Of a DNA stretch of 50,271 nucleotides, positions 1-50,271 are shown one piece after another. Each line of letters opens with the position of its first letter. The first letter of the stretch is position 1. Source of the DNA: Candidatus Omnitrophota bacterium (GTDB lineage: Bacteria > Omnitrophota > Gorgyraeia > 1-14-0-20-64-10); NCBI GenBank assembly GCA_023818695.1, contig JAMWCF010000004.1, positions 1 to 50,271 on the forward strand. The letters run 5' to 3'. The translations under genes and the position numbers were made by a program. The notes beneath the pieces were generated by a model. That model did not search any database and was not told the origin of the DNA. It was given only the letters and a program-made list of their open reading frames with translations.

Positions 1-3000
1 TCCAGCTTCACGTTCGTCACCGTCGACGGACTCGTCGTCGTAATCCGAATCGTGTGGCCGCTCGAGGACACCGGCAAATCCGCGTTCGGATTCGGGTACA
101 GGTCCACCGTCACCACCGGCCGGATCGCGAAGTTGTTGTCCGAGGCGTCCCACACCACTGACGGATAGTCCGGGTCCTCCACCTTGATTTTGGCCGTCTC
201 CGTCTTTACATCCGCCACCACCCAGTCGTAGCTCTGCGGCCCGTTGCCGCTGTTGACGATGTTCTGGCCCGCCGGCCCCCCCACCGTCGCCTGACCAATC
301 AACGTCCAGTTCGACCCGCCGTCCGTCGAGTAATACAGGTTCACCGGCTCGACATTCCCCGTTCCGGTCCACGTGATCTGTTTCGTCACCCCCTCATTCC
401 AAATGATGCCGGCCCCGCTGGGAATGTTCACCTGCAGCCGCCCCAGGATCCGGTTGTTCGTGGTGGATGTCGCCACCACCGTGTTTGGATAGTTGGGATC
501 GCGGACCCGGATCTTGAACTGGGAGGTGATGTGATTCGGCGCCGGCGCCCAGTTGTTATAGGTCTGCTCCACCCCGCTGACGCCGGCCGCCACCGTGTCG
601 ATCGACGTCCAGTCGGATCCCCCATTGAGCGAATAGAGCAGCTCCACCTGGCTCCAGGTCCCGGTCGGCGTCCATTTGATGTTCCCCGCCGTCCCCACCT
701 CCCAATCTTCCGATCCGGTCGGGGCTCCCAGCGCCAGTTTCCCGGATATCTCAAAACTGTATTCGGAAACATCATTCACGTTGGGGTTGCCGGTATCCAC
801 GATCTTCACCTTCATCACCTTGCCCAGGATCTGGTCCGGTACCCCTCCCGGCCAGGGGAAACTCAAATCGGCCGGGTTAACGGCAGATCCATTGAGCTGG
901 TTCGGGAAGGTGGAGCCGCTGTTCGTCGAGTAAAAGATGTTGAGCCCGGAAAGGTTTCCGTATTTCGTCCAGGTGATCGAGTACGGCTCTCCCACATGGA
1001 GTTCGATGTTATCCGCGTTGGGGGCTGTCAGAACCACCTGCCCCTTGACGGTGAAGACGGCGTCCGAATCATCATTGACCGTCGAGTCCTGGTTATCCAC
1101 AATCTTGATCTTCGCCTGGTTGCTCGTCTGGATCGCCTCCGAGATGTACCAGGGGAAAGACAGGTCGGCCGCCGCCAGCGCCTCCGCCCCGGCGATCGTG
1201 GTGTAGGTGGGAGTGGTGGAGCTGCCGTCCGGCGCGTACTGGATCTTCACGGTGTGCCCGGCGGTCGCGAAATCTCCTTTCTTCGTCCAGGTGATGTTGT
1301 AGGTGGACCCGACGTCCCACGATTCGGTGCCGAGGGTCGGCGAAGTGAGGGTCAGGTCTCCCTCCAGTTTCGCCAGGCCGCTTCCGGTATTCACCGTGAT
1401 CCCGGTGGACGGATTGTACGCCGGGTCATAGACCCTCACCTTAAGCTGGTTCGATATGACAGCAGGCGTTGGATTCCAGTAATAAGATCCGGAGTTCGGA
1501 ACCGTGTAGGGATTGGTCCCGTTGACGTAGCTCCAAGTCGATCCGCCGTCCGTGGAATACTGGAGGATCACGTTCGAGATGCCGGTGGCCGTTCCCGGAT
1601 CCCAGTTTATGGAGTAGGTGCTCTCCGCCGTCACCGTGTGTCCGTTTTCCGGCTGCAGGATATCGAAGACGCCGACCAGGTGGAAGTCGGTCGAGGCATC
1701 CTGGATCACCAGCGCGTATCCCTCCGAGTTCGCGTCGGTCACCTTCACCCTGGCCGTCTGCGTCACCGCATCCGGCATCTCCGTCCATACATGGGAATAG
1801 GTACCGGGAACCGCGTGGGATTTTGTCGTCACCAGACTGTAGGTCGAACCGCTGTTGGAAGAGTAGTAGATCTTGACCGAGGTGATCGAACCGGTGGTCT
1901 GGTAGGTGATGTTCCGGTTCTTCGGGCTTACGCCCCAGTACTCCCCGCCGACCGGGGACTGCAAGTCGATGCCGCCGACGATGTGGAAGACCCCGGAATT
2001 CCCGTAAACGTTCGGGTTGCCGGTGACCGGTGTTGCGTCCGTGACCCGGACGACGGCGTTCTGGGTGATCTGGTCCGGCACGTAGGGGGCCGGCCAGGTG
2101 TAGGTGGTGCCGGAGGCGTTGGCCACGCCGCTTTCGATCGTCACGAAGGTGCCCCCGTTGACGCTGTAGGCGAGGTCGACGTTGGTGATTTTCGTGCCGG
2201 TCCTGCTCCAGCGGATCGCAGCACTTTGGCTCCCAACCGTCAGGTCCGCGCCCGCCGCCGGCTGCGTCACGGTGATGACAGGTCGGATTTTGAACTGGGA
2301 AGAGATCAACTGGGTCGCCGGTTTGTTCACATCGGTCAGCCGGATATAGCAGTCGTCGCTGTTCTCATCCGCCACCCCGGCGCTCCAGGGATAGGTGTTG
2401 CCGCCGCTGGAATTGTCGAAATTGCTGACGATCGTGGTGTAAGAGCCGGCCGCAGAGGTCTTGTACTCGATCTTGACGTTGGTGATGGCACCCGTGGTGG
2501 TCCAGGTGATCGATTTGCTGGTGTCTCCCACGTTCCAGATCTCACCAAACGCGGGGGAGGTAATCGTGTTGAAGGCCGGTTTCACCTCGAAGATATTATC
2601 CGACACGTCGAAGATGTTGCCCGCATAGGCATCGGTCCCTGTCTGGATCTTAACCTTGACGTCGGTGTCGATCGCCGCGGCCGGAATCGTCCAGAGATAG
2701 GGGCTGCTGTTGGTGATGGCGGTGCTTTCGATCACGCCCGGGTAGGTGCTCCCGCCGTCCGTGCTGTAATAGAGTTTCACCGTGGAGACCGGCCCGTCGG
2801 TGGTCCAGCTGATATTCTGCGACGTGCCGGCCGACCAGACCTGCGTCCCATCGGACGGGACAAGGATGACCAGTCGGGAAACCATCGTGAAAGGGTCGGT
2901 GGAGACTACCCCCTGCGAGGGATCGGCGCTTAAGCGGAGCTTGATTTTCATTTGCGTGTTCTGCTCGGTCGATATCGCGTTGCCCGGAATCAGCCAGTCG

Positions 3001-6000
3001 TACTGTCCCAGGGAAGAGGCCACGCCGTCCTGCACCGTTCCCAGGTAGGTCGAACCGCCGTCTGTCGAGTATTTGATGTCGATGTTCCCCATTGAGGCCC
3101 CGACGCGGGTCCAGGTGATCTGCTCCGTGGTCCCCATCTTCCAGTTGTTCGGGTAGGGGGCGGTGGCAGGGTAGGTGAGGGTCAGTTTCTGAATCTTGAA
3201 GGAGCCGGAGACCCCTGCCACGCCGCCGGCAGACGGGTCACTGTCATCCGGATCGGACACTTTGATTTTGCAGGTCTCCGAGGTCTGATCTGTAACCGGC
3301 CAGTCGAAGAAGCTCACCGTGTCCGGGTTCAGCCCCGTGGTGATGGAAATCGGGTAATCGTTGCCGGCGCCGCCGTTGGTCTTGGAGAGGTCGATATTCA
3401 AGTTGCCGTACGTCGCCTGGGTGACGCCGGCGACAGTCCAGCTGATCCTCTTGGTCGATCCGACAAGCCATGTCTCCCCGGCGATGGGAGCGTCGACCAC
3501 GATGTCTCCCTTGATCTTGAAGATGCCGGACTCCCCGTAAACGTTGGCCGGATCGGAACCGACGCCGGTCTCTTCCACTCGAACCTTCACGTTGTTGCTC
3601 ACCGAAGGGGGCGTATCCCAGCTCAAGGAGCCCTGGTCGGCATCCACGCTGGCGCCGCCAGGCACCTCGGTCCAGGTGCCGCCGTTTATGCTGTAAAGAA
3701 TCTTGACCTGGTCCAGGGCGGCGGCCGGGTCCACCACCCAGGTGATTGGATAAACGGTATCAACCCGCCGGATATCGTTGGTCACCGGGGAGGTGACGGT
3801 GATGGAGGGAACGATTTCAAAGGTTTCATCCTGGCCCACCAGGTCGGGGCCGGTGTCCATGTTGTCATGGTCGACCGTTTCCCAGATCCGTATTTTCCCC
3901 GCCGTGGTGGGGGTCGTGCCGGCCGGGATCAGCCAGGCGTAGGTCCTGTTGGCTGCTGTGCCGGCGTCATAATCGGTGACGATCGCCGGATCGACCCAGG
4001 AAACACCGGTGGTCCGGGAGTAATAGATGTCGACGTTGCCAACCTGCCCGTCTACCGTCCAATCGATGTTGTAGGCCTTCCCCGTGGCCCACACATCGGT
4101 GACAGCCGGCGAGGTGATGGTGATCGTCGGACGGATCTCAAAATCGCCATTCGATGCATCTTGGACGGTGTCCACCGTCAACCCGGACCCTTCGTGCTTG
4201 ACCCGGATCCTCATCGTCTCGCCGGTGTAGTCAGGCGCAATGGTCCAGCTCTTGGTGCCCGCCGTGCCGCTGACGCCGGTGAAGAGGGCCGTTCCCAACC
4301 AGCTCGAGCCGCTGTCGATGGAAAGCTCGATCTTGACGGTACCGATGTTGCCGGTGTGGTTCCACTCGATATCGTGGGTGGTGCCGACGTTCCAAATCTC
4401 GCTGCCGTTCGGGGCCGTCACCGTGACCGACCCTAGGATCACGAATGGGCCGTTGGAGACATCGAAGTTCCGACTACTGGTGGAGATGCTGGGGTCTGAG
4501 ATCTTGATCTTGCAGTTGCTGGAGATGATGCTGTCGTTGCCGCTGCCCATGGTGGCCGGGATGTTCCAGGCGTATTGCCCGGCGTCGGCCTGAATGTTCG
4601 CGGTGGTGTCCACAATCATGTAGGGGAAGGTCGAACCGCCGTCTGTGGAGAGCTCAATCCGAATGTTGTCGTCCTTGATATTGTGAGCCCAGTTCCAGGT
4701 GATCATGTGGGTGCCAGCCCCCGGCTGGTCGATCGCCCATATCTCAACGTCGTCCACCTCCTGGAAAATGCCGTCTCCGTCCAGGTCCCCGTTGGGGCCG
4801 GTGATATTCAGCGGGGGGAACTCCCCGACCCAATAGCTGGTGGTAACTGTCGACGTCGCCGCAGTTTCGCGAGTCAATACCAAGCTTTGCGCGCCGGAGA
4901 GCTGCCCTCTGACCATGATCTCATCCAGGCCGTTCTGGTCACTCGTGTTGCCCGCCGTAGAGATAAAAGCGAAAGAACGGTTAAGATCAATGGTGTTCCC
5001 CAAACTGATGGTCGATGCCGTCCCGGTAAAGGAGCCCGTCCCTTTTTGCGAAAAAACCTCGTTTTTGAACTCCAGGAGCTGCCAAACGACGTTTGTCGCA
5101 TTGGTGGTGCCGTACCGGGTGAATGTCAGATTATTCACCGTGTTTCCTGTGCCGGTCATGGTGGCATAGACGCTGTACCGGTTCTCGCGGCCGGCGGCGG
5201 AGGAGGTCGGCCGCCTCTGGACAAAAAGCATCGATTTGTCCCCCTTCACAGCGTTGTAGCCGCCGCTGGTCAAGCTCACCGAGGCTTGGGTGGCACCGTT
5301 GGCGATCTGCGTCACCCCCTGCTGGATGTCCACATCGGTGTCGAACTCGATCACCTGGTAAGAGATATCGTTGTTATAGGTGGAAGTGGCCTCGCCTCTC
5401 TCAATCAGCAGAGACTGGGTGGTTGGCTCCGCCCCGGTCAGGCGGGCCGCGTATTGGTTGAACTCGTCGCCGGTTGTGCTGTTGGCCAGCGATTTCCAGC
5501 TGATGATCGGGAAGGAGCGGTCCAGCACGACGGAGGATGGCAGGGTGATCGTCTTGGAGGTGGTTGTCTCCGAAAAGACGCTGAACCCCGTTATCACATT
5601 GACCCCGGAATCAAACTCCACCACCATCCAATCGATGGTTATCGCCACCGAGGACACCTGTCGCGCAAATTGGATAGCGGTGGGGTCATCGATCATAGCC
5701 ATGACGTCCTGCCTTCTTCGGTCATTATCGTTGCAGGAAGCGGTGGCGATGATGAACGTCTTGTTGAGATCCAGATTGACCCCTCCCAACTGGCCCGACA
5801 AGCTCACGACCAGGTTTTCCTGGGAAGTACTCATCGTGGTGGTCCCGCGCAGGACCCTCTTGATCTGGAAGGCGGCCGCCTTCGGCGCGTCAATCCCCTC
5901 CAGGAGCGCTTTCAGAGGCCGGGGGGCGGAAGGTGGAATCGGCAGGGGGACACCAATCACCGCCATCATCAGGACCAGCAGGTGGACAAGCGTCTTGAAC

Positions 6001-6017
6001 CAGAGGGTCCCTTTCAT
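1..6017 (-). CDS. Giant secreted surface/adhesin-like protein (>2005 aa, 3' end outside window): signal peptide, four ~88-aa 'W-x-V-x-E-F' repeats, then ~15-16 tandem ~100-aa Ser/Thr-rich Ig-like repeats
   Basis: ATG at 6017 overlaps the upstream TGA (ATGA). Translation begins MKGTLWFKTLVHLLVLMMAVIGVPLP. The same frame gives coherent protein at the points checked (4430: SVTVTAPNGSEIWNVG; window start: GHTIRITTTSPSTVTNVKL). A YSTDGGSTW/Y-type motif recurs about every 300 bp. It is absent from the ORF track, consistent with no stop codon inside the window. Confidence 0.9.
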   Translation of the reverse strand, partial: MKGTLWFKTLVHLLVLMMAVIGVPLPIPPSAPRPLKALLEGIDAPKAAAFQIKRVLRGTTTMSTSQENLVVSLSGQLGGVNLDLNKTFIIATASCNDNDRRRQDVMAMIDDPTAIQFARQVSSVAITIDWMVVEFDSGVNVITGFSVFSETTTSKTITLPSSVVLDRSFPIISWKSLANSTTGDEFNQYAARLTGAEPTTQSLLIERGEATSTYNNDISYQVIEFDTDVDIQQGVTQIANGATQASVSLTSGGYNAVKGDKSMLFVQRRPTSSAAGRENRYSVYATMTGTGNTVNNLTFTRYGTTNATNVVWQLLEFKNEVFSQKGTGSFTGTASTISLGNTIDLNRSFAFISTAGNTSDQNGLDEIMVRGQLSGAQSLVLTRETAATSTVTTSYWVGEFPPLNITGPNGDLDGDGIFQEVDDVEIWAIDQPGAGTHMITWNWAHNIKDDNIRIELSTDGGSTFPYMIVDTTANIQADAGQYAWNIPATMGSGNDSIISSNCKIKISDPSISTSSRNFDVSNGPFVILGSVTVTAPNGSEIWNVGTTHDIEWNHTGNIGTVKIELSIDSGSSWLGTALFTGVSGTAGTKSWTIAPDYTGETMRIRVKHEGSGLTVDTVQDASNGDFEIRPTITITSPAVTDVWATGKAYNIDWTVDGQVGNVDIYYSRTTGVSWVDPAIVTDYDAGTAANRTYAWLIPAGTTPTTAGKIRIWETVDHDNMDTGPDLVGQDETFEIVPSITVTSPVTNDIRRVDTVYPITWVVDPAAALDQVKILYSINGGTWTEVPGGASVDADQGSLSWDTPPSVSNNVKVRVEETGVGSDPANVYGESGIFKIKGDIVVDAPIAGETWLVGSTKRISWTVAGVTQATYGNLNIDLSKTNGGAGNDYPISITTGLNPDTVSFFDWPVTDQTSETCKIKVSDPDDSDPSAGGVAGVSGSFKIQKLTLTYPATAPYPNNWKMGTTEQITWTRVGASMGNIDIKYSTDGGSTYLGTVQDGVASSLGQYDWLIPGNAISTEQNTQMKIKLRLSADPSQGVVSTDPFTMVSRLVILVPSDGTQVWSAGTSQNISWTTDGPVSTVKLYYSTDGGSTYPGVIESTAITNSSPYLWTIPAAAIDTDVKVKIQTGTDAYAGNIFDVSDNIFEVKPAFNTITSPAFGEIWNVGDTSKSITWTTTGAITNVKIEYKTSAAGSYTTIVSNFDNSSGGNTYPWSAGVADENSDDCYIRLTDVNKPATQLISSQFKIRPVITVTQPAAGADLTVGSQSAAIRWSRTGTKITNVDLAYSVNGGTFVTIESGVANASGTTYTWPAPYVPDQITQNAVVRVTDATPVTGNPNVYGNSGVFHIVGGIDLQSPVGGEYWGVSPKNRNITYQTTGSITSVKIYYSSNSGSTYSLVTTKSHAVPGTYSHVWTEMPDAVTQTARVKVTDANSEGYALVIQDASTDFHLVGVFDILQPENGHTVTAESTYSINWDPGTATGISNVILQYSTDGGSTWSYVNGTNPYTVPNSGSYYWNPTPAVISNQLKVRVYDPAYNPSTGITVNTGSGLAKLEGDLTLTSPTLGTESWDVGSTYNITWTKKGDFATAGHTVKIQYAPDGSSTTPTYTTIAGAEALAAADLSFPWYISEAIQTSNQAKIKIVDNQDSTVNDDSDAVFTVKGQVVLTAPNADNIELHVGEPYSITWTKYGNLSGLNIFYSTNSGSTFPNQLNGSAVNPADLSFPWPGGVPDQILGKVMKVKIVDTGNPNVNDVSEYSFEISGKLALGAPTGSEDWEVGTAGNIKWTPTGTWSQVELLYSLNGGSDWTSIDTVAAGVSGVEQTYNNWAPAPNHITSQFKIRVRDPNYPNTVVATSTTNNRILGRLQVNIPSGAGIIWNEGVTKQITWTGTGNVEPVNLYYSTDGGSNWTLIGQATVGGPAGQNIVNSGNGPQSYDWVVADVKTETAKIKVEDPDYPSVVWDASDNNFAIRPVVTVDLYPNPNADLPVSSSGHTIRITTTSPSTVTNVKL

Positions 6018-6424
6018 GGCGCGGTCTGCTCCCTGGAGCTGTAGGCCCCTTTCAACGTCTGCTTGACGAGACCAATCTGAACGGCGGCTGTTTTCGTGAC
6101 GATCCGGGTCCCCTCCCGGTCGAGCCGGTAAGCCTGCTTGTACTTCACCTCGACGGTGTCTCCCCGCTGCAGTTCGGCCAAAGACTTCAGGGGGGATTTC
6201 AGCTTCGTTTCACTCGTGATGGGAATCAGCATCTCCTCCGCCTGGCCCTTGGACCTGGAAAACTCGACGCTGATCGACCGCTTGCCAACATGGACCAGCT
6301 GGCCGATGACCTCCCGCAGATCGGTCTTCTCATCTTCTACGGCGAATTCAGCTCGCGCGCCGACCGGACAGGACAAGGCCGACAGAAGAACGAAAGCAAG
6401 CAGAAAGACGGTCGGTATTCTCAT
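6014..6424 (-). CDS. Small secreted hypothetical protein, probably OB-fold-like beta protein
   Basis: 136-aa ORF with a signal peptide (MRIPTVFLLAFVLLSALSCPVGARA) and the motif SLAELQRGDTVEVKY. It overlaps both neighbours. Confidence 0.75.
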   Translation of the reverse strand: MRIPTVFLLAFVLLSALSCPVGARAEFAVEDEKTDLREVIGQLVHVGKRSISVEFSRSKGQAEEMLIPITSETKLKSPLKSLAELQRGDTVEVKYKQAYRLDREGTRIVTKTAAVQIGLVKQTLKGAYSSREQTAP

Positions 6425-7746
6425 CAGAGCGTCCTCCGGGGGCTGTCAGACGGCTGGACCCCGATGAAAACGAAATCCTGCGGCGGCCCCTCTTTCGGGT
6501 GCCGGCTGCAGATCCCTCTCATCTCGCCGCCCCGCAGCTCCCCTCTCCAGAAGACAACCTCCTCCTTGGGCCCTTCCTGCATCGTCTCCCATCGCAGGGT
6601 GCCGTCCGCGTGAAGCACGGAGGTGTAATTGGACCCTTCAAACCCCCGGCCGGAAAGGTGCGAAGAAACCATGGTTCTGCCGTCAAAACGCAGGGTATCC
6701 ATCTCCAGCTCCGGATTCCCGGAGGCGTACATCGGCTTCATCTGAATTTCCCAGCGGGTGCCGGCCAGCTCCGGCGAAGAAACGAAAGAGGCGGAGCGGA
6801 CTTCCGGATTCGATGACACGGCGATCTCCTGCCGAGCAATCGCCGGCCCCTTTGAGATGCGCGGCTCCCCGCCGCCGACCGAGGCGGTCTTTTGCGCCGG
6901 CTGCGGTGCGGGAAGGCCCACCCCGGGACCGACGTTCACCAGACCGGCGGTATTCAGCGAAATCCAGGCGGTCAACACAAGCGCCACGCTGGCCATCGTG
7001 AGGGAAAAACGCTTGTCCAGATCTTTCTCAAGGGCGGTCAACGCGACAACCGGTCCTCCGGGCGTTGACGCTTTCGCGGCCTCCGGAGAGGGAAGATCCT
7101 GCGCTTGTTCCCGGACGGAATCCACGAAAGCGGCCGGGCCAACCACCGGTCTGCTCAAAAGCTTTTCCCGGCGGAGCCACTCCTGCTCCGGGATCGAAAC
7201 CAGGTAATCTTCATAGGTCATGCCGGAATGGGCGGACTGCATGTGATACAGCAGCTCCCCGGCTTCAGCGGAGAGGTCCAAATGGGAGAGAATCCCCTTG
7301 CCCTCCTCCAGATAGCTTGGCAGACTGCTGAACCGGTAAGAGGAAGGCCTCTCGGCCAGCCCCTTTCGGACAGGCAAAGCATGGATGTAATCGACCAGCG
7401 CGGAAAGGGAGCTTTTCTTCTCCACCACAGACGCCTTGTACCTCCCCTTGAAGAGATGGCCGGTGAAATCGTGGCGTTTGCGGAACAGCTTGGTGTAGCG
7501 GGAATTCAAGGCATGCATCAGATCGGAGACGGTGGTGCCGCGGGCCACCTCCAGAACAAGGTGGATCTGGTCCGGAAGCAGGAGATAGCCGTACAGCTTG
7601 AAGTCGTACTGGCCGCGGTAGCCATCCAGAAGTTCCTGGAAGGTCCGGAAATCGGCTTCATCCTTGAAGAGGAAGCCGTGGGCCCCTGCCTGACAGGTCA
7701 CGTAATAGAGAACCCCTTCCATATGGATCCGCAGGGGTCTAGGCAT
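6424..7746 (-). CDS. RAYT/IS200-like (Y1 HUH) transposase domain with degenerate active site, fused to a TM helix and a C-terminal extracytoplasmic beta domain (440 aa)
   Basis: The N-terminus MPRPLRI..GVLYYVT..YGYLLLPDQIHLVLE..LNSRYT..GHLFKGRYKASVVE..DYIHALPVRKGL..YRFSSLPSY follows the RAYT pattern. It is followed by hydrophobic FSLTMASVALVLTAWISL and a domain shared with 23292-23924. Start placed at ATG 7746 (purine-rich RBS) rather than 7932. Confidence 0.85.
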   Translation of the reverse strand: MPRPLRIHMEGVLYYVTCQAGAHGFLFKDEADFRTFQELLDGYRGQYDFKLYGYLLLPDQIHLVLEVARGTTVSDLMHALNSRYTKLFRKRHDFTGHLFKGRYKASVVEKKSSLSALVDYIHALPVRKGLAERPSSYRFSSLPSYLEEGKGILSHLDLSAEAGELLYHMQSAHSGMTYEDYLVSIPEQEWLRREKLLSRPVVGPAAFVDSVREQAQDLPSPEAAKASTPGGPVVALTALEKDLDKRFSLTMASVALVLTAWISLNTAGLVNVGPGVGLPAPQPAQKTASVGGGEPRISKGPAIARQEIAVSSNPEVRSASFVSSPELAGTRWEIQMKPMYASGNPELEMDTLRFDGRTMVSSHLSGRGFEGSNYTSVLHADGTLRWETMQEGPKEEVVFWRGELRGGEMRGICSRHPKEGPPQDFVFIGVQPSDSPRRTL

Positions 7747-7808
7747 GGGGGATCCCCCCCTCGGACAGGGAAACCGGCTGGCGGGAGTAGGAGCGGATGA
7801 GCGGCCCG

Positions 7809-7863
7809 GGTGCCTGGCACCGGCGCTCGGGTGCCCAGCACCTGCCCAGGAGTGCCTGGCACT
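7809..7863. repeat. Three 13-bp REP-like palindromes with exact 21-bp periodicity
   Basis: GGTGCCTGGCACC (7809-7821), GGTGCCCAGCACC (7830-7842), AGTGCCTGGCACT (7851-7863). Confidence 0.85.
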
Positions 7864-7876
7864 TGAGCACGAAAAC

Positions 7877-7900
7877 AAAAAAAAGAGCGGCTTCCACCGC
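7877..7900 (-). terminator. Putative intrinsic terminator (riboswitch expression platform)
   Basis: The minus strand reads GCGGT-GGAA-GCCGC followed by TCTTTTTTTT: a short stem with a GNRA loop and U-tract, about 75 nt downstream of the aptamer. Confidence 0.55.
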
Positions 7901-7971
7901 ACGATCGATCGCTTTGGCCGCCTGCCGGCCAAGGCGCTTCACCCAATTGTGCCCTTCTTCTGTTTTCGTCA

Positions 7972-8055
7972 TCACTGGCAACCCGGCGGCCCAACCATCC
8001 TCGGGCCCGTAGTTTTGCGCCCCCGCCTTTCGGCGGGTTTGCCTTTTTCAGTGCT
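7972..8055 (-). ncRNA. c-di-GMP-I (GEMM-I) riboswitch
   Basis: The minus strand reads CACTGAAAAAGGCAAACCCGCCGAAAGGCGGGGGCGCAAAACTACGGGCCCGAGGATGGTTGGGCCGCCGGGTTGCCAGTG. It has GGCAAACC, a P2 stem with GAAA tetraloop, CGCAAA, a P3 ending GCCGGGTTGCC, and P1 CACTG/CAGTG. Confidence 0.85.
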
Positions 8056-8073
8056 GTGGTGCTTCTAAAGGAA

Positions 8074-8103
8074 AAGGTACCTGATTTTTCAAGCCCCTGT
8101 CAA
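8074..8103 (-). promoter_or_regulatory. Putative sigma70 promoter for the riboswitch/RAYT-fusion/adhesin operon
   Basis: TTGACA (8103-8098), 18-nt spacer, TACCTT (8079-8074), directly upstream of the aptamer. Confidence 0.55.
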
Positions 8104-8236
8104 CCCAGGCGGCAGATTATTACAACCCCTTCCATGCCAAAGAATTATATTCTTGCAAAAGGTGCATTTTAAACCTTAGTTTGTCATCTGCTTTCTCCTG
8201 CGGCAGGATTTTGCATGGAAATAGGTATCCCCCTAT

Positions 8237-8563
8237 GTGAATCAAGAGATCGAACCCCTGGTCCGGTCACCGGTTACCATTGAATTCCTGGATGTGGCCG
8301 AATCGGCCTGTTTTCCAAGCGGCATCTCCCAGCATTACGTGCTGCAGGTCGACATCGCGCTGACGACGAGCCCACGCTACCACTACACCGCTCAAAAACT
8401 GCTGGTCCTGCGCAAAAGAACCGGGAAGACGGAATACGTGGAAGACGAGAGGGCGATTCCTGATTTCTTCGATTCGGACACATACCGGCGCTTGAAGGAA
8501 CGGCTCCTGCAGCTCTTCCAGGAAGCGGCGCAGCCCTCTCCCGCCTCCGATCCTGCCGGTTAA
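8237..8563 (+). CDS. Hypothetical protein (108 aa)
   Basis: GTG-start ORF with globular composition. It fills the gap between the AT-rich promoter region and the convergent TMTC-like gene, whose stop it overlaps. Confidence 0.55.
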   Translation: MNQEIEPLVRSPVTIEFLDVAESACFPSGISQHYVLQVDIALTTSPRYHYTAQKLLVLRKRTGKTEYVEDERAIPDFFDSDTYRRLKERLLQLFQEAAQPSPASDPAG

Positions 8564-10332
8564 GGGCCAGCGGATTCCCTCGCCTTGAGCATCTTGAGAT
8601 TCGAAGCCGCCATCTCAAAGTCCGGGTCGATCTGGAGCGCTTTTTCCCACATCTCCTGCGCCTTCCCGAATTCACCCCTCTTGAAATAAACCGCCCCGAG
8701 GTTGTTGTAGACCGCCTTGTAGCCGGGGTTCAGCTGGAGGGCCTTCTCGTAGCTCCTGATGGCCTGTTCAAACTGGCCTGATTTCAGACAGGCGTTGCCC
8801 AGGTTGTTGTAGGTCTTCGGGTTATGCGGATTGAGCTGAAGGGCTTTCTGGTACTGGACAATGGCCCTTGGATAATCCCCTTTCAGGTCGTAGGCGATCC
8901 CCAGGTTGTCGTGGGCCTGATCGAATGCTGGGTTGATCCGGACCGCTTCCTGGAACTCCCGCACCGCCCTGTCGACCTCCCCCCGATCGAGAGAGAGAAC
9001 CCCCAGCTCGTTGTGCGCCCGGAAAGAACCGGGAGAATAGCGGATCGCCAGCTCGAAAAAGCCGACAGGGTCCCTCCAGATCCGGTTCTGCCGGATGGTC
9101 AGCGCCGAAAAAAGAACGAGGACGGCAACGGATACAAGAAACCCTCCCCTGCGAACGCTCCCTTTCAGTTCCGGCTTCAATAACTCCGTCCCATCGGCGA
9201 TCCCTCCTAAAATCGAGGCAAAAAAACCGATGGAGGGCAGGTAGAGCCAGTGATCCGCAATCGTTGTGTTGATCGGCACGATGTTGGCCATCGGCAGGAG
9301 AGCGATGAAAAACCAGCTCAAGCCGAAAAAACACCCTTTGGACCGTTTGTAAACCCAGGCCATGAAAAAGCCGATAGCCAGCAGGGCCGCTATCGAACCC
9401 CATGTTCGGAACTCCCAAAACCCGGCTGAAAACGGGATGCTCTTCTCTATGTGAATCCGGACCGGCACGAAGAGGGATCCGATGAGGCGGACGAAGGCCT
9501 CTGCCGTCGTCAGCAGGCGTACCGTCAGGGGAGGGGCCGCCTGCTCGGACGGCGTCGGGAAATTCAGGACGGTCAACCGGAGCGCCGCGTAAAGGCCCAG
9601 GAGGAGCACGAACGGAATCGTTTTCCAGGCCTGATCCTTCCGAAAAACCAGCACAGCCGCCAGCAGAAGCAGGGGAAAGGCCACAGCCATCTCCTTGGAC
9701 AGCAGAGCGCACAGGAAAGAAGCGAGGGACAGGAGATAGAGCAAAGGATTCAACGGCGCGCAAGCCGGTCTCCCTGTTTTCCCTGGTTTTCCGGGCTTCC
9801 CCTTCTTTGCCTCCGCCCCAACCCTGCTCGCTTCGTACCCCCATGCCTTGAAGAAGAGCCACAGGGAAAGGAGCGAGAAAAAGGCCGCCTGGGAATCGGC
9901 CCTGGAGGAGATGTAGTCGACCACGGTGCTGTTGATCGGGTGAACCAGGAAAAGCAGACCGGTTCCAACGGCGACCCACCGCCTCCCGAAAAGGAGATCG
10001 AAGAGCAGGAAGGAGAAAAAGGCGCACAGGATATGGAACACCAGGGAGGTGAGGTGGTAGCCCAACGGGTTCAGCTTCCAGATGGAAAAATCGAACAGAA
10101 GGAAAAGGGTCTGCAGGGGCCGGTAAAAGTTGCTCACCCCCGCCGTGCTGTCATAGAGGTGCCGGCTGAAGATTTCCGGCAGGTACCGCAGATCCCGGAT
10201 CAGGTGGTTGTTGACAACCAGGTACGGGTCGTCCCAGATAAAAGGGCTTTGCAGGGAGTTGGCATAGACGGCCAAGCCAATCAGCGCGTATCCCAGCAGG
10301 ACAACCGCGTTGAAAACCGGTTTTCTCCCCAT
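8560..10332 (-). CDS. TMTC-like GT-C protein glycosyltransferase with C-terminal TPR repeats (590 aa)
   Basis: First-loop SPFIWDDPYLV, FYRPL, GYHLTSLVFH, FLVHP, ALLSKEMA, ADHWLYLPS, RQNRIW, many TM helices, then TPRs (AHNELG, AHDNLG, TYNNLG, VYNNLG). The ATG at 10332 overlaps the upstream stop. Confidence 0.88.
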   Translation of the reverse strand: MGRKPVFNAVVLLGYALIGLAVYANSLQSPFIWDDPYLVVNNHLIRDLRYLPEIFSRHLYDSTAGVSNFYRPLQTLFLLFDFSIWKLNPLGYHLTSLVFHILCAFFSFLLFDLLFGRRWVAVGTGLLFLVHPINSTVVDYISSRADSQAAFFSLLSLWLFFKAWGYEASRVGAEAKKGKPGKPGKTGRPACAPLNPLLYLLSLASFLCALLSKEMAVAFPLLLLAAVLVFRKDQAWKTIPFVLLLGLYAALRLTVLNFPTPSEQAAPPLTVRLLTTAEAFVRLIGSLFVPVRIHIEKSIPFSAGFWEFRTWGSIAALLAIGFFMAWVYKRSKGCFFGLSWFFIALLPMANIVPINTTIADHWLYLPSIGFFASILGGIADGTELLKPELKGSVRRGGFLVSVAVLVLFSALTIRQNRIWRDPVGFFELAIRYSPGSFRAHNELGVLSLDRGEVDRAVREFQEAVRINPAFDQAHDNLGIAYDLKGDYPRAIVQYQKALQLNPHNPKTYNNLGNACLKSGQFEQAIRSYEKALQLNPGYKAVYNNLGAVYFKRGEFGKAQEMWEKALQIDPDFEMAASNLKMLKARESAGP

Positions 10333-11213
10333 CAAGCAGCCTTCCCCAAAACCCACAGGACGTTGCAAGGCGTCAGAAAATTCAGCGGGGTCGACAAACT
10401 GCTTATCATCCCCTTCGGGTTGAAAAGCTCGTAAAATCGGGCCGGGAACCGCCGGAGCCGCAGAAACCGGTAAAAGCTCGGCACCCAATTGGGGATCGTG
10501 TCGGTCCCCCTGTCGACGATCCGGATCCCGAGCCGGTCGAACAGGGCGAACAGCGACCGGCTGTTGAAATGCCACAGGTGCCGGGGAGGATCCCACAGGT
10601 TCCAGTACCTGCCGAAGAGCCGGCGTTCGAAACAGCCGGTGTTCGGCACCACGACATAAAAGGAGGAAACACCCGATTCCCTCAGATTGTTCAGCAGCAT
10701 GGCCGGCTCTTTGACGTGCTCCAGAACATGCCGGATGATTGCCGTCGCGCAGCCCCGAATGCCTGGATTTTCAATCCGGCAGCGGTCATAATCGATGCGG
10801 GCGTAAGGAACATCCTGTCTCTCCTTCAGCAGCAGGGGCCGTTCCGGCTGCGAATCAACAGCCAACACGGGAAATCCCCTGGACCAGATGAGGCGCGAGA
10901 AATCCCCCGTCCCGCATCCTATGTCGACGAACATCCCCGGCTCGATCCGGCGAAGGATCCTGTTGAGTTCCATGGAAAGCAGGATGTTTTTGAGGACGGA
11001 ATGGATCCTGCCGGGGGCCGACTTCATCAGGATGCCGACGTCCGCCTGGTAATACCTGCTCAAGTCGTCCGGCACAGGGACCGTCTTCATCACCGAACAG
11101 CAGTCCCACTCTTCGATCGAAAAGGTTTCCGGACCCGCGATATCCGGCACACCGTCGATCCTCCGGCCGGGTTTTGAACCGGGTCGACCGCAGATCAGGC
11201 AACCGGACGTCAC
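10332..11213 (-). CDS. Class I SAM-dependent methyltransferase (293 aa)
   Basis: N-terminal CLICG, VDIGCGTG motif I, RHVLEHVKEP, WDPPRHLWHF. GTG start at 11213 overlaps the GT9 stop, with a GGAGG RBS. Confidence 0.85.
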   Translation of the reverse strand: MTSGCLICGRPGSKPGRRIDGVPDIAGPETFSIEEWDCCSVMKTVPVPDDLSRYYQADVGILMKSAPGRIHSVLKNILLSMELNRILRRIEPGMFVDIGCGTGDFSRLIWSRGFPVLAVDSQPERPLLLKERQDVPYARIDYDRCRIENPGIRGCATAIIRHVLEHVKEPAMLLNNLRESGVSSFYVVVPNTGCFERRLFGRYWNLWDPPRHLWHFNSRSLFALFDRLGIRIVDRGTDTIPNWVPSFYRFLRLRRFPARFYELFNPKGMISSLSTPLNFLTPCNVLWVLGKAA

Positions 11214-12361
11214 CCCTCCCTCCGGGGGAGCAGGAGATCCGACGCCGCAGCAGCAATCTCCTGCGCTGGAATCTCCTGAAGGCACCGGACATGGATCGGA
11301 CAGGCGGGGGTATAGCCGAACCGGGTGCAGGGACTGCAGGGCAGATGCCGGTTCAGGACCCGGACCAGGCCGCCCGGGGGAGCCCATTTCTCCTCGATCC
11401 CGGAGCCGAAGAGGGCGACCACCGGCGTCCCGAGGCCGTAAGCCAGATGCATCAGCCCGGAGTCGGCGCCGATAAAAACCGTGGAAGCCCTCAAAAGGGC
11501 GGCTGTCTGGAGAATGCTTGTTTTCCCCGCCATGTTGATCAAGGACGTTCCTTGGCACGATCCCTCAATCCGTTCCGCCAGAGGAGCTTCCTGCTTGCTC
11601 CCTATCAGGCAGACCGAAAATCCCCTCTCAAGCAGAAGGGAAACCAGCCGGAGGAGCTTTCCCTCTTCCAGCCGGCGCTCCCGGATCGACCCTCCCAAAG
11701 CGACCGCCGCGGCATTCCTGCCCTCCAGAAGCCGGCGCGCCCAATCGGCCTCTTCCCGGGGGAGAGCCAGAAACGGCCTGCTCCAATCCCACCGGTGCAT
11801 CCGCCCGGTGACGGCCCGCAGCATGTTCAGGAAAGAGATCCCTTCGAACTCATCGTGCCGGTACGCGACCATCTTCGTGTAGCAATGGCGGCGCAGGGGA
11901 TTCGTGTCAAAACCGATCCGGCACGGGGCGTTCAAAGAGGCGGCGATAAAGGCGTTGAGCAGGTGCCATTGCTCGGTGTCGAACACGAGATCGTATCTGT
12001 CGGCTTTCAGGATCCCCCACCACCTCCAGGGAGCCGTATCATAGCAGTAAACGCGGCGGATCGCCGAGTCCGGCGCCATCTTGAAAACTCCTGCGTTTCT
12101 TCCTTCCGCCAGCACATCGATGGTCGCTTGTGGAAAGGTCTCCTTGAGCTGTCGGATCATCGGCACCAGAAGAACCGCGTCCCCCAGCCCCCCCGGCCGG
12201 ATGATCAAGACCCGGTTCACCTCCTCCGGCACCGGCTTCTCCGCCGGGCGCCGGAAGCGGCCGGGAAACAGGAGAATCCGCCCAACGCACCAGTCGAGGA
12301 GCTTCAATCCCTTGATGCGCCACGGACCAGAACAGGCGACGACCTCCCTTAGAGTCGGCAT
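11210..12361 (-). CDS. Glycosyltransferase family 9 (heptosyltransferase-like)
   Basis: RVLIIRPGGLGDAVL, FIGADSGLMHLAYGLGTPVVALFG, LPCSPC..C..CLQEI. Confidence 0.9.
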   Translation of the reverse strand: MPTLREVVACSGPWRIKGLKLLDWCVGRILLFPGRFRRPAEKPVPEEVNRVLIIRPGGLGDAVLLVPMIRQLKETFPQATIDVLAEGRNAGVFKMAPDSAIRRVYCYDTAPWRWWGILKADRYDLVFDTEQWHLLNAFIAASLNAPCRIGFDTNPLRRHCYTKMVAYRHDEFEGISFLNMLRAVTGRMHRWDWSRPFLALPREEADWARRLLEGRNAAAVALGGSIRERRLEEGKLLRLVSLLLERGFSVCLIGSKQEAPLAERIEGSCQGTSLINMAGKTSILQTAALLRASTVFIGADSGLMHLAYGLGTPVVALFGSGIEEKWAPPGGLVRVLNRHLPCSPCTRFGYTPACPIHVRCLQEIPAQEIAAAASDLLLPRREG

Positions 12362-12368
12362 CCAACTC

Positions 12369-13238
12369 TCAACGATACAGGGTCAGGATGACCGATCCGA
12401 TCCATAAAAGAAGGGCCAGGAGCAGCGGCGGATCCGATAAAACGGCGTCGGTCGGATCCAGCGCTTTCTTCTGGATGTGCATCAAGTAAAGGTACCGGAA
12501 AATCCCGTAAACCACAAAAGGAACCGTGTAGATGAAGCCGAACTGGCCCACTCTGGAGGTCACCTCCGGGGAGACGCAGTAGAGGGCGTAGCAGAGGATG
12601 GCGGAGGCGGTCAGGATGGCGGTCAGCTGATCGATGAAAGCCGGGCTGTAATCGGACAGAACTTTTCGGTGGCGCAGGGCGGAGGAATGCAGGACGGCCA
12701 ATTCCTGACGGCGCTTCGACAAACCAAGAAAAAGCCCCAGGAAAAACATGCTCAACTGCAGCCAGTGGGAAGGGATCACGTTCACCGCGACGGCCCCGGC
12801 CCAGACCCTTACGACAAACCCTCCGGAAATGGTCATGGCGTCGAGAATAACCTGCTTCTTGAGGACGGCGGAGTAGGCGGCGTTCATGGCAAGATAAACC
12901 AGAAGGACCCCTCCCAGACGGGGATCCTGCCGGTAGGCCAGCGCCTCGGCGGCCGCCATCAGCGCGGCCGAAAGAACCCAGACCTGCCGGAGAGGAATCT
13001 TTTCGGCGGCAATCGGCCTGTTCCTTTTCATGGGGTGGAACCGGTCCACCCGCCTGTCTAAGAGGTCGTTCATCAAGTAGACGCCGCTGGAGGCCATACA
13101 AAAAATGCCGACTGCGAAGAGGGCGTCGGCGATCAGGGCCGGATCGGTCATCTTCGCGGAGAAAATGAGGGGAGCCATAATGACGACGTTTTTCAGCCAC
13201 TGCCTGACCCGCAGACTATCTAGAAACGCCGCGATCAT
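12369..13238 (-). CDS. UbiA-family prenyltransferase, decaprenyl-phosphate phosphoribosyltransferase-like
   Basis: LRVRQWLKN, SSGVYLMNDLLD..DRFHPMKRNRPIA, YSAVLKK..ILD, LSKRRQEL, PFVVYGIFRY, DPTD; multiple TM helices; AAGGAGG RBS. Confidence 0.9.
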   Translation of the reverse strand: MIAAFLDSLRVRQWLKNVVIMAPLIFSAKMTDPALIADALFAVGIFCMASSGVYLMNDLLDRRVDRFHPMKRNRPIAAEKIPLRQVWVLSAALMAAAEALAYRQDPRLGGVLLVYLAMNAAYSAVLKKQVILDAMTISGGFVVRVWAGAVAVNVIPSHWLQLSMFFLGLFLGLSKRRQELAVLHSSALRHRKVLSDYSPAFIDQLTAILTASAILCYALYCVSPEVTSRVGQFGFIYTVPFVVYGIFRYLYLMHIQKKALDPTDAVLSDPPLLLALLLWIGSVILTLYR

Positions 13239-15184
13239 GCCGCCTCCTTGATCGAAATTTTTCCGAAAGGAATATCCAGAGGGCTGGGAAAGAGTCCTTC
13301 CCTCTCCGCGTGAGGAACGACGCGCCGGTTCAACTCATCCAGAAGGCGGACCATGACGGTGTAAGTGCCCGCCGGAATCCTCTTCGGGACAAGCAGCCAC
13401 AGGTGTTCCCGGAACAGATACCCCGGCTCCCAGAGCGAGGTGGGGTAAAACCGGTATCCGATCGGGTGGATCGTCTCCTTGACCGGTTTGCCCTCCGCAT
13501 TGAACCACGTCAGCTGAACGGCATACATCGTCTGTCCCTCAAAAACCGTCTGCCAAACAAGGGAAAGTGGTATCGCCTGACCCGGCTGTGCCGAGCCCAC
13601 TTCCTGCTGTTCGGGCTTAAGAAGACGCATCCCCCCTTCAAACTGCCAGTAAGATTCCCTGCGCAACTGGATCTTCTCCTGGCTTATTTCGAAGAGATGG
13701 ATCGGGGAGGGTTCGCCCCTCTTTAAAAAGACAAGCCCCTCAACCGCTTCGATGAGCCGCCACGGGTGCCGATGGTAGAAAATGTAGAGGTTGTTTGCCA
13801 GCTTCGGCATCTGGAGGAGCTTGCTGATCATCTGCGGGTCGTTGACATCGATCAGCAGGTATTCGGCCTGCTCCGGCATGACGTATTCCTTTCGCTCATC
13901 GGCCATTCGGTTGCGGTTCATGTAGACGTTGTGAAACCCATACAGATGCTCTCTGGAAGACAAGGGGGCGAGGAAGTGGAAAGAGGCGATCACTCCGGCA
14001 TCGGTCGGGATTTTCCGGATCAATTCGGCCCGCTTCCAGTCCATGTCATCCCGAAAAAGCTTCACGGGAAAGGAAAACTGCTCCGGCGTCGTGACCCCCC
14101 AGGGACCCCACATCCACTGTGAAAAAATGGATGAGCCGATCAGCGCGAGGCCCAACAGCAGGGGAAGCGGCCTGAATCCCGGAAAGAGCTTCAGAAGGCG
14201 GCCGGCGCCGTAGGCGGCCCCCAGGAAAACGAAGGAAGAGGGGGTCGCCGCGTAATGGTAAAAGATCTGCTGTTCGGGAAACCTCTTCGAAAACATGTTC
14301 AGGAGGAAAACCGGCGCCGCCATCAGCATCTTATCCACGCCGAGGAGGTTCAGAAACCCGACTGGCGCCGACAGGAGCAGCAGCCACCAGGCGTTGCTTT
14401 TTGAGAAGAAGAAATGGAGCGCCGGGCCCGGATGGAAGAAGAAATTCTTGACCACCGCCCCGGGCGAATCCCCCAGGTGATCGTAGAGGGTCCAATAGGC
14501 GGAGATCTCACCCCGGTGGGATGGAATGATCCAGAAGACGGCTGCGACAAAATAAGCCGCGGCCGCCGCCCCCACAACCGCCCACCATCCCTTTTCTTTC
14601 CTGGAAAAGAATCCCGCGAGAGCGAACATCAGGACGACCAGAGGCAAACTCTCCTTCAGCAGAATGGACGCCGCGGCGGCCGCCGTGAAGAGGAGGCGGC
14701 GGTTCTCGATGAAGGCCAGACAAAGCGTCATGAGCAGCAGCGGCGCCAGCGACTCGAAATCGAACTCAAAAGCAATCGTGTGGGTCAGCGGCGGATAGAG
14801 GAGGAAGGCGACGGCAAAACAGCGCGCCAGCAGGGGGCCGCAGATCGGCCTGACGATCGCGTAGAGCGGGATGGCCGCGGCCGTGCAGAAAAAAACCTTC
14901 AGTAGAAGCAGAAAAACGGGGGAACCGGCAACCCTGTAAAGAGGGGCGAGGAGGTAAACCAGCAGGTTCGCGTGGTTTCCGAGGATGTGAACCTGCATGA
15001 TGGAGCTGACCGGATTGCCGTGGCTTAAGTTCCACAGCATTTGGGCCGAGAGGGCCAGATCCCAATCGAAAAATTCGAAGGTCCAGAAGCGAAGGAATAG
15101 AAGAGCCGACCAGACGAGAAAAGCGGCGGCCGTGACAGCAAGGAGGAACGGGTCGACTTTTTTAGTCAGAGATCCCAGGGTCAT
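13235..15184 (-). CDS. DUF2079-like multi-pass membrane protein (putative GT-C glycosyltransferase) with C-terminal soluble domain
   Basis: FDWDLALSAQMLWNL..G, LGNH, LAPLY, LLKE, FYHY motifs, many TM helices and a C-terminal YPTSLWEPG..L.VP..IPAGTY beta domain. Confidence 0.75.
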   Translation of the reverse strand: MTLGSLTKKVDPFLLAVTAAAFLVWSALLFLRFWTFEFFDWDLALSAQMLWNLSHGNPVSSIMQVHILGNHANLLVYLLAPLYRVAGSPVFLLLLKVFFCTAAAIPLYAIVRPICGPLLARCFAVAFLLYPPLTHTIAFEFDFESLAPLLLMTLCLAFIENRRLLFTAAAAASILLKESLPLVVLMFALAGFFSRKEKGWWAVVGAAAAAYFVAAVFWIIPSHRGEISAYWTLYDHLGDSPGAVVKNFFFHPGPALHFFFSKSNAWWLLLLSAPVGFLNLLGVDKMLMAAPVFLLNMFSKRFPEQQIFYHYAATPSSFVFLGAAYGAGRLLKLFPGFRPLPLLLGLALIGSSIFSQWMWGPWGVTTPEQFSFPVKLFRDDMDWKRAELIRKIPTDAGVIASFHFLAPLSSREHLYGFHNVYMNRNRMADERKEYVMPEQAEYLLIDVNDPQMISKLLQMPKLANNLYIFYHRHPWRLIEAVEGLVFLKRGEPSPIHLFEISQEKIQLRRESYWQFEGGMRLLKPEQQEVGSAQPGQAIPLSLVWQTVFEGQTMYAVQLTWFNAEGKPVKETIHPIGYRFYPTSLWEPGYLFREHLWLLVPKRIPAGTYTVMVRLLDELNRRVVPHAEREGLFPSPLDIPFGKISIKEAA

Positions 15185-15245
15185 TGATTGTCATGTACGA
15201 TCCCTCCATAGTATACTTCGACTACGAAGTCAGTGGAGGAATGAA

Positions 15246-17099
15246 TTGCGTCGATTATCGGCTGCGAGGTGCGCCATCCTGGGAATCGCGCTGTGGGGAA
15301 CGTTGGCGCTCGCGATCTGCCCCTATCCCCTCCTCTCTCAAGAACAGACGGACCCTCGAAGCGGGCCGGTCCAGATCGACAAGCCGGCCGAAGGACAGTT
15401 CATCAGAGGGACCGTTTCCATCCGGATTCGGACGGACTCCTCCGAAGCAATCGGGCAGGTCATGGTGTCGCGTGACAACTCTTTCCTGGACTCCTCGGAC
15501 AAAGCTCCCTACGACGTTTCCTGGGACACGCGGCTGGAAGCGGACGGACCGCACACGCTGACGGCCCGTCTCCAGACCTCCGACGGGCGGTGGAGCGGCT
15601 CCTCCGAACCGGTCGGCGTCGTCGTTGACAACACCCCTCCGGAGATCCGGATCCTCTCCCCGGAGGACAAAAGCGTGATCGCCGGAAAGATGGAGCTTCG
15701 GGCGGACGCCTCCGACAACTTTGGGGTGTCCGAGGTTCGCTTCTTCATCGGGAATGTCATGGTGGGGTCGGTCTCCGCCGACCCCTACGCGATCAGATGG
15801 GACCCCGCTTCCTTTCCGAACACCACCCATATCCTGAAAGCATCCGCCGTGGACCGAGCCGGCAATGAAGCCGTCTCCCAGAGCGTCCGGATCAAGGTCT
15901 CCAACCCCAACAATCCCCCCCTGCTGAATCCCCTGCCCGCCGTCCTGGAGGCCAACGAAGGGGAAACCTTCTCCCTTTCCCTCTCCGCCTACGACCCGGA
16001 GGGTCCCCGGGACCCGGTCACTTTCAAAGCACAGGGACTTCTGCCCTGGATGAGCTTCGATGAAAAAAAGGGAGAGCTCCTGGGAACGGCCCCTTTCAGC
16101 CTGGCGTCGATGGTGGAACCGGAGTGGACGGCCCAAATGACTTTCCGGGCGTGCGACCCCCAGCCACTGTGCAGCGAACCGCAGATCGTGACCCTGCGCG
16201 TCTTCCATGTCAACCGAGCGCCGGAGATCTCTCCCCTGCCCCGGCGTGAGGTTTACGAAGGGGAACCCCTTATCTTCACCATCGGCTCCGCTCTGGACCC
16301 GGACAAAGATCCGCTCACCTATTCGGCGCGGCGGCTTCCTCCCTGGCTGAAATTCGACCCGAAAACCCTGACTTTCAGCGGGACGCCCGGTTTCGACACC
16401 GCTTCCACCGATGAGCCGGAAACCGACTATCCTAAGGTCCGGGTCATCGTCTGCGATCCGGAACCTCTGTGCGCCGCCGCCGAATTCGACGTCGTCGTCC
16501 GAGACACGAACAGGCCGCCGGAGCTGGAAAAGATCGGGTCACAGATCGCCGTCGAAGGGACGCTCCTCGAGTTCGAGGTCCGGGCCGAAGACCCGGATGG
16601 TGACGCGCTCGCCTTTTCCGCCGCACCGCTGCCCGAAGGGGCCTCTTTCATCGGCGACCGGGACGGGACAGCAACCTTCTCCTGGAAGACGCGGCTCGAC
16701 CAGGCAGGCCGGTATCTGGTGACATTTTCAGTTGAGGAAACGCAAGGCCGGCTTTCCGACAAGGAAGAGGTGGCGATCGTCCTCCAGGAAACATCCCTTT
16801 CGATTTCAGGATTCGTTCACAGGAGCGGTTCAGGAGAGCCGGTCGAGGGGGCGGTCTTGAGTTTGGAGCGATCCGGACAGGTCAGCAAAACAGCGACAAC
16901 GGACAAGGATGGTTTCTACCTGATCAGCGGCGCTGCCCCGGGCACCTATTCAGTCAGAGTCAGCTACACGCCGAACTATGAATTTTCATCCGAAGGCCAG
17001 AGTCTCGCGGGACTGCACTTCGATCCAATCAGCCGTCCGATCACCCTGACCGACTCGGACCAGCAGAAGGTCAACTTCACCGGCATTCCGTACGAATAA
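15246..17099 (+). CDS. Secreted protein with bacterial Ig-like domains, cadherin/He_PIG-like repeats and a C-terminal carboxypeptidase-regulatory-like domain (617 aa)
   Basis: TTG start 6 nt after GGAGG, then a signal peptide. Two Ig-like units (APYDVSWDT..DGPHTLTA; ADPYAIRWD..SAVDRAGN), N-x-x-P..EG..A.DP(D/E)..LP.W..FD repeats, and TTDKDGFYLISGAAPGTYSV. Confidence 0.82.
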   Translation: MRRLSAARCAILGIALWGTLALAICPYPLLSQEQTDPRSGPVQIDKPAEGQFIRGTVSIRIRTDSSEAIGQVMVSRDNSFLDSSDKAPYDVSWDTRLEADGPHTLTARLQTSDGRWSGSSEPVGVVVDNTPPEIRILSPEDKSVIAGKMELRADASDNFGVSEVRFFIGNVMVGSVSADPYAIRWDPASFPNTTHILKASAVDRAGNEAVSQSVRIKVSNPNNPPLLNPLPAVLEANEGETFSLSLSAYDPEGPRDPVTFKAQGLLPWMSFDEKKGELLGTAPFSLASMVEPEWTAQMTFRACDPQPLCSEPQIVTLRVFHVNRAPEISPLPRREVYEGEPLIFTIGSALDPDKDPLTYSARRLPPWLKFDPKTLTFSGTPGFDTASTDEPETDYPKVRVIVCDPEPLCAAAEFDVVVRDTNRPPELEKIGSQIAVEGTLLEFEVRAEDPDGDALAFSAAPLPEGASFIGDRDGTATFSWKTRLDQAGRYLVTFSVEETQGRLSDKEEVAIVLQETSLSISGFVHRSGSGEPVEGAVLSLERSGQVSKTATTDKDGFYLISGAAPGTYSVRVSYTPNYEFSSEGQSLAGLHFDPISRPITLTDSDQQKVNFTGIPYE

Positions 17100-17102
17100 A
17101 AA

Positions 17103-20100
17103 CTACTGGGATTCGGTCTGGCCGGCGGCGGAAGAAACGGAAAGAGGAACCGGCCTGGCTGAAAGGAAATCCCCCTGGCGGATCGAAAGGCGGTTCTCCA
17201 TTTTCCTGGTGATATAGGCCATCGCCAAACCACTCTGATCGATGTCGCCCAGCTCGACCTCCACCACCTCTTTGCCTCCGGCGCTCAAGCGCATCGCCGA
17301 CCCGGCCTTCGCCCACTCAACATTCTCGACGGAGAGAACCAGGAATCCGAGTTTATCCTCCACGCGATAGACCTTGACCGGAGAAACCGGTCCCTCGGCG
17401 AGGGCGGGTGGCGGTTCCTGCGGCTGGAGCGCAGCCGTTTCCGTGCCAGCCGACGGCCGACTGATGGAGGGGATGGGGGCCGACGGCGGTTCCTGTTCGA
17501 TCGGACGCCTTAACTCCTCGCGCAATCGCTTCAAATCCCGCTCCTTTTCATCCAGCTGTTCCGTTAGGGTCCTGATCCGGTCTTCGTAACCGCTTTTCAC
17601 GGTGTCCCTTTCCTGCAGACTCTGCTGGTAGGCGGCCTGCGCTGTCTGAAGATCTTTCTGGAGCCGATCCAATTCCAGCCGGATGGAACGCTCCTCGGTC
17701 AGGAACTGGTCCTCTCTCCCCTGGGCCTGGATCCGGTACCTCTGGGTCTCGGACTGGGCGTCGGCCAACTCCTTCCGGAGCGCCGTCCTTTCGGACTGCA
17801 TCCTGTCCAGCTGCTCATCCCGTTCTCCCAGCGTCAGCTTGAGGGTGTCCCTCTCCTGCTCCAGCAGACCGATCTGGTCCCGAAGACGACCGGCCTCTTC
17901 CCGGAGCCCACGGAGTTCATTGAGCTGTTCGGATTGGACCCTCTGGCTGATCCTCAACTGTTCCTGGATATCGGCCAAAGTCTGCTGCGTGCTGGTGTAA
18001 TCGGACTTCACCTGCGAAGATGCGGATTTCAGGTCGGCCAGAGAGGAGGTCAGCCGCCGGAGTTCCTCCTCTTTCGCTTCAAGTGTCTGCTTGAGGCGGT
18101 CATTTTCCGTTACCAGCGCGGCCTGCTGCCTCTCCAGGCGCCGGATCTCTTCCTGCTGACCGGCTATCTTCTGCTGGGCATCCGTCGAGAATTTCGAAAG
18201 ATCCGTCGCCTCCCGCTGAAGGGTCTGCTGCAGCTCTTCCAAATGCTGAATCCTCTCCTGCAAATCGGACACATGGGCCTGCGAGGCCTCCAACCGGACC
18301 TCCTGCCTCTCCCGGCTCTGGCTCAATTCGGTATTCAGCTGCCGAACATGGGAAAGAGCCTCCGACAGCTTCAAACGCTCGCTCTTCAACTGCGCCAGTT
18401 GCTGCTGGGCCTGGTCAAGCGCGGTGCTTCGATACGCGGCCTCCTCCTGCTGCGCCTGGATCTTCATCTGGGCCGCTGCCAACCCCTTCTGCGCTTCCAC
18501 CATCTGGGCTTGGATCTTATCGGCCGCCTCCTGCTGCGCCTTCACCTGTTTCTCCAGAAAATCCGCTCTCTGAAGCAGCGTGCCTCTTTCCTCGGATAGG
18601 GCTTCTATCTCCTTCTGCGCGGCCCGGATCGCTTCTTCTCTCGATTGAAGGGTCCCCTTTAACTCATCCAACGTTTTCTGGAGTTCGGCCTCCCGCTGGT
18701 TCAGGCGGACGTTGTTGTCCCGCTCTTGCGCCAGCTGTTTTTCCATCTGGGCAAGGGCGCTGCGCCCCGCCTCAAGCTGGGCGCTTTTTGCCTGCAGCGA
18801 CTCCGTCAGCACCGCTCCCTCCTTCTTCGCCTGGGAAAGCTCCTGGACAATCTCCTTGATCCGGCTGTCCAGCTGGCTCTTCTCCTTCTGCGCCCCTTTT
18901 AGGGAGTTCTCCAACTGGGCGATCTTCCTGGCTGCCTGGGTCGCCTCATCCTCCAACCGGGATTTCATGTTCCGGAAATCATCCAAAGATCTGGAAAGAT
19001 CCCCCTGCGTCTCCTGAAGCTGCTGCTGTAGCTTGGCCTCCTTCTTGGACGCTTCCTCCAAACGGCGGACCAGGGAACCACGCTCTTCCTGGACGCGCTG
19101 AATCTGCTCCTTCAGGCCGACGATGAGATCATGCTGCTCTTCCCTGGCCTTGCCCAGCTCACCAGCCAGCTTCTGGAGCCGATCCAGCTCCTTGGCCTGA
19201 AGGGAGCGCTCCTGCGCCATCAAGGCCAGATCATTCTCGAGAACCGCCGTCGCCTCCTTCTGCTTGCGGCGCTCTTCCCGCTCCGTCTGCAACTGCTGGT
19301 TGGCGGCGGCGAGCTCTTTCGACAGGCGTTCCGCGGTCCTGCCGGCGTTTTCCACCTCCTGTTTCAGCTTCAGCACCGATTCTTCCGACAGCCCGAGCGT
19401 TTTCCTCATCTGGGCAAGATCGGCTTCACGCTGGGCGAGCTCTTTCCGAAGCTGCTCGACCGCCTTCTTCCCCTCCTGGTCCGACTGGGACAGACGGCGG
19501 ATCTCTTCTGACTTCGCCCGGATCTCTTTCTGGTCGATTCTCCCCTGTTCCTCCAGCGCATTCGAAGAGGCGGCAAGAGCCGATAACTCCTTGCGCGCCG
19601 AAGCCAGCTCCGCCTCCATCTGCTGCCGCGTCCTCTTCAAATCGGCATACTCCCGGCGCAGGTTTTCCAACTCGGCGGAAAGAGCCCTGACCTTTTCCTG
19701 TTCCTCTCGCACAGTGGCTTCCAAACGGGCTTCGGACGCTTCCTTGGCTTGCCTGGCCTCTTGAAGTTCTTTGTCGGTCTTCTGAAGCCGCTCCTCCAAA
19801 CGGGAGGCCTGTGTCGAAGCCGCTTCCAGCTCCTTCTCCAGCGCCGCCTTTCTATCCTGGAGCCCCAACACCTCCTTTTTCAGATCGGCCAGAACAAGCT
19901 GCTGCTCTGCCCGCTCCGCCCGAAGATCGTCGTTGAACTGCCTCTGTTTGGCCAGTTCGGCCTCCCGCATTTTCAGATCCTCCGTCAAAACAGCCGCCCG
20001 CCTTTCGAGCTGATCGATGGAAGTGGTGAGATCCCGGTTCCTCTTTTCACTGCTGCGAAGGGATTCCTGCGCGGAACCGAGCTGCTTGCCTAGAACCTGC

Positions 20101-21938
20101 GATGTCTCCCTGAACCGCATTGCCTCTTTTTCCAAAGAGGCGATCCTTTCACTGGCCTTCTTCAGCTCTCCCTGCACACCCGCCAAAAGGGCTTCCTTCT
20201 CCTGCCACTCTTTCTGCAAGTCGGCCAGCTCTTGCTCGACCTCCTCCAAGCGGCCGCGCAGCGTGGACTCCCGCTGGCGGCTTTCCGCCAGTTGCTGCGA
20301 AAGCTCCCTCTCCTTCCGGCGAACCACCTCCAGCTCCTTTTCAAGCTCACCCTGCGTCTCGCGCTTGGATTTCTGAAGTTCCGCAAACGCAATTTCCTTC
20401 TCTCTCAAAGTCGACTGGGTCTCTTTCAGACCCGCTCGCGCGCTCTCCAGCTCTTTTTCCAAGCTGGCTTTACCCGCATCCAACCTTTCAACCTGCCTCT
20501 GAAGAGCCGCCAACTCCGCCCGTTGCTTCTCCCCCTCCCTCGTCAACTCCATGGAAAGGGACTGGAGCCGCTTCAACTCCTCCTCCCTGATTCTTCCCGC
20601 TTCTTCAGCGGCTGCCAGTTTCGTCTCCAGACCGCCTATCCTCTGCTGAAGATCCTTGTTCTGCTTCTGCTCTCTCCACAGCTCATCCCGGGCGGCGCGC
20701 AGGGTCTCGGAAAAGGATTTTGACTCCTCCCTCAACCGGGCGACCGTCTGATCCAGCGTCGCGGAACCCCCTTCCAGATCCTTTAATTCCCGCTCAAGCA
20801 GACCAATCCGGTCCTCCTTTTCCTTCAACTGCTTTTGGAGCGAAGCAACCTGCTTTGTCAGCAATTCCTGGGATGAAACCGCCTGCCTTATCTGATTCGC
20901 CTTCTCCTGCAGCTCTTTCTGAACCGCAGCGTGCTCTTTCCGAAGTTTTTCATACTCCTGATCCCGCTTGGCGAACGATTCCTTTTCCGCGCGCGATCCT
21001 TCCAGGGCGACCGACAACCGCTGTTTCTCCGATTCCGCCGATGCCAACCGCTCCTTCAGATCCAGCTCTGATTTCCGGACGGCTTCCAGCTCACCCGTGA
21101 GAGACCCGATCCTCCTCTGAAGGTCCTGTAGCGCGGCATCATGATCGGATTTGGCCTTCAGGAGATCACCCTGTTCCCGCTGGGCGGCCGCAGCCATCTT
21201 CCGGGAGGCGTCCAGCTCCTGGTTCAAACGAGCGATCTCAAGGCGCAGCGGCTGGGCCGTCTGTTCGGTCTGCGCTCCCGCTGCCCTCGACAAATCCATC
21301 TGTCGGTTCAGGGAAATCAGCTGTTCCTTCAGCTCCTCCTGCGAACGGCGAAGCCGCCGGATCTCTTCCTCCTTCTGTCCGAGCAGAAGCTCCATATCCG
21401 ACGCCGGCGCGGGAGCCGACTCGGACCGGACAGCCGGCTCCCGCGCCGGCGGTTCCGCAGCGGAATCACCCAAAGCAGCGGCGAGGCGGTAAAAATCCAG
21501 GAAAACCTTCTCCCCGGAAAGATTCTGGAAAATCTGGTCCAGAAGAACCGGGAAATCCCCCGCCAACGGGTGTCCCTCGAACTTATCCTCGGCAATCCCC
21601 AGCAAGGGGATGGCCCATCTTCTGGCGTAATTCACCTCTTCGTCGGGGCCGTAATAGTGGACCCGGCTGACCGACGGCTGCTCGGCAAGCTGGATCAGCG
21701 CGGAGGTGAGGGAGCCGTCATCGATCAGAATCCGGGGAAAGAGATTCGCCGCCCTCTGCGCGGCCGGATAGCGGGACAGCGCCGTCTGGCTCACGACGAC
21801 CCACACCCCGGGCTGGGGATTCAGTCCCTCTCTGGCCTGGTCGATAATCTCCTCCTGCGCCCTTGAAAAGGGAACAGGCCCGCACACCGCCATGCTGAAA
21901 ACGACGGTAAAAATAAAAAGCTTGAAGCTGACTTTCAT
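17103..21938 (-). CDS. Exported giant coiled-coil protein (1611 aa) with small N- and C-terminal globular domains
   Basis: Signal peptide MKVSFKLFIFTVVFSMAVCGPVPFSRA, ~1300 aa of E/Q/L/K/R/A heptad-rich sequence, Pro-rich linker, C-terminal beta domain (VKVYRVEDKLGFLVL..SIRQGDFL). No Walker A motif. Confidence 0.88.
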   Translation of the reverse strand: MKVSFKLFIFTVVFSMAVCGPVPFSRAQEEIIDQAREGLNPQPGVWVVVSQTALSRYPAAQRAANLFPRILIDDGSLTSALIQLAEQPSVSRVHYYGPDEEVNYARRWAIPLLGIAEDKFEGHPLAGDFPVLLDQIFQNLSGEKVFLDFYRLAAALGDSAAEPPAREPAVRSESAPAPASDMELLLGQKEEEIRRLRRSQEELKEQLISLNRQMDLSRAAGAQTEQTAQPLRLEIARLNQELDASRKMAAAAQREQGDLLKAKSDHDAALQDLQRRIGSLTGELEAVRKSELDLKERLASAESEKQRLSVALEGSRAEKESFAKRDQEYEKLRKEHAAVQKELQEKANQIRQAVSSQELLTKQVASLQKQLKEKEDRIGLLERELKDLEGGSATLDQTVARLREESKSFSETLRAARDELWREQKQNKDLQQRIGGLETKLAAAEEAGRIREEELKRLQSLSMELTREGEKQRAELAALQRQVERLDAGKASLEKELESARAGLKETQSTLREKEIAFAELQKSKRETQGELEKELEVVRRKERELSQQLAESRQRESTLRGRLEEVEQELADLQKEWQEKEALLAGVQGELKKASERIASLEKEAMRFRETSQVLGKQLGSAQESLRSSEKRNRDLTTSIDQLERRAAVLTEDLKMREAELAKQRQFNDDLRAERAEQQLVLADLKKEVLGLQDRKAALEKELEAASTQASRLEERLQKTDKELQEARQAKEASEARLEATVREEQEKVRALSAELENLRREYADLKRTRQQMEAELASARKELSALAASSNALEEQGRIDQKEIRAKSEEIRRLSQSDQEGKKAVEQLRKELAQREADLAQMRKTLGLSEESVLKLKQEVENAGRTAERLSKELAAANQQLQTEREERRKQKEATAVLENDLALMAQERSLQAKELDRLQKLAGELGKAREEQHDLIVGLKEQIQRVQEERGSLVRRLEEASKKEAKLQQQLQETQGDLSRSLDDFRNMKSRLEDEATQAARKIAQLENSLKGAQKEKSQLDSRIKEIVQELSQAKKEGAVLTESLQAKSAQLEAGRSALAQMEKQLAQERDNNVRLNQREAELQKTLDELKGTLQSREEAIRAAQKEIEALSEERGTLLQRADFLEKQVKAQQEAADKIQAQMVEAQKGLAAAQMKIQAQQEEAAYRSTALDQAQQQLAQLKSERLKLSEALSHVRQLNTELSQSRERQEVRLEASQAHVSDLQERIQHLEELQQTLQREATDLSKFSTDAQQKIAGQQEEIRRLERQQAALVTENDRLKQTLEAKEEELRRLTSSLADLKSASSQVKSDYTSTQQTLADIQEQLRISQRVQSEQLNELRGLREEAGRLRDQIGLLEQERDTLKLTLGERDEQLDRMQSERTALRKELADAQSETQRYRIQAQGREDQFLTEERSIRLELDRLQKDLQTAQAAYQQSLQERDTVKSGYEDRIRTLTEQLDEKERDLKRLREELRRPIEQEPPSAPIPSISRPSAGTETAALQPQEPPPALAEGPVSPVKVYRVEDKLGFLVLSVENVEWAKAGSAMRLSAGGKEVVEVELGDIDQSGLAMAYITRKMENRLSIRQGDFLSARPVPLSVSSAAGQTESQ

Positions 21939-22972
21939 TGTTCTCTCCTGGCACGCTGGGCGTTTAGTTGTTCCGACAAATCGAGGGCAAGCACGAGATC
22001 GGCTATCCGGTTGTTGGCGGCCGCCAGCTCATTCTTCATCCGAGCATACTCATCCTGGCGCTGCTGAAGCTCCCGAGCCAGCTGTTCTTTGGCGTTCACC
22101 GCCTCCTGAAGCTCCCGCTGGAGATGCTCCAACCGCTGCTGGGACTCCGTCTTGAGATCCGCCATCTGGCGCTCCAGCTTATTCATCCCGGATCGCGCGC
22201 TCTTGGCGCTTCGTTCAAAGTGGTTGCGCTCCTCCTCCAGTTTCTCCATTTTGGCTTCCAGGAAATCGAGCCGGTCCTGCAGTTTCTCCTTCTGCCGGAC
22301 GACCGGCTCCGCCTGCCGCCGGGCCTGCTGGACAGCTCTCTCCAAGCTCTTTTTCTCCGACTCCAAACGGCGATTCTCGACATCCAAGGAGGCTACTCGC
22401 TCTTTCAGGCCGGTTATTTCGTTCTGCGCCTCCTGCAAAGAAAGCTCCACCCTGGCCAACTGGCGATTCTTCTCATTCAGGGCCTGGCGTTCCGCTTTCA
22501 ATTCCGCCTGCAGCCCCTTTTGGAACCTCTCGATCCCATCCATACCGCTCTGGATCGCCTGAAGCCGGGCGGTCCGTTCCTGCAACATTCGGATCAATTC
22601 TTCGGGGCTCTTTTTGCCCAACTGGACCGGATCCAGATTGACCGCGCCCGGCCGAACATCCATGCTGGAAAGCTCCAAGCGCGTCCGTTCCAGGTCGCTT
22701 TTCACACGGGCCAGCTCCTGCCGCTGGCCCGCCAACTCCTGCTTCGTCTCTTCCAGCTCCTTTTCGAGATGGTCCCGGCGCTCCTGGACCTTGGCCAGCT
22801 CCTCGCGGATTCCTTTGACCTGCCGCATTTGAGAGGCCAAGGCCTGACGGTCTTGAAGACGGCTCTTTACCGCTTCCGAACGGGAAATTATTTTCCAGGC
22901 GACGCTGGTGAGCAGGACGGCGGCGATGGCGATCAAAAGGTACTTACCCCACAGCCCCCGGGGCTTGGTCAT
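21935..22972 (-). CDS. Membrane-anchored coiled-coil protein (~345 aa)
   Basis: N-terminal TM (KYLLIAIAAVLLTSVAW) followed by continuous heptads. The stop overlaps the next ATG. Start is ATG 22972 (alternative TTG 23008). Confidence 0.82.
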   Translation of the reverse strand: MTKPRGLWGKYLLIAIAAVLLTSVAWKIISRSEAVKSRLQDRQALASQMRQVKGIREELAKVQERRDHLEKELEETKQELAGQRQELARVKSDLERTRLELSSMDVRPGAVNLDPVQLGKKSPEELIRMLQERTARLQAIQSGMDGIERFQKGLQAELKAERQALNEKNRQLARVELSLQEAQNEITGLKERVASLDVENRRLESEKKSLERAVQQARRQAEPVVRQKEKLQDRLDFLEAKMEKLEEERNHFERSAKSARSGMNKLERQMADLKTESQQRLEHLQRELQEAVNAKEQLARELQQRQDEYARMKNELAAANNRIADLVLALDLSEQLNAQRARREQ

Positions 22973-23014
22973 GGACCCTTCCTGTCCCCTCTGTTTTTCT
23001 TCAGGCAAGGATTA

Positions 23015-23291
23015 GAGCCCCTTTCACAACCTGGCGTGAGCCGGGTTGCGTGCGCCAGGCGGCCAGATCCAAGGAACGACGACGAAGGCGTACTCCCTGG
23101 AGCACGTCGAGGAGGAGTGACGCCGGAGATGGCCGCCTGCCGCCGCAACCCGAAGGGCTGGGTTGAAATGCATCGCATCGCTTCGTCGCTCGTCGTCGCC
23201 GTATCTTGGTTCCATGATACGTCTCCTCCTCGCTCCTCGCGCTGCTCGCATTTGAGCCCAGCGCGGCCACGCGAGGTTGTGAAAGGGGCTC
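23015..23291. mobile_element. MITE (277 bp) with 24-bp terminal inverted repeats and TTA target-site duplication
   Basis: Left end GAGCCCCTTTCACAACCTGGCGTG (23015-23038); right end CACGCGAGGTTGTGAAAGGGGCTC (23268-23291); 23/24 match. TTA lies on both flanks (23012-14, 23292-94). No transposase ORF inside. Confidence 0.88.
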
Positions 23292-23924
23292 TTATTTTTT
23301 CTTCGTTTTCTTGGTTGTTGCGGCCGGCTTCTCCGGTTGAGCGGCCGGCGGGGATGTCGGCTGCGCCTGCTGCGAGACAGACGTCTCCTCGGCAGGCGGC
23401 TGCGCCGGCGTTTCCGTGGCCGGAGGCGGTTCAGGGGGGGCAGCCGGCTTGAGCCGCCCGGAGAAGGACCAGTCGGTCACTGTGCCGCTGGCATCATGCT
23501 GACTCAAGATGCCGCTCATGGTTTCTCCAAAGAGCTGTCCCTGCCAGAAAACCACGTCTCCCCCCTCCGAAGCGCTCTGCATCGTCTCCCAGACGGGCAC
23601 CCCGCCCTTGATCGAAATGCTGAAATTGGTCGGTTCGTATCCCTTCTTCCCGAACCATTCGGAGCTGATTTTTCCCTTTTCGAAACGGAGGATGTCCGCA
23701 ACGGCCTTTTCCTTTTTGTCGCTCATGGGGGCCAGTTGAATTTCCCACTGGGTGCCGTTCAGGGCTTCGCGGGCCTTCTTCTCCGCTTCCAGGGCCAGCT
23801 CTTCCGGGGTTTTCTGCGGCTTCGCCGTCGTCGGCGCGGGTTTCTTGGCGCTCCAGCCATCCGAAGCCCACAGAAAAACCGCGAGAAAACCGGCCAACCA
23901 CACGAAGGACTTTCTATTCGTCAT
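23292..23924 (-). CDS. Secreted protein carrying the same beta domain as the C-terminus of the RAYT fusion, with a Pro/Ala/Lys-rich tail (~210 aa)
   Basis: Signal peptide (MTNRKSFVWLAGFLAVFLWASDGWSA), then LNGTQWEIQLAPM..DILRF..WETMQ..VVFWQG..MSGILS. Alternative start at 23951. Confidence 0.82.
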   Translation of the reverse strand: MTNRKSFVWLAGFLAVFLWASDGWSAKKPAPTTAKPQKTPEELALEAEKKAREALNGTQWEIQLAPMSDKKEKAVADILRFEKGKISSEWFGKKGYEPTNFSISIKGGVPVWETMQSASEGGDVVFWQGQLFGETMSGILSQHDASGTVTDWSFSGRLKPAAPPEPPPATETPAQPPAEETSVSQQAQPTSPPAAQPEKPAATTKKTKKK

Positions 23925-23947
23925 CTTCTCTCTCCGATCTGTCCCGA

Positions 23948-25099
23948 TCATTCTACCAGTTTCTTTTCTGTCTCCAAAGTTTCCCATGACGCGATGTATT
24001 TTCTCACCCAGGAAGCGTCCTGCGCGTGAGGCTTCAACTGAAGGTACTTCCGAAAAAACTGGACCGCTTTTTCGGTATCCGGAATATACTCGGCATAAAT
24101 GACGCCGATGTTGTAATAAGCATCGGCGTCATCGGGCCTGATCTCAACGACCTTCTTGAATTCTTTCAGCGACTTGCCGTACTGTTTCTGCTCCGTCAGC
24201 AAAACGCCCAGGTTGTAATGCATGTCGGCCGTTTCCTTCACCAGCCGCTCATGCTGGCGGGCCAGCTTCGTCACTTCCGAGGGGACCCTGTTTGCCCTCC
24301 TCTCCAGCTCTTCGCTCTCGGCGACGAGGGCGATATAATCTTTTTCGAGCTTCTTGAGCCGGTCCATCAACTTCTGCAGCTGCGCTCTGCCTTTCTCCTC
24401 TTTGTCCGAGACCTCGCGCAGCGCTTTCTCGGCCGCCTTCAGTTCCCTTTCATTTTCCGCTAGCTCTTTTTCCCGCTCAAGCAGTTCCTTCTTCAGCTGC
24501 TGCTCCTTCGCCCCTTTCTGTGCGAGAGTCAGCTGGCGCTGGACCGCATCCCGCTGGGCCGTCAGCTTCTCGTTCATCTCCTTCAGGGAGGCCATCTGGC
24601 TCTCCAGCGGTTCCCTCTGTCCCAACAAGAGTCTGTTTTCGCGAGTCAGCCGCTTGATCACGGCATTCAGGCGCTGTCTTTCCCCCGCCAGAAGCTGGCG
24701 GTCCCCCTGCAGCCCTCTCAACTGCGACGCCAGACTGTCCCGCTCCTCGATCAAAACCTGTTTTGCCTGGTCCCACACCGCCTGTTCCCGCTGCAGCCGG
24801 GCATGCTCTTTCTCCAGATCCGCGTATTTCCGACTCAAGCTGTTGTAATCCTGCTGGAGCAGCTCCCATTGGTGGCCCAGAGAAGCGTACTGCTCCGAGA
24901 GGATCCTCTTGCGCTCTTTGGTCTGGGCCAGCTGGGTGGAGAGATCACCGTTGAGATAAAACAAGACGAAGACCACGCTGATCCACACCAGCGTCCCGGT
25001 CAGGTAAATGATCCTTCTCTTCCAGCTGAACGGCGCGGGAGCGCTTCTGGGCGAAAAGGACGCCGGCTGCGGCGGGGGAGTGGGTATCTCTGTCGTCAA
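23948..25099 (-). CDS. Membrane-anchored coiled-coil protein with C-terminal TPR repeats
   Basis: TM IIYLTGTLVWISVVFVLFYL, ~230 aa coiled coil, TPRs MHYNLGVLL and AYYNIGVIY. Confidence 0.85.
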   Translation of the reverse strand: MTTEIPTPPPQPASFSPRSAPAPFSWKRRIIYLTGTLVWISVVFVLFYLNGDLSTQLAQTKERKRILSEQYASLGHQWELLQQDYNSLSRKYADLEKEHARLQREQAVWDQAKQVLIEERDSLASQLRGLQGDRQLLAGERQRLNAVIKRLTRENRLLLGQREPLESQMASLKEMNEKLTAQRDAVQRQLTLAQKGAKEQQLKKELLEREKELAENERELKAAEKALREVSDKEEKGRAQLQKLMDRLKKLEKDYIALVAESEELERRANRVPSEVTKLARQHERLVKETADMHYNLGVLLTEQKQYGKSLKEFKKVVEIRPDDADAYYNIGVIYAEYIPDTEKAVQFFRKYLQLKPHAQDASWVRKYIASWETLETEKKLVE

Positions 25100-25100
25100 T

Positions 25101-26828
25101 TCAGGACCGTTCCCTCATGCTTTTCCGGAGCCGGAATCTGGGCGGTGACGGCTCTTCTTCCCGCGGTTTTTCCTCCAGCTCTTCGAGGCGGGGATCATCC
25201 TCCCTGATCGGATTATAATCCCGGAAGGACTTGAAAGCCCCGGTCTTCTCGTCCCCGGAAACGAACTCATCCCCGCTGACGATGTGGGGCGTGATGAAAA
25301 CGACGAGCTCCTGGCGAGAATTGTCCCTGTCCCTCTGGCGGAAGAACTCTCCGAATAGCGGAATGCGGCCGAAAAGCGGGACCTGGTCGTTCTCGTATTT
25401 TTTCGTGTCCTGGGCCAATCCCCCCAGAACAACCGTCGTACCATCCTTGACCATCACAAGCGTCTCCGCGGTGGAGGTGCTGACGATCGGGATCTGGTTG
25501 CCAATGGGAGTCGTAAGGGTCCTAACCACGCTGCTGACCTCCGGCTTGATTTTCATGGTGATGTATCCGTCGGAATTGATCGACGGCGTGACGGAAAGCT
25601 GGGTCCCCACATCGATGAACTGCACCTGCTCGGCGGTCGTGCTCGTGGACTGTCCGGTGGTGGTGGTCGTGGTCACGTAGGCCTCCCTCGTCCCCACGAG
25701 GATCTTGGCCTCCTGGTTGTGCACCACGAGCACCCTCGGGGTCGCCACCAGCTTTGTCTGCCCCAGGGTTTCCAGATAGCGTAGCAGCTCGTAGCCGTCG
25801 TTATTCAGGAGGCCCAACGCCAGCTTCCCCCATTTGTTGCCCAGCGGAACCTGGGCGACGGAGGCGGCCGTGGTGGTGGAGGTCTGGCGGAAGTCCGCCA
25901 CTTTGTCGACCCCATGGAACTTGATGTTCCTGAAAACGGCGTCCCAGTCGATGCCGCTGTCCAGATTGTCCGTGAGGTTCACCTGGATGATCTTGGCGTC
26001 GATCAGAACCTCCCGCGTCTTCCGATCCAGCAGGGCGATCATCCTCTCCACATCCTTCATCCGGTCAGGCAGTGTTTTGACGATCAGCTGGTTGCTGCGT
26101 TCGTCCGCCTTGACGAACCCGAGCTTCCGGAGCTCCAGATGGTCCTTCAACCGCTCCTCTATCTGCTTGGCGTTAGCGTACCGAAGATCGAAAACACGGA
26201 TCGTCGCCTGCTTCTCAAGGGTCTCCAACGCGCTCTCGATCCGCTGAAGAGCGGCCGGCGTGTCCATGATGACCACCGTGGCGGAATCCTCATCGACGAG
26301 CAGGCGGCCGATTTCGCTCTTCAGCGCGTCCAGCATGTTGAAAGCCGCCTCCGGCGCGGCGTATTTCAGTCGGAACGTCTGAACCTGCCTCAAGTCCGAG
26401 TATTTCTTTCCGTTGAGGACCTTGTACTCCTCCTCGGACATCACGTGGTAGATGTTCCCCTGCCTCATGTAAGCCAACCCGTTGCTGCGCAGAATCAGCT
26501 CAAACACATCCCGGATCGGCACGTCCGTCAAAGAAAGGGTGACCCGGCCGGTCACCGTCTTGGTCGTCGCCAGGTTGAACCCACCTTTCAGGGCCAGATA
26601 TTTCAGAGCGTCCACGACATCGGTGGATTTGAAATCAAGGGAAACCGGCTCCTCCATGCCCCGGGAAGGTATGGCCGCCGCTTCAGGCGTCACGGCGGCG
26701 AATTGCTGACTCTCCTCTTGAGCGAGAGCCGGAGAAGGGTGCGCGGCGAGGGACGCGAGTAAAAAGGAAAAGGCGGCGACTCCGGCCTTCGCTGTTTTTT
26801 CAATACGACAGACGGATCTCTTTGCCAT
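25101..26828 (-). CDS. Secretin (GspD/PilQ family outer-membrane channel, ~575 aa)
   Basis: VSLDFK..DVVDAL, FRLKYA and FDLRYA N-domains, ADERSNQLIV, EVLIDAKIIQV, TPRVLVVHNQEAKILVG, VQFIDVGTQLSVTPSI, VKDGTTVVLGGL, VPLFGRIPLFGEFF, ELVVFITPHIV. Confidence 0.93.
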   Translation of the reverse strand: MAKRSVCRIEKTAKAGVAAFSFLLASLAAHPSPALAQEESQQFAAVTPEAAAIPSRGMEEPVSLDFKSTDVVDALKYLALKGGFNLATTKTVTGRVTLSLTDVPIRDVFELILRSNGLAYMRQGNIYHVMSEEEYKVLNGKKYSDLRQVQTFRLKYAAPEAAFNMLDALKSEIGRLLVDEDSATVVIMDTPAALQRIESALETLEKQATIRVFDLRYANAKQIEERLKDHLELRKLGFVKADERSNQLIVKTLPDRMKDVERMIALLDRKTREVLIDAKIIQVNLTDNLDSGIDWDAVFRNIKFHGVDKVADFRQTSTTTAASVAQVPLGNKWGKLALGLLNNDGYELLRYLETLGQTKLVATPRVLVVHNQEAKILVGTREAYVTTTTTTGQSTSTTAEQVQFIDVGTQLSVTPSINSDGYITMKIKPEVSSVVRTLTTPIGNQIPIVSTSTAETLVMVKDGTTVVLGGLAQDTKKYENDQVPLFGRIPLFGEFFRQRDRDNSRQELVVFITPHIVSGDEFVSGDEKTGAFKSFRDYNPIREDDPRLEELEEKPREEEPSPPRFRLRKSMRERS

Positions 26829-27453
26829 CGCGCTCCAGGACAACACCGTGTGCCGTCACCTCTTTGACCATCATCCCATTGACCTCCTCTCCGACTCCCA
26901 CAAAATAGGTCCTGCCCCCCTTCGCGTCCTCGATGAGGGCGCGGGGAGTCCCCGACCGGTCTATGCCCACCACGGTCAATCCATCCGCCAGATTCTCGAC
27001 CTGCGGCGACGCGGTTGCGCGGACGTCGGGGATTTTCTTTACCGTCGTCTCAAACGGCGTACGAACGTCCGCGGAACCGATGTAAACGGAGACCGGCCGC
27101 ATGTAATCCTCCGGCTTTTCCGACGTCTGCCCGCCCGGCGCGCGGATGTCGATCGTTTCGTTCAGAGGCGCCTTCTTCCCGGTTTCATAGGGAGCCATAA
27201 CGTCCCTGACGACATAAACGCCCAGAGCCAGCAGAACGATCCATAACAGACGGCTGCTCAAGCGGATCCGCTCCAGGAATTCATCCTCGGACCGCCGTCT
27301 CCTGAAAGAGGACCCTCTTCTCCCGAACCGGGCAAAGATCCCCAGCCATCCCTCCTTGGAACTGGAAAAGGAGAGAGCGGCCGACCGGATGCCGGACGGG
27401 TCTTCGATCAGCTTCAGCAAACGCTCTTCTGCAGTGCTTCTGTCGGCGACCAT
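26800..27453 (-). CDS. GspC/PilP-like single-pass membrane protein
   Basis: TM LLWIVLLALGVYVV and C-terminal LTVVGI..PRALIED..RTYFVGVGEEVNGMMVKEV..VVLERDGKEIRL. It lies immediately upstream of the secretin. Confidence 0.72.
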   Translation of the reverse strand: MVADRSTAEERLLKLIEDPSGIRSAALSFSSSKEGWLGIFARFGRRGSSFRRRRSEDEFLERIRLSSRLLWIVLLALGVYVVRDVMAPYETGKKAPLNETIDIRAPGGQTSEKPEDYMRPVSVYIGSADVRTPFETTVKKIPDVRATASPQVENLADGLTVVGIDRSGTPRALIEDAKGGRTYFVGVGEEVNGMMVKEVTAHGVVLERDGKEIRLSY

Positions 27454-28277
27454 CCCGCTTCAATATCCTCCTGAAGGACGTTATCCACCAATTCCCGGTC
27501 CACCACGGACCGGTTATACATCACCAACCCCCGAAGGGCCCTGTGGCAGAGCATGGCAATTTTCCTCGGATAGCCGGAGGAGGCCCGATAAATGGCGTGG
27601 ATCGCTTCATCCAAAAAGAGGGGGGAAGGGAAATGGTACCCGGCCTCATACAGCCGGAATTCCACCATCTCGCGGGTCTCTTCGAAGGTGAGCGGGGTCA
27701 GCATTGATTTCATGCTGATCCTGTCGACCACGTTGGGCATGCTCTTTAAGAGGGGCAGCAACTCCATTTGGCCCAGCAAGACCAGCTGGAGAAGTTTTGT
27801 CTCGTTGGTCTCATAGTTGAGCAGAACCCGCAGCGCCTCCAGGGAAAGAGGATTCAGCTTATGGGCCTCATCAATGATCAGGACGACCGTTTTGTGCTCC
27901 TCCACCCCTTTGCGGAAAAGAAACCGTTCCAGCCCTTCCCTGTAATCCAAAAGGGTGGGACGGACGGCCGCCGTCTCAATGCCGAAGGAGCGGATGAGGG
28001 CTTGATAAAACTGCTCCTCCGACGGGAAGGTGGGATCCAGCATCATGTGGAAGATGAAGCCCTCCCTTTCGCTCAACATCTGAATCAACTTCCGGCCCAA
28101 GGTGGTTTTGCCCACCCCCACATCCCCTATGACGACGCTCAAACCCCGCTTGAGGCGGAATTCAATGACCAGGTTGGCCAGTGTCGCCCGGTGCCGCTGG
28201 GACTGGTAGAAAAAGAGCGGATCGGGACTGGTGGAAAAAGGTTCCCGATCGAGTCCCAGAACCTGAAAGTAGCTCAT
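27414..28277 (-). CDS. ExeA/GspA-family AAA+ ATPase
   Basis: YFQVLGLDREPFSTSPDP, Walker A GDVGVGKT, Walker B LIIDEAH, LQLVLLGQMEL, SGYPRKI. Confidence 0.92.
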   Translation of the reverse strand: MSYFQVLGLDREPFSTSPDPLFFYQSQRHRATLANLVIEFRLKRGLSVVIGDVGVGKTTLGRKLIQMLSEREGFIFHMMLDPTFPSEEQFYQALIRSFGIETAAVRPTLLDYREGLERFLFRKGVEEHKTVVLIIDEAHKLNPLSLEALRVLLNYETNETKLLQLVLLGQMELLPLLKSMPNVVDRISMKSMLTPLTFEETREMVEFRLYEAGYHFPSPLFLDEAIHAIYRASSGYPRKIAMLCHRALRGLVMYNRSVVDRELVDNVLQEDIEAGWSPTEALQKSVC

Positions 28278-28285
28278 CGAGGCGA

Positions 28286-28419
28286 GAAACTCCCTGCAGA
28301 GAGCTGGCTTGACTGCCCGGAGTTTTTAGTCTCTGATCCTGTGCCCATACCCTTTCGCCGGTTCCTGGATGTCGGGGAGCCAGTCACCCAGCGGTGGTAT
28401 TGCTCTCTCGTCGAGTTTC
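28286..28419 (-). ncRNA. Putative structured 5' leader RNA of the ExeA-secretin operon
   Basis: Nested complementary segments GAAACTC/GAGTTTC, GAGA/TCTC, GCTGG/CCAGC and TGACTG/CAGTCA between the promoter and the ATG. Confidence 0.45.
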
Positions 28420-28423
28420 ACTC

Positions 28424-28452
28424 AGCATAATATCGCCACGCACGGCTGTCAA
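28424..28452 (-). promoter_or_regulatory. sigma70-type promoter
   Basis: TTGACA (28452-28447), 17-nt spacer, TATGCT (28429-28424). Confidence 0.7.
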
Positions 28453-28486
28453 GAGAAAACAAATGTAACTTGAAGAGCCGCCTCAA

Positions 28487-29623
28487 CTAACGTTCCAAGA
28501 TCCCCTGCTCTACGCGGGACCACTTTTCGGCCGGAAAACCGGCTTCAAAAGCGTCCGGCACCGCTTCCCCGATGGAAAGCCGCTTCAAAAATTCCTTGAA
28601 ACGCTCGATCCCGTGCTTCTCGATGAGATAAGAGACGACGATCCTCGCCTGCGCGTAGGCCCGTTCCATGTCGGCCGCATCGGATGGCTGCTCGAAATGG
28701 GCGTCCAGCCATTTCAAGGGGACCCAGAGAACCTTTCGGTGGATTTTATCGGCGATCTCCTGCTCCCTCTCTGAAAGAGGACGCGCCGGCTCCTTCCACT
28801 GCGCATATCCTTCGTGGATCCACACCGGCAAGCGGGAGCCGTACAATTTATGAAGAAAAGCGTGGGCCAATTCATGGGAAAGGATGGCGGCCTCCCAGGG
28901 GGTCTGGACATCCTCCAGGCGGATCCGGATCCTTCCGTCATAGAAACCGATCGCATAGTCGAACTGGGCGTTGACCTTTTCAAATTGCCCCACCCGGTAA
29001 AGGATCACCGTCACCTGCCCCCCGATCTGGCCCAATTCCTGCGCCAGGTACCGGTATTCCCTCTCCAGGACCGCCCCGACATGCTGGGCCTTCAGCCGCT
29101 GCGCGTCCTCGGGAAACCGAACCTGAAAATGATCGGTGGACTCGATGAGAAACCGCCGCTCCACCGCCTGGTCCCGCTGCGCCTGACTGATCCGTTTGGA
29201 AACCACCTCCCACTGCGGTTCAGGAACGAGCCCGTGCGCCTTTTCCCATGCCCGGATGGCGTTTGCAAAGTCGTTCCTCTGCAGATAGTACAAATCCCCC
29301 AGACGGACCCAGGCCAGCCCATTCCGGTCGTATAAACCGACCGCCTCCTGGAGAAGATCGAACGATTCGGAGACCTTCTCGCCGCCTGCTTTGTGCATGG
29401 CGAGGTCGCTCAAGGCGAAGGAGAGGTTGCGGCGTATCTGTTCGTCGTCCGGCGCGATGGAAAAAGCTTCGCGCAGAAAAGAAACCGCCTGTTCCAGCCG
29501 GCCGTCGCGCGCCTCGGCGATGGCCCGGTTGTTCAGTTCAGACGCGGTGGACTCCGACCCGCAGGCAGGCGGCTGGACTCCTAGCATGAACAAACCGATG
29601 AAAAAGAGGACCGGCGGCTTCAT
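28487..29623 (-). CDS. Secreted TPR-containing peptidase MA-like (gluzincin) metallopeptidase
   Basis: Signal peptide, N-terminal TPRs, HELAH zinc motif followed by PVWIHEGYA, and AYAQA..VSYLIEKHG. Confidence 0.85.
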   Translation of the reverse strand: MKPPVLFFIGLFMLGVQPPACGSESTASELNNRAIAEARDGRLEQAVSFLREAFSIAPDDEQIRRNLSFALSDLAMHKAGGEKVSESFDLLQEAVGLYDRNGLAWVRLGDLYYLQRNDFANAIRAWEKAHGLVPEPQWEVVSKRISQAQRDQAVERRFLIESTDHFQVRFPEDAQRLKAQHVGAVLEREYRYLAQELGQIGGQVTVILYRVGQFEKVNAQFDYAIGFYDGRIRIRLEDVQTPWEAAILSHELAHAFLHKLYGSRLPVWIHEGYAQWKEPARPLSEREQEIADKIHRKVLWVPLKWLDAHFEQPSDAADMERAYAQARIVVSYLIEKHGIERFKEFLKRLSIGEAVPDAFEAGFPAEKWSRVEQGILER

Positions 29624-30090
29624 GGCCCAGCTTGATTTTGATTCTGTTCGACGTGGTGCCTGGCTCGCAGCTCATCCTCGGCGGCCTTCAGCCGTTTCTC
29701 AAGGAACTCCAGCCGCTTCTCGAGGTCCGTGATCCGGCGTTCGGCGGCGGAAAATTTCCGGCCCACGTAGTCTTCCACCGGAATAGGACCCACGACGCCG
29801 TCCTTCTCTTCAAGCGGCCAGTCGGCGGGAAGCACGAACCGGATTCCCCGGCTCTCCTTGACGACCATTGCCGGCTTGTTCGTTTCCCGCTCCTCTCCCG
29901 CGGCGACGGGGCCGCAGACCATCGCCGCAATAATCCCTCCCAGTAACCCGAGGATAAAAACACCCCTCAAAATCGGCGACTGCCATCCTCCGACGGGGCA
30001 GCCGGCGCAGCACATCCGCAGGCCGCGCGGCACGGTTTTGTGCGCGGCCGAGGACAGAGCAAGGCGCCGCGCTGGGCGGAGGTGCGCCAT
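29620..30090 (-). CDS. Small exported/membrane protein with C-terminal coiled coil (start uncertain; may be TTG 29970)
   Basis: Hydrophobic VFILGLLGGIIAAMVCG, GIRFVLPADWPLEE..GPIPVEDY, heptad tail. The stop overlaps the next ATG. Confidence 0.65.
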   Translation of the reverse strand: MAHLRPARRLALSSAAHKTVPRGLRMCCAGCPVGGWQSPILRGVFILGLLGGIIAAMVCGPVAAGEERETNKPAMVVKESRGIRFVLPADWPLEEKDGVVGPIPVEDYVGRKFSAAERRITDLEKRLEFLEKRLKAAEDELRARHHVEQNQNQAGP

Positions 30091-30092
30091 CT

Positions 30093-31160
30093 TCAATCGG
30101 TCACCGCCCTGCTTGGCCTGCCACGCGGCTGGACCGGCAGCATCGGTTTTCGATGAACCAGAATCGACAAGAGCCGGTAGCCCTCATCCGGATTGTCCGT
30201 CTGCATGAAAAATCCGGAAAATCTGGCCCGGTCAGTGGAAGCGAATTTCTGATGGACCTTCACGAAAACCCGACCGATCATCTCCTCCTTCCCTATAAAA
30301 CTGGCGGAACCGGGGCGGGTCGCGGTGACGGCGGTCACGCCGATCTGGAAAGCGCTCTGCTCCTGGGCCGCCCGTTCCCGGACGGGCCGGGAGGCGATTT
30401 CCACATCATCGGCGGTGTTCTGGTAGGTCATGGCGGCGATTTGCGTCAGCGGAACCGGTCTGAACCCCCGCACGACGGTGCCGTCCTCCATCACATGGCC
30501 GTTCTTGTACCACCAGGGCTCAAACCGGGTGAGAAACGGCGACTCGACGATCGATCCGCCGCCGGGATGGCGGTGCGCCTGGGCGAAATCGGTCAGTTTG
30601 GGCATCACGACGCCCTCGATCAATTCCATATAAGGGCCGAAATCCCCGTCCCAGCCCGGCGGCCGGCTGCGGCCCGTTGAATCGGAGAGCTCCAAGTGGA
30701 TCCCGAAAGCCACCCGCAGGTCCTTCCAATCCAGACCGGCCAGATCCTCCAGCAGATCCTCATAGTGTCGCACGGCCGCCGAATTCTCCCGCAGCCAAGC
30801 GGGGTCTCCATCAATGAAGCCGACGGTCTGCAGGCCGCTTCTGGAAGCCCGGTCCAGGATCGCCTGTTTCTGCCCCTTTTCTAAACCCAGAAAAGAACCG
30901 CCCCTTATCCAGACGGTGTCGATCCCGGCCCACACCGCCAGAGGAAAGAAATAGGGCTGATCCAGAAGGGGGCCGGCGTCGCCGATGATCACGGAAAGAT
31001 GTTTCGACTCCCCTATCTCCTTCTTGACCGGCACCAGTTCCCCTTTCTGTTTGACGCTGGCCGCCCAACAGGGAGGAACCGGCGCGGCGCATAAAAGAAA
31101 AACAGCGGCAAAGAGAAATATCCCTTGCCGCCGTTGGGGCTGTCCGGTAAGCGCCGCCAT
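30093..31160 (-). CDS. Secreted TIM-barrel-like protein, degenerate paralog of the GH18-like proteins
   Basis: Signal peptide. GIDTVWI, GDPAW, GIHLELS, MTYQN, FQIGV and FSGFFMQ are collinear with motifs in 36202-37128. Confidence 0.65.
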   Translation of the reverse strand: MAALTGQPQRRQGIFLFAAVFLLCAAPVPPCWAASVKQKGELVPVKKEIGESKHLSVIIGDAGPLLDQPYFFPLAVWAGIDTVWIRGGSFLGLEKGQKQAILDRASRSGLQTVGFIDGDPAWLRENSAAVRHYEDLLEDLAGLDWKDLRVAFGIHLELSDSTGRSRPPGWDGDFGPYMELIEGVVMPKLTDFAQAHRHPGGGSIVESPFLTRFEPWWYKNGHVMEDGTVVRGFRPVPLTQIAAMTYQNTADDVEIASRPVRERAAQEQSAFQIGVTAVTATRPGSASFIGKEEMIGRVFVKVHQKFASTDRARFSGFFMQTDNPDEGYRLLSILVHRKPMLPVQPRGRPSRAVTD

Positions 31161-31181
31161 GCACTCTATTTTACTACGCCG

Positions 31182-33182
31182 CTACGCGGATGTCGCTCCG
31201 TGCTTGGCGAATTCTCCTTTTCCGGCGGAAGCCGTCTTTCCGACCGCAGCCAGAAGCCGCTGGACATCCTGTTTGAGTTTTTCGGTCACCGCCCAGGTCT
31301 CCTTGATGAAGGAGTCCTGCGAAGCCGGTTTATGGGCCTGCGGGTAATCCTCGATCACCTCGGCCCCGCGCTTGTCATCCTTCTCCTTGGAGCTCTGCAC
31401 GTCGGCGGCGATCCTCTCCTGCATCCGAACCAGCTCTTCCAGCAGCTGCGCCGGCTCGGCGCCCGGAAACTCCTTGGAGAGGAGTCCCCTTTCATGCTCC
31501 CATCGGGGAGAACCAGTTGTCGATGCCAGTAGTTTTTTCGCCGTCTCCTTGGGATTGGAGGAATTCTTGGAGATGACCGCCTCCAGTTCCCTCTTGAAGC
31601 CCAGCAGCGCGTAATACCGGATGTAGAAGGTGTACGCCTCGATCCCCTTCTTCCGGGCCCCCTCCAGACAGACGTTTTTGCCCAGCCCCTTGATCTCCTT
31701 GGAGGTGTAGTAATCCTTCACCTCTTTGACCAAAAGGCGCTGGCGGGCATCCACCATCATGTCGACGATATCGGGCCGGAAGACTTCGAAATCAAAGGTG
31801 GAGCGCTTGGCTTTATTCCGCTTCTGGTACTTGCCTTCGTTGCGCCGAACCATGTAGATGTTGTCAGACAGGACCCATCCCGGCATGATCTCCATGTAAG
31901 CGGGGGAAACGCCGGCGTAAGCGGCGGCGGGGGTGTTGATCAGTGAAAAAGGGAACTCCACCTTCTGGGGAAGCAGGGTGGCGCCGCTGGCGATGATCGT
32001 GTAGGGGGACTGCGTCAGGTCGGTCGGGAATTTGATGTTGACCCCCAGGCCGAAGAAGGTCCCCTCGCCCGGCCAAATCTCCTGGTCGGGAGCCTTGGCG
32101 GTGTGGTTCGAACCGACGTTGGCGCCGTAGCCGACGTTCCCCTTCCCTTCGGGCCACAAAGCGGCGATCAACAGGGCCTGATGATGGAAGCCGACGAAAG
32201 GACCTAACAGGGCGCTGGTAACCTCCCCCTCCGCCACACCGGTATTGGGACCGAGGATGGAATGGGTCACCTTGCCATGCCGCTCGACGTGGGAGTGCTC
32301 GACCAGAAGGGAGGTATCGACGATCGCCTCGCTGGTCACCTCGCAGCCCCATTGCAGCACGCTGTTCTTGACGATCGCCCCGTGCGATATCTCGGTCGCC
32401 TCCTCGACGTTGCTCAAAACGGTCGCGTGGGCCACCAGCTGCGCCGCGTCGATGTGAGCAGCCTCACCCAGAAGGACCCCCACCACTTTCGGGGTGTGGA
32501 GGATCGTCGCGGAGGGGCCGATCACGTTGCAGGGGGCGGACACTTGCTTCAGGTACTTCTCAATCCCCTTGGCGACGCCTTCGATCAGCTTCTTGTCCCC
32601 CCGGGAGCGGGTCAAAACCCACGCCCCATCAATGGTCAGTTCCGCGAACAGAGGGACTTCCCGGCCGCCGGTTTCGATGGCGATGAGGATCTCCGATCCG
32701 TTGGCGAAACTTTCCGTGCCGTCAATCGTCACCACGCCCACATCAAAGAGCACCGCCCTCTCATTCAGAACGGTCCTGTTCAGCAGGCGGACGTTCCGGA
32801 TGAAAACGTTCTCTCCAACTACGCAGTGAGAGAGGGTGGCGTGCGAAAGGCCGGTCGGCAGGACAGCTCCCTCCACGGAAACGGTTCCGGAACAGGAGGA
32901 CAGCAGCACAGGACCCGCGAAATGGCAGCGGTTGACCCTCTTCGGGTCAAAACCCTTGCCGACCCACACCTGCTTCCAATCCTCCGCGGTGTTCCCCTGG
33001 GATTGGAGCACTTTCAGCTGGGCGGCCGTCAGCGGCTGGTAGCCGGCCTTCTGCCTTTTAGCGGGCGCGGCGAACAACAGGGCGAACAGGTTCCGTGCCT
33101 TTTCAGCCGCTATGACGGCCTCCGATTTCGAACAAGCGGCTTCCAACGCTTTCAAGAGATCGAACTTCGGGGGATTCATCAT
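31182..33182 (-). CDS. DUF4954-like protein with left-handed beta-helix repeats
   Basis: YQPLT..L..QGN.AEDW, ETGGREVPLF, hexapeptide-like repeats, GYGANVGSNHT, PFSLI, EIMPGW..N.YMVRRNE.KY..RNK; GGAGG RBS. Confidence 0.8.
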   Translation of the reverse strand: MMNPPKFDLLKALEAACSKSEAVIAAEKARNLFALLFAAPAKRQKAGYQPLTAAQLKVLQSQGNTAEDWKQVWVGKGFDPKRVNRCHFAGPVLLSSCSGTVSVEGAVLPTGLSHATLSHCVVGENVFIRNVRLLNRTVLNERAVLFDVGVVTIDGTESFANGSEILIAIETGGREVPLFAELTIDGAWVLTRSRGDKKLIEGVAKGIEKYLKQVSAPCNVIGPSATILHTPKVVGVLLGEAAHIDAAQLVAHATVLSNVEEATEISHGAIVKNSVLQWGCEVTSEAIVDTSLLVEHSHVERHGKVTHSILGPNTGVAEGEVTSALLGPFVGFHHQALLIAALWPEGKGNVGYGANVGSNHTAKAPDQEIWPGEGTFFGLGVNIKFPTDLTQSPYTIIASGATLLPQKVEFPFSLINTPAAAYAGVSPAYMEIMPGWVLSDNIYMVRRNEGKYQKRNKAKRSTFDFEVFRPDIVDMMVDARQRLLVKEVKDYYTSKEIKGLGKNVCLEGARKKGIEAYTFYIRYYALLGFKRELEAVISKNSSNPKETAKKLLASTTGSPRWEHERGLLSKEFPGAEPAQLLEELVRMQERIAADVQSSKEKDDKRGAEVIEDYPQAHKPASQDSFIKETWAVTEKLKQDVQRLLAAVGKTASAGKGEFAKHGATSA

Positions 33183-33230
33183 TCCTCCATGAGTCTAAGA
33201 GCCGGTTTCACAGCCTGCTCTAGAAAGTGG

Positions 33231-33272
33231 AGTGGGCCGCGGAAGTGTCCTCCTCCCGCAGCCCACTTTTTT
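33231..33272. terminator. Intergenic hairpin / terminator-like element
   Basis: AGTGGGCCGCGG (33231-42) pairs with CCGCAGCCCACT (33256-67), one mismatch on the + strand, followed by a T-run on the + strand. Confidence 0.5.
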
Positions 33273-33302
33273 AACCGTTTATAGATCCGTCCTTTTCGGG
33301 GT

Positions 33303-34070
33303 CTAGGACAGGACGAGAACGCGGGGTTCAGCCGGGTATTCCTTGGTCAGCTTCGCGCCCGCTGCCTTGTCGATACAGATGGTCGCCTTCGGATGCAGTT
33401 GAACGATGGTGGCCGGAACCATGGCCGTAATCGGCCCTTCCACCGTCTTCTGGATGGCGTCCGCCTTGCCGGCACCGTTGGCCAGAAGGATCAGCTGCCG
33501 GGCATCCATGATCGTGCCGATGCCCATGGTGATGGCGTACTTCGGAACCTCGTTCATGTTCCGGAAGAACCGGGCGTTGTCCTGGCGGGTCTTCTCATCC
33601 AGCGTCTTGACGCGGGTCCTGGAGCCCAGGGAGGAACCCGGCTCGTTGAAAGCAATGTGCCCGTTCGAACCGATCCCCAGAAGCTGGATATCCAAGCCGC
33701 CGGCCTTGACGATCTGCTCCTCATACCAGCGGCAGAAACCGGGAATATCCTTGGCCGTCCCATCCGGAATATGGACATTCTTCGAGTTGATGTTGACGTG
33801 CTTGAAGAGGTTCTCCCACATGAAATAATGGTAGCTCTGGGGGTGATCATGGGTCAAACCGACGTACTCATCGAGGTTGAAGGTGACCGTTCTGGAAAAA
33901 TCGAGTCCTTCCTCTTTGTGCAGGCGAATAAGCTCCTTGTAAGTCCCCAACGGGGTGGATCCGGTTGCTAACCCCAGGATGGCACGGGGCTTGCGGCGAA
34001 TAACGTCGGCTATCAGCTCCGCCGCAAACTTGGAAACTTCCTCATACGTTTCCTTAATAATGACTTCCAT
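33303..34070 (-). CDS. nagB: Glucosamine-6-phosphate deaminase
   Basis: LGLATGSTPLGTY, TFNLDEYVGL, HPQSYHYFM, QLLGIGSNGHIAFNEPGSSL.SRTR, AITMGIGTI; AGGAGG RBS. Confidence 0.97.
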   Translation of the reverse strand: MEVIIKETYEEVSKFAAELIADVIRRKPRAILGLATGSTPLGTYKELIRLHKEEGLDFSRTVTFNLDEYVGLTHDHPQSYHYFMWENLFKHVNINSKNVHIPDGTAKDIPGFCRWYEEQIVKAGGLDIQLLGIGSNGHIAFNEPGSSLGSRTRVKTLDEKTRQDNARFFRNMNEVPKYAITMGIGTIMDARQLILLANGAGKADAIQKTVEGPITAMVPATIVQLHPKATICIDKAAGAKLTKEYPAEPRVLVLS

Positions 34071-34134
34071 GGCTTAGAAAAACTCCTCCTTTTTGTCGAT
34101 TGTTAACGCATGCAAGACTGCGGGGTGAACCTCC

Positions 34135-34164
34135 CTTATATCACAGGAACAACCGTTTCGTCAA
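34135..34164 (-). promoter_or_regulatory. Possible promoter for nagB
   Basis: TTGACG, 18-nt spacer, TG-n-TATAAG. Confidence 0.4.
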
Positions 34165-34190
34165 GAGGTTCAGCGAAATTCAGGCGGTCT

Positions 34191-34724
34191 TTAGAACCAG
34201 GGTTTCCTGGTTTCTTCCTGCGGGATAGAGCCCGTTTCCCGGTCCACCGCGCCGTCAAAATCGGTGTCCTGCTTGAAGCCGACGACTTTCATGCCGGATT
34301 CTCCGTAGTAGAACCAGGCGTCCGGTGCGTCGTCGAAATTCTTGTCGCGGATCATCAAGTCCTTGACCCCGGCTTTGTGGAAAACCCAGGTGTCCGGCCT
34401 CCCGTCGAAATTCAGATCGTGGGACTCCTTTTCCGGCTGCCCGTTCTGGTAATAGCGGAACATGTCCGGCCGGCCGTCCTTGTTCCGGTCCACTTCGGCC
34501 CGCTCCGATTTCCCCTCCTTCAGGAAAACGGTGATCTCCCGCTTGCCGTCGCCATCCCTGTCCCGCTCGATCCGGACCATCTGCTGGTCATCGAAGATCT
34601 GCCACTGGTCCGGCCGGCCGTCCTCATCGGTATCTTTCGCTTCCTCGCGCGCGTATGAGGCAGCAGGCGTCAATTGACCGGCGATAAGAACGGACGCAAG
34701 CAGAAAAAGGGGCTTGCCTTTCAC
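34191..34724 (-). CDS. Secreted DxDxDG-repeat (Ca-binding-like beta-hairpin repeat) protein
   Basis: Signal peptide, then six ~22-aa repeats: DTDEDGRPD, DRDGDGKRE, DRNKDGRPD, DLNFDGRPD, DKNFDDAPD, DTDFDGAVD. Confidence 0.82.
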   Translation of the reverse strand: MKGKPLFLLASVLIAGQLTPAASYAREEAKDTDEDGRPDQWQIFDDQQMVRIERDRDGDGKREITVFLKEGKSERAEVDRNKDGRPDMFRYYQNGQPEKESHDLNFDGRPDTWVFHKAGVKDLMIRDKNFDDAPDAWFYYGESGMKVVGFKQDTDFDGAVDRETGSIPQEETRKPWF

Positions 34725-34734
34725 CTGTCCCCTT

Positions 34735-35304
34735 TTACTCGAGGACTTTCAGCGTGTCGGCCAGGAAACTGACCTTCCGGTGGACTTCCTGACCCGCCGA
34801 CGGAAGGCGGGAAAGATCGGCGCGCAGCTCCTGGACCGTCTGCTGGAGGGACTCGATCAGTTTCTTCCTTTCCCGGAACCGGGGACCCAACTGCGCCGTC
34901 ACCTCGTTGATCAGTTGGGCCACATCCTTGAGTTCGTCATAGGGACGCAAGACCAGGGGGGCCAGATCGAATTCCCCCTTCGCCATCAGGCGCAGGTACC
35001 GCTTGATCCGGACGAGTGGACCGGCGATCGTATGGGACAGAAGCAGCGTGATGAGCACGGCCACAGGCAGAATCAGCAGAAACCCGATGGAAAGGCGCAG
35101 GTAGATCAAGCGCAGGATTTCCACCAGACGGCCCTGGGGGTAAACCTGGGAAAGGCGCTCCACCAGGTAGACCCATCCCGTGTTGTAGACGATGCCGATC
35201 GATATCCCGAAGAAGACGAGCAGAAGCAGGAAGGTAACAACCATGTACCGCAGCTGGAGCGATACGTCGGTGATAAACTGCGCCCGTCGGAATTTACCGC
35301 TCAT
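34735..35304 (-). CDS. Two-TM HAMP-domain protein without an output domain
   Basis: RRAQFITD..LQLRY, two TMs, SHTIAGPLVRI..MAKGEF..LRPYDEL, short coiled tail; AAGGAGG RBS. Confidence 0.8.
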   Translation of the reverse strand: MSGKFRRAQFITDVSLQLRYMVVTFLLLLVFFGISIGIVYNTGWVYLVERLSQVYPQGRLVEILRLIYLRLSIGFLLILPVAVLITLLLSHTIAGPLVRIKRYLRLMAKGEFDLAPLVLRPYDELKDVAQLINEVTAQLGPRFRERKKLIESLQQTVQELRADLSRLPSAGQEVHRKVSFLADTLKVLE

Positions 35305-35347
35305 TGTCCAATTCCTCCTTGAATAAGAATAACGGCACTGGTTGACT

Positions 35348-36214
35348 TCACTCTCTTTTGACCAGAAGATCGCGGTGAATCAGAAAGACGGCCTCGGTTT
35401 TCGTGCCGTTGAGGATTTTCCTGGCTTCCCCCAGCGGCATATACCGGGTCGATAAGCTGTTAAGCTCCAGAATCCGATCCAGCAGGCGCAGCCCCGATGC
35501 GGCGGCCGGTCCGTCAGGCTTGATCTGTTTGACCGTCAATCCCTGCGGCTCCATGTCGAGAGTGATCCCCGGCCATCCCCACAGCGATTTCCGGGGAAAG
35601 ACAACCCGGCGCTGGATGGTGATCTGCACGGAGGTGGCGGCAGGCCCCAGAAGTATTCCGGCAACCTGCTCCGCCCCCATGAAAGCCAGGGAGTACCCCC
35701 AGGAGCTGACGATGAAATCCCCCGGCTCGATGCCGGAGCGGTCCGCCAGCGAATCTTTCCTGACCCCTTTGACCTCCGGCAGGTTCTTGTTGATCTCCAG
35801 CGTCAACCCCCACTGTTGAAGCAGTGCCTCTGTGGGATCGCCGACCGGCTGCATCAGCTCCGCCTTGTTCTTCATGTCGGCCAAGCGGTTGAGGGCGTCT
35901 TGCGCCTCCCTGAATTCAGGCTTGATCTGCAAAGCGCGCCGGTAAAACATCCTGGCGAGACCAAAGTTCCCTTCCTCCAACGCCTGGTTGCCCATGAAGA
36001 GGTAGTTGCGCTCCGGATCATCGTAGAAGATCTCCTGCATATCGCGCTTTAAGATCGTCCATTCCCCCGCCTCGGTGCTGACAATCACCCGGTCATGGTG
36101 TTCCTCCACAACAAGGCCCTTGAGGGACTCCCCCGACTTGTAGTAGACCACATCCGCGTAAGCCGCCGGCGCCAGGCAGAAGGCGAGAGACAGGGAAAGA
36201 ATCAGTCTTTGCAC
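35348..36214 (-). CDS. Secreted TPR + tandem PDZ-domain protein
   Basis: Signal peptide, DVVYYKSGESLKG small domain, one TPR, two PDZ-like segments (SLADRSGIEPGDFI; GPAAASGLRLLDRIL). Confidence 0.8.
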   Translation of the reverse strand: MQRLILSLSLAFCLAPAAYADVVYYKSGESLKGLVVEEHHDRVIVSTEAGEWTILKRDMQEIFYDDPERNYLFMGNQALEEGNFGLARMFYRRALQIKPEFREAQDALNRLADMKNKAELMQPVGDPTEALLQQWGLTLEINKNLPEVKGVRKDSLADRSGIEPGDFIVSSWGYSLAFMGAEQVAGILLGPAATSVQITIQRRVVFPRKSLWGWPGITLDMEPQGLTVKQIKPDGPAAASGLRLLDRILELNSLSTRYMPLGEARKILNGTKTEAVFLIHRDLLVKRE

Positions 36215-37128
36215 AGTTTCCTGTAGCTTTCGTAGTGATGAATGGCGAATCCCCCGAAACTTTTCTTCGAACCCAAAGCGGTTCGGACCTTGACGAGCTC
36301 CCGCATGAAATCGGAGCAGGTCTGCCCGCCGAAAGTGACGTACGCCGGGAAAAGACCGTCCTGGGTTTCCTGTCCGACCATCACGGTCTTTCCGATCTGC
36401 TCCGCGTAATCAATCTCTTTTTGGACCAGGAAAATCGTCCCGTCCGGCCCTTCCGCGAAATTCCGGTAAGCCAGGACCGTCACGGAATCGGCCGTGTCGA
36501 TCACATGATAGGAAGCCGGCTTGATCTGCCCCCGCCACAGGATCCGGTAATTGGAGTCGTCGTCGAACCAGAAGGGGATGTCGACGCCGAAGTGAAGGGG
36601 GGCGGAATCCGCCTGAAGCGCGTCGGCGATCCTGGCGTGGAGATCGAGAAACCCGCCTAGCAGTTCGGCGGGACGCTCGTTCCAGGATTTGGAGAGCAGG
36701 TAGACCTCGATGTCCGTGTGGATCCCGTCGAACCGCTCGGAGGGGCTGGCGGCGGCGTTGAGCTGCCGGATCGATTCCACCCATTGCATGGGAACTGCGT
36801 GGTAGCGGGTCATTCCCCACCGGGGATCCCCCGCCAGGGCGTGCACCCTCAAGCCGGCCGAGTGGGCCTGCCGGTTGAAATCCCGGTAGACCTTGTCCAT
36901 CGGGGCTTTCAGGTTGTAGGCGGACACATAAAGGATGTCAATCCCGTGCCGGCGGCAGAACTCGAGCAGTCTGCTGCGCGAATCCGGCTTAACCAGAAGA
37001 CCGGCGTCCCAGACCCACATCGCCCGAGACTCATACGCCCTCGACAGAACCGCTTCCGCCGCCGTGGGGGCTGCGGTAAAGAAACAAGACACTACCCCCA
37101 TCGCTGCGAGGAGCCTTTGTGCGGACAC
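36202..37128 (-). CDS. Secreted GH18-like TIM-barrel protein (putative glycoside hydrolase)
   Basis: RAMWVWD, VHALAGDPRW, RFDGIHTDIEVY (D-x-E), DIPFWFD, LAYRN, VGQET, FGGFAIHHY. Start placed at GTG 37128, after the upstream stop. Confidence 0.72.
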   Translation of the reverse strand: MSAQRLLAAMGVVSCFFTAAPTAAEAVLSRAYESRAMWVWDAGLLVKPDSRSRLLEFCRRHGIDILYVSAYNLKAPMDKVYRDFNRQAHSAGLRVHALAGDPRWGMTRYHAVPMQWVESIRQLNAAASPSERFDGIHTDIEVYLLSKSWNERPAELLGGFLDLHARIADALQADSAPLHFGVDIPFWFDDDSNYRILWRGQIKPASYHVIDTADSVTVLAYRNFAEGPDGTIFLVQKEIDYAEQIGKTVMVGQETQDGLFPAYVTFGGQTCSDFMRELVKVRTALGSKKSFGGFAIHHYESYRKLCKD

Positions 37129-37141
37129 TCCGGCGGACCTG

Positions 37142-37813
37142 TTACTCCAGGGCGATTTCATCCAGATAGATTGTTCCCGCGTGTCCCGCGTCTGAAAAGA
37201 GGTCTCCCTCAAAAACAATGGAAATCGACGCCAGCTGCGAATGGTCAATGAAATACTCATCCAAGGGGATCGTGGCCTTCTGCCACTGCTTCGTCAATTT
37301 GCCGGCGGGCAGGTACTTGCCGATCTCCTCCGACTTGACCGAATCCCCCACCCGGTCCCAATGCCTGTCGGAGAGCCCCACCACGAAGTTTTCATCCCCA
37401 TTCTCCCCCCGCACCCAGAAGGTGATCGCCTTGAAATCGGAGCCATCCAGATACTGCTCCTCGATCGGCGCCGGGTTGGGGTTATCCTCCGTCGGGGCGA
37501 CCAAAGCGCCCGGCGACTTCAGCAGGGTGTAATAACCGCACCAGCCGCCGGAGTCGTATGGCCCTCCCTGGTTCTGCTTTTCATATCGAAGCATCAGAAC
37601 ATGCGTGCTCTTTCCCTCAATGTTTTCCTCCCGGCGACCGACCATCGCCTTGGAGGGCGCTTTGATGAAAACGTTGCACCGGTTGTCCAGCTTGTTTTTG
37701 ACCTCGGAACCCTCAAAATCATCCACCACCAGGGTGGCGGCGGCGGTGTCCGCGGCGAATCCGGCGATCAGCACGCCGCTCAACAGAACGACGATTATCC
37801 TCATCTTTTTCAT
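37142..37813 (-). CDS. Secreted carbohydrate-binding (CBM11/CIA30-like galactose-binding fold) protein
   Basis: Signal peptide, LVVDDFE, GGWCGYYTLL, ITFWVRGENGDENF, WQKATIPL, GTIYLDEI; AAGGAG RBS. Confidence 0.78.
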   Translation of the reverse strand: MKKMRIIVVLLSGVLIAGFAADTAAATLVVDDFEGSEVKNKLDNRCNVFIKAPSKAMVGRREENIEGKSTHVLMLRYEKQNQGGPYDSGGWCGYYTLLKSPGALVAPTEDNPNPAPIEEQYLDGSDFKAITFWVRGENGDENFVVGLSDRHWDRVGDSVKSEEIGKYLPAGKLTKQWQKATIPLDEYFIDHSQLASISIVFEGDLFSDAGHAGTIYLDEIALE

Positions 37814-37826
37814 CGCATTCCACTCC

Positions 37827-38444
37827 TTACTCAAACTGCAAATCGTCCACGTAGACCGTTCCCCGACCCGCGCCGCCTGGCAGAACGGACCCCTCAAAAC
37901 AGACCGCCAGCGATGCGAGCTCCTTCAGATCGACCAGAAAAACGCTCAACGGGATGGTGGCCTTCTGCCACTCCGTGGTGAGTTTTCCCGCCGGCAGATA
38001 ACTGCCGATCGCCTCCGATTTCACCGAATCGCCAACTTCATCCCAATGGCGGTCCGAGACGCCGATCACGAAATTCTCGCTGCCGGTCTCCCCTTTCACC
38101 CAGAATGTGATGACCTGGTAGGGGGTGGCGTCGAAATACTTCGAGCTGGTCTTCAGCAGGGTGTAATAACCGCACCAGCCGCCGGAGTCGTACGGCCCTC
38201 CCTTGGCTTTCTTGTCGTATTTGATCATCAGGGAGCCGCTGCCGGAATAGGCCTGCTCCTTGACCCGCAGCGCCAGGGCCCGGGAGGGCTCCTGAACGTA
38301 GGTGTTGGATCGGCCGCCAATCTTGTTGCCTGAAGTCTCAAAATCATCGATCAGCAGCGCCGCAAAAGCCGGAACAGCCGACATGGTCATGAAAAAGACA
38401 GTGAGAACAGCCACCCATTCTTTCTTATCCGCTTTCATCCTCAT
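37827..38444 (-). CDS. Secreted carbohydrate-binding (CBM11/CIA30-like) protein, close paralog of 37142-37813
   Basis: LLIDDFE, GGPYDSGGWCGYYTLLK, ITFWVKGETGSENF, WQKATIPL, GTVYVDDL. Confidence 0.78.
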   Translation of the reverse strand: MRMKADKKEWVAVLTVFFMTMSAVPAFAALLIDDFETSGNKIGGRSNTYVQEPSRALALRVKEQAYSGSGSLMIKYDKKAKGGPYDSGGWCGYYTLLKTSSKYFDATPYQVITFWVKGETGSENFVIGVSDRHWDEVGDSVKSEAIGSYLPAGKLTTEWQKATIPLSVFLVDLKELASLAVCFEGSVLPGGAGRGTVYVDDLQFE

Positions 38445-39664
38445 TCTCCCCATTCGTTCAGCAGGTCTTCCTGCGACTTTCGGTTCAACCGAAGGTTGTC
38501 GATAAAAACGGCACCTCTACCGGGCTTCGGGAAATTAATCACGAAGGAGCCCATCTGCGTCCAATCTAGCTTACCAAAATCGGACAGCGGTATCACTACT
38601 TCTTGCCACTGGGTTGTCACCCCCTGAGGAAGGTATCTGTCCACCATGCCGGCCTTGACGGAATCGCCGATCGTCAGCCAGGATTTATCCGCCATCCCGA
38701 TCTCAAAGGTTTCCCCTCCCTTCTCCCCCCGGACCCAGAAGGAGACGTTCTTGTAGGGGGTCAAATCGTAATAGGCGCCGTCGATCTGGTTGAGGAGGGT
38801 GTAATAGCCGCACCAGCCGGTGGTCTGCTTGTCGAAATCCAGCCGCAGGCTCCGACCGTGCTCCCCCATGCGGGGGTCCTCCACGCGGCTGAACTCGCAG
38901 ACCGACGGCAGCCGCTTGTAGGCGTTGGCCTTGCGCCCCAGCAGGTTTACGTCGGTGTGGTCGAAATTGTCCAGCAGCAGATACCCCTTCTCCTGAATCT
39001 CCCCTTCCCGGTCCACCAGAAGCTCCTTGTGGAACTCGATATCGCTGATCCAGAGGGTCCCCTCCCCCTCCTCGTTGAAATTCAGGACGATGGTGTAGAC
39101 TCTCTTCAGGTCGGCGCCGAAAAAATCCTCGAGGGGAACGATCACCTGCCGCCACTCGGTGGTGATCCCATCGGGCAGGTAGCGGTAGATGGAGCCGGCG
39201 ATGACGGCGTCCTCCCTTTTATTCGAGACGGTGTCGTTCATCCCCAGTTCAAAGGTCTCCCCTCCCTTCTTGCCCCTAACCCAGAAGGTCATCGTCAGGT
39301 ATTCCGAAAGATCGCCGAGGATCACGATGTAGCCGCCGACGAAAGCCGGGTAAGGGGTTTTCAGGTACCGGAAATACATCGCCTCTTCGGAATCCTTCGT
39401 CCTGCGGTTCTTGGCGTCGCGGAAGACGCCGTATTTGCAGGGGCGCATGGCGTATCCACCGATCCGGCCCCGCTGAGCGAACTGCAGCTCTCCCCAGAAC
39501 AACTGGGTTCCCTGCGGCAGCGCCGGAATGTCGTCGAGCGGAACCGGAGACGCCTGGGAACCGGCCTGCTGCGCCTGCGCAGCGCCGTCGGCGGCCCAGA
39601 CAAGCGGCAAGGGGCCAGCGGCCGGTGAAAAAAGTAGCACAAAAAGAACAACGCTCCTTTTCAT
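38441..39664 (-). CDS. Secreted protein with two CBM11/CIA30-like domains
   Basis: Signal peptide and two copies of FWVRG..GGETFE.GM.D..I/V.RYLP.G.TT.W..V..PL. ATGA overlap with the upstream gene. Confidence 0.8.
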   Translation of the reverse strand: MKRSVVLFVLLFSPAAGPLPLVWAADGAAQAQQAGSQASPVPLDDIPALPQGTQLFWGELQFAQRGRIGGYAMRPCKYGVFRDAKNRRTKDSEEAMYFRYLKTPYPAFVGGYIVILGDLSEYLTMTFWVRGKKGGETFELGMNDTVSNKREDAVIAGSIYRYLPDGITTEWRQVIVPLEDFFGADLKRVYTIVLNFNEEGEGTLWISDIEFHKELLVDREGEIQEKGYLLLDNFDHTDVNLLGRKANAYKRLPSVCEFSRVEDPRMGEHGRSLRLDFDKQTTGWCGYYTLLNQIDGAYYDLTPYKNVSFWVRGEKGGETFEIGMADKSWLTIGDSVKAGMVDRYLPQGVTTQWQEVVIPLSDFGKLDWTQMGSFVINFPKPGRGAVFIDNLRLNRKSQEDLLNEWGE

Positions 39665-41970
39665 TCCTTCAACTCCAGTATATTGAAGCTCGTGGGATCG
39701 CCCCACTGCCGTTCCGGAGAAGTCGACATCAGGCATTTCTGCGGCTGGCGGGTCTCATCCGTGTCGGAGCCGTCGAACATCATCCCCAACCGGAAACCGG
39801 CTTGAAGCTTCCTGGCGTTCAAAACCCCCATCTGCAGGGCGTACTGTTCCTTGGAAATCCCGCCGGGAAGCTTCTCCCCTTCTTCCGGCTTGACTCCGAC
39901 CTTCTTGACGACGCCTTGGAACAGGACGGAGGCCGGAATCCGGATTTCCATCGCGTAGCCGCGCTCCATTGTCCGGGCGGCGATCTGGATCTGCTTCAGG
40001 ACGGCGGCTTCGATGGAGGGGACCCACACGTGCGCCTCCGGCTTCAAGGAGCCGAAATTGCCGGGGCTGAAGCCGAACTGGAAATCATCGGAGGAATTCA
40101 CCGCCTCCTTGAAATCGCCGTAGAGGTCGGCGTCGAACCAGACCTCGAGATGATCCCCCTCCCACATGTCGCCGCCGGTCTTCTCCTGAACAATCGTGTT
40201 GTCCTGCACCTCCACCGCCATCAGAATCGCATCCGGCTCCCAGCGAAGCCCCAGCTTAAAGCTGATGTCATGCGGCCCGCTCCAAGCCCCCACCCCGTAC
40301 ACCACCTGGTTCTTCTTATTGAGAAGAATCCAGTTGGTCCCCTCCCAGTCGGCGAGGTCCCCGTCTATGGCGACCGGTTTCTCGGACCGGGCCACGTCGA
40401 GCTTCGGGATCTTCTCGGAACGCTCCCGCACCGGAACATTGCGTCCCTTCTGCAGAAGCCGGTAGCTCTCGTAGCAGTGGATGGCCAACCCCCCGAAGCC
40501 GGGCGCCTCCATGAAGGTCTCCGCCACTTTGATCAGCTCCCTCTCCATGTCGGCCCATCCCTCTTCATGGAAGGTGTTCCGGCGCTTGCCCTGGTTCATC
40601 TGGACTAGATCCTGGGTCTCCACGCCGATCACCATCTTCTTTCCGGTCCGGTTGGCCATGTCGATGTGGAAACGGGCGTTTTCGATGATATCGGTGGCGG
40701 TGTCGTAATAATCCATCAGGGCGGCATAATCGACATTTTTCAGAATCCCCTCCTCCAGCTCCGGGCTGCTCTTGTAGAAGACCGGAATGGCGGCTCCCAT
40801 TTCGAAATGGTGGTCCCCCTGCTTCTTGTCGATCAACTCCCGAAGGGCCGCCAGCAGTTCCAGGAAGTCGGCGGTCAGCTGCTCCCGGTCGCCGGTTTCC
40901 CATTCGGAGGTGAGGTACGGTTCGATGTCCAAAGAAACGCCGTCGATCTTCTCTTCAGCGGGACGTTTTGTGTTGTAGTTCAGGTAGCCCCCCACCCAGT
41001 CGAGAACCTGCTGGTGGTTGGCCTTCAAAGCCCAGAGGGGATTGCCCTGCAGAGCCTCGACCTTGACCCCCGCGGCATGCGCATCTTTCAGGAATTCGGC
41101 CAGCGACTGCTGGTAGCTCTCCGGGGTCCGGTCGATCGGCTCCTCCCCGAGGTAGATGTAAATTACGTCGATCGCCGTCGCCTTGCAGAAACCGAGCAGC
41201 TCCTGGCGGACATCCATCCGGGCCAGCGGATCGGTCTTCCAAACCCACATGTACCGCGGGAAGCGGGGATCCTTGACGGCCTTGGGCTTGTTCTCCTCCT
41301 GCATCCGCTCGACATCCTCATCGTAGGTGAACATGATGTCGTCGATCTGGATGGCCCCCTGCCCCTCGTAGCGGAACCAGAGAACCAACGACCCCATGCG
41401 GGACATGTTCATTTCGGTCCGTAGCCCGATCAAAGGAACCTTGACCTGCTGCCAATCGGTGGTGACCCCTTCGTCCAGAAAGGACATGATGGAACCGACG
41501 TAGACGGAATCGATCTCCAGATCCTGCATCGTTTCATCCGCCATCCCGATGTCGAACCGCTCCCCCCCCTGCTCCCCCCTCACCCAGAAGGTCAGGGCGT
41601 TGTGCTTCGTCACATCGATGCCGTTCAAGAGGGTGTACCAGCCGCACCAACCGCCGGTCTTGGAGAATTCCAGACGAAGGACCCGCCCCTCCTTGCCGGG
41701 ACGGGTGTCCGGAACTTTGGTGATGACAGTATAGGAAGGCCTGCGCGCCCAGGTTCCCTGGAAAGCGTCCAAACGGTTGTTCCGTTCGGCGAAAAGCCCT
41801 TGGGTTGCCCCGGTTTCAAAATCATCCACAAGGATCGATTCCGGCCGCTTAGGGGTGGAGGCCGCGGCATCCGGGGGGGATTGTTGAGCCGCTGCCGGAA
41901 GACAGAGTCCAACCATCGCGGCGGCCAACAGGAGTGCAAACAGGAGAAACGCCCTTCTGTGGGGTGACAT
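39661..41970 (-). CDS. Secreted multidomain carbohydrate-active protein: CBM11-like + GH18-like TIM barrel + CBM9/DOMON-like domain
   Basis: ILVDDFE..GWCGWYTLL; RYMWVW..IDGVSLDIEPY..LMDY..IGVET..FGGLAIH; IDGDLADW..V.DN..WEGDHLEVWFD..GYAMEIRIP. Confidence 0.8.
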   Translation of the reverse strand: MSPHRRAFLLFALLLAAAMVGLCLPAAAQQSPPDAAASTPKRPESILVDDFETGATQGLFAERNNRLDAFQGTWARRPSYTVITKVPDTRPGKEGRVLRLEFSKTGGWCGWYTLLNGIDVTKHNALTFWVRGEQGGERFDIGMADETMQDLEIDSVYVGSIMSFLDEGVTTDWQQVKVPLIGLRTEMNMSRMGSLVLWFRYEGQGAIQIDDIMFTYDEDVERMQEENKPKAVKDPRFPRYMWVWKTDPLARMDVRQELLGFCKATAIDVIYIYLGEEPIDRTPESYQQSLAEFLKDAHAAGVKVEALQGNPLWALKANHQQVLDWVGGYLNYNTKRPAEEKIDGVSLDIEPYLTSEWETGDREQLTADFLELLAALRELIDKKQGDHHFEMGAAIPVFYKSSPELEEGILKNVDYAALMDYYDTATDIIENARFHIDMANRTGKKMVIGVETQDLVQMNQGKRRNTFHEEGWADMERELIKVAETFMEAPGFGGLAIHCYESYRLLQKGRNVPVRERSEKIPKLDVARSEKPVAIDGDLADWEGTNWILLNKKNQVVYGVGAWSGPHDISFKLGLRWEPDAILMAVEVQDNTIVQEKTGGDMWEGDHLEVWFDADLYGDFKEAVNSSDDFQFGFSPGNFGSLKPEAHVWVPSIEAAVLKQIQIAARTMERGYAMEIRIPASVLFQGVVKKVGVKPEEGEKLPGGISKEQYALQMGVLNARKLQAGFRLGMMFDGSDTDETRQPQKCLMSTSPERQWGDPTSFNILELKE

Positions 41971-41992
41971 CAGATGCAATTCTCTACCTAAC

Positions 41993-42021
41993 ATTATACC
42001 AGATAAGGAGATGGGTTGGAA
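41993..42021 (-). promoter_or_regulatory. Extended -10 sigma70 promoter for the carbohydrate operon
   Basis: TTCCAA (42021-42016), 17-nt spacer, TG-G-TATAAT (-10 at 41998-41993). Confidence 0.65.
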
Positions 42022-42028
42022 GGTGGGA

Positions 42029-45000
42029 TTACGCCATGACGGCCAGCGCCTGCTCGACCTCCAGCAGCTCCGATTCCGGGATCACCGACGGCTCCACGCC
42101 GGCCAAGTTGGCAACCAACTGCCTCAAGATGGAACGGAAACTCTGCCCTTCCAGAGGACGGCGTTCCAGAAGGGTGAAACGGAGGAATTCGGCTTTTTGC
42201 TTGAACAGGTTCAGCGTCGTGTCCGATTCGGCGCCGTATTCCTGAATGGTAACCGAGAAACCGCGGCTCATCCAGCCGATCAGAAGATCCTCCATCGTCT
42301 TCTTCTCTTCCGGCACGATCACGATCTGGGCGCTGCCGATGGTCATCGGGCGGCCGATCAGCCGGGCCAGCGTCGGATCGGCTTGCGCAATCTGCGGGGT
42401 CACCGCCACGATCCGAAGCTCCTGCACGACCGCCTCCGGTTCCACCAGCGGGATCCCCCACTTCTCGGAGAAACGGCGGATCACCCCGCCGGCCCACTCG
42501 GTCGACGCCTCCAGGCCGGCGGTGGGGGCCGGCGGCTGGGGGACCTGGATCGGATGGGAGCGGAGGGAAACGGCCGCCTCCCCCGTCGCTTCGCTGACAA
42601 TCACCAAGACCTCCTGCTGTTTGGGGATGAAAGCAGCGCCTCTCTGCTCGTAAATCTCTGGAAGCCGGGGACCTTGCTGATCCCTCTTGCCGCCGAAAAT
42701 CCGTTCCCCCTTTTCGCCGTAGGTCACCTGGCCGCCCCGGTAAAAATCGCCGTAAATCGGTCTGCCCCTCGCATCCTTTCCAATCGGCTGCAATGTGATG
42801 GGCGCTTCCCTGCCGTCCGGCCCTTTTCTGTTGTATTCATCCAGGGTCACCTGCTGGGTGATCAGACCAACCGGCAGGCCGTCCTCGAAAGTCTGGAAAC
42901 CAACCAACCCGTGCGTGGGGACCAGGACCCTGGCGGCATTCTCCGGATCCCGGTTGATGACGATCCCCAGACGAATCGCCCTCTGATCGACGAACAGACC
43001 GCTGGGGGCCAGCCGGAACGGGCCAGTGACCAGCTCCCCGACCGGTCCGGTCATGTAAACGTTGAAGGTCTGCCTCCCTTTCAGATGCAGAAGACGGCCT
43101 GAAATCTGGACAACCCGTTCGACCGGCCGGATCACCCCATCCTTCTTGACAAAGACCATGCTCCTGCCCCACCGGTCTCCTCCCTCAAAGACCGGATCGA
43201 CCAGCCAGATTTGGTTCGTCTTCGCGCCGTCGATCGAAACAGGGGCCACCTCTCCTGGCTTCCCATGGATCCGGACGACCCCGCCGGCCCCGAAACCGCC
43301 GGCGCCGGCCGCCGGATCGACCCCCAGTAAAGGATCCAGAACAGAGGCGGTGGCTGGGGTCGGAATCGGAAGACTGGAGAGGGTCGGGATCGGTTCCCCG
43401 CGGCTGTCCCTGTCTTTCAGGTCCGCGAGCAGGAGCCGGAGTCGCGTCTTCTTCGTTTCAAGCTGGCGGATATGCAGATCCATCCCCTCCCGGACCGCCG
43501 GGATTATCTCCACGCCGGGACCGGTTTCCCCTGGCCGTCGGAAAGGAACCGGATGGGGACCCCGGGTCAGATCTCCCTGATGAAAATCGACCAGCGCAAT
43601 CTGCGCCTCCGTCTCCCGGATGGCCGCGGCGTTGGCGACCGCCCACGCCGCCTTCAGTTTGTCGGCATCCTTGCCGGCATCCAGCACGGCGATCTGGGCC
43701 TTCTTATAATCGATCTGGGCCCGCCAGACCTTTTCCACCAAGCGGAACCCATCCTGGGAGTGGACCAGCACCTCTCCTTTCATCGGCTGCTGGGTCAACT
43801 CCATCCGTCCCTGCCTGATCTGCAATTGCAATTGGTCAATCTGAGACTGCAACCGGGCCTTCTCCTGGGCGAAAAACTGCTCGGAGGCGGTCACCACTTT
43901 CGCCGCATCCGGCGGCGGATCGGCCACACCGGGCGACACCGACGGGGTGAGTCCCTCCCATCCAAGTATGGTCGCGCTGAACTCCGCGCGCAGGATCCCG
44001 CCGACCACGTAGGTCACCGCCAACTGCTCGTAATGGTCCCTGGCGGAATGGGCCCCCTGAATTAGCTGGAGGTAAACAGCGGCTTGGTACTCGGTCCCTT
44101 CCATCGATTTCCGGACCCGATCCAGGTGGTACTGCAGGCCTCGACGCGCTTCCTGAAGCCGGCCGATCTGGTACTGGAGCCCGGCTCTCGCATCGGACAG
44201 GCGCCCAGTGAAGAAAGGGACTCCCCCCATCGCTTCTATTCTTTCCTTCTGGCTGGCCGGAGGCCGGCCCGGCCCGCCGCGGCTCAAAACCTCCTTCAGA
44301 TAAGCGTTGGCCTGGTCAAGCCGGCTCTGCGCCTTGCTCACTTCCAGAAGAGCCAAGTCGATAGCTAATTCGATCTGCTGGATCTCCCCCAGCGCTTTCT
44401 GTACGGCAATTTTGGAGTCACGCAGTTCGCTCTCCGCCAGGCTGATGCGGATCGGCTGGGACACCAGCGCCTTGTAGGCCAGGTTGATATTGACAAAACC
44501 CTGGTGCACCTCCAGAAGCCCCAGCACCCTCGCCCGGACCGGGTCGCTGATCTGCAGGGGATCGTCACCGGTCCCGGTGCCAGAAGCCGGCAGGGGAAGC
44601 CCAAGCGAATCCAGGAGTTTCAGGTTGGCCAGCCCTCCTTGCCGGCGGGAGAGTTCCAACTGATCGGCCTGAACCTCCAACTGGTAGAGGCGGGCCTCAG
44701 TCGCCGTCAACGGCCTGGGAGGCGGGATCTTCAGCTTGGCCCGCATCTGGTCAACCCGGACCTGCGCGACCCGGATGGTGGCCGTGTTGACCGCCTTCTG
44801 GGCGGCGGCCGCGGCTGCCGGATTGGCCGGACCCACAGCGGCCTGCGCCTGCCTGGCTTTCGCTTCGTCGATCAGCGCCTGCACCACCGGGATCTGTCCG
44901 GAGAGAACCAGCGACATCTGACCCAGTTGCTGCCGCTCCTTTCTGGCCTGCAGGATCTCTTCGGAGGCCTGCCTCATATCCCGCAGCGCCAGCTGCTGCT

Positions 45001-48000
45001 GCCCGGCATCCGCGGCCGCCCGGAACCGGGCAAAGGCATCCTGATACTTCCAGTTGGCCACGGCGACCGCCTGTCCGCTTTTCGACGACTGATCGGTGAA
45101 GGCCGCCTCCCGCGTGAGTCGCGCCTGTTCCACTTCCAGCAGCTGGACCTTGAACCCCCACAGAGCGGCCAGACGGCCGCGCACCGCTTTTTCCAGCGCG
45201 GCCCTTGCATCGACGGCCAACGGCTGGTTGTCGGTCAGGTACGGAATCTCCTGGGGCCCATCCAAGGCCACGAGGCCGGAGACCTGCGGAAGGAGCAGCC
45301 GCCCGAGTTTAGCCATCTCTTCCTGGAGCGACCTCTGTTCATCCAGCATCTTGATTCGGACGGCCGCTTTTTGCCTGGCCTCCACGAAAAATCCGATCGT
45401 GGAACCGTAGAAAGGGTCGGTCCGGGAAAGGCCGCTGAGCTGGGTGACCCACCCATCGAGGAAAATGATCAGAGCCTGTTCATGGCGTTTTTGGAGGTCG
45501 AAGAGCTCCAGCACCTCGGCCTGAATCTTTTTTTCCAACGCCGGCCGGCCAGCGGCAGCGGCCGCCCTGTGCTTGGAAACGAGATCCCGGATCTTCTCCA
45601 CCTGCAAGCGGATCTCCTGCTCCTGGGTGCCGGTCATCTTTTCATACTGCGGCAGAAACTGAACTGCCACATTTTTGTTGCCCTGACCGGCTAGGAGTTT
45701 GTAATGATCGGAGGCGGCCTGATGGAGCCGGTCAAACCGCTCCTGGTCCCACCCGAAGGTCAGCTGGAGCCGCTGGAGATCCAGCTGGGCCTGCAGGGTA
45801 TTCATCTGCTTCATGTAAGGCGGCAGGATGGAAAACGGATCGAACGCAACCGACCCGGCGTTCGGCATCACCATGGGCCGCAGAAACGGAGAGGGAAAGA
45901 GGACAGTGTTTGGGTTCTGCTGGAGCCAGAACTCCATCTGCGGCGAAACCGGCTGGGTCGGATCGTAAAAGAGAACGCGCGGAGCCACACCCGCGCCGGC
46001 CTGCTGGACCAGCGGCAGAGGGGCCGCGGGCAGGCCGCCCGGTGGGGGCGGCAGCAGGTCGATGACCGGCGGGGGGATTCCCAGCGTGTCTCCCGCAGCG
46101 GGATCGATCGTCCCGTCTGCCGTCAGGAAACCAACCCGGACGTAACGGTTCAATCCCTTGTCCAGGACCACCAGCTGGCCATAGGCGGCTGTGTGAGGCA
46201 GCAGATAGGCGGTTTCCCCGCGGTAAGTGGTGGTCAAAATCCCGTTGGCGTTCCGCTCGGTCCCTTTTGGAAGAGGAATCGCCTTCCCTTCGAAGGTCGG
46301 CACCCAGGTTTTCAAAGGATTGGCGGTCAGCGGCGGAAGCTGGGCGATCAAGGAGGGGGTCAGGGCGTAATCGGAGGCGCCGGCGTTCCGAATCGATCCG
46401 TCCCCCAGGATAAGCCCGACCGTACCGTAATTCCCCCAGAGGGGGTCCAGCGCCGCCAGCTGGCCGTAGGTCTGCGGATGCGGCAGAACATGAACGGTCT
46501 GCCCCTGATAGGTCCCCGTCAAGATCCCGCTGGGACCGGTTTTGGTTTCAAAAGGAAGGGTCAGCGGCCTGCCGTCTATCATTGGAACCCAGTTGGCGGC
46601 GGGGCTGGCTGGCAACGGCGGCAGATGCTCCAGCATAGCGGAGGTCACCTCCGATGCTTTCCCTCTGTCGGCTTTCAGCGAGCCATCCAGTTGAACGTAG
46701 GCCACCCTTGCATACTGCCCGGAGACCGGGTCGACGGCAACCAGCTGTCCGTAGGTGACCGAATCCGGCATCAGATAAGCGGTCTGTCCCTGATAAGTGG
46801 TCGTCAGAATCCCATGATGGCCCGGTCTGGTTTCAAACTGGAGATCGATCAGCCTGCCTTCCGCCGTCGCCGGCCTCCATCCCTCGTACGGATTGGCAGG
46901 AGGATCCGGTAGAAGGTTCAAGACCGCCGGGGAAACGTGGAACGGGATCTGACCCGGTGGAGCCAACGTTCCATCCCCCCGCAGGACCGCCACGATGGTG
47001 TATTCGTTCCAGACCGGGTCGATCGCCACCAGCTGACCGTACGTCAGGCCATGCGGCAGAAGATAAGCCGTCTGCCCCCGGTAGCTGGTGGTCAAAATCC
47101 CGTTGGGGCCTTCCTTGGTTGTGAACTGCAGCTTCATAGGGTTTCCCTCGGAATCGATCGGCTGCCAGCCCTCCATCGGGTTGGCCGGCGGCGGAGGCAG
47201 GGAGGCAAGGACTGCCGGAGGAATCTGGGTTTCGCTCAAAGAAATGCCAATTGTCCCATCCATTCGGATCAACGCGATCGATTCATACTCTCCCCAGATC
47301 GGGCTGACCCCGACGAGCTGGGCGTATCCCAGCGGATGAGGGACGATGTAAGCGGTCCTTCCCCGGTAGGTGGTGGTCAGGAAGCCGTTCGGTTCTGGTT
47401 CATTCTTGAATTGAAGTTTTATCTCCCTGCCGTCGACAGTGGGACGCCACCCCTCCGTCAGCCGGACCGGCGGGGTGGGAAGCTGTTTGAGGATGACGGG
47501 CGTGAGGCCATCCGTGTCCCCTTTCGCCGGCTGGAGAGAGCCATCTCCCATGATGTAAGCGGCGGCCGCGTACTCGTTGGTCCCTTTATCCACCACAACC
47601 AGCTGGCCATACCGGACCGGATAAGGCACCACGTAAGCGGTCTGCCCCTCGTAGGTGGTGGTCAGCAGCCCGTTGGGACCCGGCTTGGTTTCGAACTTCA
47701 ACGACAAAGGGACCAGCTCGGCATCGACCGGCACCCAGCCGGAAAGAGGGTTGGCCGGCGGAGACGGCAGGTTGGAAAGAACGTTTTCCGGAATCTCCGC
47801 CGGAGTCCCGGCACTCCAGCGCAGAGAGCCGTCGGCATTCAGATAAGCCACCCTCGCGTACTGCCCGGAGGCGGGGTCCACCGCCACCACTTGGCCATGG
47901 TAGCCGATTGCCGGGACGACGTAGCCGGTCCGGTGATCGGGCAGTTTCGTCGTCAGAACGTTGTCGGCGTTCGGTTCCGTCTTGAACTTCAACGGGATCG

Positions 48001-50113
48001 CTGCGCCGTCCGAGACAGGCCTCCATCCCTTCACCCAATCAGCCCGCGGTTCCGGAAGCTGGGCCAAAACATCCGGAGCGATGACACTCCCTTCCACCGG
48101 ATGGATCGACCCGTCCGCCCGGATGATCCCGACGGAGCGGTACCGGTTGGTCCCTGGATCGACAGCGGCCAGTTGACCGTAGCCGTTCTTCAGAGGAACC
48201 ACGTAGGCGGCGGCGTTGTTGTAGACGGTGGTCAAAAGCCCGTTGGGACCCGGCTTGGTTTCGAACTTCAGGGGAACAGGGACCCCTTCCCTGACGGTCG
48301 GCACCCAGCCGTTGAGCCAATTGGACGGCGGTGCAGGCAGTTTTGCCAGAACGTCGGCATCGGGCGGACCGCCGGAGTAAGAGCGCAGGGATCCATCCCT
48401 CAAAACCAGGGCCACCGCCCTGTATTGGTTGGTGCTTGAATCGACCGCGACCAACTGGCCGTAGCCGACCCGGATCGGCACGACAAAAGCGGTTCTTCCC
48501 TCGTAAGTCGTGGTCAGGTAACCGCTGGTGCTGGGAGCGGTCTTGAACTGCAGAGCGATCGGCCGGTCGTCCGAATCAACCGGCACCCAGCTCTTGACCG
48601 GGGTCGAGGTGACCGGATGGATGATCTCATCCGGAGGGGGAACACCCGGGCCGGGCCCGACCCCGACAAGGGGCCCTCCCAGATTGCCGCCCTGGAGTCC
48701 CGGAACGGTCTTCGGTTCCTCAACAATCTCTTTTTTCTGTTCCTCTTCTTTGACAGGCGGTTTCGCCTCGGCTTTATTCTGGACCGGCAGATCCACCGGC
48801 ATCCCGAGGTCAACAGGCCGTTCCGCCGGGTTGCCCAAAATCAGCTCGCCGGCCGGGTTGTCCGGCAGCTCCAAAATCTCTCCGGCGTTGCCCAACTGGA
48901 GCGTCGTCGATTCATCGGCAACGATCCCGTCCAGCTGGTCGCCTGTCGAAGAATGCATCACGGCGACGATCCCCAAGACGGCCACGGCAAGCCCTGCCGC
49001 GACGTAACCCAAACGCCGGAAGAACGGCGACCATCTGCCGCGGGCCGATTCCCGTCCCCTAGCGACCCCCTTCTCCCTGGCCTCCTCGGCCGCCTCCTCC
49101 ATCTGTTCCTTTAAGTCAACCTCCGCCCGCCTGTCCAGCACAGAGGCGATCACCGGAGCGATCTGCTGATCAGCCAGCAGAGGGGCCAAGTCTTCCGGCA
49201 GGCGGACAGCCACCTGCCCGTTGTACCACTGCAACTGCGTTTCAACCACCCGGATATTTTTTGGAGATCTCCCGAAGATATTGGCCCCATAGCCTGGGCT
49301 GTGGGAACCCAACAGAGCGACCGCTACGGTATATCCCGCTTCAGCCAGGGTCTTGGCCTGTTCAACGGCCGCTTCGCTGATCCCGATCGGATTGACCCGG
49401 CTCTTTAAATCATCCAGGCGCCGCTGGACCTCTCCGTCGTTCCCGTTCAGGTTCACGGCCCCTCCGGCTGAAGCCAGGCGGGCCTGCTGATCGAGGACCC
49501 TGGCCAAGTCTGGATAGAACGACTCGAAGACTATGGAAGAGAGGATTTCCAGATCGATTGTTGAACCCCACCGGGCCTTAATCTGCTTCTTCAACCGGCC
49601 GAAGGAGCCCTTTTCGACGGAGACGGCGCTGGTCCGGTCTATCTCCGACCGGATCTCATCCAGATAGGCGAAAAGGGCGCGGCCGAGTTCTTTGGAAGCG
49701 AGCCCCTGTTCCTCCCGGGCGTGGCGAAGCCATGTCAGGATGTTGGCCGCCATCTGCCGGGACCATCGTTCGGCCTGCTCGACGCGGCGGTCCATCTGCG
49801 CCGCCTCCTCCTGTCCATCGTCCCATTGGCCGAGGGAAAGGATCACCGCTTTTTTGAGTTTTTCATCCCGAAGCAGGATGAAATCCTTGTGGGCCCACCG
49901 GACGAACTCCGGCCCCAAGAAAGGGGCTTCCGGCAAAACGGCAGGGGCGTTGACGGTTCCCTTCAAGGCGGCATTCAGCTCCTCCAGCCCGCCCGACGGC
50001 TGTTCGGCCACCTGTGTGGCGCGCAAGGCATGGACTGGTGCCGGCTGAATCAACCCGAGAGCGACCGCCAGGATGGATGACCCTGTTTTTATAAAAACGT
50101 TCCTGACCCGCAC
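42029..50113 (-). CDS. Giant secreted/membrane protein (2694 aa) with internal TM, nine ~95-aa tandem repeats, helical region and C-terminal domain
   Basis: GTG start with GAGGGG RBS, signal peptide followed by ALR..GGLEE, TM LGYVAAGLAVAVLGIVAVM, repeats at ~46035-48595, AGLE motif before the last ~155 aa. Confidence 0.88.
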   Translation of the reverse strand: MRVRNVFIKTGSSILAVALGLIQPAPVHALRATQVAEQPSGGLEELNAALKGTVNAPAVLPEAPFLGPEFVRWAHKDFILLRDEKLKKAVILSLGQWDDGQEEAAQMDRRVEQAERWSRQMAANILTWLRHAREEQGLASKELGRALFAYLDEIRSEIDRTSAVSVEKGSFGRLKKQIKARWGSTIDLEILSSIVFESFYPDLARVLDQQARLASAGGAVNLNGNDGEVQRRLDDLKSRVNPIGISEAAVEQAKTLAEAGYTVAVALLGSHSPGYGANIFGRSPKNIRVVETQLQWYNGQVAVRLPEDLAPLLADQQIAPVIASVLDRRAEVDLKEQMEEAAEEAREKGVARGRESARGRWSPFFRRLGYVAAGLAVAVLGIVAVMHSSTGDQLDGIVADESTTLQLGNAGEILELPDNPAGELILGNPAERPVDLGMPVDLPVQNKAEAKPPVKEEEQKKEIVEEPKTVPGLQGGNLGGPLVGVGPGPGVPPPDEIIHPVTSTPVKSWVPVDSDDRPIALQFKTAPSTSGYLTTTYEGRTAFVVPIRVGYGQLVAVDSSTNQYRAVALVLRDGSLRSYSGGPPDADVLAKLPAPPSNWLNGWVPTVREGVPVPLKFETKPGPNGLLTTVYNNAAAYVVPLKNGYGQLAAVDPGTNRYRSVGIIRADGSIHPVEGSVIAPDVLAQLPEPRADWVKGWRPVSDGAAIPLKFKTEPNADNVLTTKLPDHRTGYVVPAIGYHGQVVAVDPASGQYARVAYLNADGSLRWSAGTPAEIPENVLSNLPSPPANPLSGWVPVDAELVPLSLKFETKPGPNGLLTTTYEGQTAYVVPYPVRYGQLVVVDKGTNEYAAAAYIMGDGSLQPAKGDTDGLTPVILKQLPTPPVRLTEGWRPTVDGREIKLQFKNEPEPNGFLTTTYRGRTAYIVPHPLGYAQLVGVSPIWGEYESIALIRMDGTIGISLSETQIPPAVLASLPPPPANPMEGWQPIDSEGNPMKLQFTTKEGPNGILTTSYRGQTAYLLPHGLTYGQLVAIDPVWNEYTIVAVLRGDGTLAPPGQIPFHVSPAVLNLLPDPPANPYEGWRPATAEGRLIDLQFETRPGHHGILTTTYQGQTAYLMPDSVTYGQLVAVDPVSGQYARVAYVQLDGSLKADRGKASEVTSAMLEHLPPLPASPAANWVPMIDGRPLTLPFETKTGPSGILTGTYQGQTVHVLPHPQTYGQLAALDPLWGNYGTVGLILGDGSIRNAGASDYALTPSLIAQLPPLTANPLKTWVPTFEGKAIPLPKGTERNANGILTTTYRGETAYLLPHTAAYGQLVVLDKGLNRYVRVGFLTADGTIDPAAGDTLGIPPPVIDLLPPPPGGLPAAPLPLVQQAGAGVAPRVLFYDPTQPVSPQMEFWLQQNPNTVLFPSPFLRPMVMPNAGSVAFDPFSILPPYMKQMNTLQAQLDLQRLQLTFGWDQERFDRLHQAASDHYKLLAGQGNKNVAVQFLPQYEKMTGTQEQEIRLQVEKIRDLVSKHRAAAAAGRPALEKKIQAEVLELFDLQKRHEQALIIFLDGWVTQLSGLSRTDPFYGSTIGFFVEARQKAAVRIKMLDEQRSLQEEMAKLGRLLLPQVSGLVALDGPQEIPYLTDNQPLAVDARAALEKAVRGRLAALWGFKVQLLEVEQARLTREAAFTDQSSKSGQAVAVANWKYQDAFARFRAAADAGQQQLALRDMRQASEEILQARKERQQLGQMSLVLSGQIPVVQALIDEAKARQAQAAVGPANPAAAAAAQKAVNTATIRVAQVRVDQMRAKLKIPPPRPLTATEARLYQLEVQADQLELSRRQGGLANLKLLDSLGLPLPASGTGTGDDPLQISDPVRARVLGLLEVHQGFVNINLAYKALVSQPIRISLAESELRDSKIAVQKALGEIQQIELAIDLALLEVSKAQSRLDQANAYLKEVLSRGGPGRPPASQKERIEAMGGVPFFTGRLSDARAGLQYQIGRLQEARRGLQYHLDRVRKSMEGTEYQAAVYLQLIQGAHSARDHYEQLAVTYVVGGILRAEFSATILGWEGLTPSVSPGVADPPPDAAKVVTASEQFFAQEKARLQSQIDQLQLQIRQGRMELTQQPMKGEVLVHSQDGFRLVEKVWRAQIDYKKAQIAVLDAGKDADKLKAAWAVANAAAIRETEAQIALVDFHQGDLTRGPHPVPFRRPGETGPGVEIIPAVREGMDLHIRQLETKKTRLRLLLADLKDRDSRGEPIPTLSSLPIPTPATASVLDPLLGVDPAAGAGGFGAGGVVRIHGKPGEVAPVSIDGAKTNQIWLVDPVFEGGDRWGRSMVFVKKDGVIRPVERVVQISGRLLHLKGRQTFNVYMTGPVGELVTGPFRLAPSGLFVDQRAIRLGIVINRDPENAARVLVPTHGLVGFQTFEDGLPVGLITQQVTLDEYNRKGPDGREAPITLQPIGKDARGRPIYGDFYRGGQVTYGEKGERIFGGKRDQQGPRLPEIYEQRGAAFIPKQQEVLVIVSEATGEAAVSLRSHPIQVPQPPAPTAGLEASTEWAGGVIRRFSEKWGIPLVEPEAVVQELRIVAVTPQIAQADPTLARLIGRPMTIGSAQIVIVPEEKKTMEDLLIGWMSRGFSVTIQEYGAESDTTLNLFKQKAEFLRFTLLERRPLEGQSFRSILRQLVANLAGVEPSVIPESELLEVEQALAVMA
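46035..48595 (-). repeat. Nine tandem intragenic ~285-bp (~95-aa) repeats
   Basis: Consensus W.P...G....L.F.T.PG.NG.LTTTY.G.TAY..P....YGQLVA.D.....Y..V.....DGS/T.......LP.PPANP. An identical stretch GCCCGTTGGGACCCGGCTTGGTTTCGAACTTCA occurs near 47670 and 48240. Confidence 0.9.
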
Positions 50114-50137
50114 CTGACCCCTCTTTAAAAGAAAGAA

Positions 50138-50271
50138 TTACGCGAGCGAATCCAGGTAGGCCTGCACTTTCTGGAAGTCGACCTTGAAATCCTCAATGTA
50201 GAAGACGATCCCCATCTCCTCCAGAATCCTCTTCATCACCTCGAACCCGACGTTCGGCCGAACATCGGTGA
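50138..50271 (-). CDS. 3' end of an upstream gene (partial)
   Basis: Open frame ...TDVRPNVGFEVMKRILEEMGIVFYIEDFKVDFQKVQAYLDSLA* with TAA at 50140-50138. Confidence 0.65.
   Translation of the reverse strand, partial: TDVRPNVGFEVMKRILEEMGIVFYIEDFKVDFQKVQAYLDSLA

Follow-up and report, generated by a model that had tools for sequence, protein, structure and literature searches.

A probable terminating c-di-GMP-I riboswitch heads a conserved Omnitrophota operon with a RAYT-derived first gene, the product of which probably binds REP units in the leader

Giant proteins are a hallmark of the Omnitrophota, with presumed roles in attaching to other cells or attacking them. The papers on giant Omnitrophota genes that were consulted contain neither "riboswitch" nor "c-di-GMP" in their main text, and the control of these genes is not described. 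The locus studied here raises the question of what governs such a gene when it shares an operon with a relative of a transposase and stands behind a leader of several regulatory elements. The window (the whole stretch of DNA analysed, 50,271 nt from a Candidatus Omnitrophota contig) carries this leader on the minus strand, and all four features that an earlier note had read in it (a promoter, a c-di-GMP-I aptamer, a terminator, and a set of palindromes) were found on that strand. We consider it probable that a terminating c-di-GMP-I riboswitch heads a conserved operon with a RAYT-derived first gene and that the RAYT-like domain encoded by gene 1 binds the REP units of its own leader.

Three genes follow the leader on the minus strand. 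Gene 1 (7746..6424, 440 aa) encodes a RAYT-like protein with a Y1 domain, a membrane helix, and a beta domain; gene 2 (6424..6014, 136 aa) encodes a small protein whose translation begins with a signal-like segment and which has no match in Pfam or NCBIfam; gene 3 (6017..3, more than 2005 aa, cut by the window end) encodes a giant Ig-like-repeat protein with weak matches to the Kre9_KNH-like Ig domain and related families. Adjacent genes share 1 and 4 nt, and their order recurs in three distant relatives (G042, G029, and G004), which bears out the claim of a single operon downstream of the leader. Homologs of gene 2 occupy the same operon position in G004 and G029, and giant open reading frames of >1446, >4976, and >3214 aa stand at the gene 3 position in three relatives. 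The cassette in Omnitrophota reads promoter, aptamer, terminator, palindrome, Y1-like membrane protein, small secreted protein, and giant Ig-repeat protein. A search with an alignment of four orthologs found full-length gene 1 matches in about 49 of the 401 genomes of the class. Among the 31 orthologous loci compared, the gene is immediately preceded by a GEMM-I aptamer scoring above the gathering threshold in 21 and immediately followed by one in 3; the other 7 have none at that threshold, 3 of them with weak matches.

The promoter TTGACA-N18-TACCTT is present where it had been placed, at 8103..8074 on the minus strand, and is read directly in the sequence as TTGACA (8103..8098), a spacer of 18 nt, and TACCTT (8079..8074). 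A consensus promoter scan did not list it because TACCTT has three of six matches to TATAAT. Comparison of leaders shows TTGAC(A/T)-N17-18-TAnnnT before most orthologous aptamers, and the "TCAGGTA" context of the window promoter also occurs in three orthologous leaders. The same scan gave a second promoter-like site, TTTAAA-N18-TATAAT, in an AT-rich stretch at 8173..8144 on the minus strand (10 of 12 matches). One 239-nt contig from an RNA library matches the window exactly over 7870-8108, covering the leader as far as just beyond the U-tract of the terminator; as an assembled sequence it gives no information on strand or on true ends, and it may reflect DNA carry-over. Its upper end at 8108 lies upstream of the start site implied by TTGACA-N18-TACCTT, and since it begins 41 nt before that start, this promoter is not established as the only one. 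Between 7746 and 7870, where a separate promoter driving the operon would have counted against riboswitch control, a sigma-70 consensus scan found none. In two RNA runs only 7870-8108 was covered within 5500-9000, which is evidence for neither silence nor termination. Pieces of 31-43 nt in run X2 matched the aptamer core and continued into unlike sequence; they were taken to be riboswitches of other organisms.

The aptamer lies at 8052..7973 on the minus strand and is recognized by two covariance models. The search proposed in the earlier note, with RF01051 (c-di-GMP-I), gave 71.2 bits against a gathering score of 35, a significant match. The top-scoring Rfam model is RF03167, the c-di-GMP-I-GGC variant (72.8 bits, E 1.9e-15, cut-off 59). 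The equivalents of G20, A47, and C92 in Vc2 numbering are all present, as read off the covariance-model alignment with positions 20 and 47 also checked by pattern, and P2 carries a GAAA tetraloop. The ligand contacts of G20 and C92 and the role of G20 versus A20 are as given in the introduction of PMC6140456. The G at position 20 upholds the earlier reading, and the A that would mark a 3',3'-cGAMP (GEMM-Ib) riboswitch is absent from the window aptamer. Four of 24 orthologous leaders (L075, L082, L083, and L089) do have A20, which suggests that the same operon may respond to a different dinucleotide in some lineages. Position 47, a ligand-contact position in this class, is A in all 23 matched orthologous aptamers. 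The GGC and UAU variants were reportedly defined by Weinberg et al. 2017. We take the name "GGC" to denote a G at the A47 equivalent; the window has GCGCAAAA where the RF03167 consensus has ACGCGAA. Because position 47 is A, the label appears misleading here: RF03167 is the best model of its clan by a margin of 1.6 bits and does not seem to describe the binding site. The canonical G20/A47/C92 triad argues that this is, by its sequence, an ordinary c-di-GMP-I aptamer. As a separate observation, the partial genome carries five GGDEF genes.

An intrinsic terminator, located by a terminator scan, follows the aptamer at 7900..7870 on the minus strand. Its GNRA hairpin GCGGU-GGAA-GCCGC occupies 7900..7887 and is followed by UCUUUUUUUUGUUUUCG, a U-tract of UC-U8-G-U4 that runs to 7871. 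Terminator-like sites number five in 7600-8400, compared with 1.1 +/- 1.4 in shuffles, and a hairpin with T5-9 was found in 22 of the 23 orthologous riboswitch leaders given the T-tract search, in line with the earlier reading of a terminator. The terminator stem of the orthologs uses the REP half-sites CCAGGCA/TGCCTGG. Aptamer and U-tract are 88 nt apart in the window, as against 29-43 nt in 20 of the 22 other loci. The window platform includes an A-rich segment right after P1 (7969..7951, minus), predicted to pair with the U-rich tail (7888..7869) in the minimum-free-energy fold, and an additional GC-rich hairpin (7937..7910, minus), which appears in predicted folds and is absent from most orthologs. 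Farther downstream a Shine-Dalgarno-like GAGGGGGGG (7762..7747, minus) can pair, in a predicted hairpin, with CCCCC immediately 5' of the gene 1 start codon.

How ligand binding would be coupled to this terminator is less clear. The whole-leader minimum-free-energy fold is unremarkable (z -1.48), and neither plain folding of the leader nor folding of full and truncated aptamer-terminator transcripts of 23 loci gave a clear conserved alternative structure; an ON/OFF assignment from folding was therefore dropped. Pairing between the aptamer 3' tail and the terminator 5' arm was more informative. Duplexes of tails with their own terminators average -8.2 kcal/mol, compared with -7.5 for mismatched pairs (permutation 0.005, in a test that treats related sequences as independent), and matched changes in tail and arm occur in L079, L097, and L091. 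These results tip the balance slightly towards an OFF switch for the family, in which the ligand favours termination, and lean away from the idea that high c-di-GMP turns the adhesin on. At the window locus, the aptamer tail forms a weaker duplex with the terminator that follows it than with 20 of the 22 terminators from other loci; with this poor pairing and no clear alternative fold, no switching mechanism or sign of control is assigned to the window locus.

The product of gene 1 consists of a RAYT-like Y1 domain (residues 1-226), a membrane helix (243-269), a disordered linker, and an eight-stranded beta domain (330-430). Its sole Pfam match is Y1_Tnp (E 1.5e-10), and against the NCBIfam model of REP-associated tyrosine transposases (NF047646) it scores 64.6 bits over the full profile (E 8.6e-18), which is below the cut-off of 80. 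The AlphaFold model (pLDDT 81) has the membrane helix and the outer beta domain, and among solved structures the best match (E 5e-7, TM 0.75) is 4er8_A, a RAYT in complex with a REP hairpin; the fold is HUH/Y1. QIH replaces HUH, and the tyrosine is kept (DYIHALP). We take the catalytic tyrosine to lie in the motif YIHxNP, a placement that alignment with intact paralogs supports. HUH is intact in 19 of the 31 orthologs (counted by eye from 12-mers, with histidines at letters 5 and 7), the tyrosine in 11 (counted by script), and both in only 6, so that at least one catalytic motif has been lost in 25. The alignment used (A2) has 29 rows, L088 and L090 being left out of the 31 for one in-frame stop each. 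Transposase chemistry appears, from these residues, to have been lost from the gene 1 domain in most orthologs, which gives direct support to the suggestion that a transposase-like gene was domesticated.

That gene 1 is instead a still-active REP-mobilising transposase, its riboswitch control being incidental, is barely credible. The tyrosine of the window protein and the six orthologs with both motifs speak for it; the first histidine is however Q in the window, all 31 orthologs retain the fusion to a membrane helix and an outer domain, the partial genome has only the leader copies and one chance in-gene match of the repeat, and the genomes in which the repeat has multiplied encode a separate, short, and intact RAYT.

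The palindromes between terminator and gene 1 form an array of three units with a period of 21 nt (7862..7809, minus; from the sequence and motif counts). Units 1 (7862..7852) and 3 (7820..7810) are exact copies of GTGCCAGGCAC, and unit 2 (7841..7831) is the variant GTGCTGGGCAC, all on the minus strand; their motif is GTGCCWGGCAC. Because the count in the window alone is marginal (3 with at most one mismatch, compared with 0.84 expected, and three or more in 4 of 100 shuffles), the reality of the palindromes rests on comparative data. With at most one mismatch, the 11-mer lies upstream of the gene at 25 of the 31 loci and directly after it at 3, and is absent from 3; in most orthologous leaders it lies 51-67 nt past the aptamer. 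Genomes ranging from 37-68% G+C retain the exact 11-mer, although the proteins are only 24-38% identical. At L094 and L102, where the cassette follows the gene, the motif goes with the riboswitch and terminator and not with the gene.

What these palindromes are is indicated by other genomes of the class. Exact copies number 138 in G044, 95 in G008, 53 in G304, 51 in G017, and 51 in G014, with a range of 26-138 in related genomes, and in G008 they are arranged as inverted pairs whose members are separated by about 11 nt of AT-rich linker. The partial genome of the window (G000) has three exact copies, two in the leader and one within a coding frame; the last (contig C4, 286669) lies inside a long frame and was taken as chance. 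G042 has two copies, both at the locus, and G029 has one, also at the locus. The motif flanks 4 of 25 other Y1 paralog loci, namely all 4 from the burst genomes and 0 of the 21 remaining loci (L028, a C-terminal-only match, was excluded from this survey). All four of these flanked genes are short RAYT genes that retain HUH and the tyrosine. The leader palindromes are, on this evidence, apparently REP units belonging to the RAYT subfamily that gave rise to gene 1; the three units described earlier are real, but they are not an anonymous array.

The REP has been kept at one fixed position in the leader despite decay of the RAYT, even in genomes without another copy. A functionless remnant of the REPtron that held the ancestral RAYT gene would be expected upstream of the gene, as found. 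Survival by chance would however have to leave the unit unchanged at 25 of 31 loci, with proteins about 30% identical and a surrounding leader that is not conserved, and the company that the motif keeps at L094 and L102 is that of the riboswitch and terminator. The downstream flank, moreover, has gone: gene 1 has three units upstream and none downstream, where gene 2 overlaps it and accounts for the loss. We regard a neutral remnant as highly improbable.

REP units could also act purely as RNA structure in the 5' UTR, whether by stabilising the message with a hairpin, by marking a processing site, or by backing up the terminator, with the riboswitch as sole regulator. REPs in E. coli stabilise mRNAs or terminate transcription, a 13-pair hairpin between units 2 and 3 is predicted, and the conserved terminator stem is itself made of REP half-sites. 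At L082 the first unit is altered (GTGACAGGCAC) and the inverted second unit, 13 nt away, carries the complementary change, so that pairing between units is preserved and the palindrome within one unit is broken. A purely structural role would nevertheless be expected to allow free covariation, and the exact 11-mer is instead retained over the range of base composition and protein divergence given above. The second copy, 20-60 nt away, is direct at some loci and inverted at others, and no single conserved hairpin would result. On these grounds a structural role alone is unlikely.

A further proposal is that the palindromes act as operators in duplex DNA, recognised by an unrelated but conserved dimeric transcription factor, or else belong to a second promoter that drives the operon without the riboswitch. 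The extended consensus AAAGTGCCAGGCACTTT is a 17-bp palindrome, the units lie 21 bp apart, or two helical turns, and TGGCAC-like hexamers occur on the opposite strand; these hexamers resemble what we take to be the -24 element of sigma-54 promoters. A TTGC-type -12 element at the right spacing was not seen by eye in the window and the inspected leaders, and the sigma-54 reading was rejected. The sigma-70 scan of 7746-7870 likewise speaks against a second promoter, and the motif lies only about 22 nt from the start codon at L084 and L088. In burst genomes the motif acts as a mobile repeat flanking RAYT genes, unlike an ordinary operator. An operator or promoter of this kind is therefore quite improbable.

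The preferred reading, in which the gene 1 product binds its own leader, would work as follows. Transcription would begin at the conserved TTGACA-N18-TACCTT, and apparently also farther upstream; the aptamer would sense c-di-GMP; the GNRA hairpin and U-tract would stop part of the transcripts at about 7877-7870, and read-through RNA would carry the three genes. Anchored at the membrane and fused to an outer beta-barrel domain, the RAYT-like domain may still bind the leader REPs, possibly as single-stranded DNA, RNA hairpins, or duplex DNA, and such binding would provide a second input or a feedback loop for the operon. We infer that a RAYT/REP pair was in this way turned into a regulator and its site. 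Against this reading, the spacing and orientation of REP copies differ between loci, which fits poorly with one fixed operator geometry, and the motif is absent from three of the loci. A narrower version, in which a decayed, membrane-anchored RAYT domain with a lipocalin-like outer sensor binds REP hairpins in the leader of its own operon, and perhaps also the terminator stem derived from REPs, is plausible but on balance doubtful. If it is true, the giant surface protein would need two signals, c-di-GMP through RNA and an envelope or contact signal through protein; alternatively, the leader RNA or DNA could be tethered at the membrane, allowing export of the giant protein during its synthesis. 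The leader offers a testable control point for giant proteins that recurs across the class. As far as literature searches reach, this would be the first instance of a REP-associated transposase persisting together with its repeat as parts of a gene-control region, and the orthologous leaders show riboswitch expression platforms built from a mobile repeat.

Among known systems, the window aptamer shares with Vibrio cholerae Vc2 (RF01051) its fold, score range, G20/A47/C92 triad, and P2 GAAA tetraloop. It differs from Vc2-type c-di-GMP-I riboswitches in its long platform, which is followed by REP units, and in the orthologs the terminator stem is built of REP half-sites. The RF03167 variant differs in the consensus G of "ACGCGAA", which is A in the window RNA and in 23 of 23 orthologs checked. 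The class I aptamer Bc1 of Bacillus thuringiensis has a long platform with two rho-independent terminators 28 bp apart, according to the abstract of PMC11218506. Compared with Bc1 as described there, the window also combines a class I aptamer with a long platform containing more than one hairpin or terminator, but has one terminator and then a REP array in place of two terminators.

The topology predicted for the gene 1 product, which places a nucleic-acid-binding domain in the cytoplasm and a sensor-like domain outside, joined by one membrane helix, resembles that of membrane-bound one-component regulators of the ToxR/CadC type, which we take to be a functional parallel. ToxR and CadC differ in having a winged-helix domain; gene 1 has none (Pfam finds Y1_Tnp only, and the fold is HUH/Y1) and is therefore not a ToxR-like family member. 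A further known system for comparison is E. coli TnpA-REP, with the REPtron defined as in PMC3333891. Gene 1 differs from it in its fusion to a membrane helix and outer beta-barrel and in its incomplete HUH motif; the window REPs differ in lying only on the upstream side, inside a riboswitch leader, in a genome where REPs have not proliferated, and each unit is a short perfect 11-13-mer in comparison with E. coli REPs. The N-terminal domain nevertheless matches 4er8_A and the NCBIfam RAYT model, cognate palindromes adjoin the gene, and in related genomes REPs have multiplied in bursts and flank intact RAYT genes.

The leader and the three genes behind it lie on the minus strand of the window. 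The promoter-like sequence proposed in the earlier note is present (TTGACA 8103..8098, an 18-nt spacer, TACCTT 8079..8074), and a sequence scan found another, TTTAAA-N18-TATAAT, in an AT-rich stretch at 8173..8144. They are followed by an 80-nt aptamer (8052..7973), an A-rich run (7969..7951), a GC-rich hairpin (7937..7910), and a terminator hairpin, GCGGU-GGAA-GCCGC (7900..7887), with UCUUUUUUUUGUUUUCG as far as 7870; these last two are the GNRA hairpin and U-tract described in that note. Three palindromic units with a period of 21 nt come next, two exact copies of GTGCCAGGCAC (7862..7852 and 7820..7810) and between them a variant, GTGCTGGGCAC (7841..7831). Gene 1, for the RAYT-like (REP-associated tyrosine transposase-like) membrane protein (440 aa, 7746..6424, ATG at 7746), overlaps gene 2 (136 aa, 6424..6014) by 1 nt, and gene 2 overlaps gene 3, for the giant Ig-repeat protein (>2005 aa, 6017..3, cut by the window end), by 4 nt on the same strand. 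The G-rich ribosome-binding site of gene 1, GAGGGGGGG (7747-7762), has a possible pairing partner in the predicted fold, the CCCCC just before the ATG, and this pairing may add a layer of translational control. Upstream of the leader lies a gene (8560-10596, minus strand) whose 678-aa product has many TPR repeats in the C-terminal portion. One metatranscriptome run yielded a 239-nt contig identical to window positions 7870-8108, spanning the leader from 5 nt before TTGACA to a point just beyond the U-tract; such contigs reveal neither the strand nor the real transcript ends. Because the contig reaches upstream of the start expected for TTGACA-N18-TACCTT, some transcription, or DNA carry-over, originates further upstream than that promoter.

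The top Rfam label for the aptamer is c-di-GMP-I-GGC (RF03167; 72.8 bits, cut-off 59, E 1.9e-15), and the match to the parent family, c-di-GMP-I (RF01051; 71.2 bits, cut-off 35), bears out the GEMM-I assignment made from sequence alone. A47 takes part in ligand contact in c-di-GMP-I aptamers. In the Rfam alignment, the GGC consensus ACGCGAA stands against GCGCAAAA in the window RNA, so the equivalent of Vc2 A47 is A, not G. Position 20, the nucleotide preceding GCAAAC, is G, as had been claimed, and position 92, preceding the P1 3' strand, is C. By alignment, then, the window RNA carries the canonical triad G20/A47/C92; it is therefore a canonical c-di-GMP-I aptamer, labeled GGC as an artefact of clan competition by a margin of 1.6 bits. 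According to one study (PMC6140456), G20 pairs with one guanine of c-di-GMP and C92 with the other, while position 20 is A in c-GAMP riboswitches. The partial genome of the source organism (936,820 bases, 61% complete) has four GEMM-I matches and five GGDEF genes, so c-di-GMP is a plausible messenger there. For genomes of 1-2.7 Mb, matches to GEMM-I are unusually dense in the class: 55 of 61 have at least one, and a single genome can have as many as 16. At position 20, A replaces G, a substitution characteristic of 3',3'-cGAMP riboswitches, in four of 24 orthologous aptamers (L075, L082, L083, and L089), and the one at L089 is labeled by Rfam as the UAU variant (66.1 bits, cut-off 65.9). In some lineages the orthologous operon may respond to a different dinucleotide.

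Full-length relatives of the gene 1 protein occur in three genomes of the class, G042, G029, and G004, each with a GEMM-I aptamer upstream and with a small protein and then an ORF of >1446, >4976, and >3214 aa, respectively, downstream. The small proteins are alike across the source organism, G004, and G029, and the giant proteins of the compared operons have repeats in common. Searching 401 sampled genomes of the class with a profile of four gene 1 proteins gave full-length matches in about 49. Among 31 loci examined (the best 30 of these matches plus G004), an aptamer above the gathering score lies directly upstream of gene 1 in 21 and directly after it, before the small-protein gene, in three (L094, L100, and L102), where the regulator-like gene lies outside riboswitch control. 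No aptamer at the gathering threshold was found in the other seven; among these, L078 reaches 34.6 bits, and the aptamer matches at L085 and L101 are weak. Downstream of the aptamer, 22 of 23 riboswitch leaders have a hairpin with T5-9, L072 being the sole one in which it was not found; the distance from aptamer to terminator is 29-43 nt in most, 88 nt in the window, and 133 nt in L103. Most orthologous aptamers are preceded by a TTGAC(A/T)-N17-18-TAnnnT promoter. The cassette is a canonical c-di-GMP-I aptamer and a conserved terminator in front of a tight three-gene operon.

The gene 1 protein matches Pfam Y1_Tnp, and residues 6-140 match the NCBIfam REP-associated tyrosine transposase model with a score of 64.6 bits, short of the cut-off of 80. 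An AlphaFold model built from 29 orthologs (pLDDT 81) has a confident N-terminal domain, a helix (243-269), a disordered linker, and an eight-stranded beta domain (330-430). Among solved structures, its best match is 4er8_A, in which the E. coli RAYT is in complex with a REP hairpin (E 5e-7, TM 0.75 on target); the beta domain has weak lipocalin- or nitrobindin-like matches alone (E 0.007-0.03). A hydrophobic segment near residues 230-270 is present in all 31 orthologs. The HUH motif is intact in 19 of the 31, the catalytic tyrosine in 11, and both in six, and the window protein has QIH in place of HUH with the tyrosine retained; the transposase chemistry has decayed in this family. As a stand-alone secreted protein, the beta domain is also encoded immediately ahead of the cassette in G042 and G029 and in the window at 23292..23987 (minus strand, 231 aa, 31-39% identical to those two). 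ORFs of 357 aa (21935-23008) and 1611 aa (17103-21938) follow the window copy on the same strand, and the three may form a second related module.

The palindrome array of the earlier note is present at 7862..7810, and its units can now be identified as REPs. GTGCCWGGCAC, with at most one mismatch, precedes gene 1 in 25 of the 31 loci and comes directly after it in three (L086, L094, and L102), and was not found in L093, L099, or L100. In most riboswitch loci it lies 51-67 nt past the aptamer and 12-15 nt past the U-tract, with AAAGTGCCAGGCACTTT as extended consensus and often a second, weaker copy 20-60 nt further downstream. The genomes bearing it span 37-68% G+C, and their gene 1 proteins are 24-38% identical to that of the window. 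The motif is nearly confined to the operon locus in several species: genome-wide, G042 has two copies and G029 one, all at that locus, and the source organism has three, two in the window leader and one within a coding frame. Among the 401 genomes, 0-4 copies is the usual count, and the reversed pattern, used as control, gives 0-6; G044 has 138, G008 95, G304 53, G017 and G014 51 each, G173 36, G283 34, G038 30, and G308 26. Such bursts of 26-138 copies occur in genomes from several different families of the class, the relatives of these genomes having 0-4, and look like repeated, independent REP expansions. In G008 the copies are paired, with about 11 nt of AT-rich sequence linking GGTGCCWGGCACC to an inverted copy. 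The motif flanks both sides of four of 25 other Y1 paralogs, all from burst genomes (G008, G038, G044, and G017) and all short proteins with intact HUH and a YIHLNP-type tyrosine motif, an arrangement that fits what defines a RAYT and its REPs. The palindromes are REPs, and their position in the leader is fixed. The terminator stem of the orthologs is itself built of REP half-sites (CCAGGCA...TGCCTGG); that of the window differs, with U-tract, spacing, and REP array retained. In two GC-rich relatives, G004 (L072, ~12170-12215) and G173 (L103, ~1165-1205), the variable loop of the second long helix of the aptamer holds REP-like GTGTCAGGCAC and GTGCCTGGCAC, which suggests the insertion of a mobile repeat into a riboswitch loop with the Rfam match preserved.

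Plain folds of the leader and its orthologs did not settle the direction of control. When the last 18 nt of each aptamer were paired with the 5' arm and loop of its own terminator or with those of other loci, mean duplex energy was -8.2 kcal/mol for own pairs and -7.5 for mismatched pairs; the own-pair mean was reached in 0.005 of 2000 permutations, a figure that overstates the case because the sequences are related. Of 22 foreign partners, none did as well as the own partner at L079 or L097, and one did at least as well at L091; the window locus does not show the pairing, with 20 of 22 foreign partners doing better. This pairing would act as an antiterminator competing with P1 and C92, and c-di-GMP binding would therefore favor termination, which tips the balance slightly toward an OFF switch for the family. 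We infer that the RAYT-like domain may still recognize its REP and act on the leader, as feedback or a second input, or by holding the leader at the membrane. The REP moves along when the riboswitch sits after gene 1 (L094 and L102), which supports its being a site that acts on whichever gene comes next; L100 has the same riboswitch position and no motif within one mismatch.

The aptamer itself is of a known kind. A literature search for its combination with a giant-protein operon, for a REP-derived platform, and for such a RAYT/REP pair found no report, and the main texts of the Omnitrophota giant-gene papers examined mention neither riboswitch nor c-di-GMP; their supplements may hold relevant gene-neighborhood tables. 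What is new is a riboswitch in the operon for an Omnitrophota giant protein, an expression platform derived from REPs, and the retention of RAYT and REP as a pair.

Follow-up and report, generated by a model that had tools for sequence, protein, structure and literature searches.

Why should a small secreted protein, encoded last in a secretin operon, share its domain with the far end of a transposase-like membrane protein? The question arises from a 50,271-nt stretch of a Candidatus Omnitrophota genome, here called the window, in which a stand-alone protein that we term solo and a longer protein that we term the fusion carry related domains. Omnitrophota, ultra-small bacteria that have so far escaped cultivation and probably live as predators or parasites, carry giant surface proteins that are the subject of current research, and the question bears on how these are exported and switched on. 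An earlier note on this DNA had proposed that the shared domain connects the fusion, which it called a membrane-bound RAYT, with the secretin module.

The solo gene closes the following module:

27414..28277, minus strand: ATPase resembling GspA/ExeA/MshM, with which the secretin module as mapped begins; Pfam AAA_22, 2.4e-22
26800..27453, minus strand: small GspB/GspC-like protein (gene B), whose position between ATPase and secretin is conserved
25101..26846, minus strand: secretin; Secretin PF00263, 2.6e-48; Secretin_N PF03958, 3.8e-23; STN PF07660, 2.7e-6
23948..25099, minus strand: coiled-coil protein with a C-terminal TPR region; TPR_1, 3e-11, and related TPR models at residues 289-368
23292..23924, minus strand: solo barrel protein, 210 aa; signal-like N-terminus, barrel encoded at 23433-23780, then a tail

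All five genes lie on the minus strand and overlap or are at most 23 nt apart, so that the solo gene does sit in the secretin operon, and the boundaries first given for it are exact: 23924 is the ATG of the 210-aa form and 23292 the end of the stop codon. By Pfam, the secretin has both its C-domain and its N-domains; no NCBIfam subtype (PilQ, GspD or MshL) is reached at cut-off, the best models being PilQ and GspD, both below. The ATPase scores 167.6 bits against NCBIfam TIGR03015, under the cut-off of 324.5, and its orthologs hold the same position in most of the loci compared. Gene B has no Pfam family above cut-off in the window; its ortholog in the relative G029 matches T2SSC (PF11356, 2.1e-12). 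Behind the solo gene lies a 284-bp spacer, in which a scan detected neither a promoter-like nor a terminator-like site.

The solo protein begins with a basic start, a hydrophobic stretch and an A-x-A-like end, followed by the barrel and by a Pro/Ala/Thr/Glu-rich tail that ends in a Lys run; among solo-type proteins the tail reaches up to about 100 residues. A signal-like segment is present in 71 of 72 solo-type ORFs (71 fetched and the window's own), the exception being cut by a contig end, in keeping with the earlier description of solo as secreted. We infer that solo is a Sec-exported, soluble protein that resides in the periplasm.

The second operon carries the fusion and is preceded by a leader:

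8144..8173, minus strand: promoter-like site of the fusion operon, TTTAAA-18-TATAAT, 10/12 matches, a consensus match only
7973..8052, minus strand: c-di-GMP-I-class riboswitch aptamer; best model RF03167 (GGC variant), 72.8 bits against a gathering threshold of 59, E 1.9e-15, full model 1-80
7877..7900, minus strand: terminator-like hairpin and T run, the likely expression platform (scan and sequence)
6424..7746, minus strand: fusion, 440 aa from the MPRP start; RAYT-like domain at about 7096-7746, membrane helix at about 6937-7032, disordered linker, barrel at 6436-6786
6014..6424, minus strand: small signal-peptide protein, 136 aa, whose start overlaps the fusion stop
3..6017, minus strand: giant surface protein, more than 2005 aa, running off the window; N-terminal hydrophobic segment

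Judged by this arrangement, the fusion heads a predicted operon of fusion, small protein and giant surface protein.

The relationship between the two proteins is clear. A single BLASTP comparison of ORF against ORF aligned residues 57-186 of solo with residues 363-499 of the fusion (ORF numbering), with 47/139 identities (34%), 68.9 bits and E 7e-18, and the shared barrel domain spans about 115 residues. Searched in six frames, the own genome (936,820 bases in 5 contigs, 61% complete) yielded exactly two copies, at 23295-23987 and at 6439-6774, the second with 37% identity over query residues 74-185 (E 7.5e-16); the fusion barrel also matches the family profile at 5e-46. Solo is thus a paralog of the extracytoplasmic domain of the fusion, as had been claimed from a hand alignment, and the position of about 6450-6770 read for that domain agrees with the second copy.

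The domain was not recognised at first reading, and it belongs to no known Pfam or NCBIfam family: solo has no Pfam family at E<=1 and no NCBIfam match. A cluster look-up gave one name, "hypothetical protein" of Candidatus Omnitrophota, a related-locus search with the single protein gave one locus, also from Candidatus Omnitrophota, and we found no description of the domain or the fusion in the main texts, as distinct from supplements and figures, of the literature on Omnitrophota secretins, membrane RAYT and domesticated HUH domains. A word-index homolog search gave 3 proteins only, and the family size comes from an exhaustive profile search, which at E<=1e-3 returned 1464 cluster representatives, a number that falls to 935 at E<=1e-10. 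Among the best 150 of the 1464 representatives, 140 are short forms and 10 are long forms with a C-terminal barrel; eight of these ten match Y1_Tnp, seven of them above cut-off.

On a tree of the barrels, 17 of 21 fusion barrels form one group together with one split form (SH-aLRT 94), and the solo/fusion label changes 4 times, against 19 times when shuffled, with none of 500 shuffles as low. Each barrel copy of the window groups with the copy of the same type from the relative G004, whose locus is syntenic with the window. On this tree, the duplication that separated solo from fusion barrels is old.

AlphaFold2 models the domain with confidence as a small β-barrel of eight antiparallel strands (DSSP), each 8-10 residues long, with a pLDDT of 92.6 and a pTM of 0.83 for the solo copy. 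In a wide structural search, for which 50 matches were listed, the best were small soluble barrels: Cap15 (7n34; Z 12.1, rmsd 2.3, 97 aligned), designed barrels and avidins (Z 9.3-9.6). Cap15, avidins, lipocalin- and calycin-like proteins and neisserial surface-lipoprotein barrels share the up-and-down eight-stranded architecture at Z 8-12. Unlike them, the domain belongs to no Pfam family; sequence identity to structural matches is at most 14%, and the best Foldseek E is 1e-3. Neighbours in a protein atlas include calycin-like clusters, which we treat as leads only because all scores are below 0.9. Neither PilP nor GspC is among the 50 matches listed, an absence that excludes nothing. The Cap15 match had suggested c-di-GMP as a barrel ligand; this candidate was set aside because an extracytoplasmic position is predicted for both barrels, so that, unlike for Cap15, a cytoplasmic cyclic nucleotide is no obvious ligand.

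The conservation of the gene neighbourhood speaks for a link between solo and the secretin. Of 401 Omnitrophota genomes, 73 hold the barrel family; among the 340 of high quality the figure is 66. We compared one locus from each of 60 other Omnitrophota genomes: in 50, the secretin, TPR and solo genes follow one another directly, and in 18 the fusion comes next on the gene map, adjoining solo. Four of the 10 loci that lack the three genes in a row are cut by contig ends; in L060, L063, L064, L096 and L102 the solo gene is present without a secretin inside the fetched flank. The solo-secretin gene link is conserved. Full-length orthologs of the TPR gene occur only in those four of 40 relatives that also hold the solo barrel.

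Fusion and solo also occur together. Because a Y1-like domain is found in 21 of 21 barrel ORFs of at least 395 aa and in none of 72 shorter ones, length served as a proxy for the fusion. By this measure, 38 of the 42 genomes with a fusion-length form also hold a solo-length form; 26 of the pairs are on one contig and 19 within 6 kb, and about 340 bp separate the two genes in G029. The reverse does not hold, as 31 of the 73 genomes have the solo-length form only. The proposed link between secretin module and fusion therefore stands as far as synteny (50/60 and 18/60) and co-occurrence (38/42) carry it, and the barrel is no common, known family scattered in unlinked copies. What did not stand is the name RAYT in any sense beyond the fold.

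The fusion is predicted, from sequence and model, to be a single-pass inner-membrane protein with its barrel at the periplasmic end: AlphaFold2 gives a confident domain at residues 1-217, a helix at 239-270, a low-confidence linker and the barrel at 331-430. The N-terminal domain matches Pfam Y1_Tnp (PF01797; 1.5e-10, 41.7 bits against a cut-off of 23). PDB sequence searches with this domain and with the fusion alignment gave chance-level matches only; a fold search gave 4er8, the E. coli RAYT-REP hairpin complex (Foldseek E 5.1e-7, TM 0.76 normalised by the target), followed by the TnpA proteins of IS200, ISDra2 and IS608. In the window's fusion, Q-I-H stands where H-x-H is expected and the first HUH His is absent; across 23 family members, H-x-H is intact in 12. 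The catalytic Tyr column, which we take to be the Y-I-H-x-x-P stretch as placed by Pfam profile coordinates, has Tyr in the window copy and in 10 of the 23 members overall, against His in 8 and Phe in 5, and both features are kept in 7. Conserved instead are Y-T-K (22/23) and an Arg (23/23). The cytoplasmic part thus appears to have kept the RAYT/IS200 HUH fold and, in more than half of the family, the window copy included, to have lost catalytic residues.

Further differences from RAYT concern the surroundings. Against NCBIfam NF047646 (REP_Tyr_transpos) the fusion scores 64.3 bits, under the cut-off of 80. REP-like repeats were not found in the 936,820 bases of the own genome, 61% complete, in which no 16-mer occurs at least 5 times and none of 91 distinct 9-bp-stem hairpins recurs at least 3 times. 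Unlike RAYT, the fusion carries a membrane helix and a predicted periplasmic barrel and has a riboswitch in front; its gene is single-copy in the own genome and syntenic across families. The annotation "transposase" is probably wrong as a functional statement.

Expression of the fusion operon is predicted to be gated by the c-di-GMP-I-class riboswitch with its terminator. We know of no established ligand for the GGC variant, and a literature search gave nothing on it; nor did we find a description of a riboswitch linked to the fusion in the main texts, as opposed to supplements and figures, of the literature on Omnitrophota riboswitches. Scanning of the leader found 2 promoter-like sites against a mean of 0.3 in shuffles, and the only inverted repeats around it are a terminator-adjoining stem and one weak pair. 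Among relatives, RF01051 or RF03167 scores above gathering in 20 of 22 loci that carry either the fusion or a Y1 form lacking the barrel, and in none of 7 loci without the fusion. The aptamer lies upstream in 18 of the 20; in the other 2 it lies downstream of the fusion. Riboswitch and terminator before the fusion gene, which the earlier note did not mention, are the visible regulatory input. One metatranscriptome run contained a single 239-nt contig over the leader, corresponding to window positions 7870-8108, a weak hint of a terminated leader RNA. Because the run data are contigs, it is uninformative that no contig covers the solo gene, the fusion ORF or any other part of 5500-25400.

Behind the fusion or the barrel-less Y1 form, 19 of 22 relatives' loci have a small ORF, which is succeeded by one of 800 to more than 3200 aa; the other 3 are cut by contig ends. 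Homologs of the small protein follow the fusion or solo in 14 of the 60 loci (in 13 as the next mapped gene) and also in G004. Where the fusion is missing, solo is followed by the small protein and then the giant ORF, and some of these loci carry SurA-like or Rotamase_2 PPIases between solo and the giant ORF. The fusion is evidently not needed for export, because 31 of the 73 genomes have solo-length forms only and loci without the fusion keep the small and giant genes. Because the barrel pair recurs beside giant surface-protein genes in many Omnitrophota, it probably ties those proteins to an export pore.

West-Roberts et al. 2023 (10.1101/2023.11.21.568195) describe that the giant genes of Omnitrophota are preceded by a conserved locus of type II secretion character, which contains gspD and a Rotamase_2 PPIase, and our loci resemble it in the PPIases found where the fusion is missing and in the giant ORFs downstream. 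The words "secretin", "transposase" and "IS200" have no occurrence in the main text of that paper, as distinct from its figures and supplements, which therefore describes neither the pair of barrels nor the HUH fusion nor the riboswitch.

Our preferred explanation, on which we stand at about even confidence, is that solo is a lineage-specific periplasmic accessory subunit and that both barrels share a periplasmic partner, coupling the giant-protein unit to the pore. Known secretin accessories include GspA/GspB (ExeAB), the MshL-MshM-MshN arrangement and TPR pilotins; GspC-HR or PilP domains dock on the secretin N0. Like the GspA/GspB and MshL-MshM-MshN sets, the window's operon brings an AAA_22 ATPase, a GspB/C-like protein, a secretin and a TPR protein together with a small, presumably periplasmic, beta domain. 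Unlike GspC-HR and PilP, this domain is a closed eight-stranded barrel, and the window contains no pilin genes and no GspE- or GspF-type inner-membrane platform. Under the preferred explanation, the solo barrel would close an operon of ATPase, GspB-like protein, secretin, TPR protein and solo, which we read as Omnitrophota-specific from the Omnitrophota genomes surveyed. The secretin machine, lying directly upstream of the giant-protein genes, would most likely serve the export of their products, a role that is unproven because of the missing GspE/GspF-type platform in the window. Both barrels may recognise one periplasmic partner, either the secretin/TPR complex or a common envelope ligand. 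When the second messenger lets the fusion operon be read, the membrane-anchored barrel would join or replace the soluble one, and this joining or replacement at the partner site would couple the giant-protein unit to the pore. A complex prediction for the fusion barrel (22-row alignment) with the solo barrel (66 rows) scored 0.00 and 0.01 against a mark of 0.32 and carries no weight either way. The preferred explanation assigns no role to the cytoplasmic HUH-fold domain of the fusion.

The strongest alternative, which we regard as possible and rather unlikely, is the reading of the earlier note: the fusion would be a ToxR-like membrane-bound regulator whose barrel senses an envelope or secretion signal, with solo as a ToxS-like periplasmic modulator or decoy, and the two together would tune transcription of the giant-protein genes. 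As in ToxR/ToxS, a nucleic-acid-binding fold in the cytoplasm is joined by one helix to a periplasmic domain, and a small periplasmic protein is encoded alongside, solo adjoining the fusion in 18 of the 60 loci. The loss of catalytic residues with retention of Y-T-K and the Arg fits binding without cutting, and the gain or loss of fusion and riboswitch as a cassette (20/22 against 0/7) looks regulatory rather than structural. However, the cytoplasmic domain is an HUH fold and not a winged helix as in ToxR, and the literature searched yielded no bacterial transmembrane transcription factor with an HUH fold. Unlike ToxS, solo is a paralog of the sensor domain itself, and DNA binding, the heterodimer of fusion and solo that the note suggested and its feedback of secretion state on adhesin expression are hypothetical here. 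Moreover, neither the own genome nor the leader yielded a repeated hairpin or an operator-like element, the riboswitch already accounts for conditional expression, and the fusion is co-transcribed, by its predicted operon, with its supposed target.

Somewhat less probable again is a reading that gives the cytoplasmic domain a part. Here, the fusion would be a riboswitch-gated, membrane-tethered transducer with a catalytically dead, nucleic-acid-binding HUH domain, and its barrel would displace or pair with solo on the secretin complex. DNA or RNA at the inner membrane would so be coupled physically to the pore through which giant proteins, predatory or adhesive, are exported. If this reading is true, no earlier transmembrane transducer was built on an HUH domain, and a new family of secretin accessories would be defined.

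We think it improbable that each barrel works by itself in binding a small ligand, as avidins, lipocalins or calycins do, to scavenge or sense a periplasmic molecule, with gene order reflecting co-regulation only and no physical link to the secretin. The nearest folds (avidins, lipocalin-like proteins and the Cap15 cyclic-nucleotide receptor) and the calycin-like atlas leads point that way, but identities and Foldseek scores are low, solo almost never stands apart from the secretin module (50/60), and TPR and solo genes occur in the same four of 40 relatives. Very unlikely, in our view, is a barrel embedded in the outer membrane, with the fusion as a tether across the whole envelope and solo as a small outer-membrane protein beside the secretin. 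The eight-stranded outer-membrane barrels OmpA, OmpW, OprF N-domain, PagL and NspA match the solo barrel at Z 8.6-10 and the strands alternate hydrophobic and polar residues, but about 115 residues with strands of 8-10 are short for a membrane barrel, the matches of lowest rmsd are soluble barrels, and the barrel runs on into long tails instead of closing with a terminal aromatic signal. We give almost no credence to an active REP-associated or IS200-type transposase that became fused to a membrane segment by chance, its paralogy with solo being functionless, since Y1_Tnp, 4er8 and the 7 members with both motifs argue for it, but the Q-I-H of the window copy, the unconserved HUH and Tyr columns, the score under cut-off, the lack of REP-like repeats or recurring hairpins in the own genome and the single-copy, syntenic gene argue against it.

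For Omnitrophota, the analysis defines a conserved unit, traced by its barrel in 73 of the 401 sampled genomes, of a secretin module ending in a barrel, then a riboswitch, a barrel-bearing membrane transposase-like protein, a small protein and a giant gene. A predicted second-messenger switch precedes the giant-protein genes, the fusion appears to be a domesticated HUH domain in a membrane protein, and annotators should be warned that the label "transposase" probably misleads on its function. The solo barrel is a candidate for a new family of secretin accessories.

The small protein encoded beside the secretin gene (the solo) had been described in the earlier note as a paralog of the extracytoplasmic domain of a RAYT fusion. 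In our analysis this fusion carries a RAYT-like domain, a membrane helix and a C-terminal barrel. Pairwise BLASTP bore this out, with 47 identities over 139 aligned positions (34%) and an E value of 7e-18. The two frames are:

23292-23987, minus strand: solo ORF, likely start ATG at 23924
6424-7932, minus strand: fusion ORF, of 440 aa from its likely start at 7746 (methionine of MPRP)

The 210-aa protein starting at ATG 23924 is itself present in a public protein collection. A six-frame search of the organism's own genome (936,820 bases in 5 contigs, 61% complete) returned exactly two copies of the shared domain, which corresponds to no family in Pfam or NCBIfam. The observation proved real and more general than the sequence alone could reveal. 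Searching 1.84 billion representatives with a profile identified 1464 barrel proteins at E ≤ 1e-3, of which 935 remain at E ≤ 1e-10. Among the best 150 of the 1464, 140 were short (142-268 aa) and 10 were long (343-440 aa) with a C-terminal barrel, and 8 of these 10 matched Y1_Tnp. One cluster member is annotated as a 'hypothetical protein' of Candidatus Omnitrophota.

The AlphaFold2 model of the barrel, computed from an alignment of ten copies (pLDDT 92.6, pTM 0.83), shows eight strands in antiparallel arrangement plus a pair of short helices. Foldseek against the PDB gave a best E value of only 1e-3, and a wide structural search placed the domain among small eight-stranded barrels. With Z 12.1 and an rmsd of 2.3 over 97 aligned positions, the receptor barrel of Cap15 was the closest neighbour listed; further matches were designed barrels, avidins and neisserial surface-lipoprotein barrels, and eight-stranded outer-membrane barrels fitted less well. 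Because identity to every structural match was at most 14%, we regard the domain as a small barrel of generic type to which no solved structure is closely related. Both barrels are presumably periplasmic. In many solo proteins the C-terminus is a low-complexity tail rich in Pro, Ala, Glu and Thr that closes with a lysine run and Gly-Trp-Phe or Gly-Trp-Trp (window 23295-23432, and loci L014, L051, L059, L060, L063, L064, L066, L075, L086 and L094 from other Omnitrophota genomes), and others have no tail at all. This tail might serve in sorting or anchoring.

The barrels constitute a new family whose solo and fused forms diverged anciently. In a tree of 93 barrels, built on few columns and with many forks left open, one group (SH-aLRT 94) took in 17 of the 21 fusion barrels and one split form (L097). 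The solo/fusion label changed 4 times on the tree against a mean of 19 after shuffling, and none of 500 shuffles was as low. The window fusion barrel pairs with the fusion barrel of relative G004, and the window solo barrel with the solo barrels of G004 and G013. A recent copy within the genome as the origin of the pair is excluded by this tree, despite its few columns.

The solo gene closes a secretin module. Its proposed place in the secretin operon was upheld by the head-to-tail packing of five minus-strand genes, of which it is the last:

27414-28277, minus strand: AAA_22 ATPase
26800-27453, minus strand: GspB-like small protein, whose ortholog in relative G029 matches T2SSC
25101-26846, minus strand: secretin
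23948-25099, minus strand: coiled-coil/TPR protein
23292-23924, minus strand: solo

Outside this group of five, between solo and fusion, are:

17103-23008, minus strand: a coiled-coil pair of 357 and 1611 aa, with no real Pfam family
8274-15184, minus strand: glycosylation block of a TPR protein (678 aa), a methyltransferase, GT9 (heptosyltransferase-like), UbiA prenyltransferase and DUF2079

The solo is followed by a 284-bp spacer, the two coiled-coil genes, an Ig-domain gene on the opposite strand, the glycosylation block and then the fusion. The fusion gene and the next two genes overlap stop to start: first comes a signal-peptide protein of 136 aa (the small protein), and after it a protein of more than 2005 aa (the giant protein) that runs off the window. 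The coiled-coil pair also occurs in G004 and G013, of the same family, and is absent from G029. The glycosylation block, which parts the fusion from the remaining cluster, does not occur at this position in G004, a genome otherwise syntenic with the window. Elsewhere on the minus strand (37142-41994 and 42029-50113) are the genes of four proteins with carbohydrate-binding domains of CBM30, CBM11 or CBM9, adjoined by a 2694-aa ORF without a Pfam family.

The barrel domain was found in 5 of 40 relatives and, phylum-wide, in 73 of 401 genomes (66 of the 340 of high quality). In G029, from another family, the ATPase, GspB-like, secretin, TPR, solo, fusion, small and giant genes lie in a row, with about 340 bp between solo and fusion. 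We mapped the window proteins onto up to 10 kb either side of one solo match in each of 60 genomes: the secretin was present in 51 loci, secretin, TPR and solo genes were consecutive in 50, and the fusion adjoined the solo gene in 18. Among the 10 exceptions to this order, 4 are cut by contig ends, five have the solo gene alone (L060, L063, L064, L096, L102), and in L092 no secretin accompanies the fusion and solo within the flank retrieved. Seventeen loci (L052, L057, L065, L069, L070, L074, L080-L082, L084, L085, L087, L089, L090, L098, L100, L104) hold two secretins, nearly always as tandem secretin-TPR pairs before the solo gene; in 10 loci a second, diverged AAA_22 ATPase directly follows the solo gene. 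Frame length served as a proxy for form, since in the fetched loci a Y1-like domain was present in all 21 barrel ORFs of at least 395 aa and in none of 72 shorter ones. Fusion-length frames (at least 380 aa) occurred in 42 genomes, 38 of which also had a short-frame match, and 31 genomes had short-frame matches only; 26 solo-fusion pairs lie on one contig, 19 of them within 6 kb. Conserved gene order (50/60 loci) and co-occurrence (38/42 genomes) thus support the link of the barrels to the secretin module, for which heterodimerisation and feedback on expression, raised in the earlier note, are candidate mechanisms. Full-length orthologs of the TPR protein were confined, among the 40 relatives, to the solo-bearing G004, G013, G020 and G029. 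On this pattern of conservation, the whole module is gained or lost as a unit. G016 (96% complete) has no barrel match; its 202-aa TPR-gene fragment (L110, G016:C5:78189-78743; 48% identical, internal TGA) may be what is left of a decayed module.

The full-length fusion model, built from an 18-row alignment (pLDDT 78), comprises a confidently modelled N-domain (1-217), then a long helix (239-270), a linker of low confidence and the barrel (331-430). The best Foldseek match of the N-domain was 4er8, the E. coli RAYT with REP hairpin (E 5.1e-7, TM 0.76 normalised by target), followed by the IS200, ISDra2 and IS608 transposases. The transposase active site has decayed in this family. Of 23 members, 12 have an intact H-x-H column, which reads Q-I-H in the window; the column that we take to be the catalytic Tyr from Pfam profile coordinates is Y in 10 members, H in 8 and F in 5, and 7 of the 23 retain both features. 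By contrast, Y-T-K persists in 22 members and an Arg in all 23. The earlier designation as a RAYT therefore stands for the fold and fails for membership and activity, because the NCBIfam RAYT score (64.3) is under the cut-off of 80, the motifs are not conserved and no REP-like repeat family was found in the own genome. The fusion is better called RAYT-like and probably inactive. L097 (8910-10190, genome G221) encodes the Y1-like domain and the barrel in two neighbouring ORFs, and in L095 (7647-9379, G118) a 353-aa Y1-like protein without a barrel stands beside the solo; both have the riboswitch upstream.

The fused form is the riboswitch-gated first gene of the giant-protein operon, with gating by the ligand predicted. 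Its whole leader spans 7870-8173:

8173-8144, minus strand: promoter-like site, upstream of the aptamer
7973-8052, minus strand: c-di-GMP-I-class aptamer (c-di-GMP-I-GGC; Rfam RF03167, 72.8 bits, gathering score 59)
7900-7877, minus strand: terminator-like hairpin with T run, downstream of the aptamer and about 130 nt before the fusion ATG

In relatives, an aptamer of this class scored above gathering in 20 of 22 loci with a fusion or the barrel-less Y1 form, L058 and L092 being the two where none was found. In 18 of the 20 it precedes the fusion or solo-fusion pair, and in 2 it separates the fusion from the small gene. Such an aptamer was found in none of 7 loci where the solo precedes small and giant genes without a fusion; thus, riboswitch and fusion travel as one cassette. 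One 239-nt metatranscriptome contig equals window 7870-8108, the leader up to the terminator, and assembled contigs of the same run gave no other cover in 5500-25400; this is a weak hint of terminated leader RNA, contig-based and open to DNA carry-over. The aptamer core (8003-8050) matched three separate places on one 19.6-kb contig of a DNA sequencing run, so another organism or locus in the community bears several such aptamers.

After the fusion or the barrel-less form, an ORF of 146-281 aa and then one of 800 to more than 3200 aa followed in 19 of 22 loci, the large ORFs being mostly cut by the fetched range and 3 loci reaching contig ends. Between solo and small gene, some fusion-less loci carry PPIases with a SurA-like N-domain and cyclophilin, or Rotamase_2 (L048 10825-12300; L061 7451-8911; L053 8836-9873), in agreement with the PPIase reported, in the passages available, from the secretion locus that is conserved upstream of giant genes in Omnitrophota (West-Roberts et al., 10.1101/2023.11.21.568195). 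The words secretin, transposase and IS200 are absent from the main text of that work, and the solo-fusion pair is not described in the passages searched of Seymour et al. 2023 or of the 2026 complete-genome preprint (10.64898/2026.06.07.730766). Because fusion-less loci keep the small and giant genes, the fusion is a conditional add-on and not a core part of export. This keeps alive the reading that the fusion acts as a regulator, which we hold to be doubtful.

In the most likely mechanism, both barrels would recognise one common partner, and the membrane-anchored barrel would join or replace the soluble one when the messenger permits. A truly new type of trans-envelope switch is improbable; by analogy, the system would be a variant of secretin accessory proteins, bitopic transducers and domesticated HUH domains.
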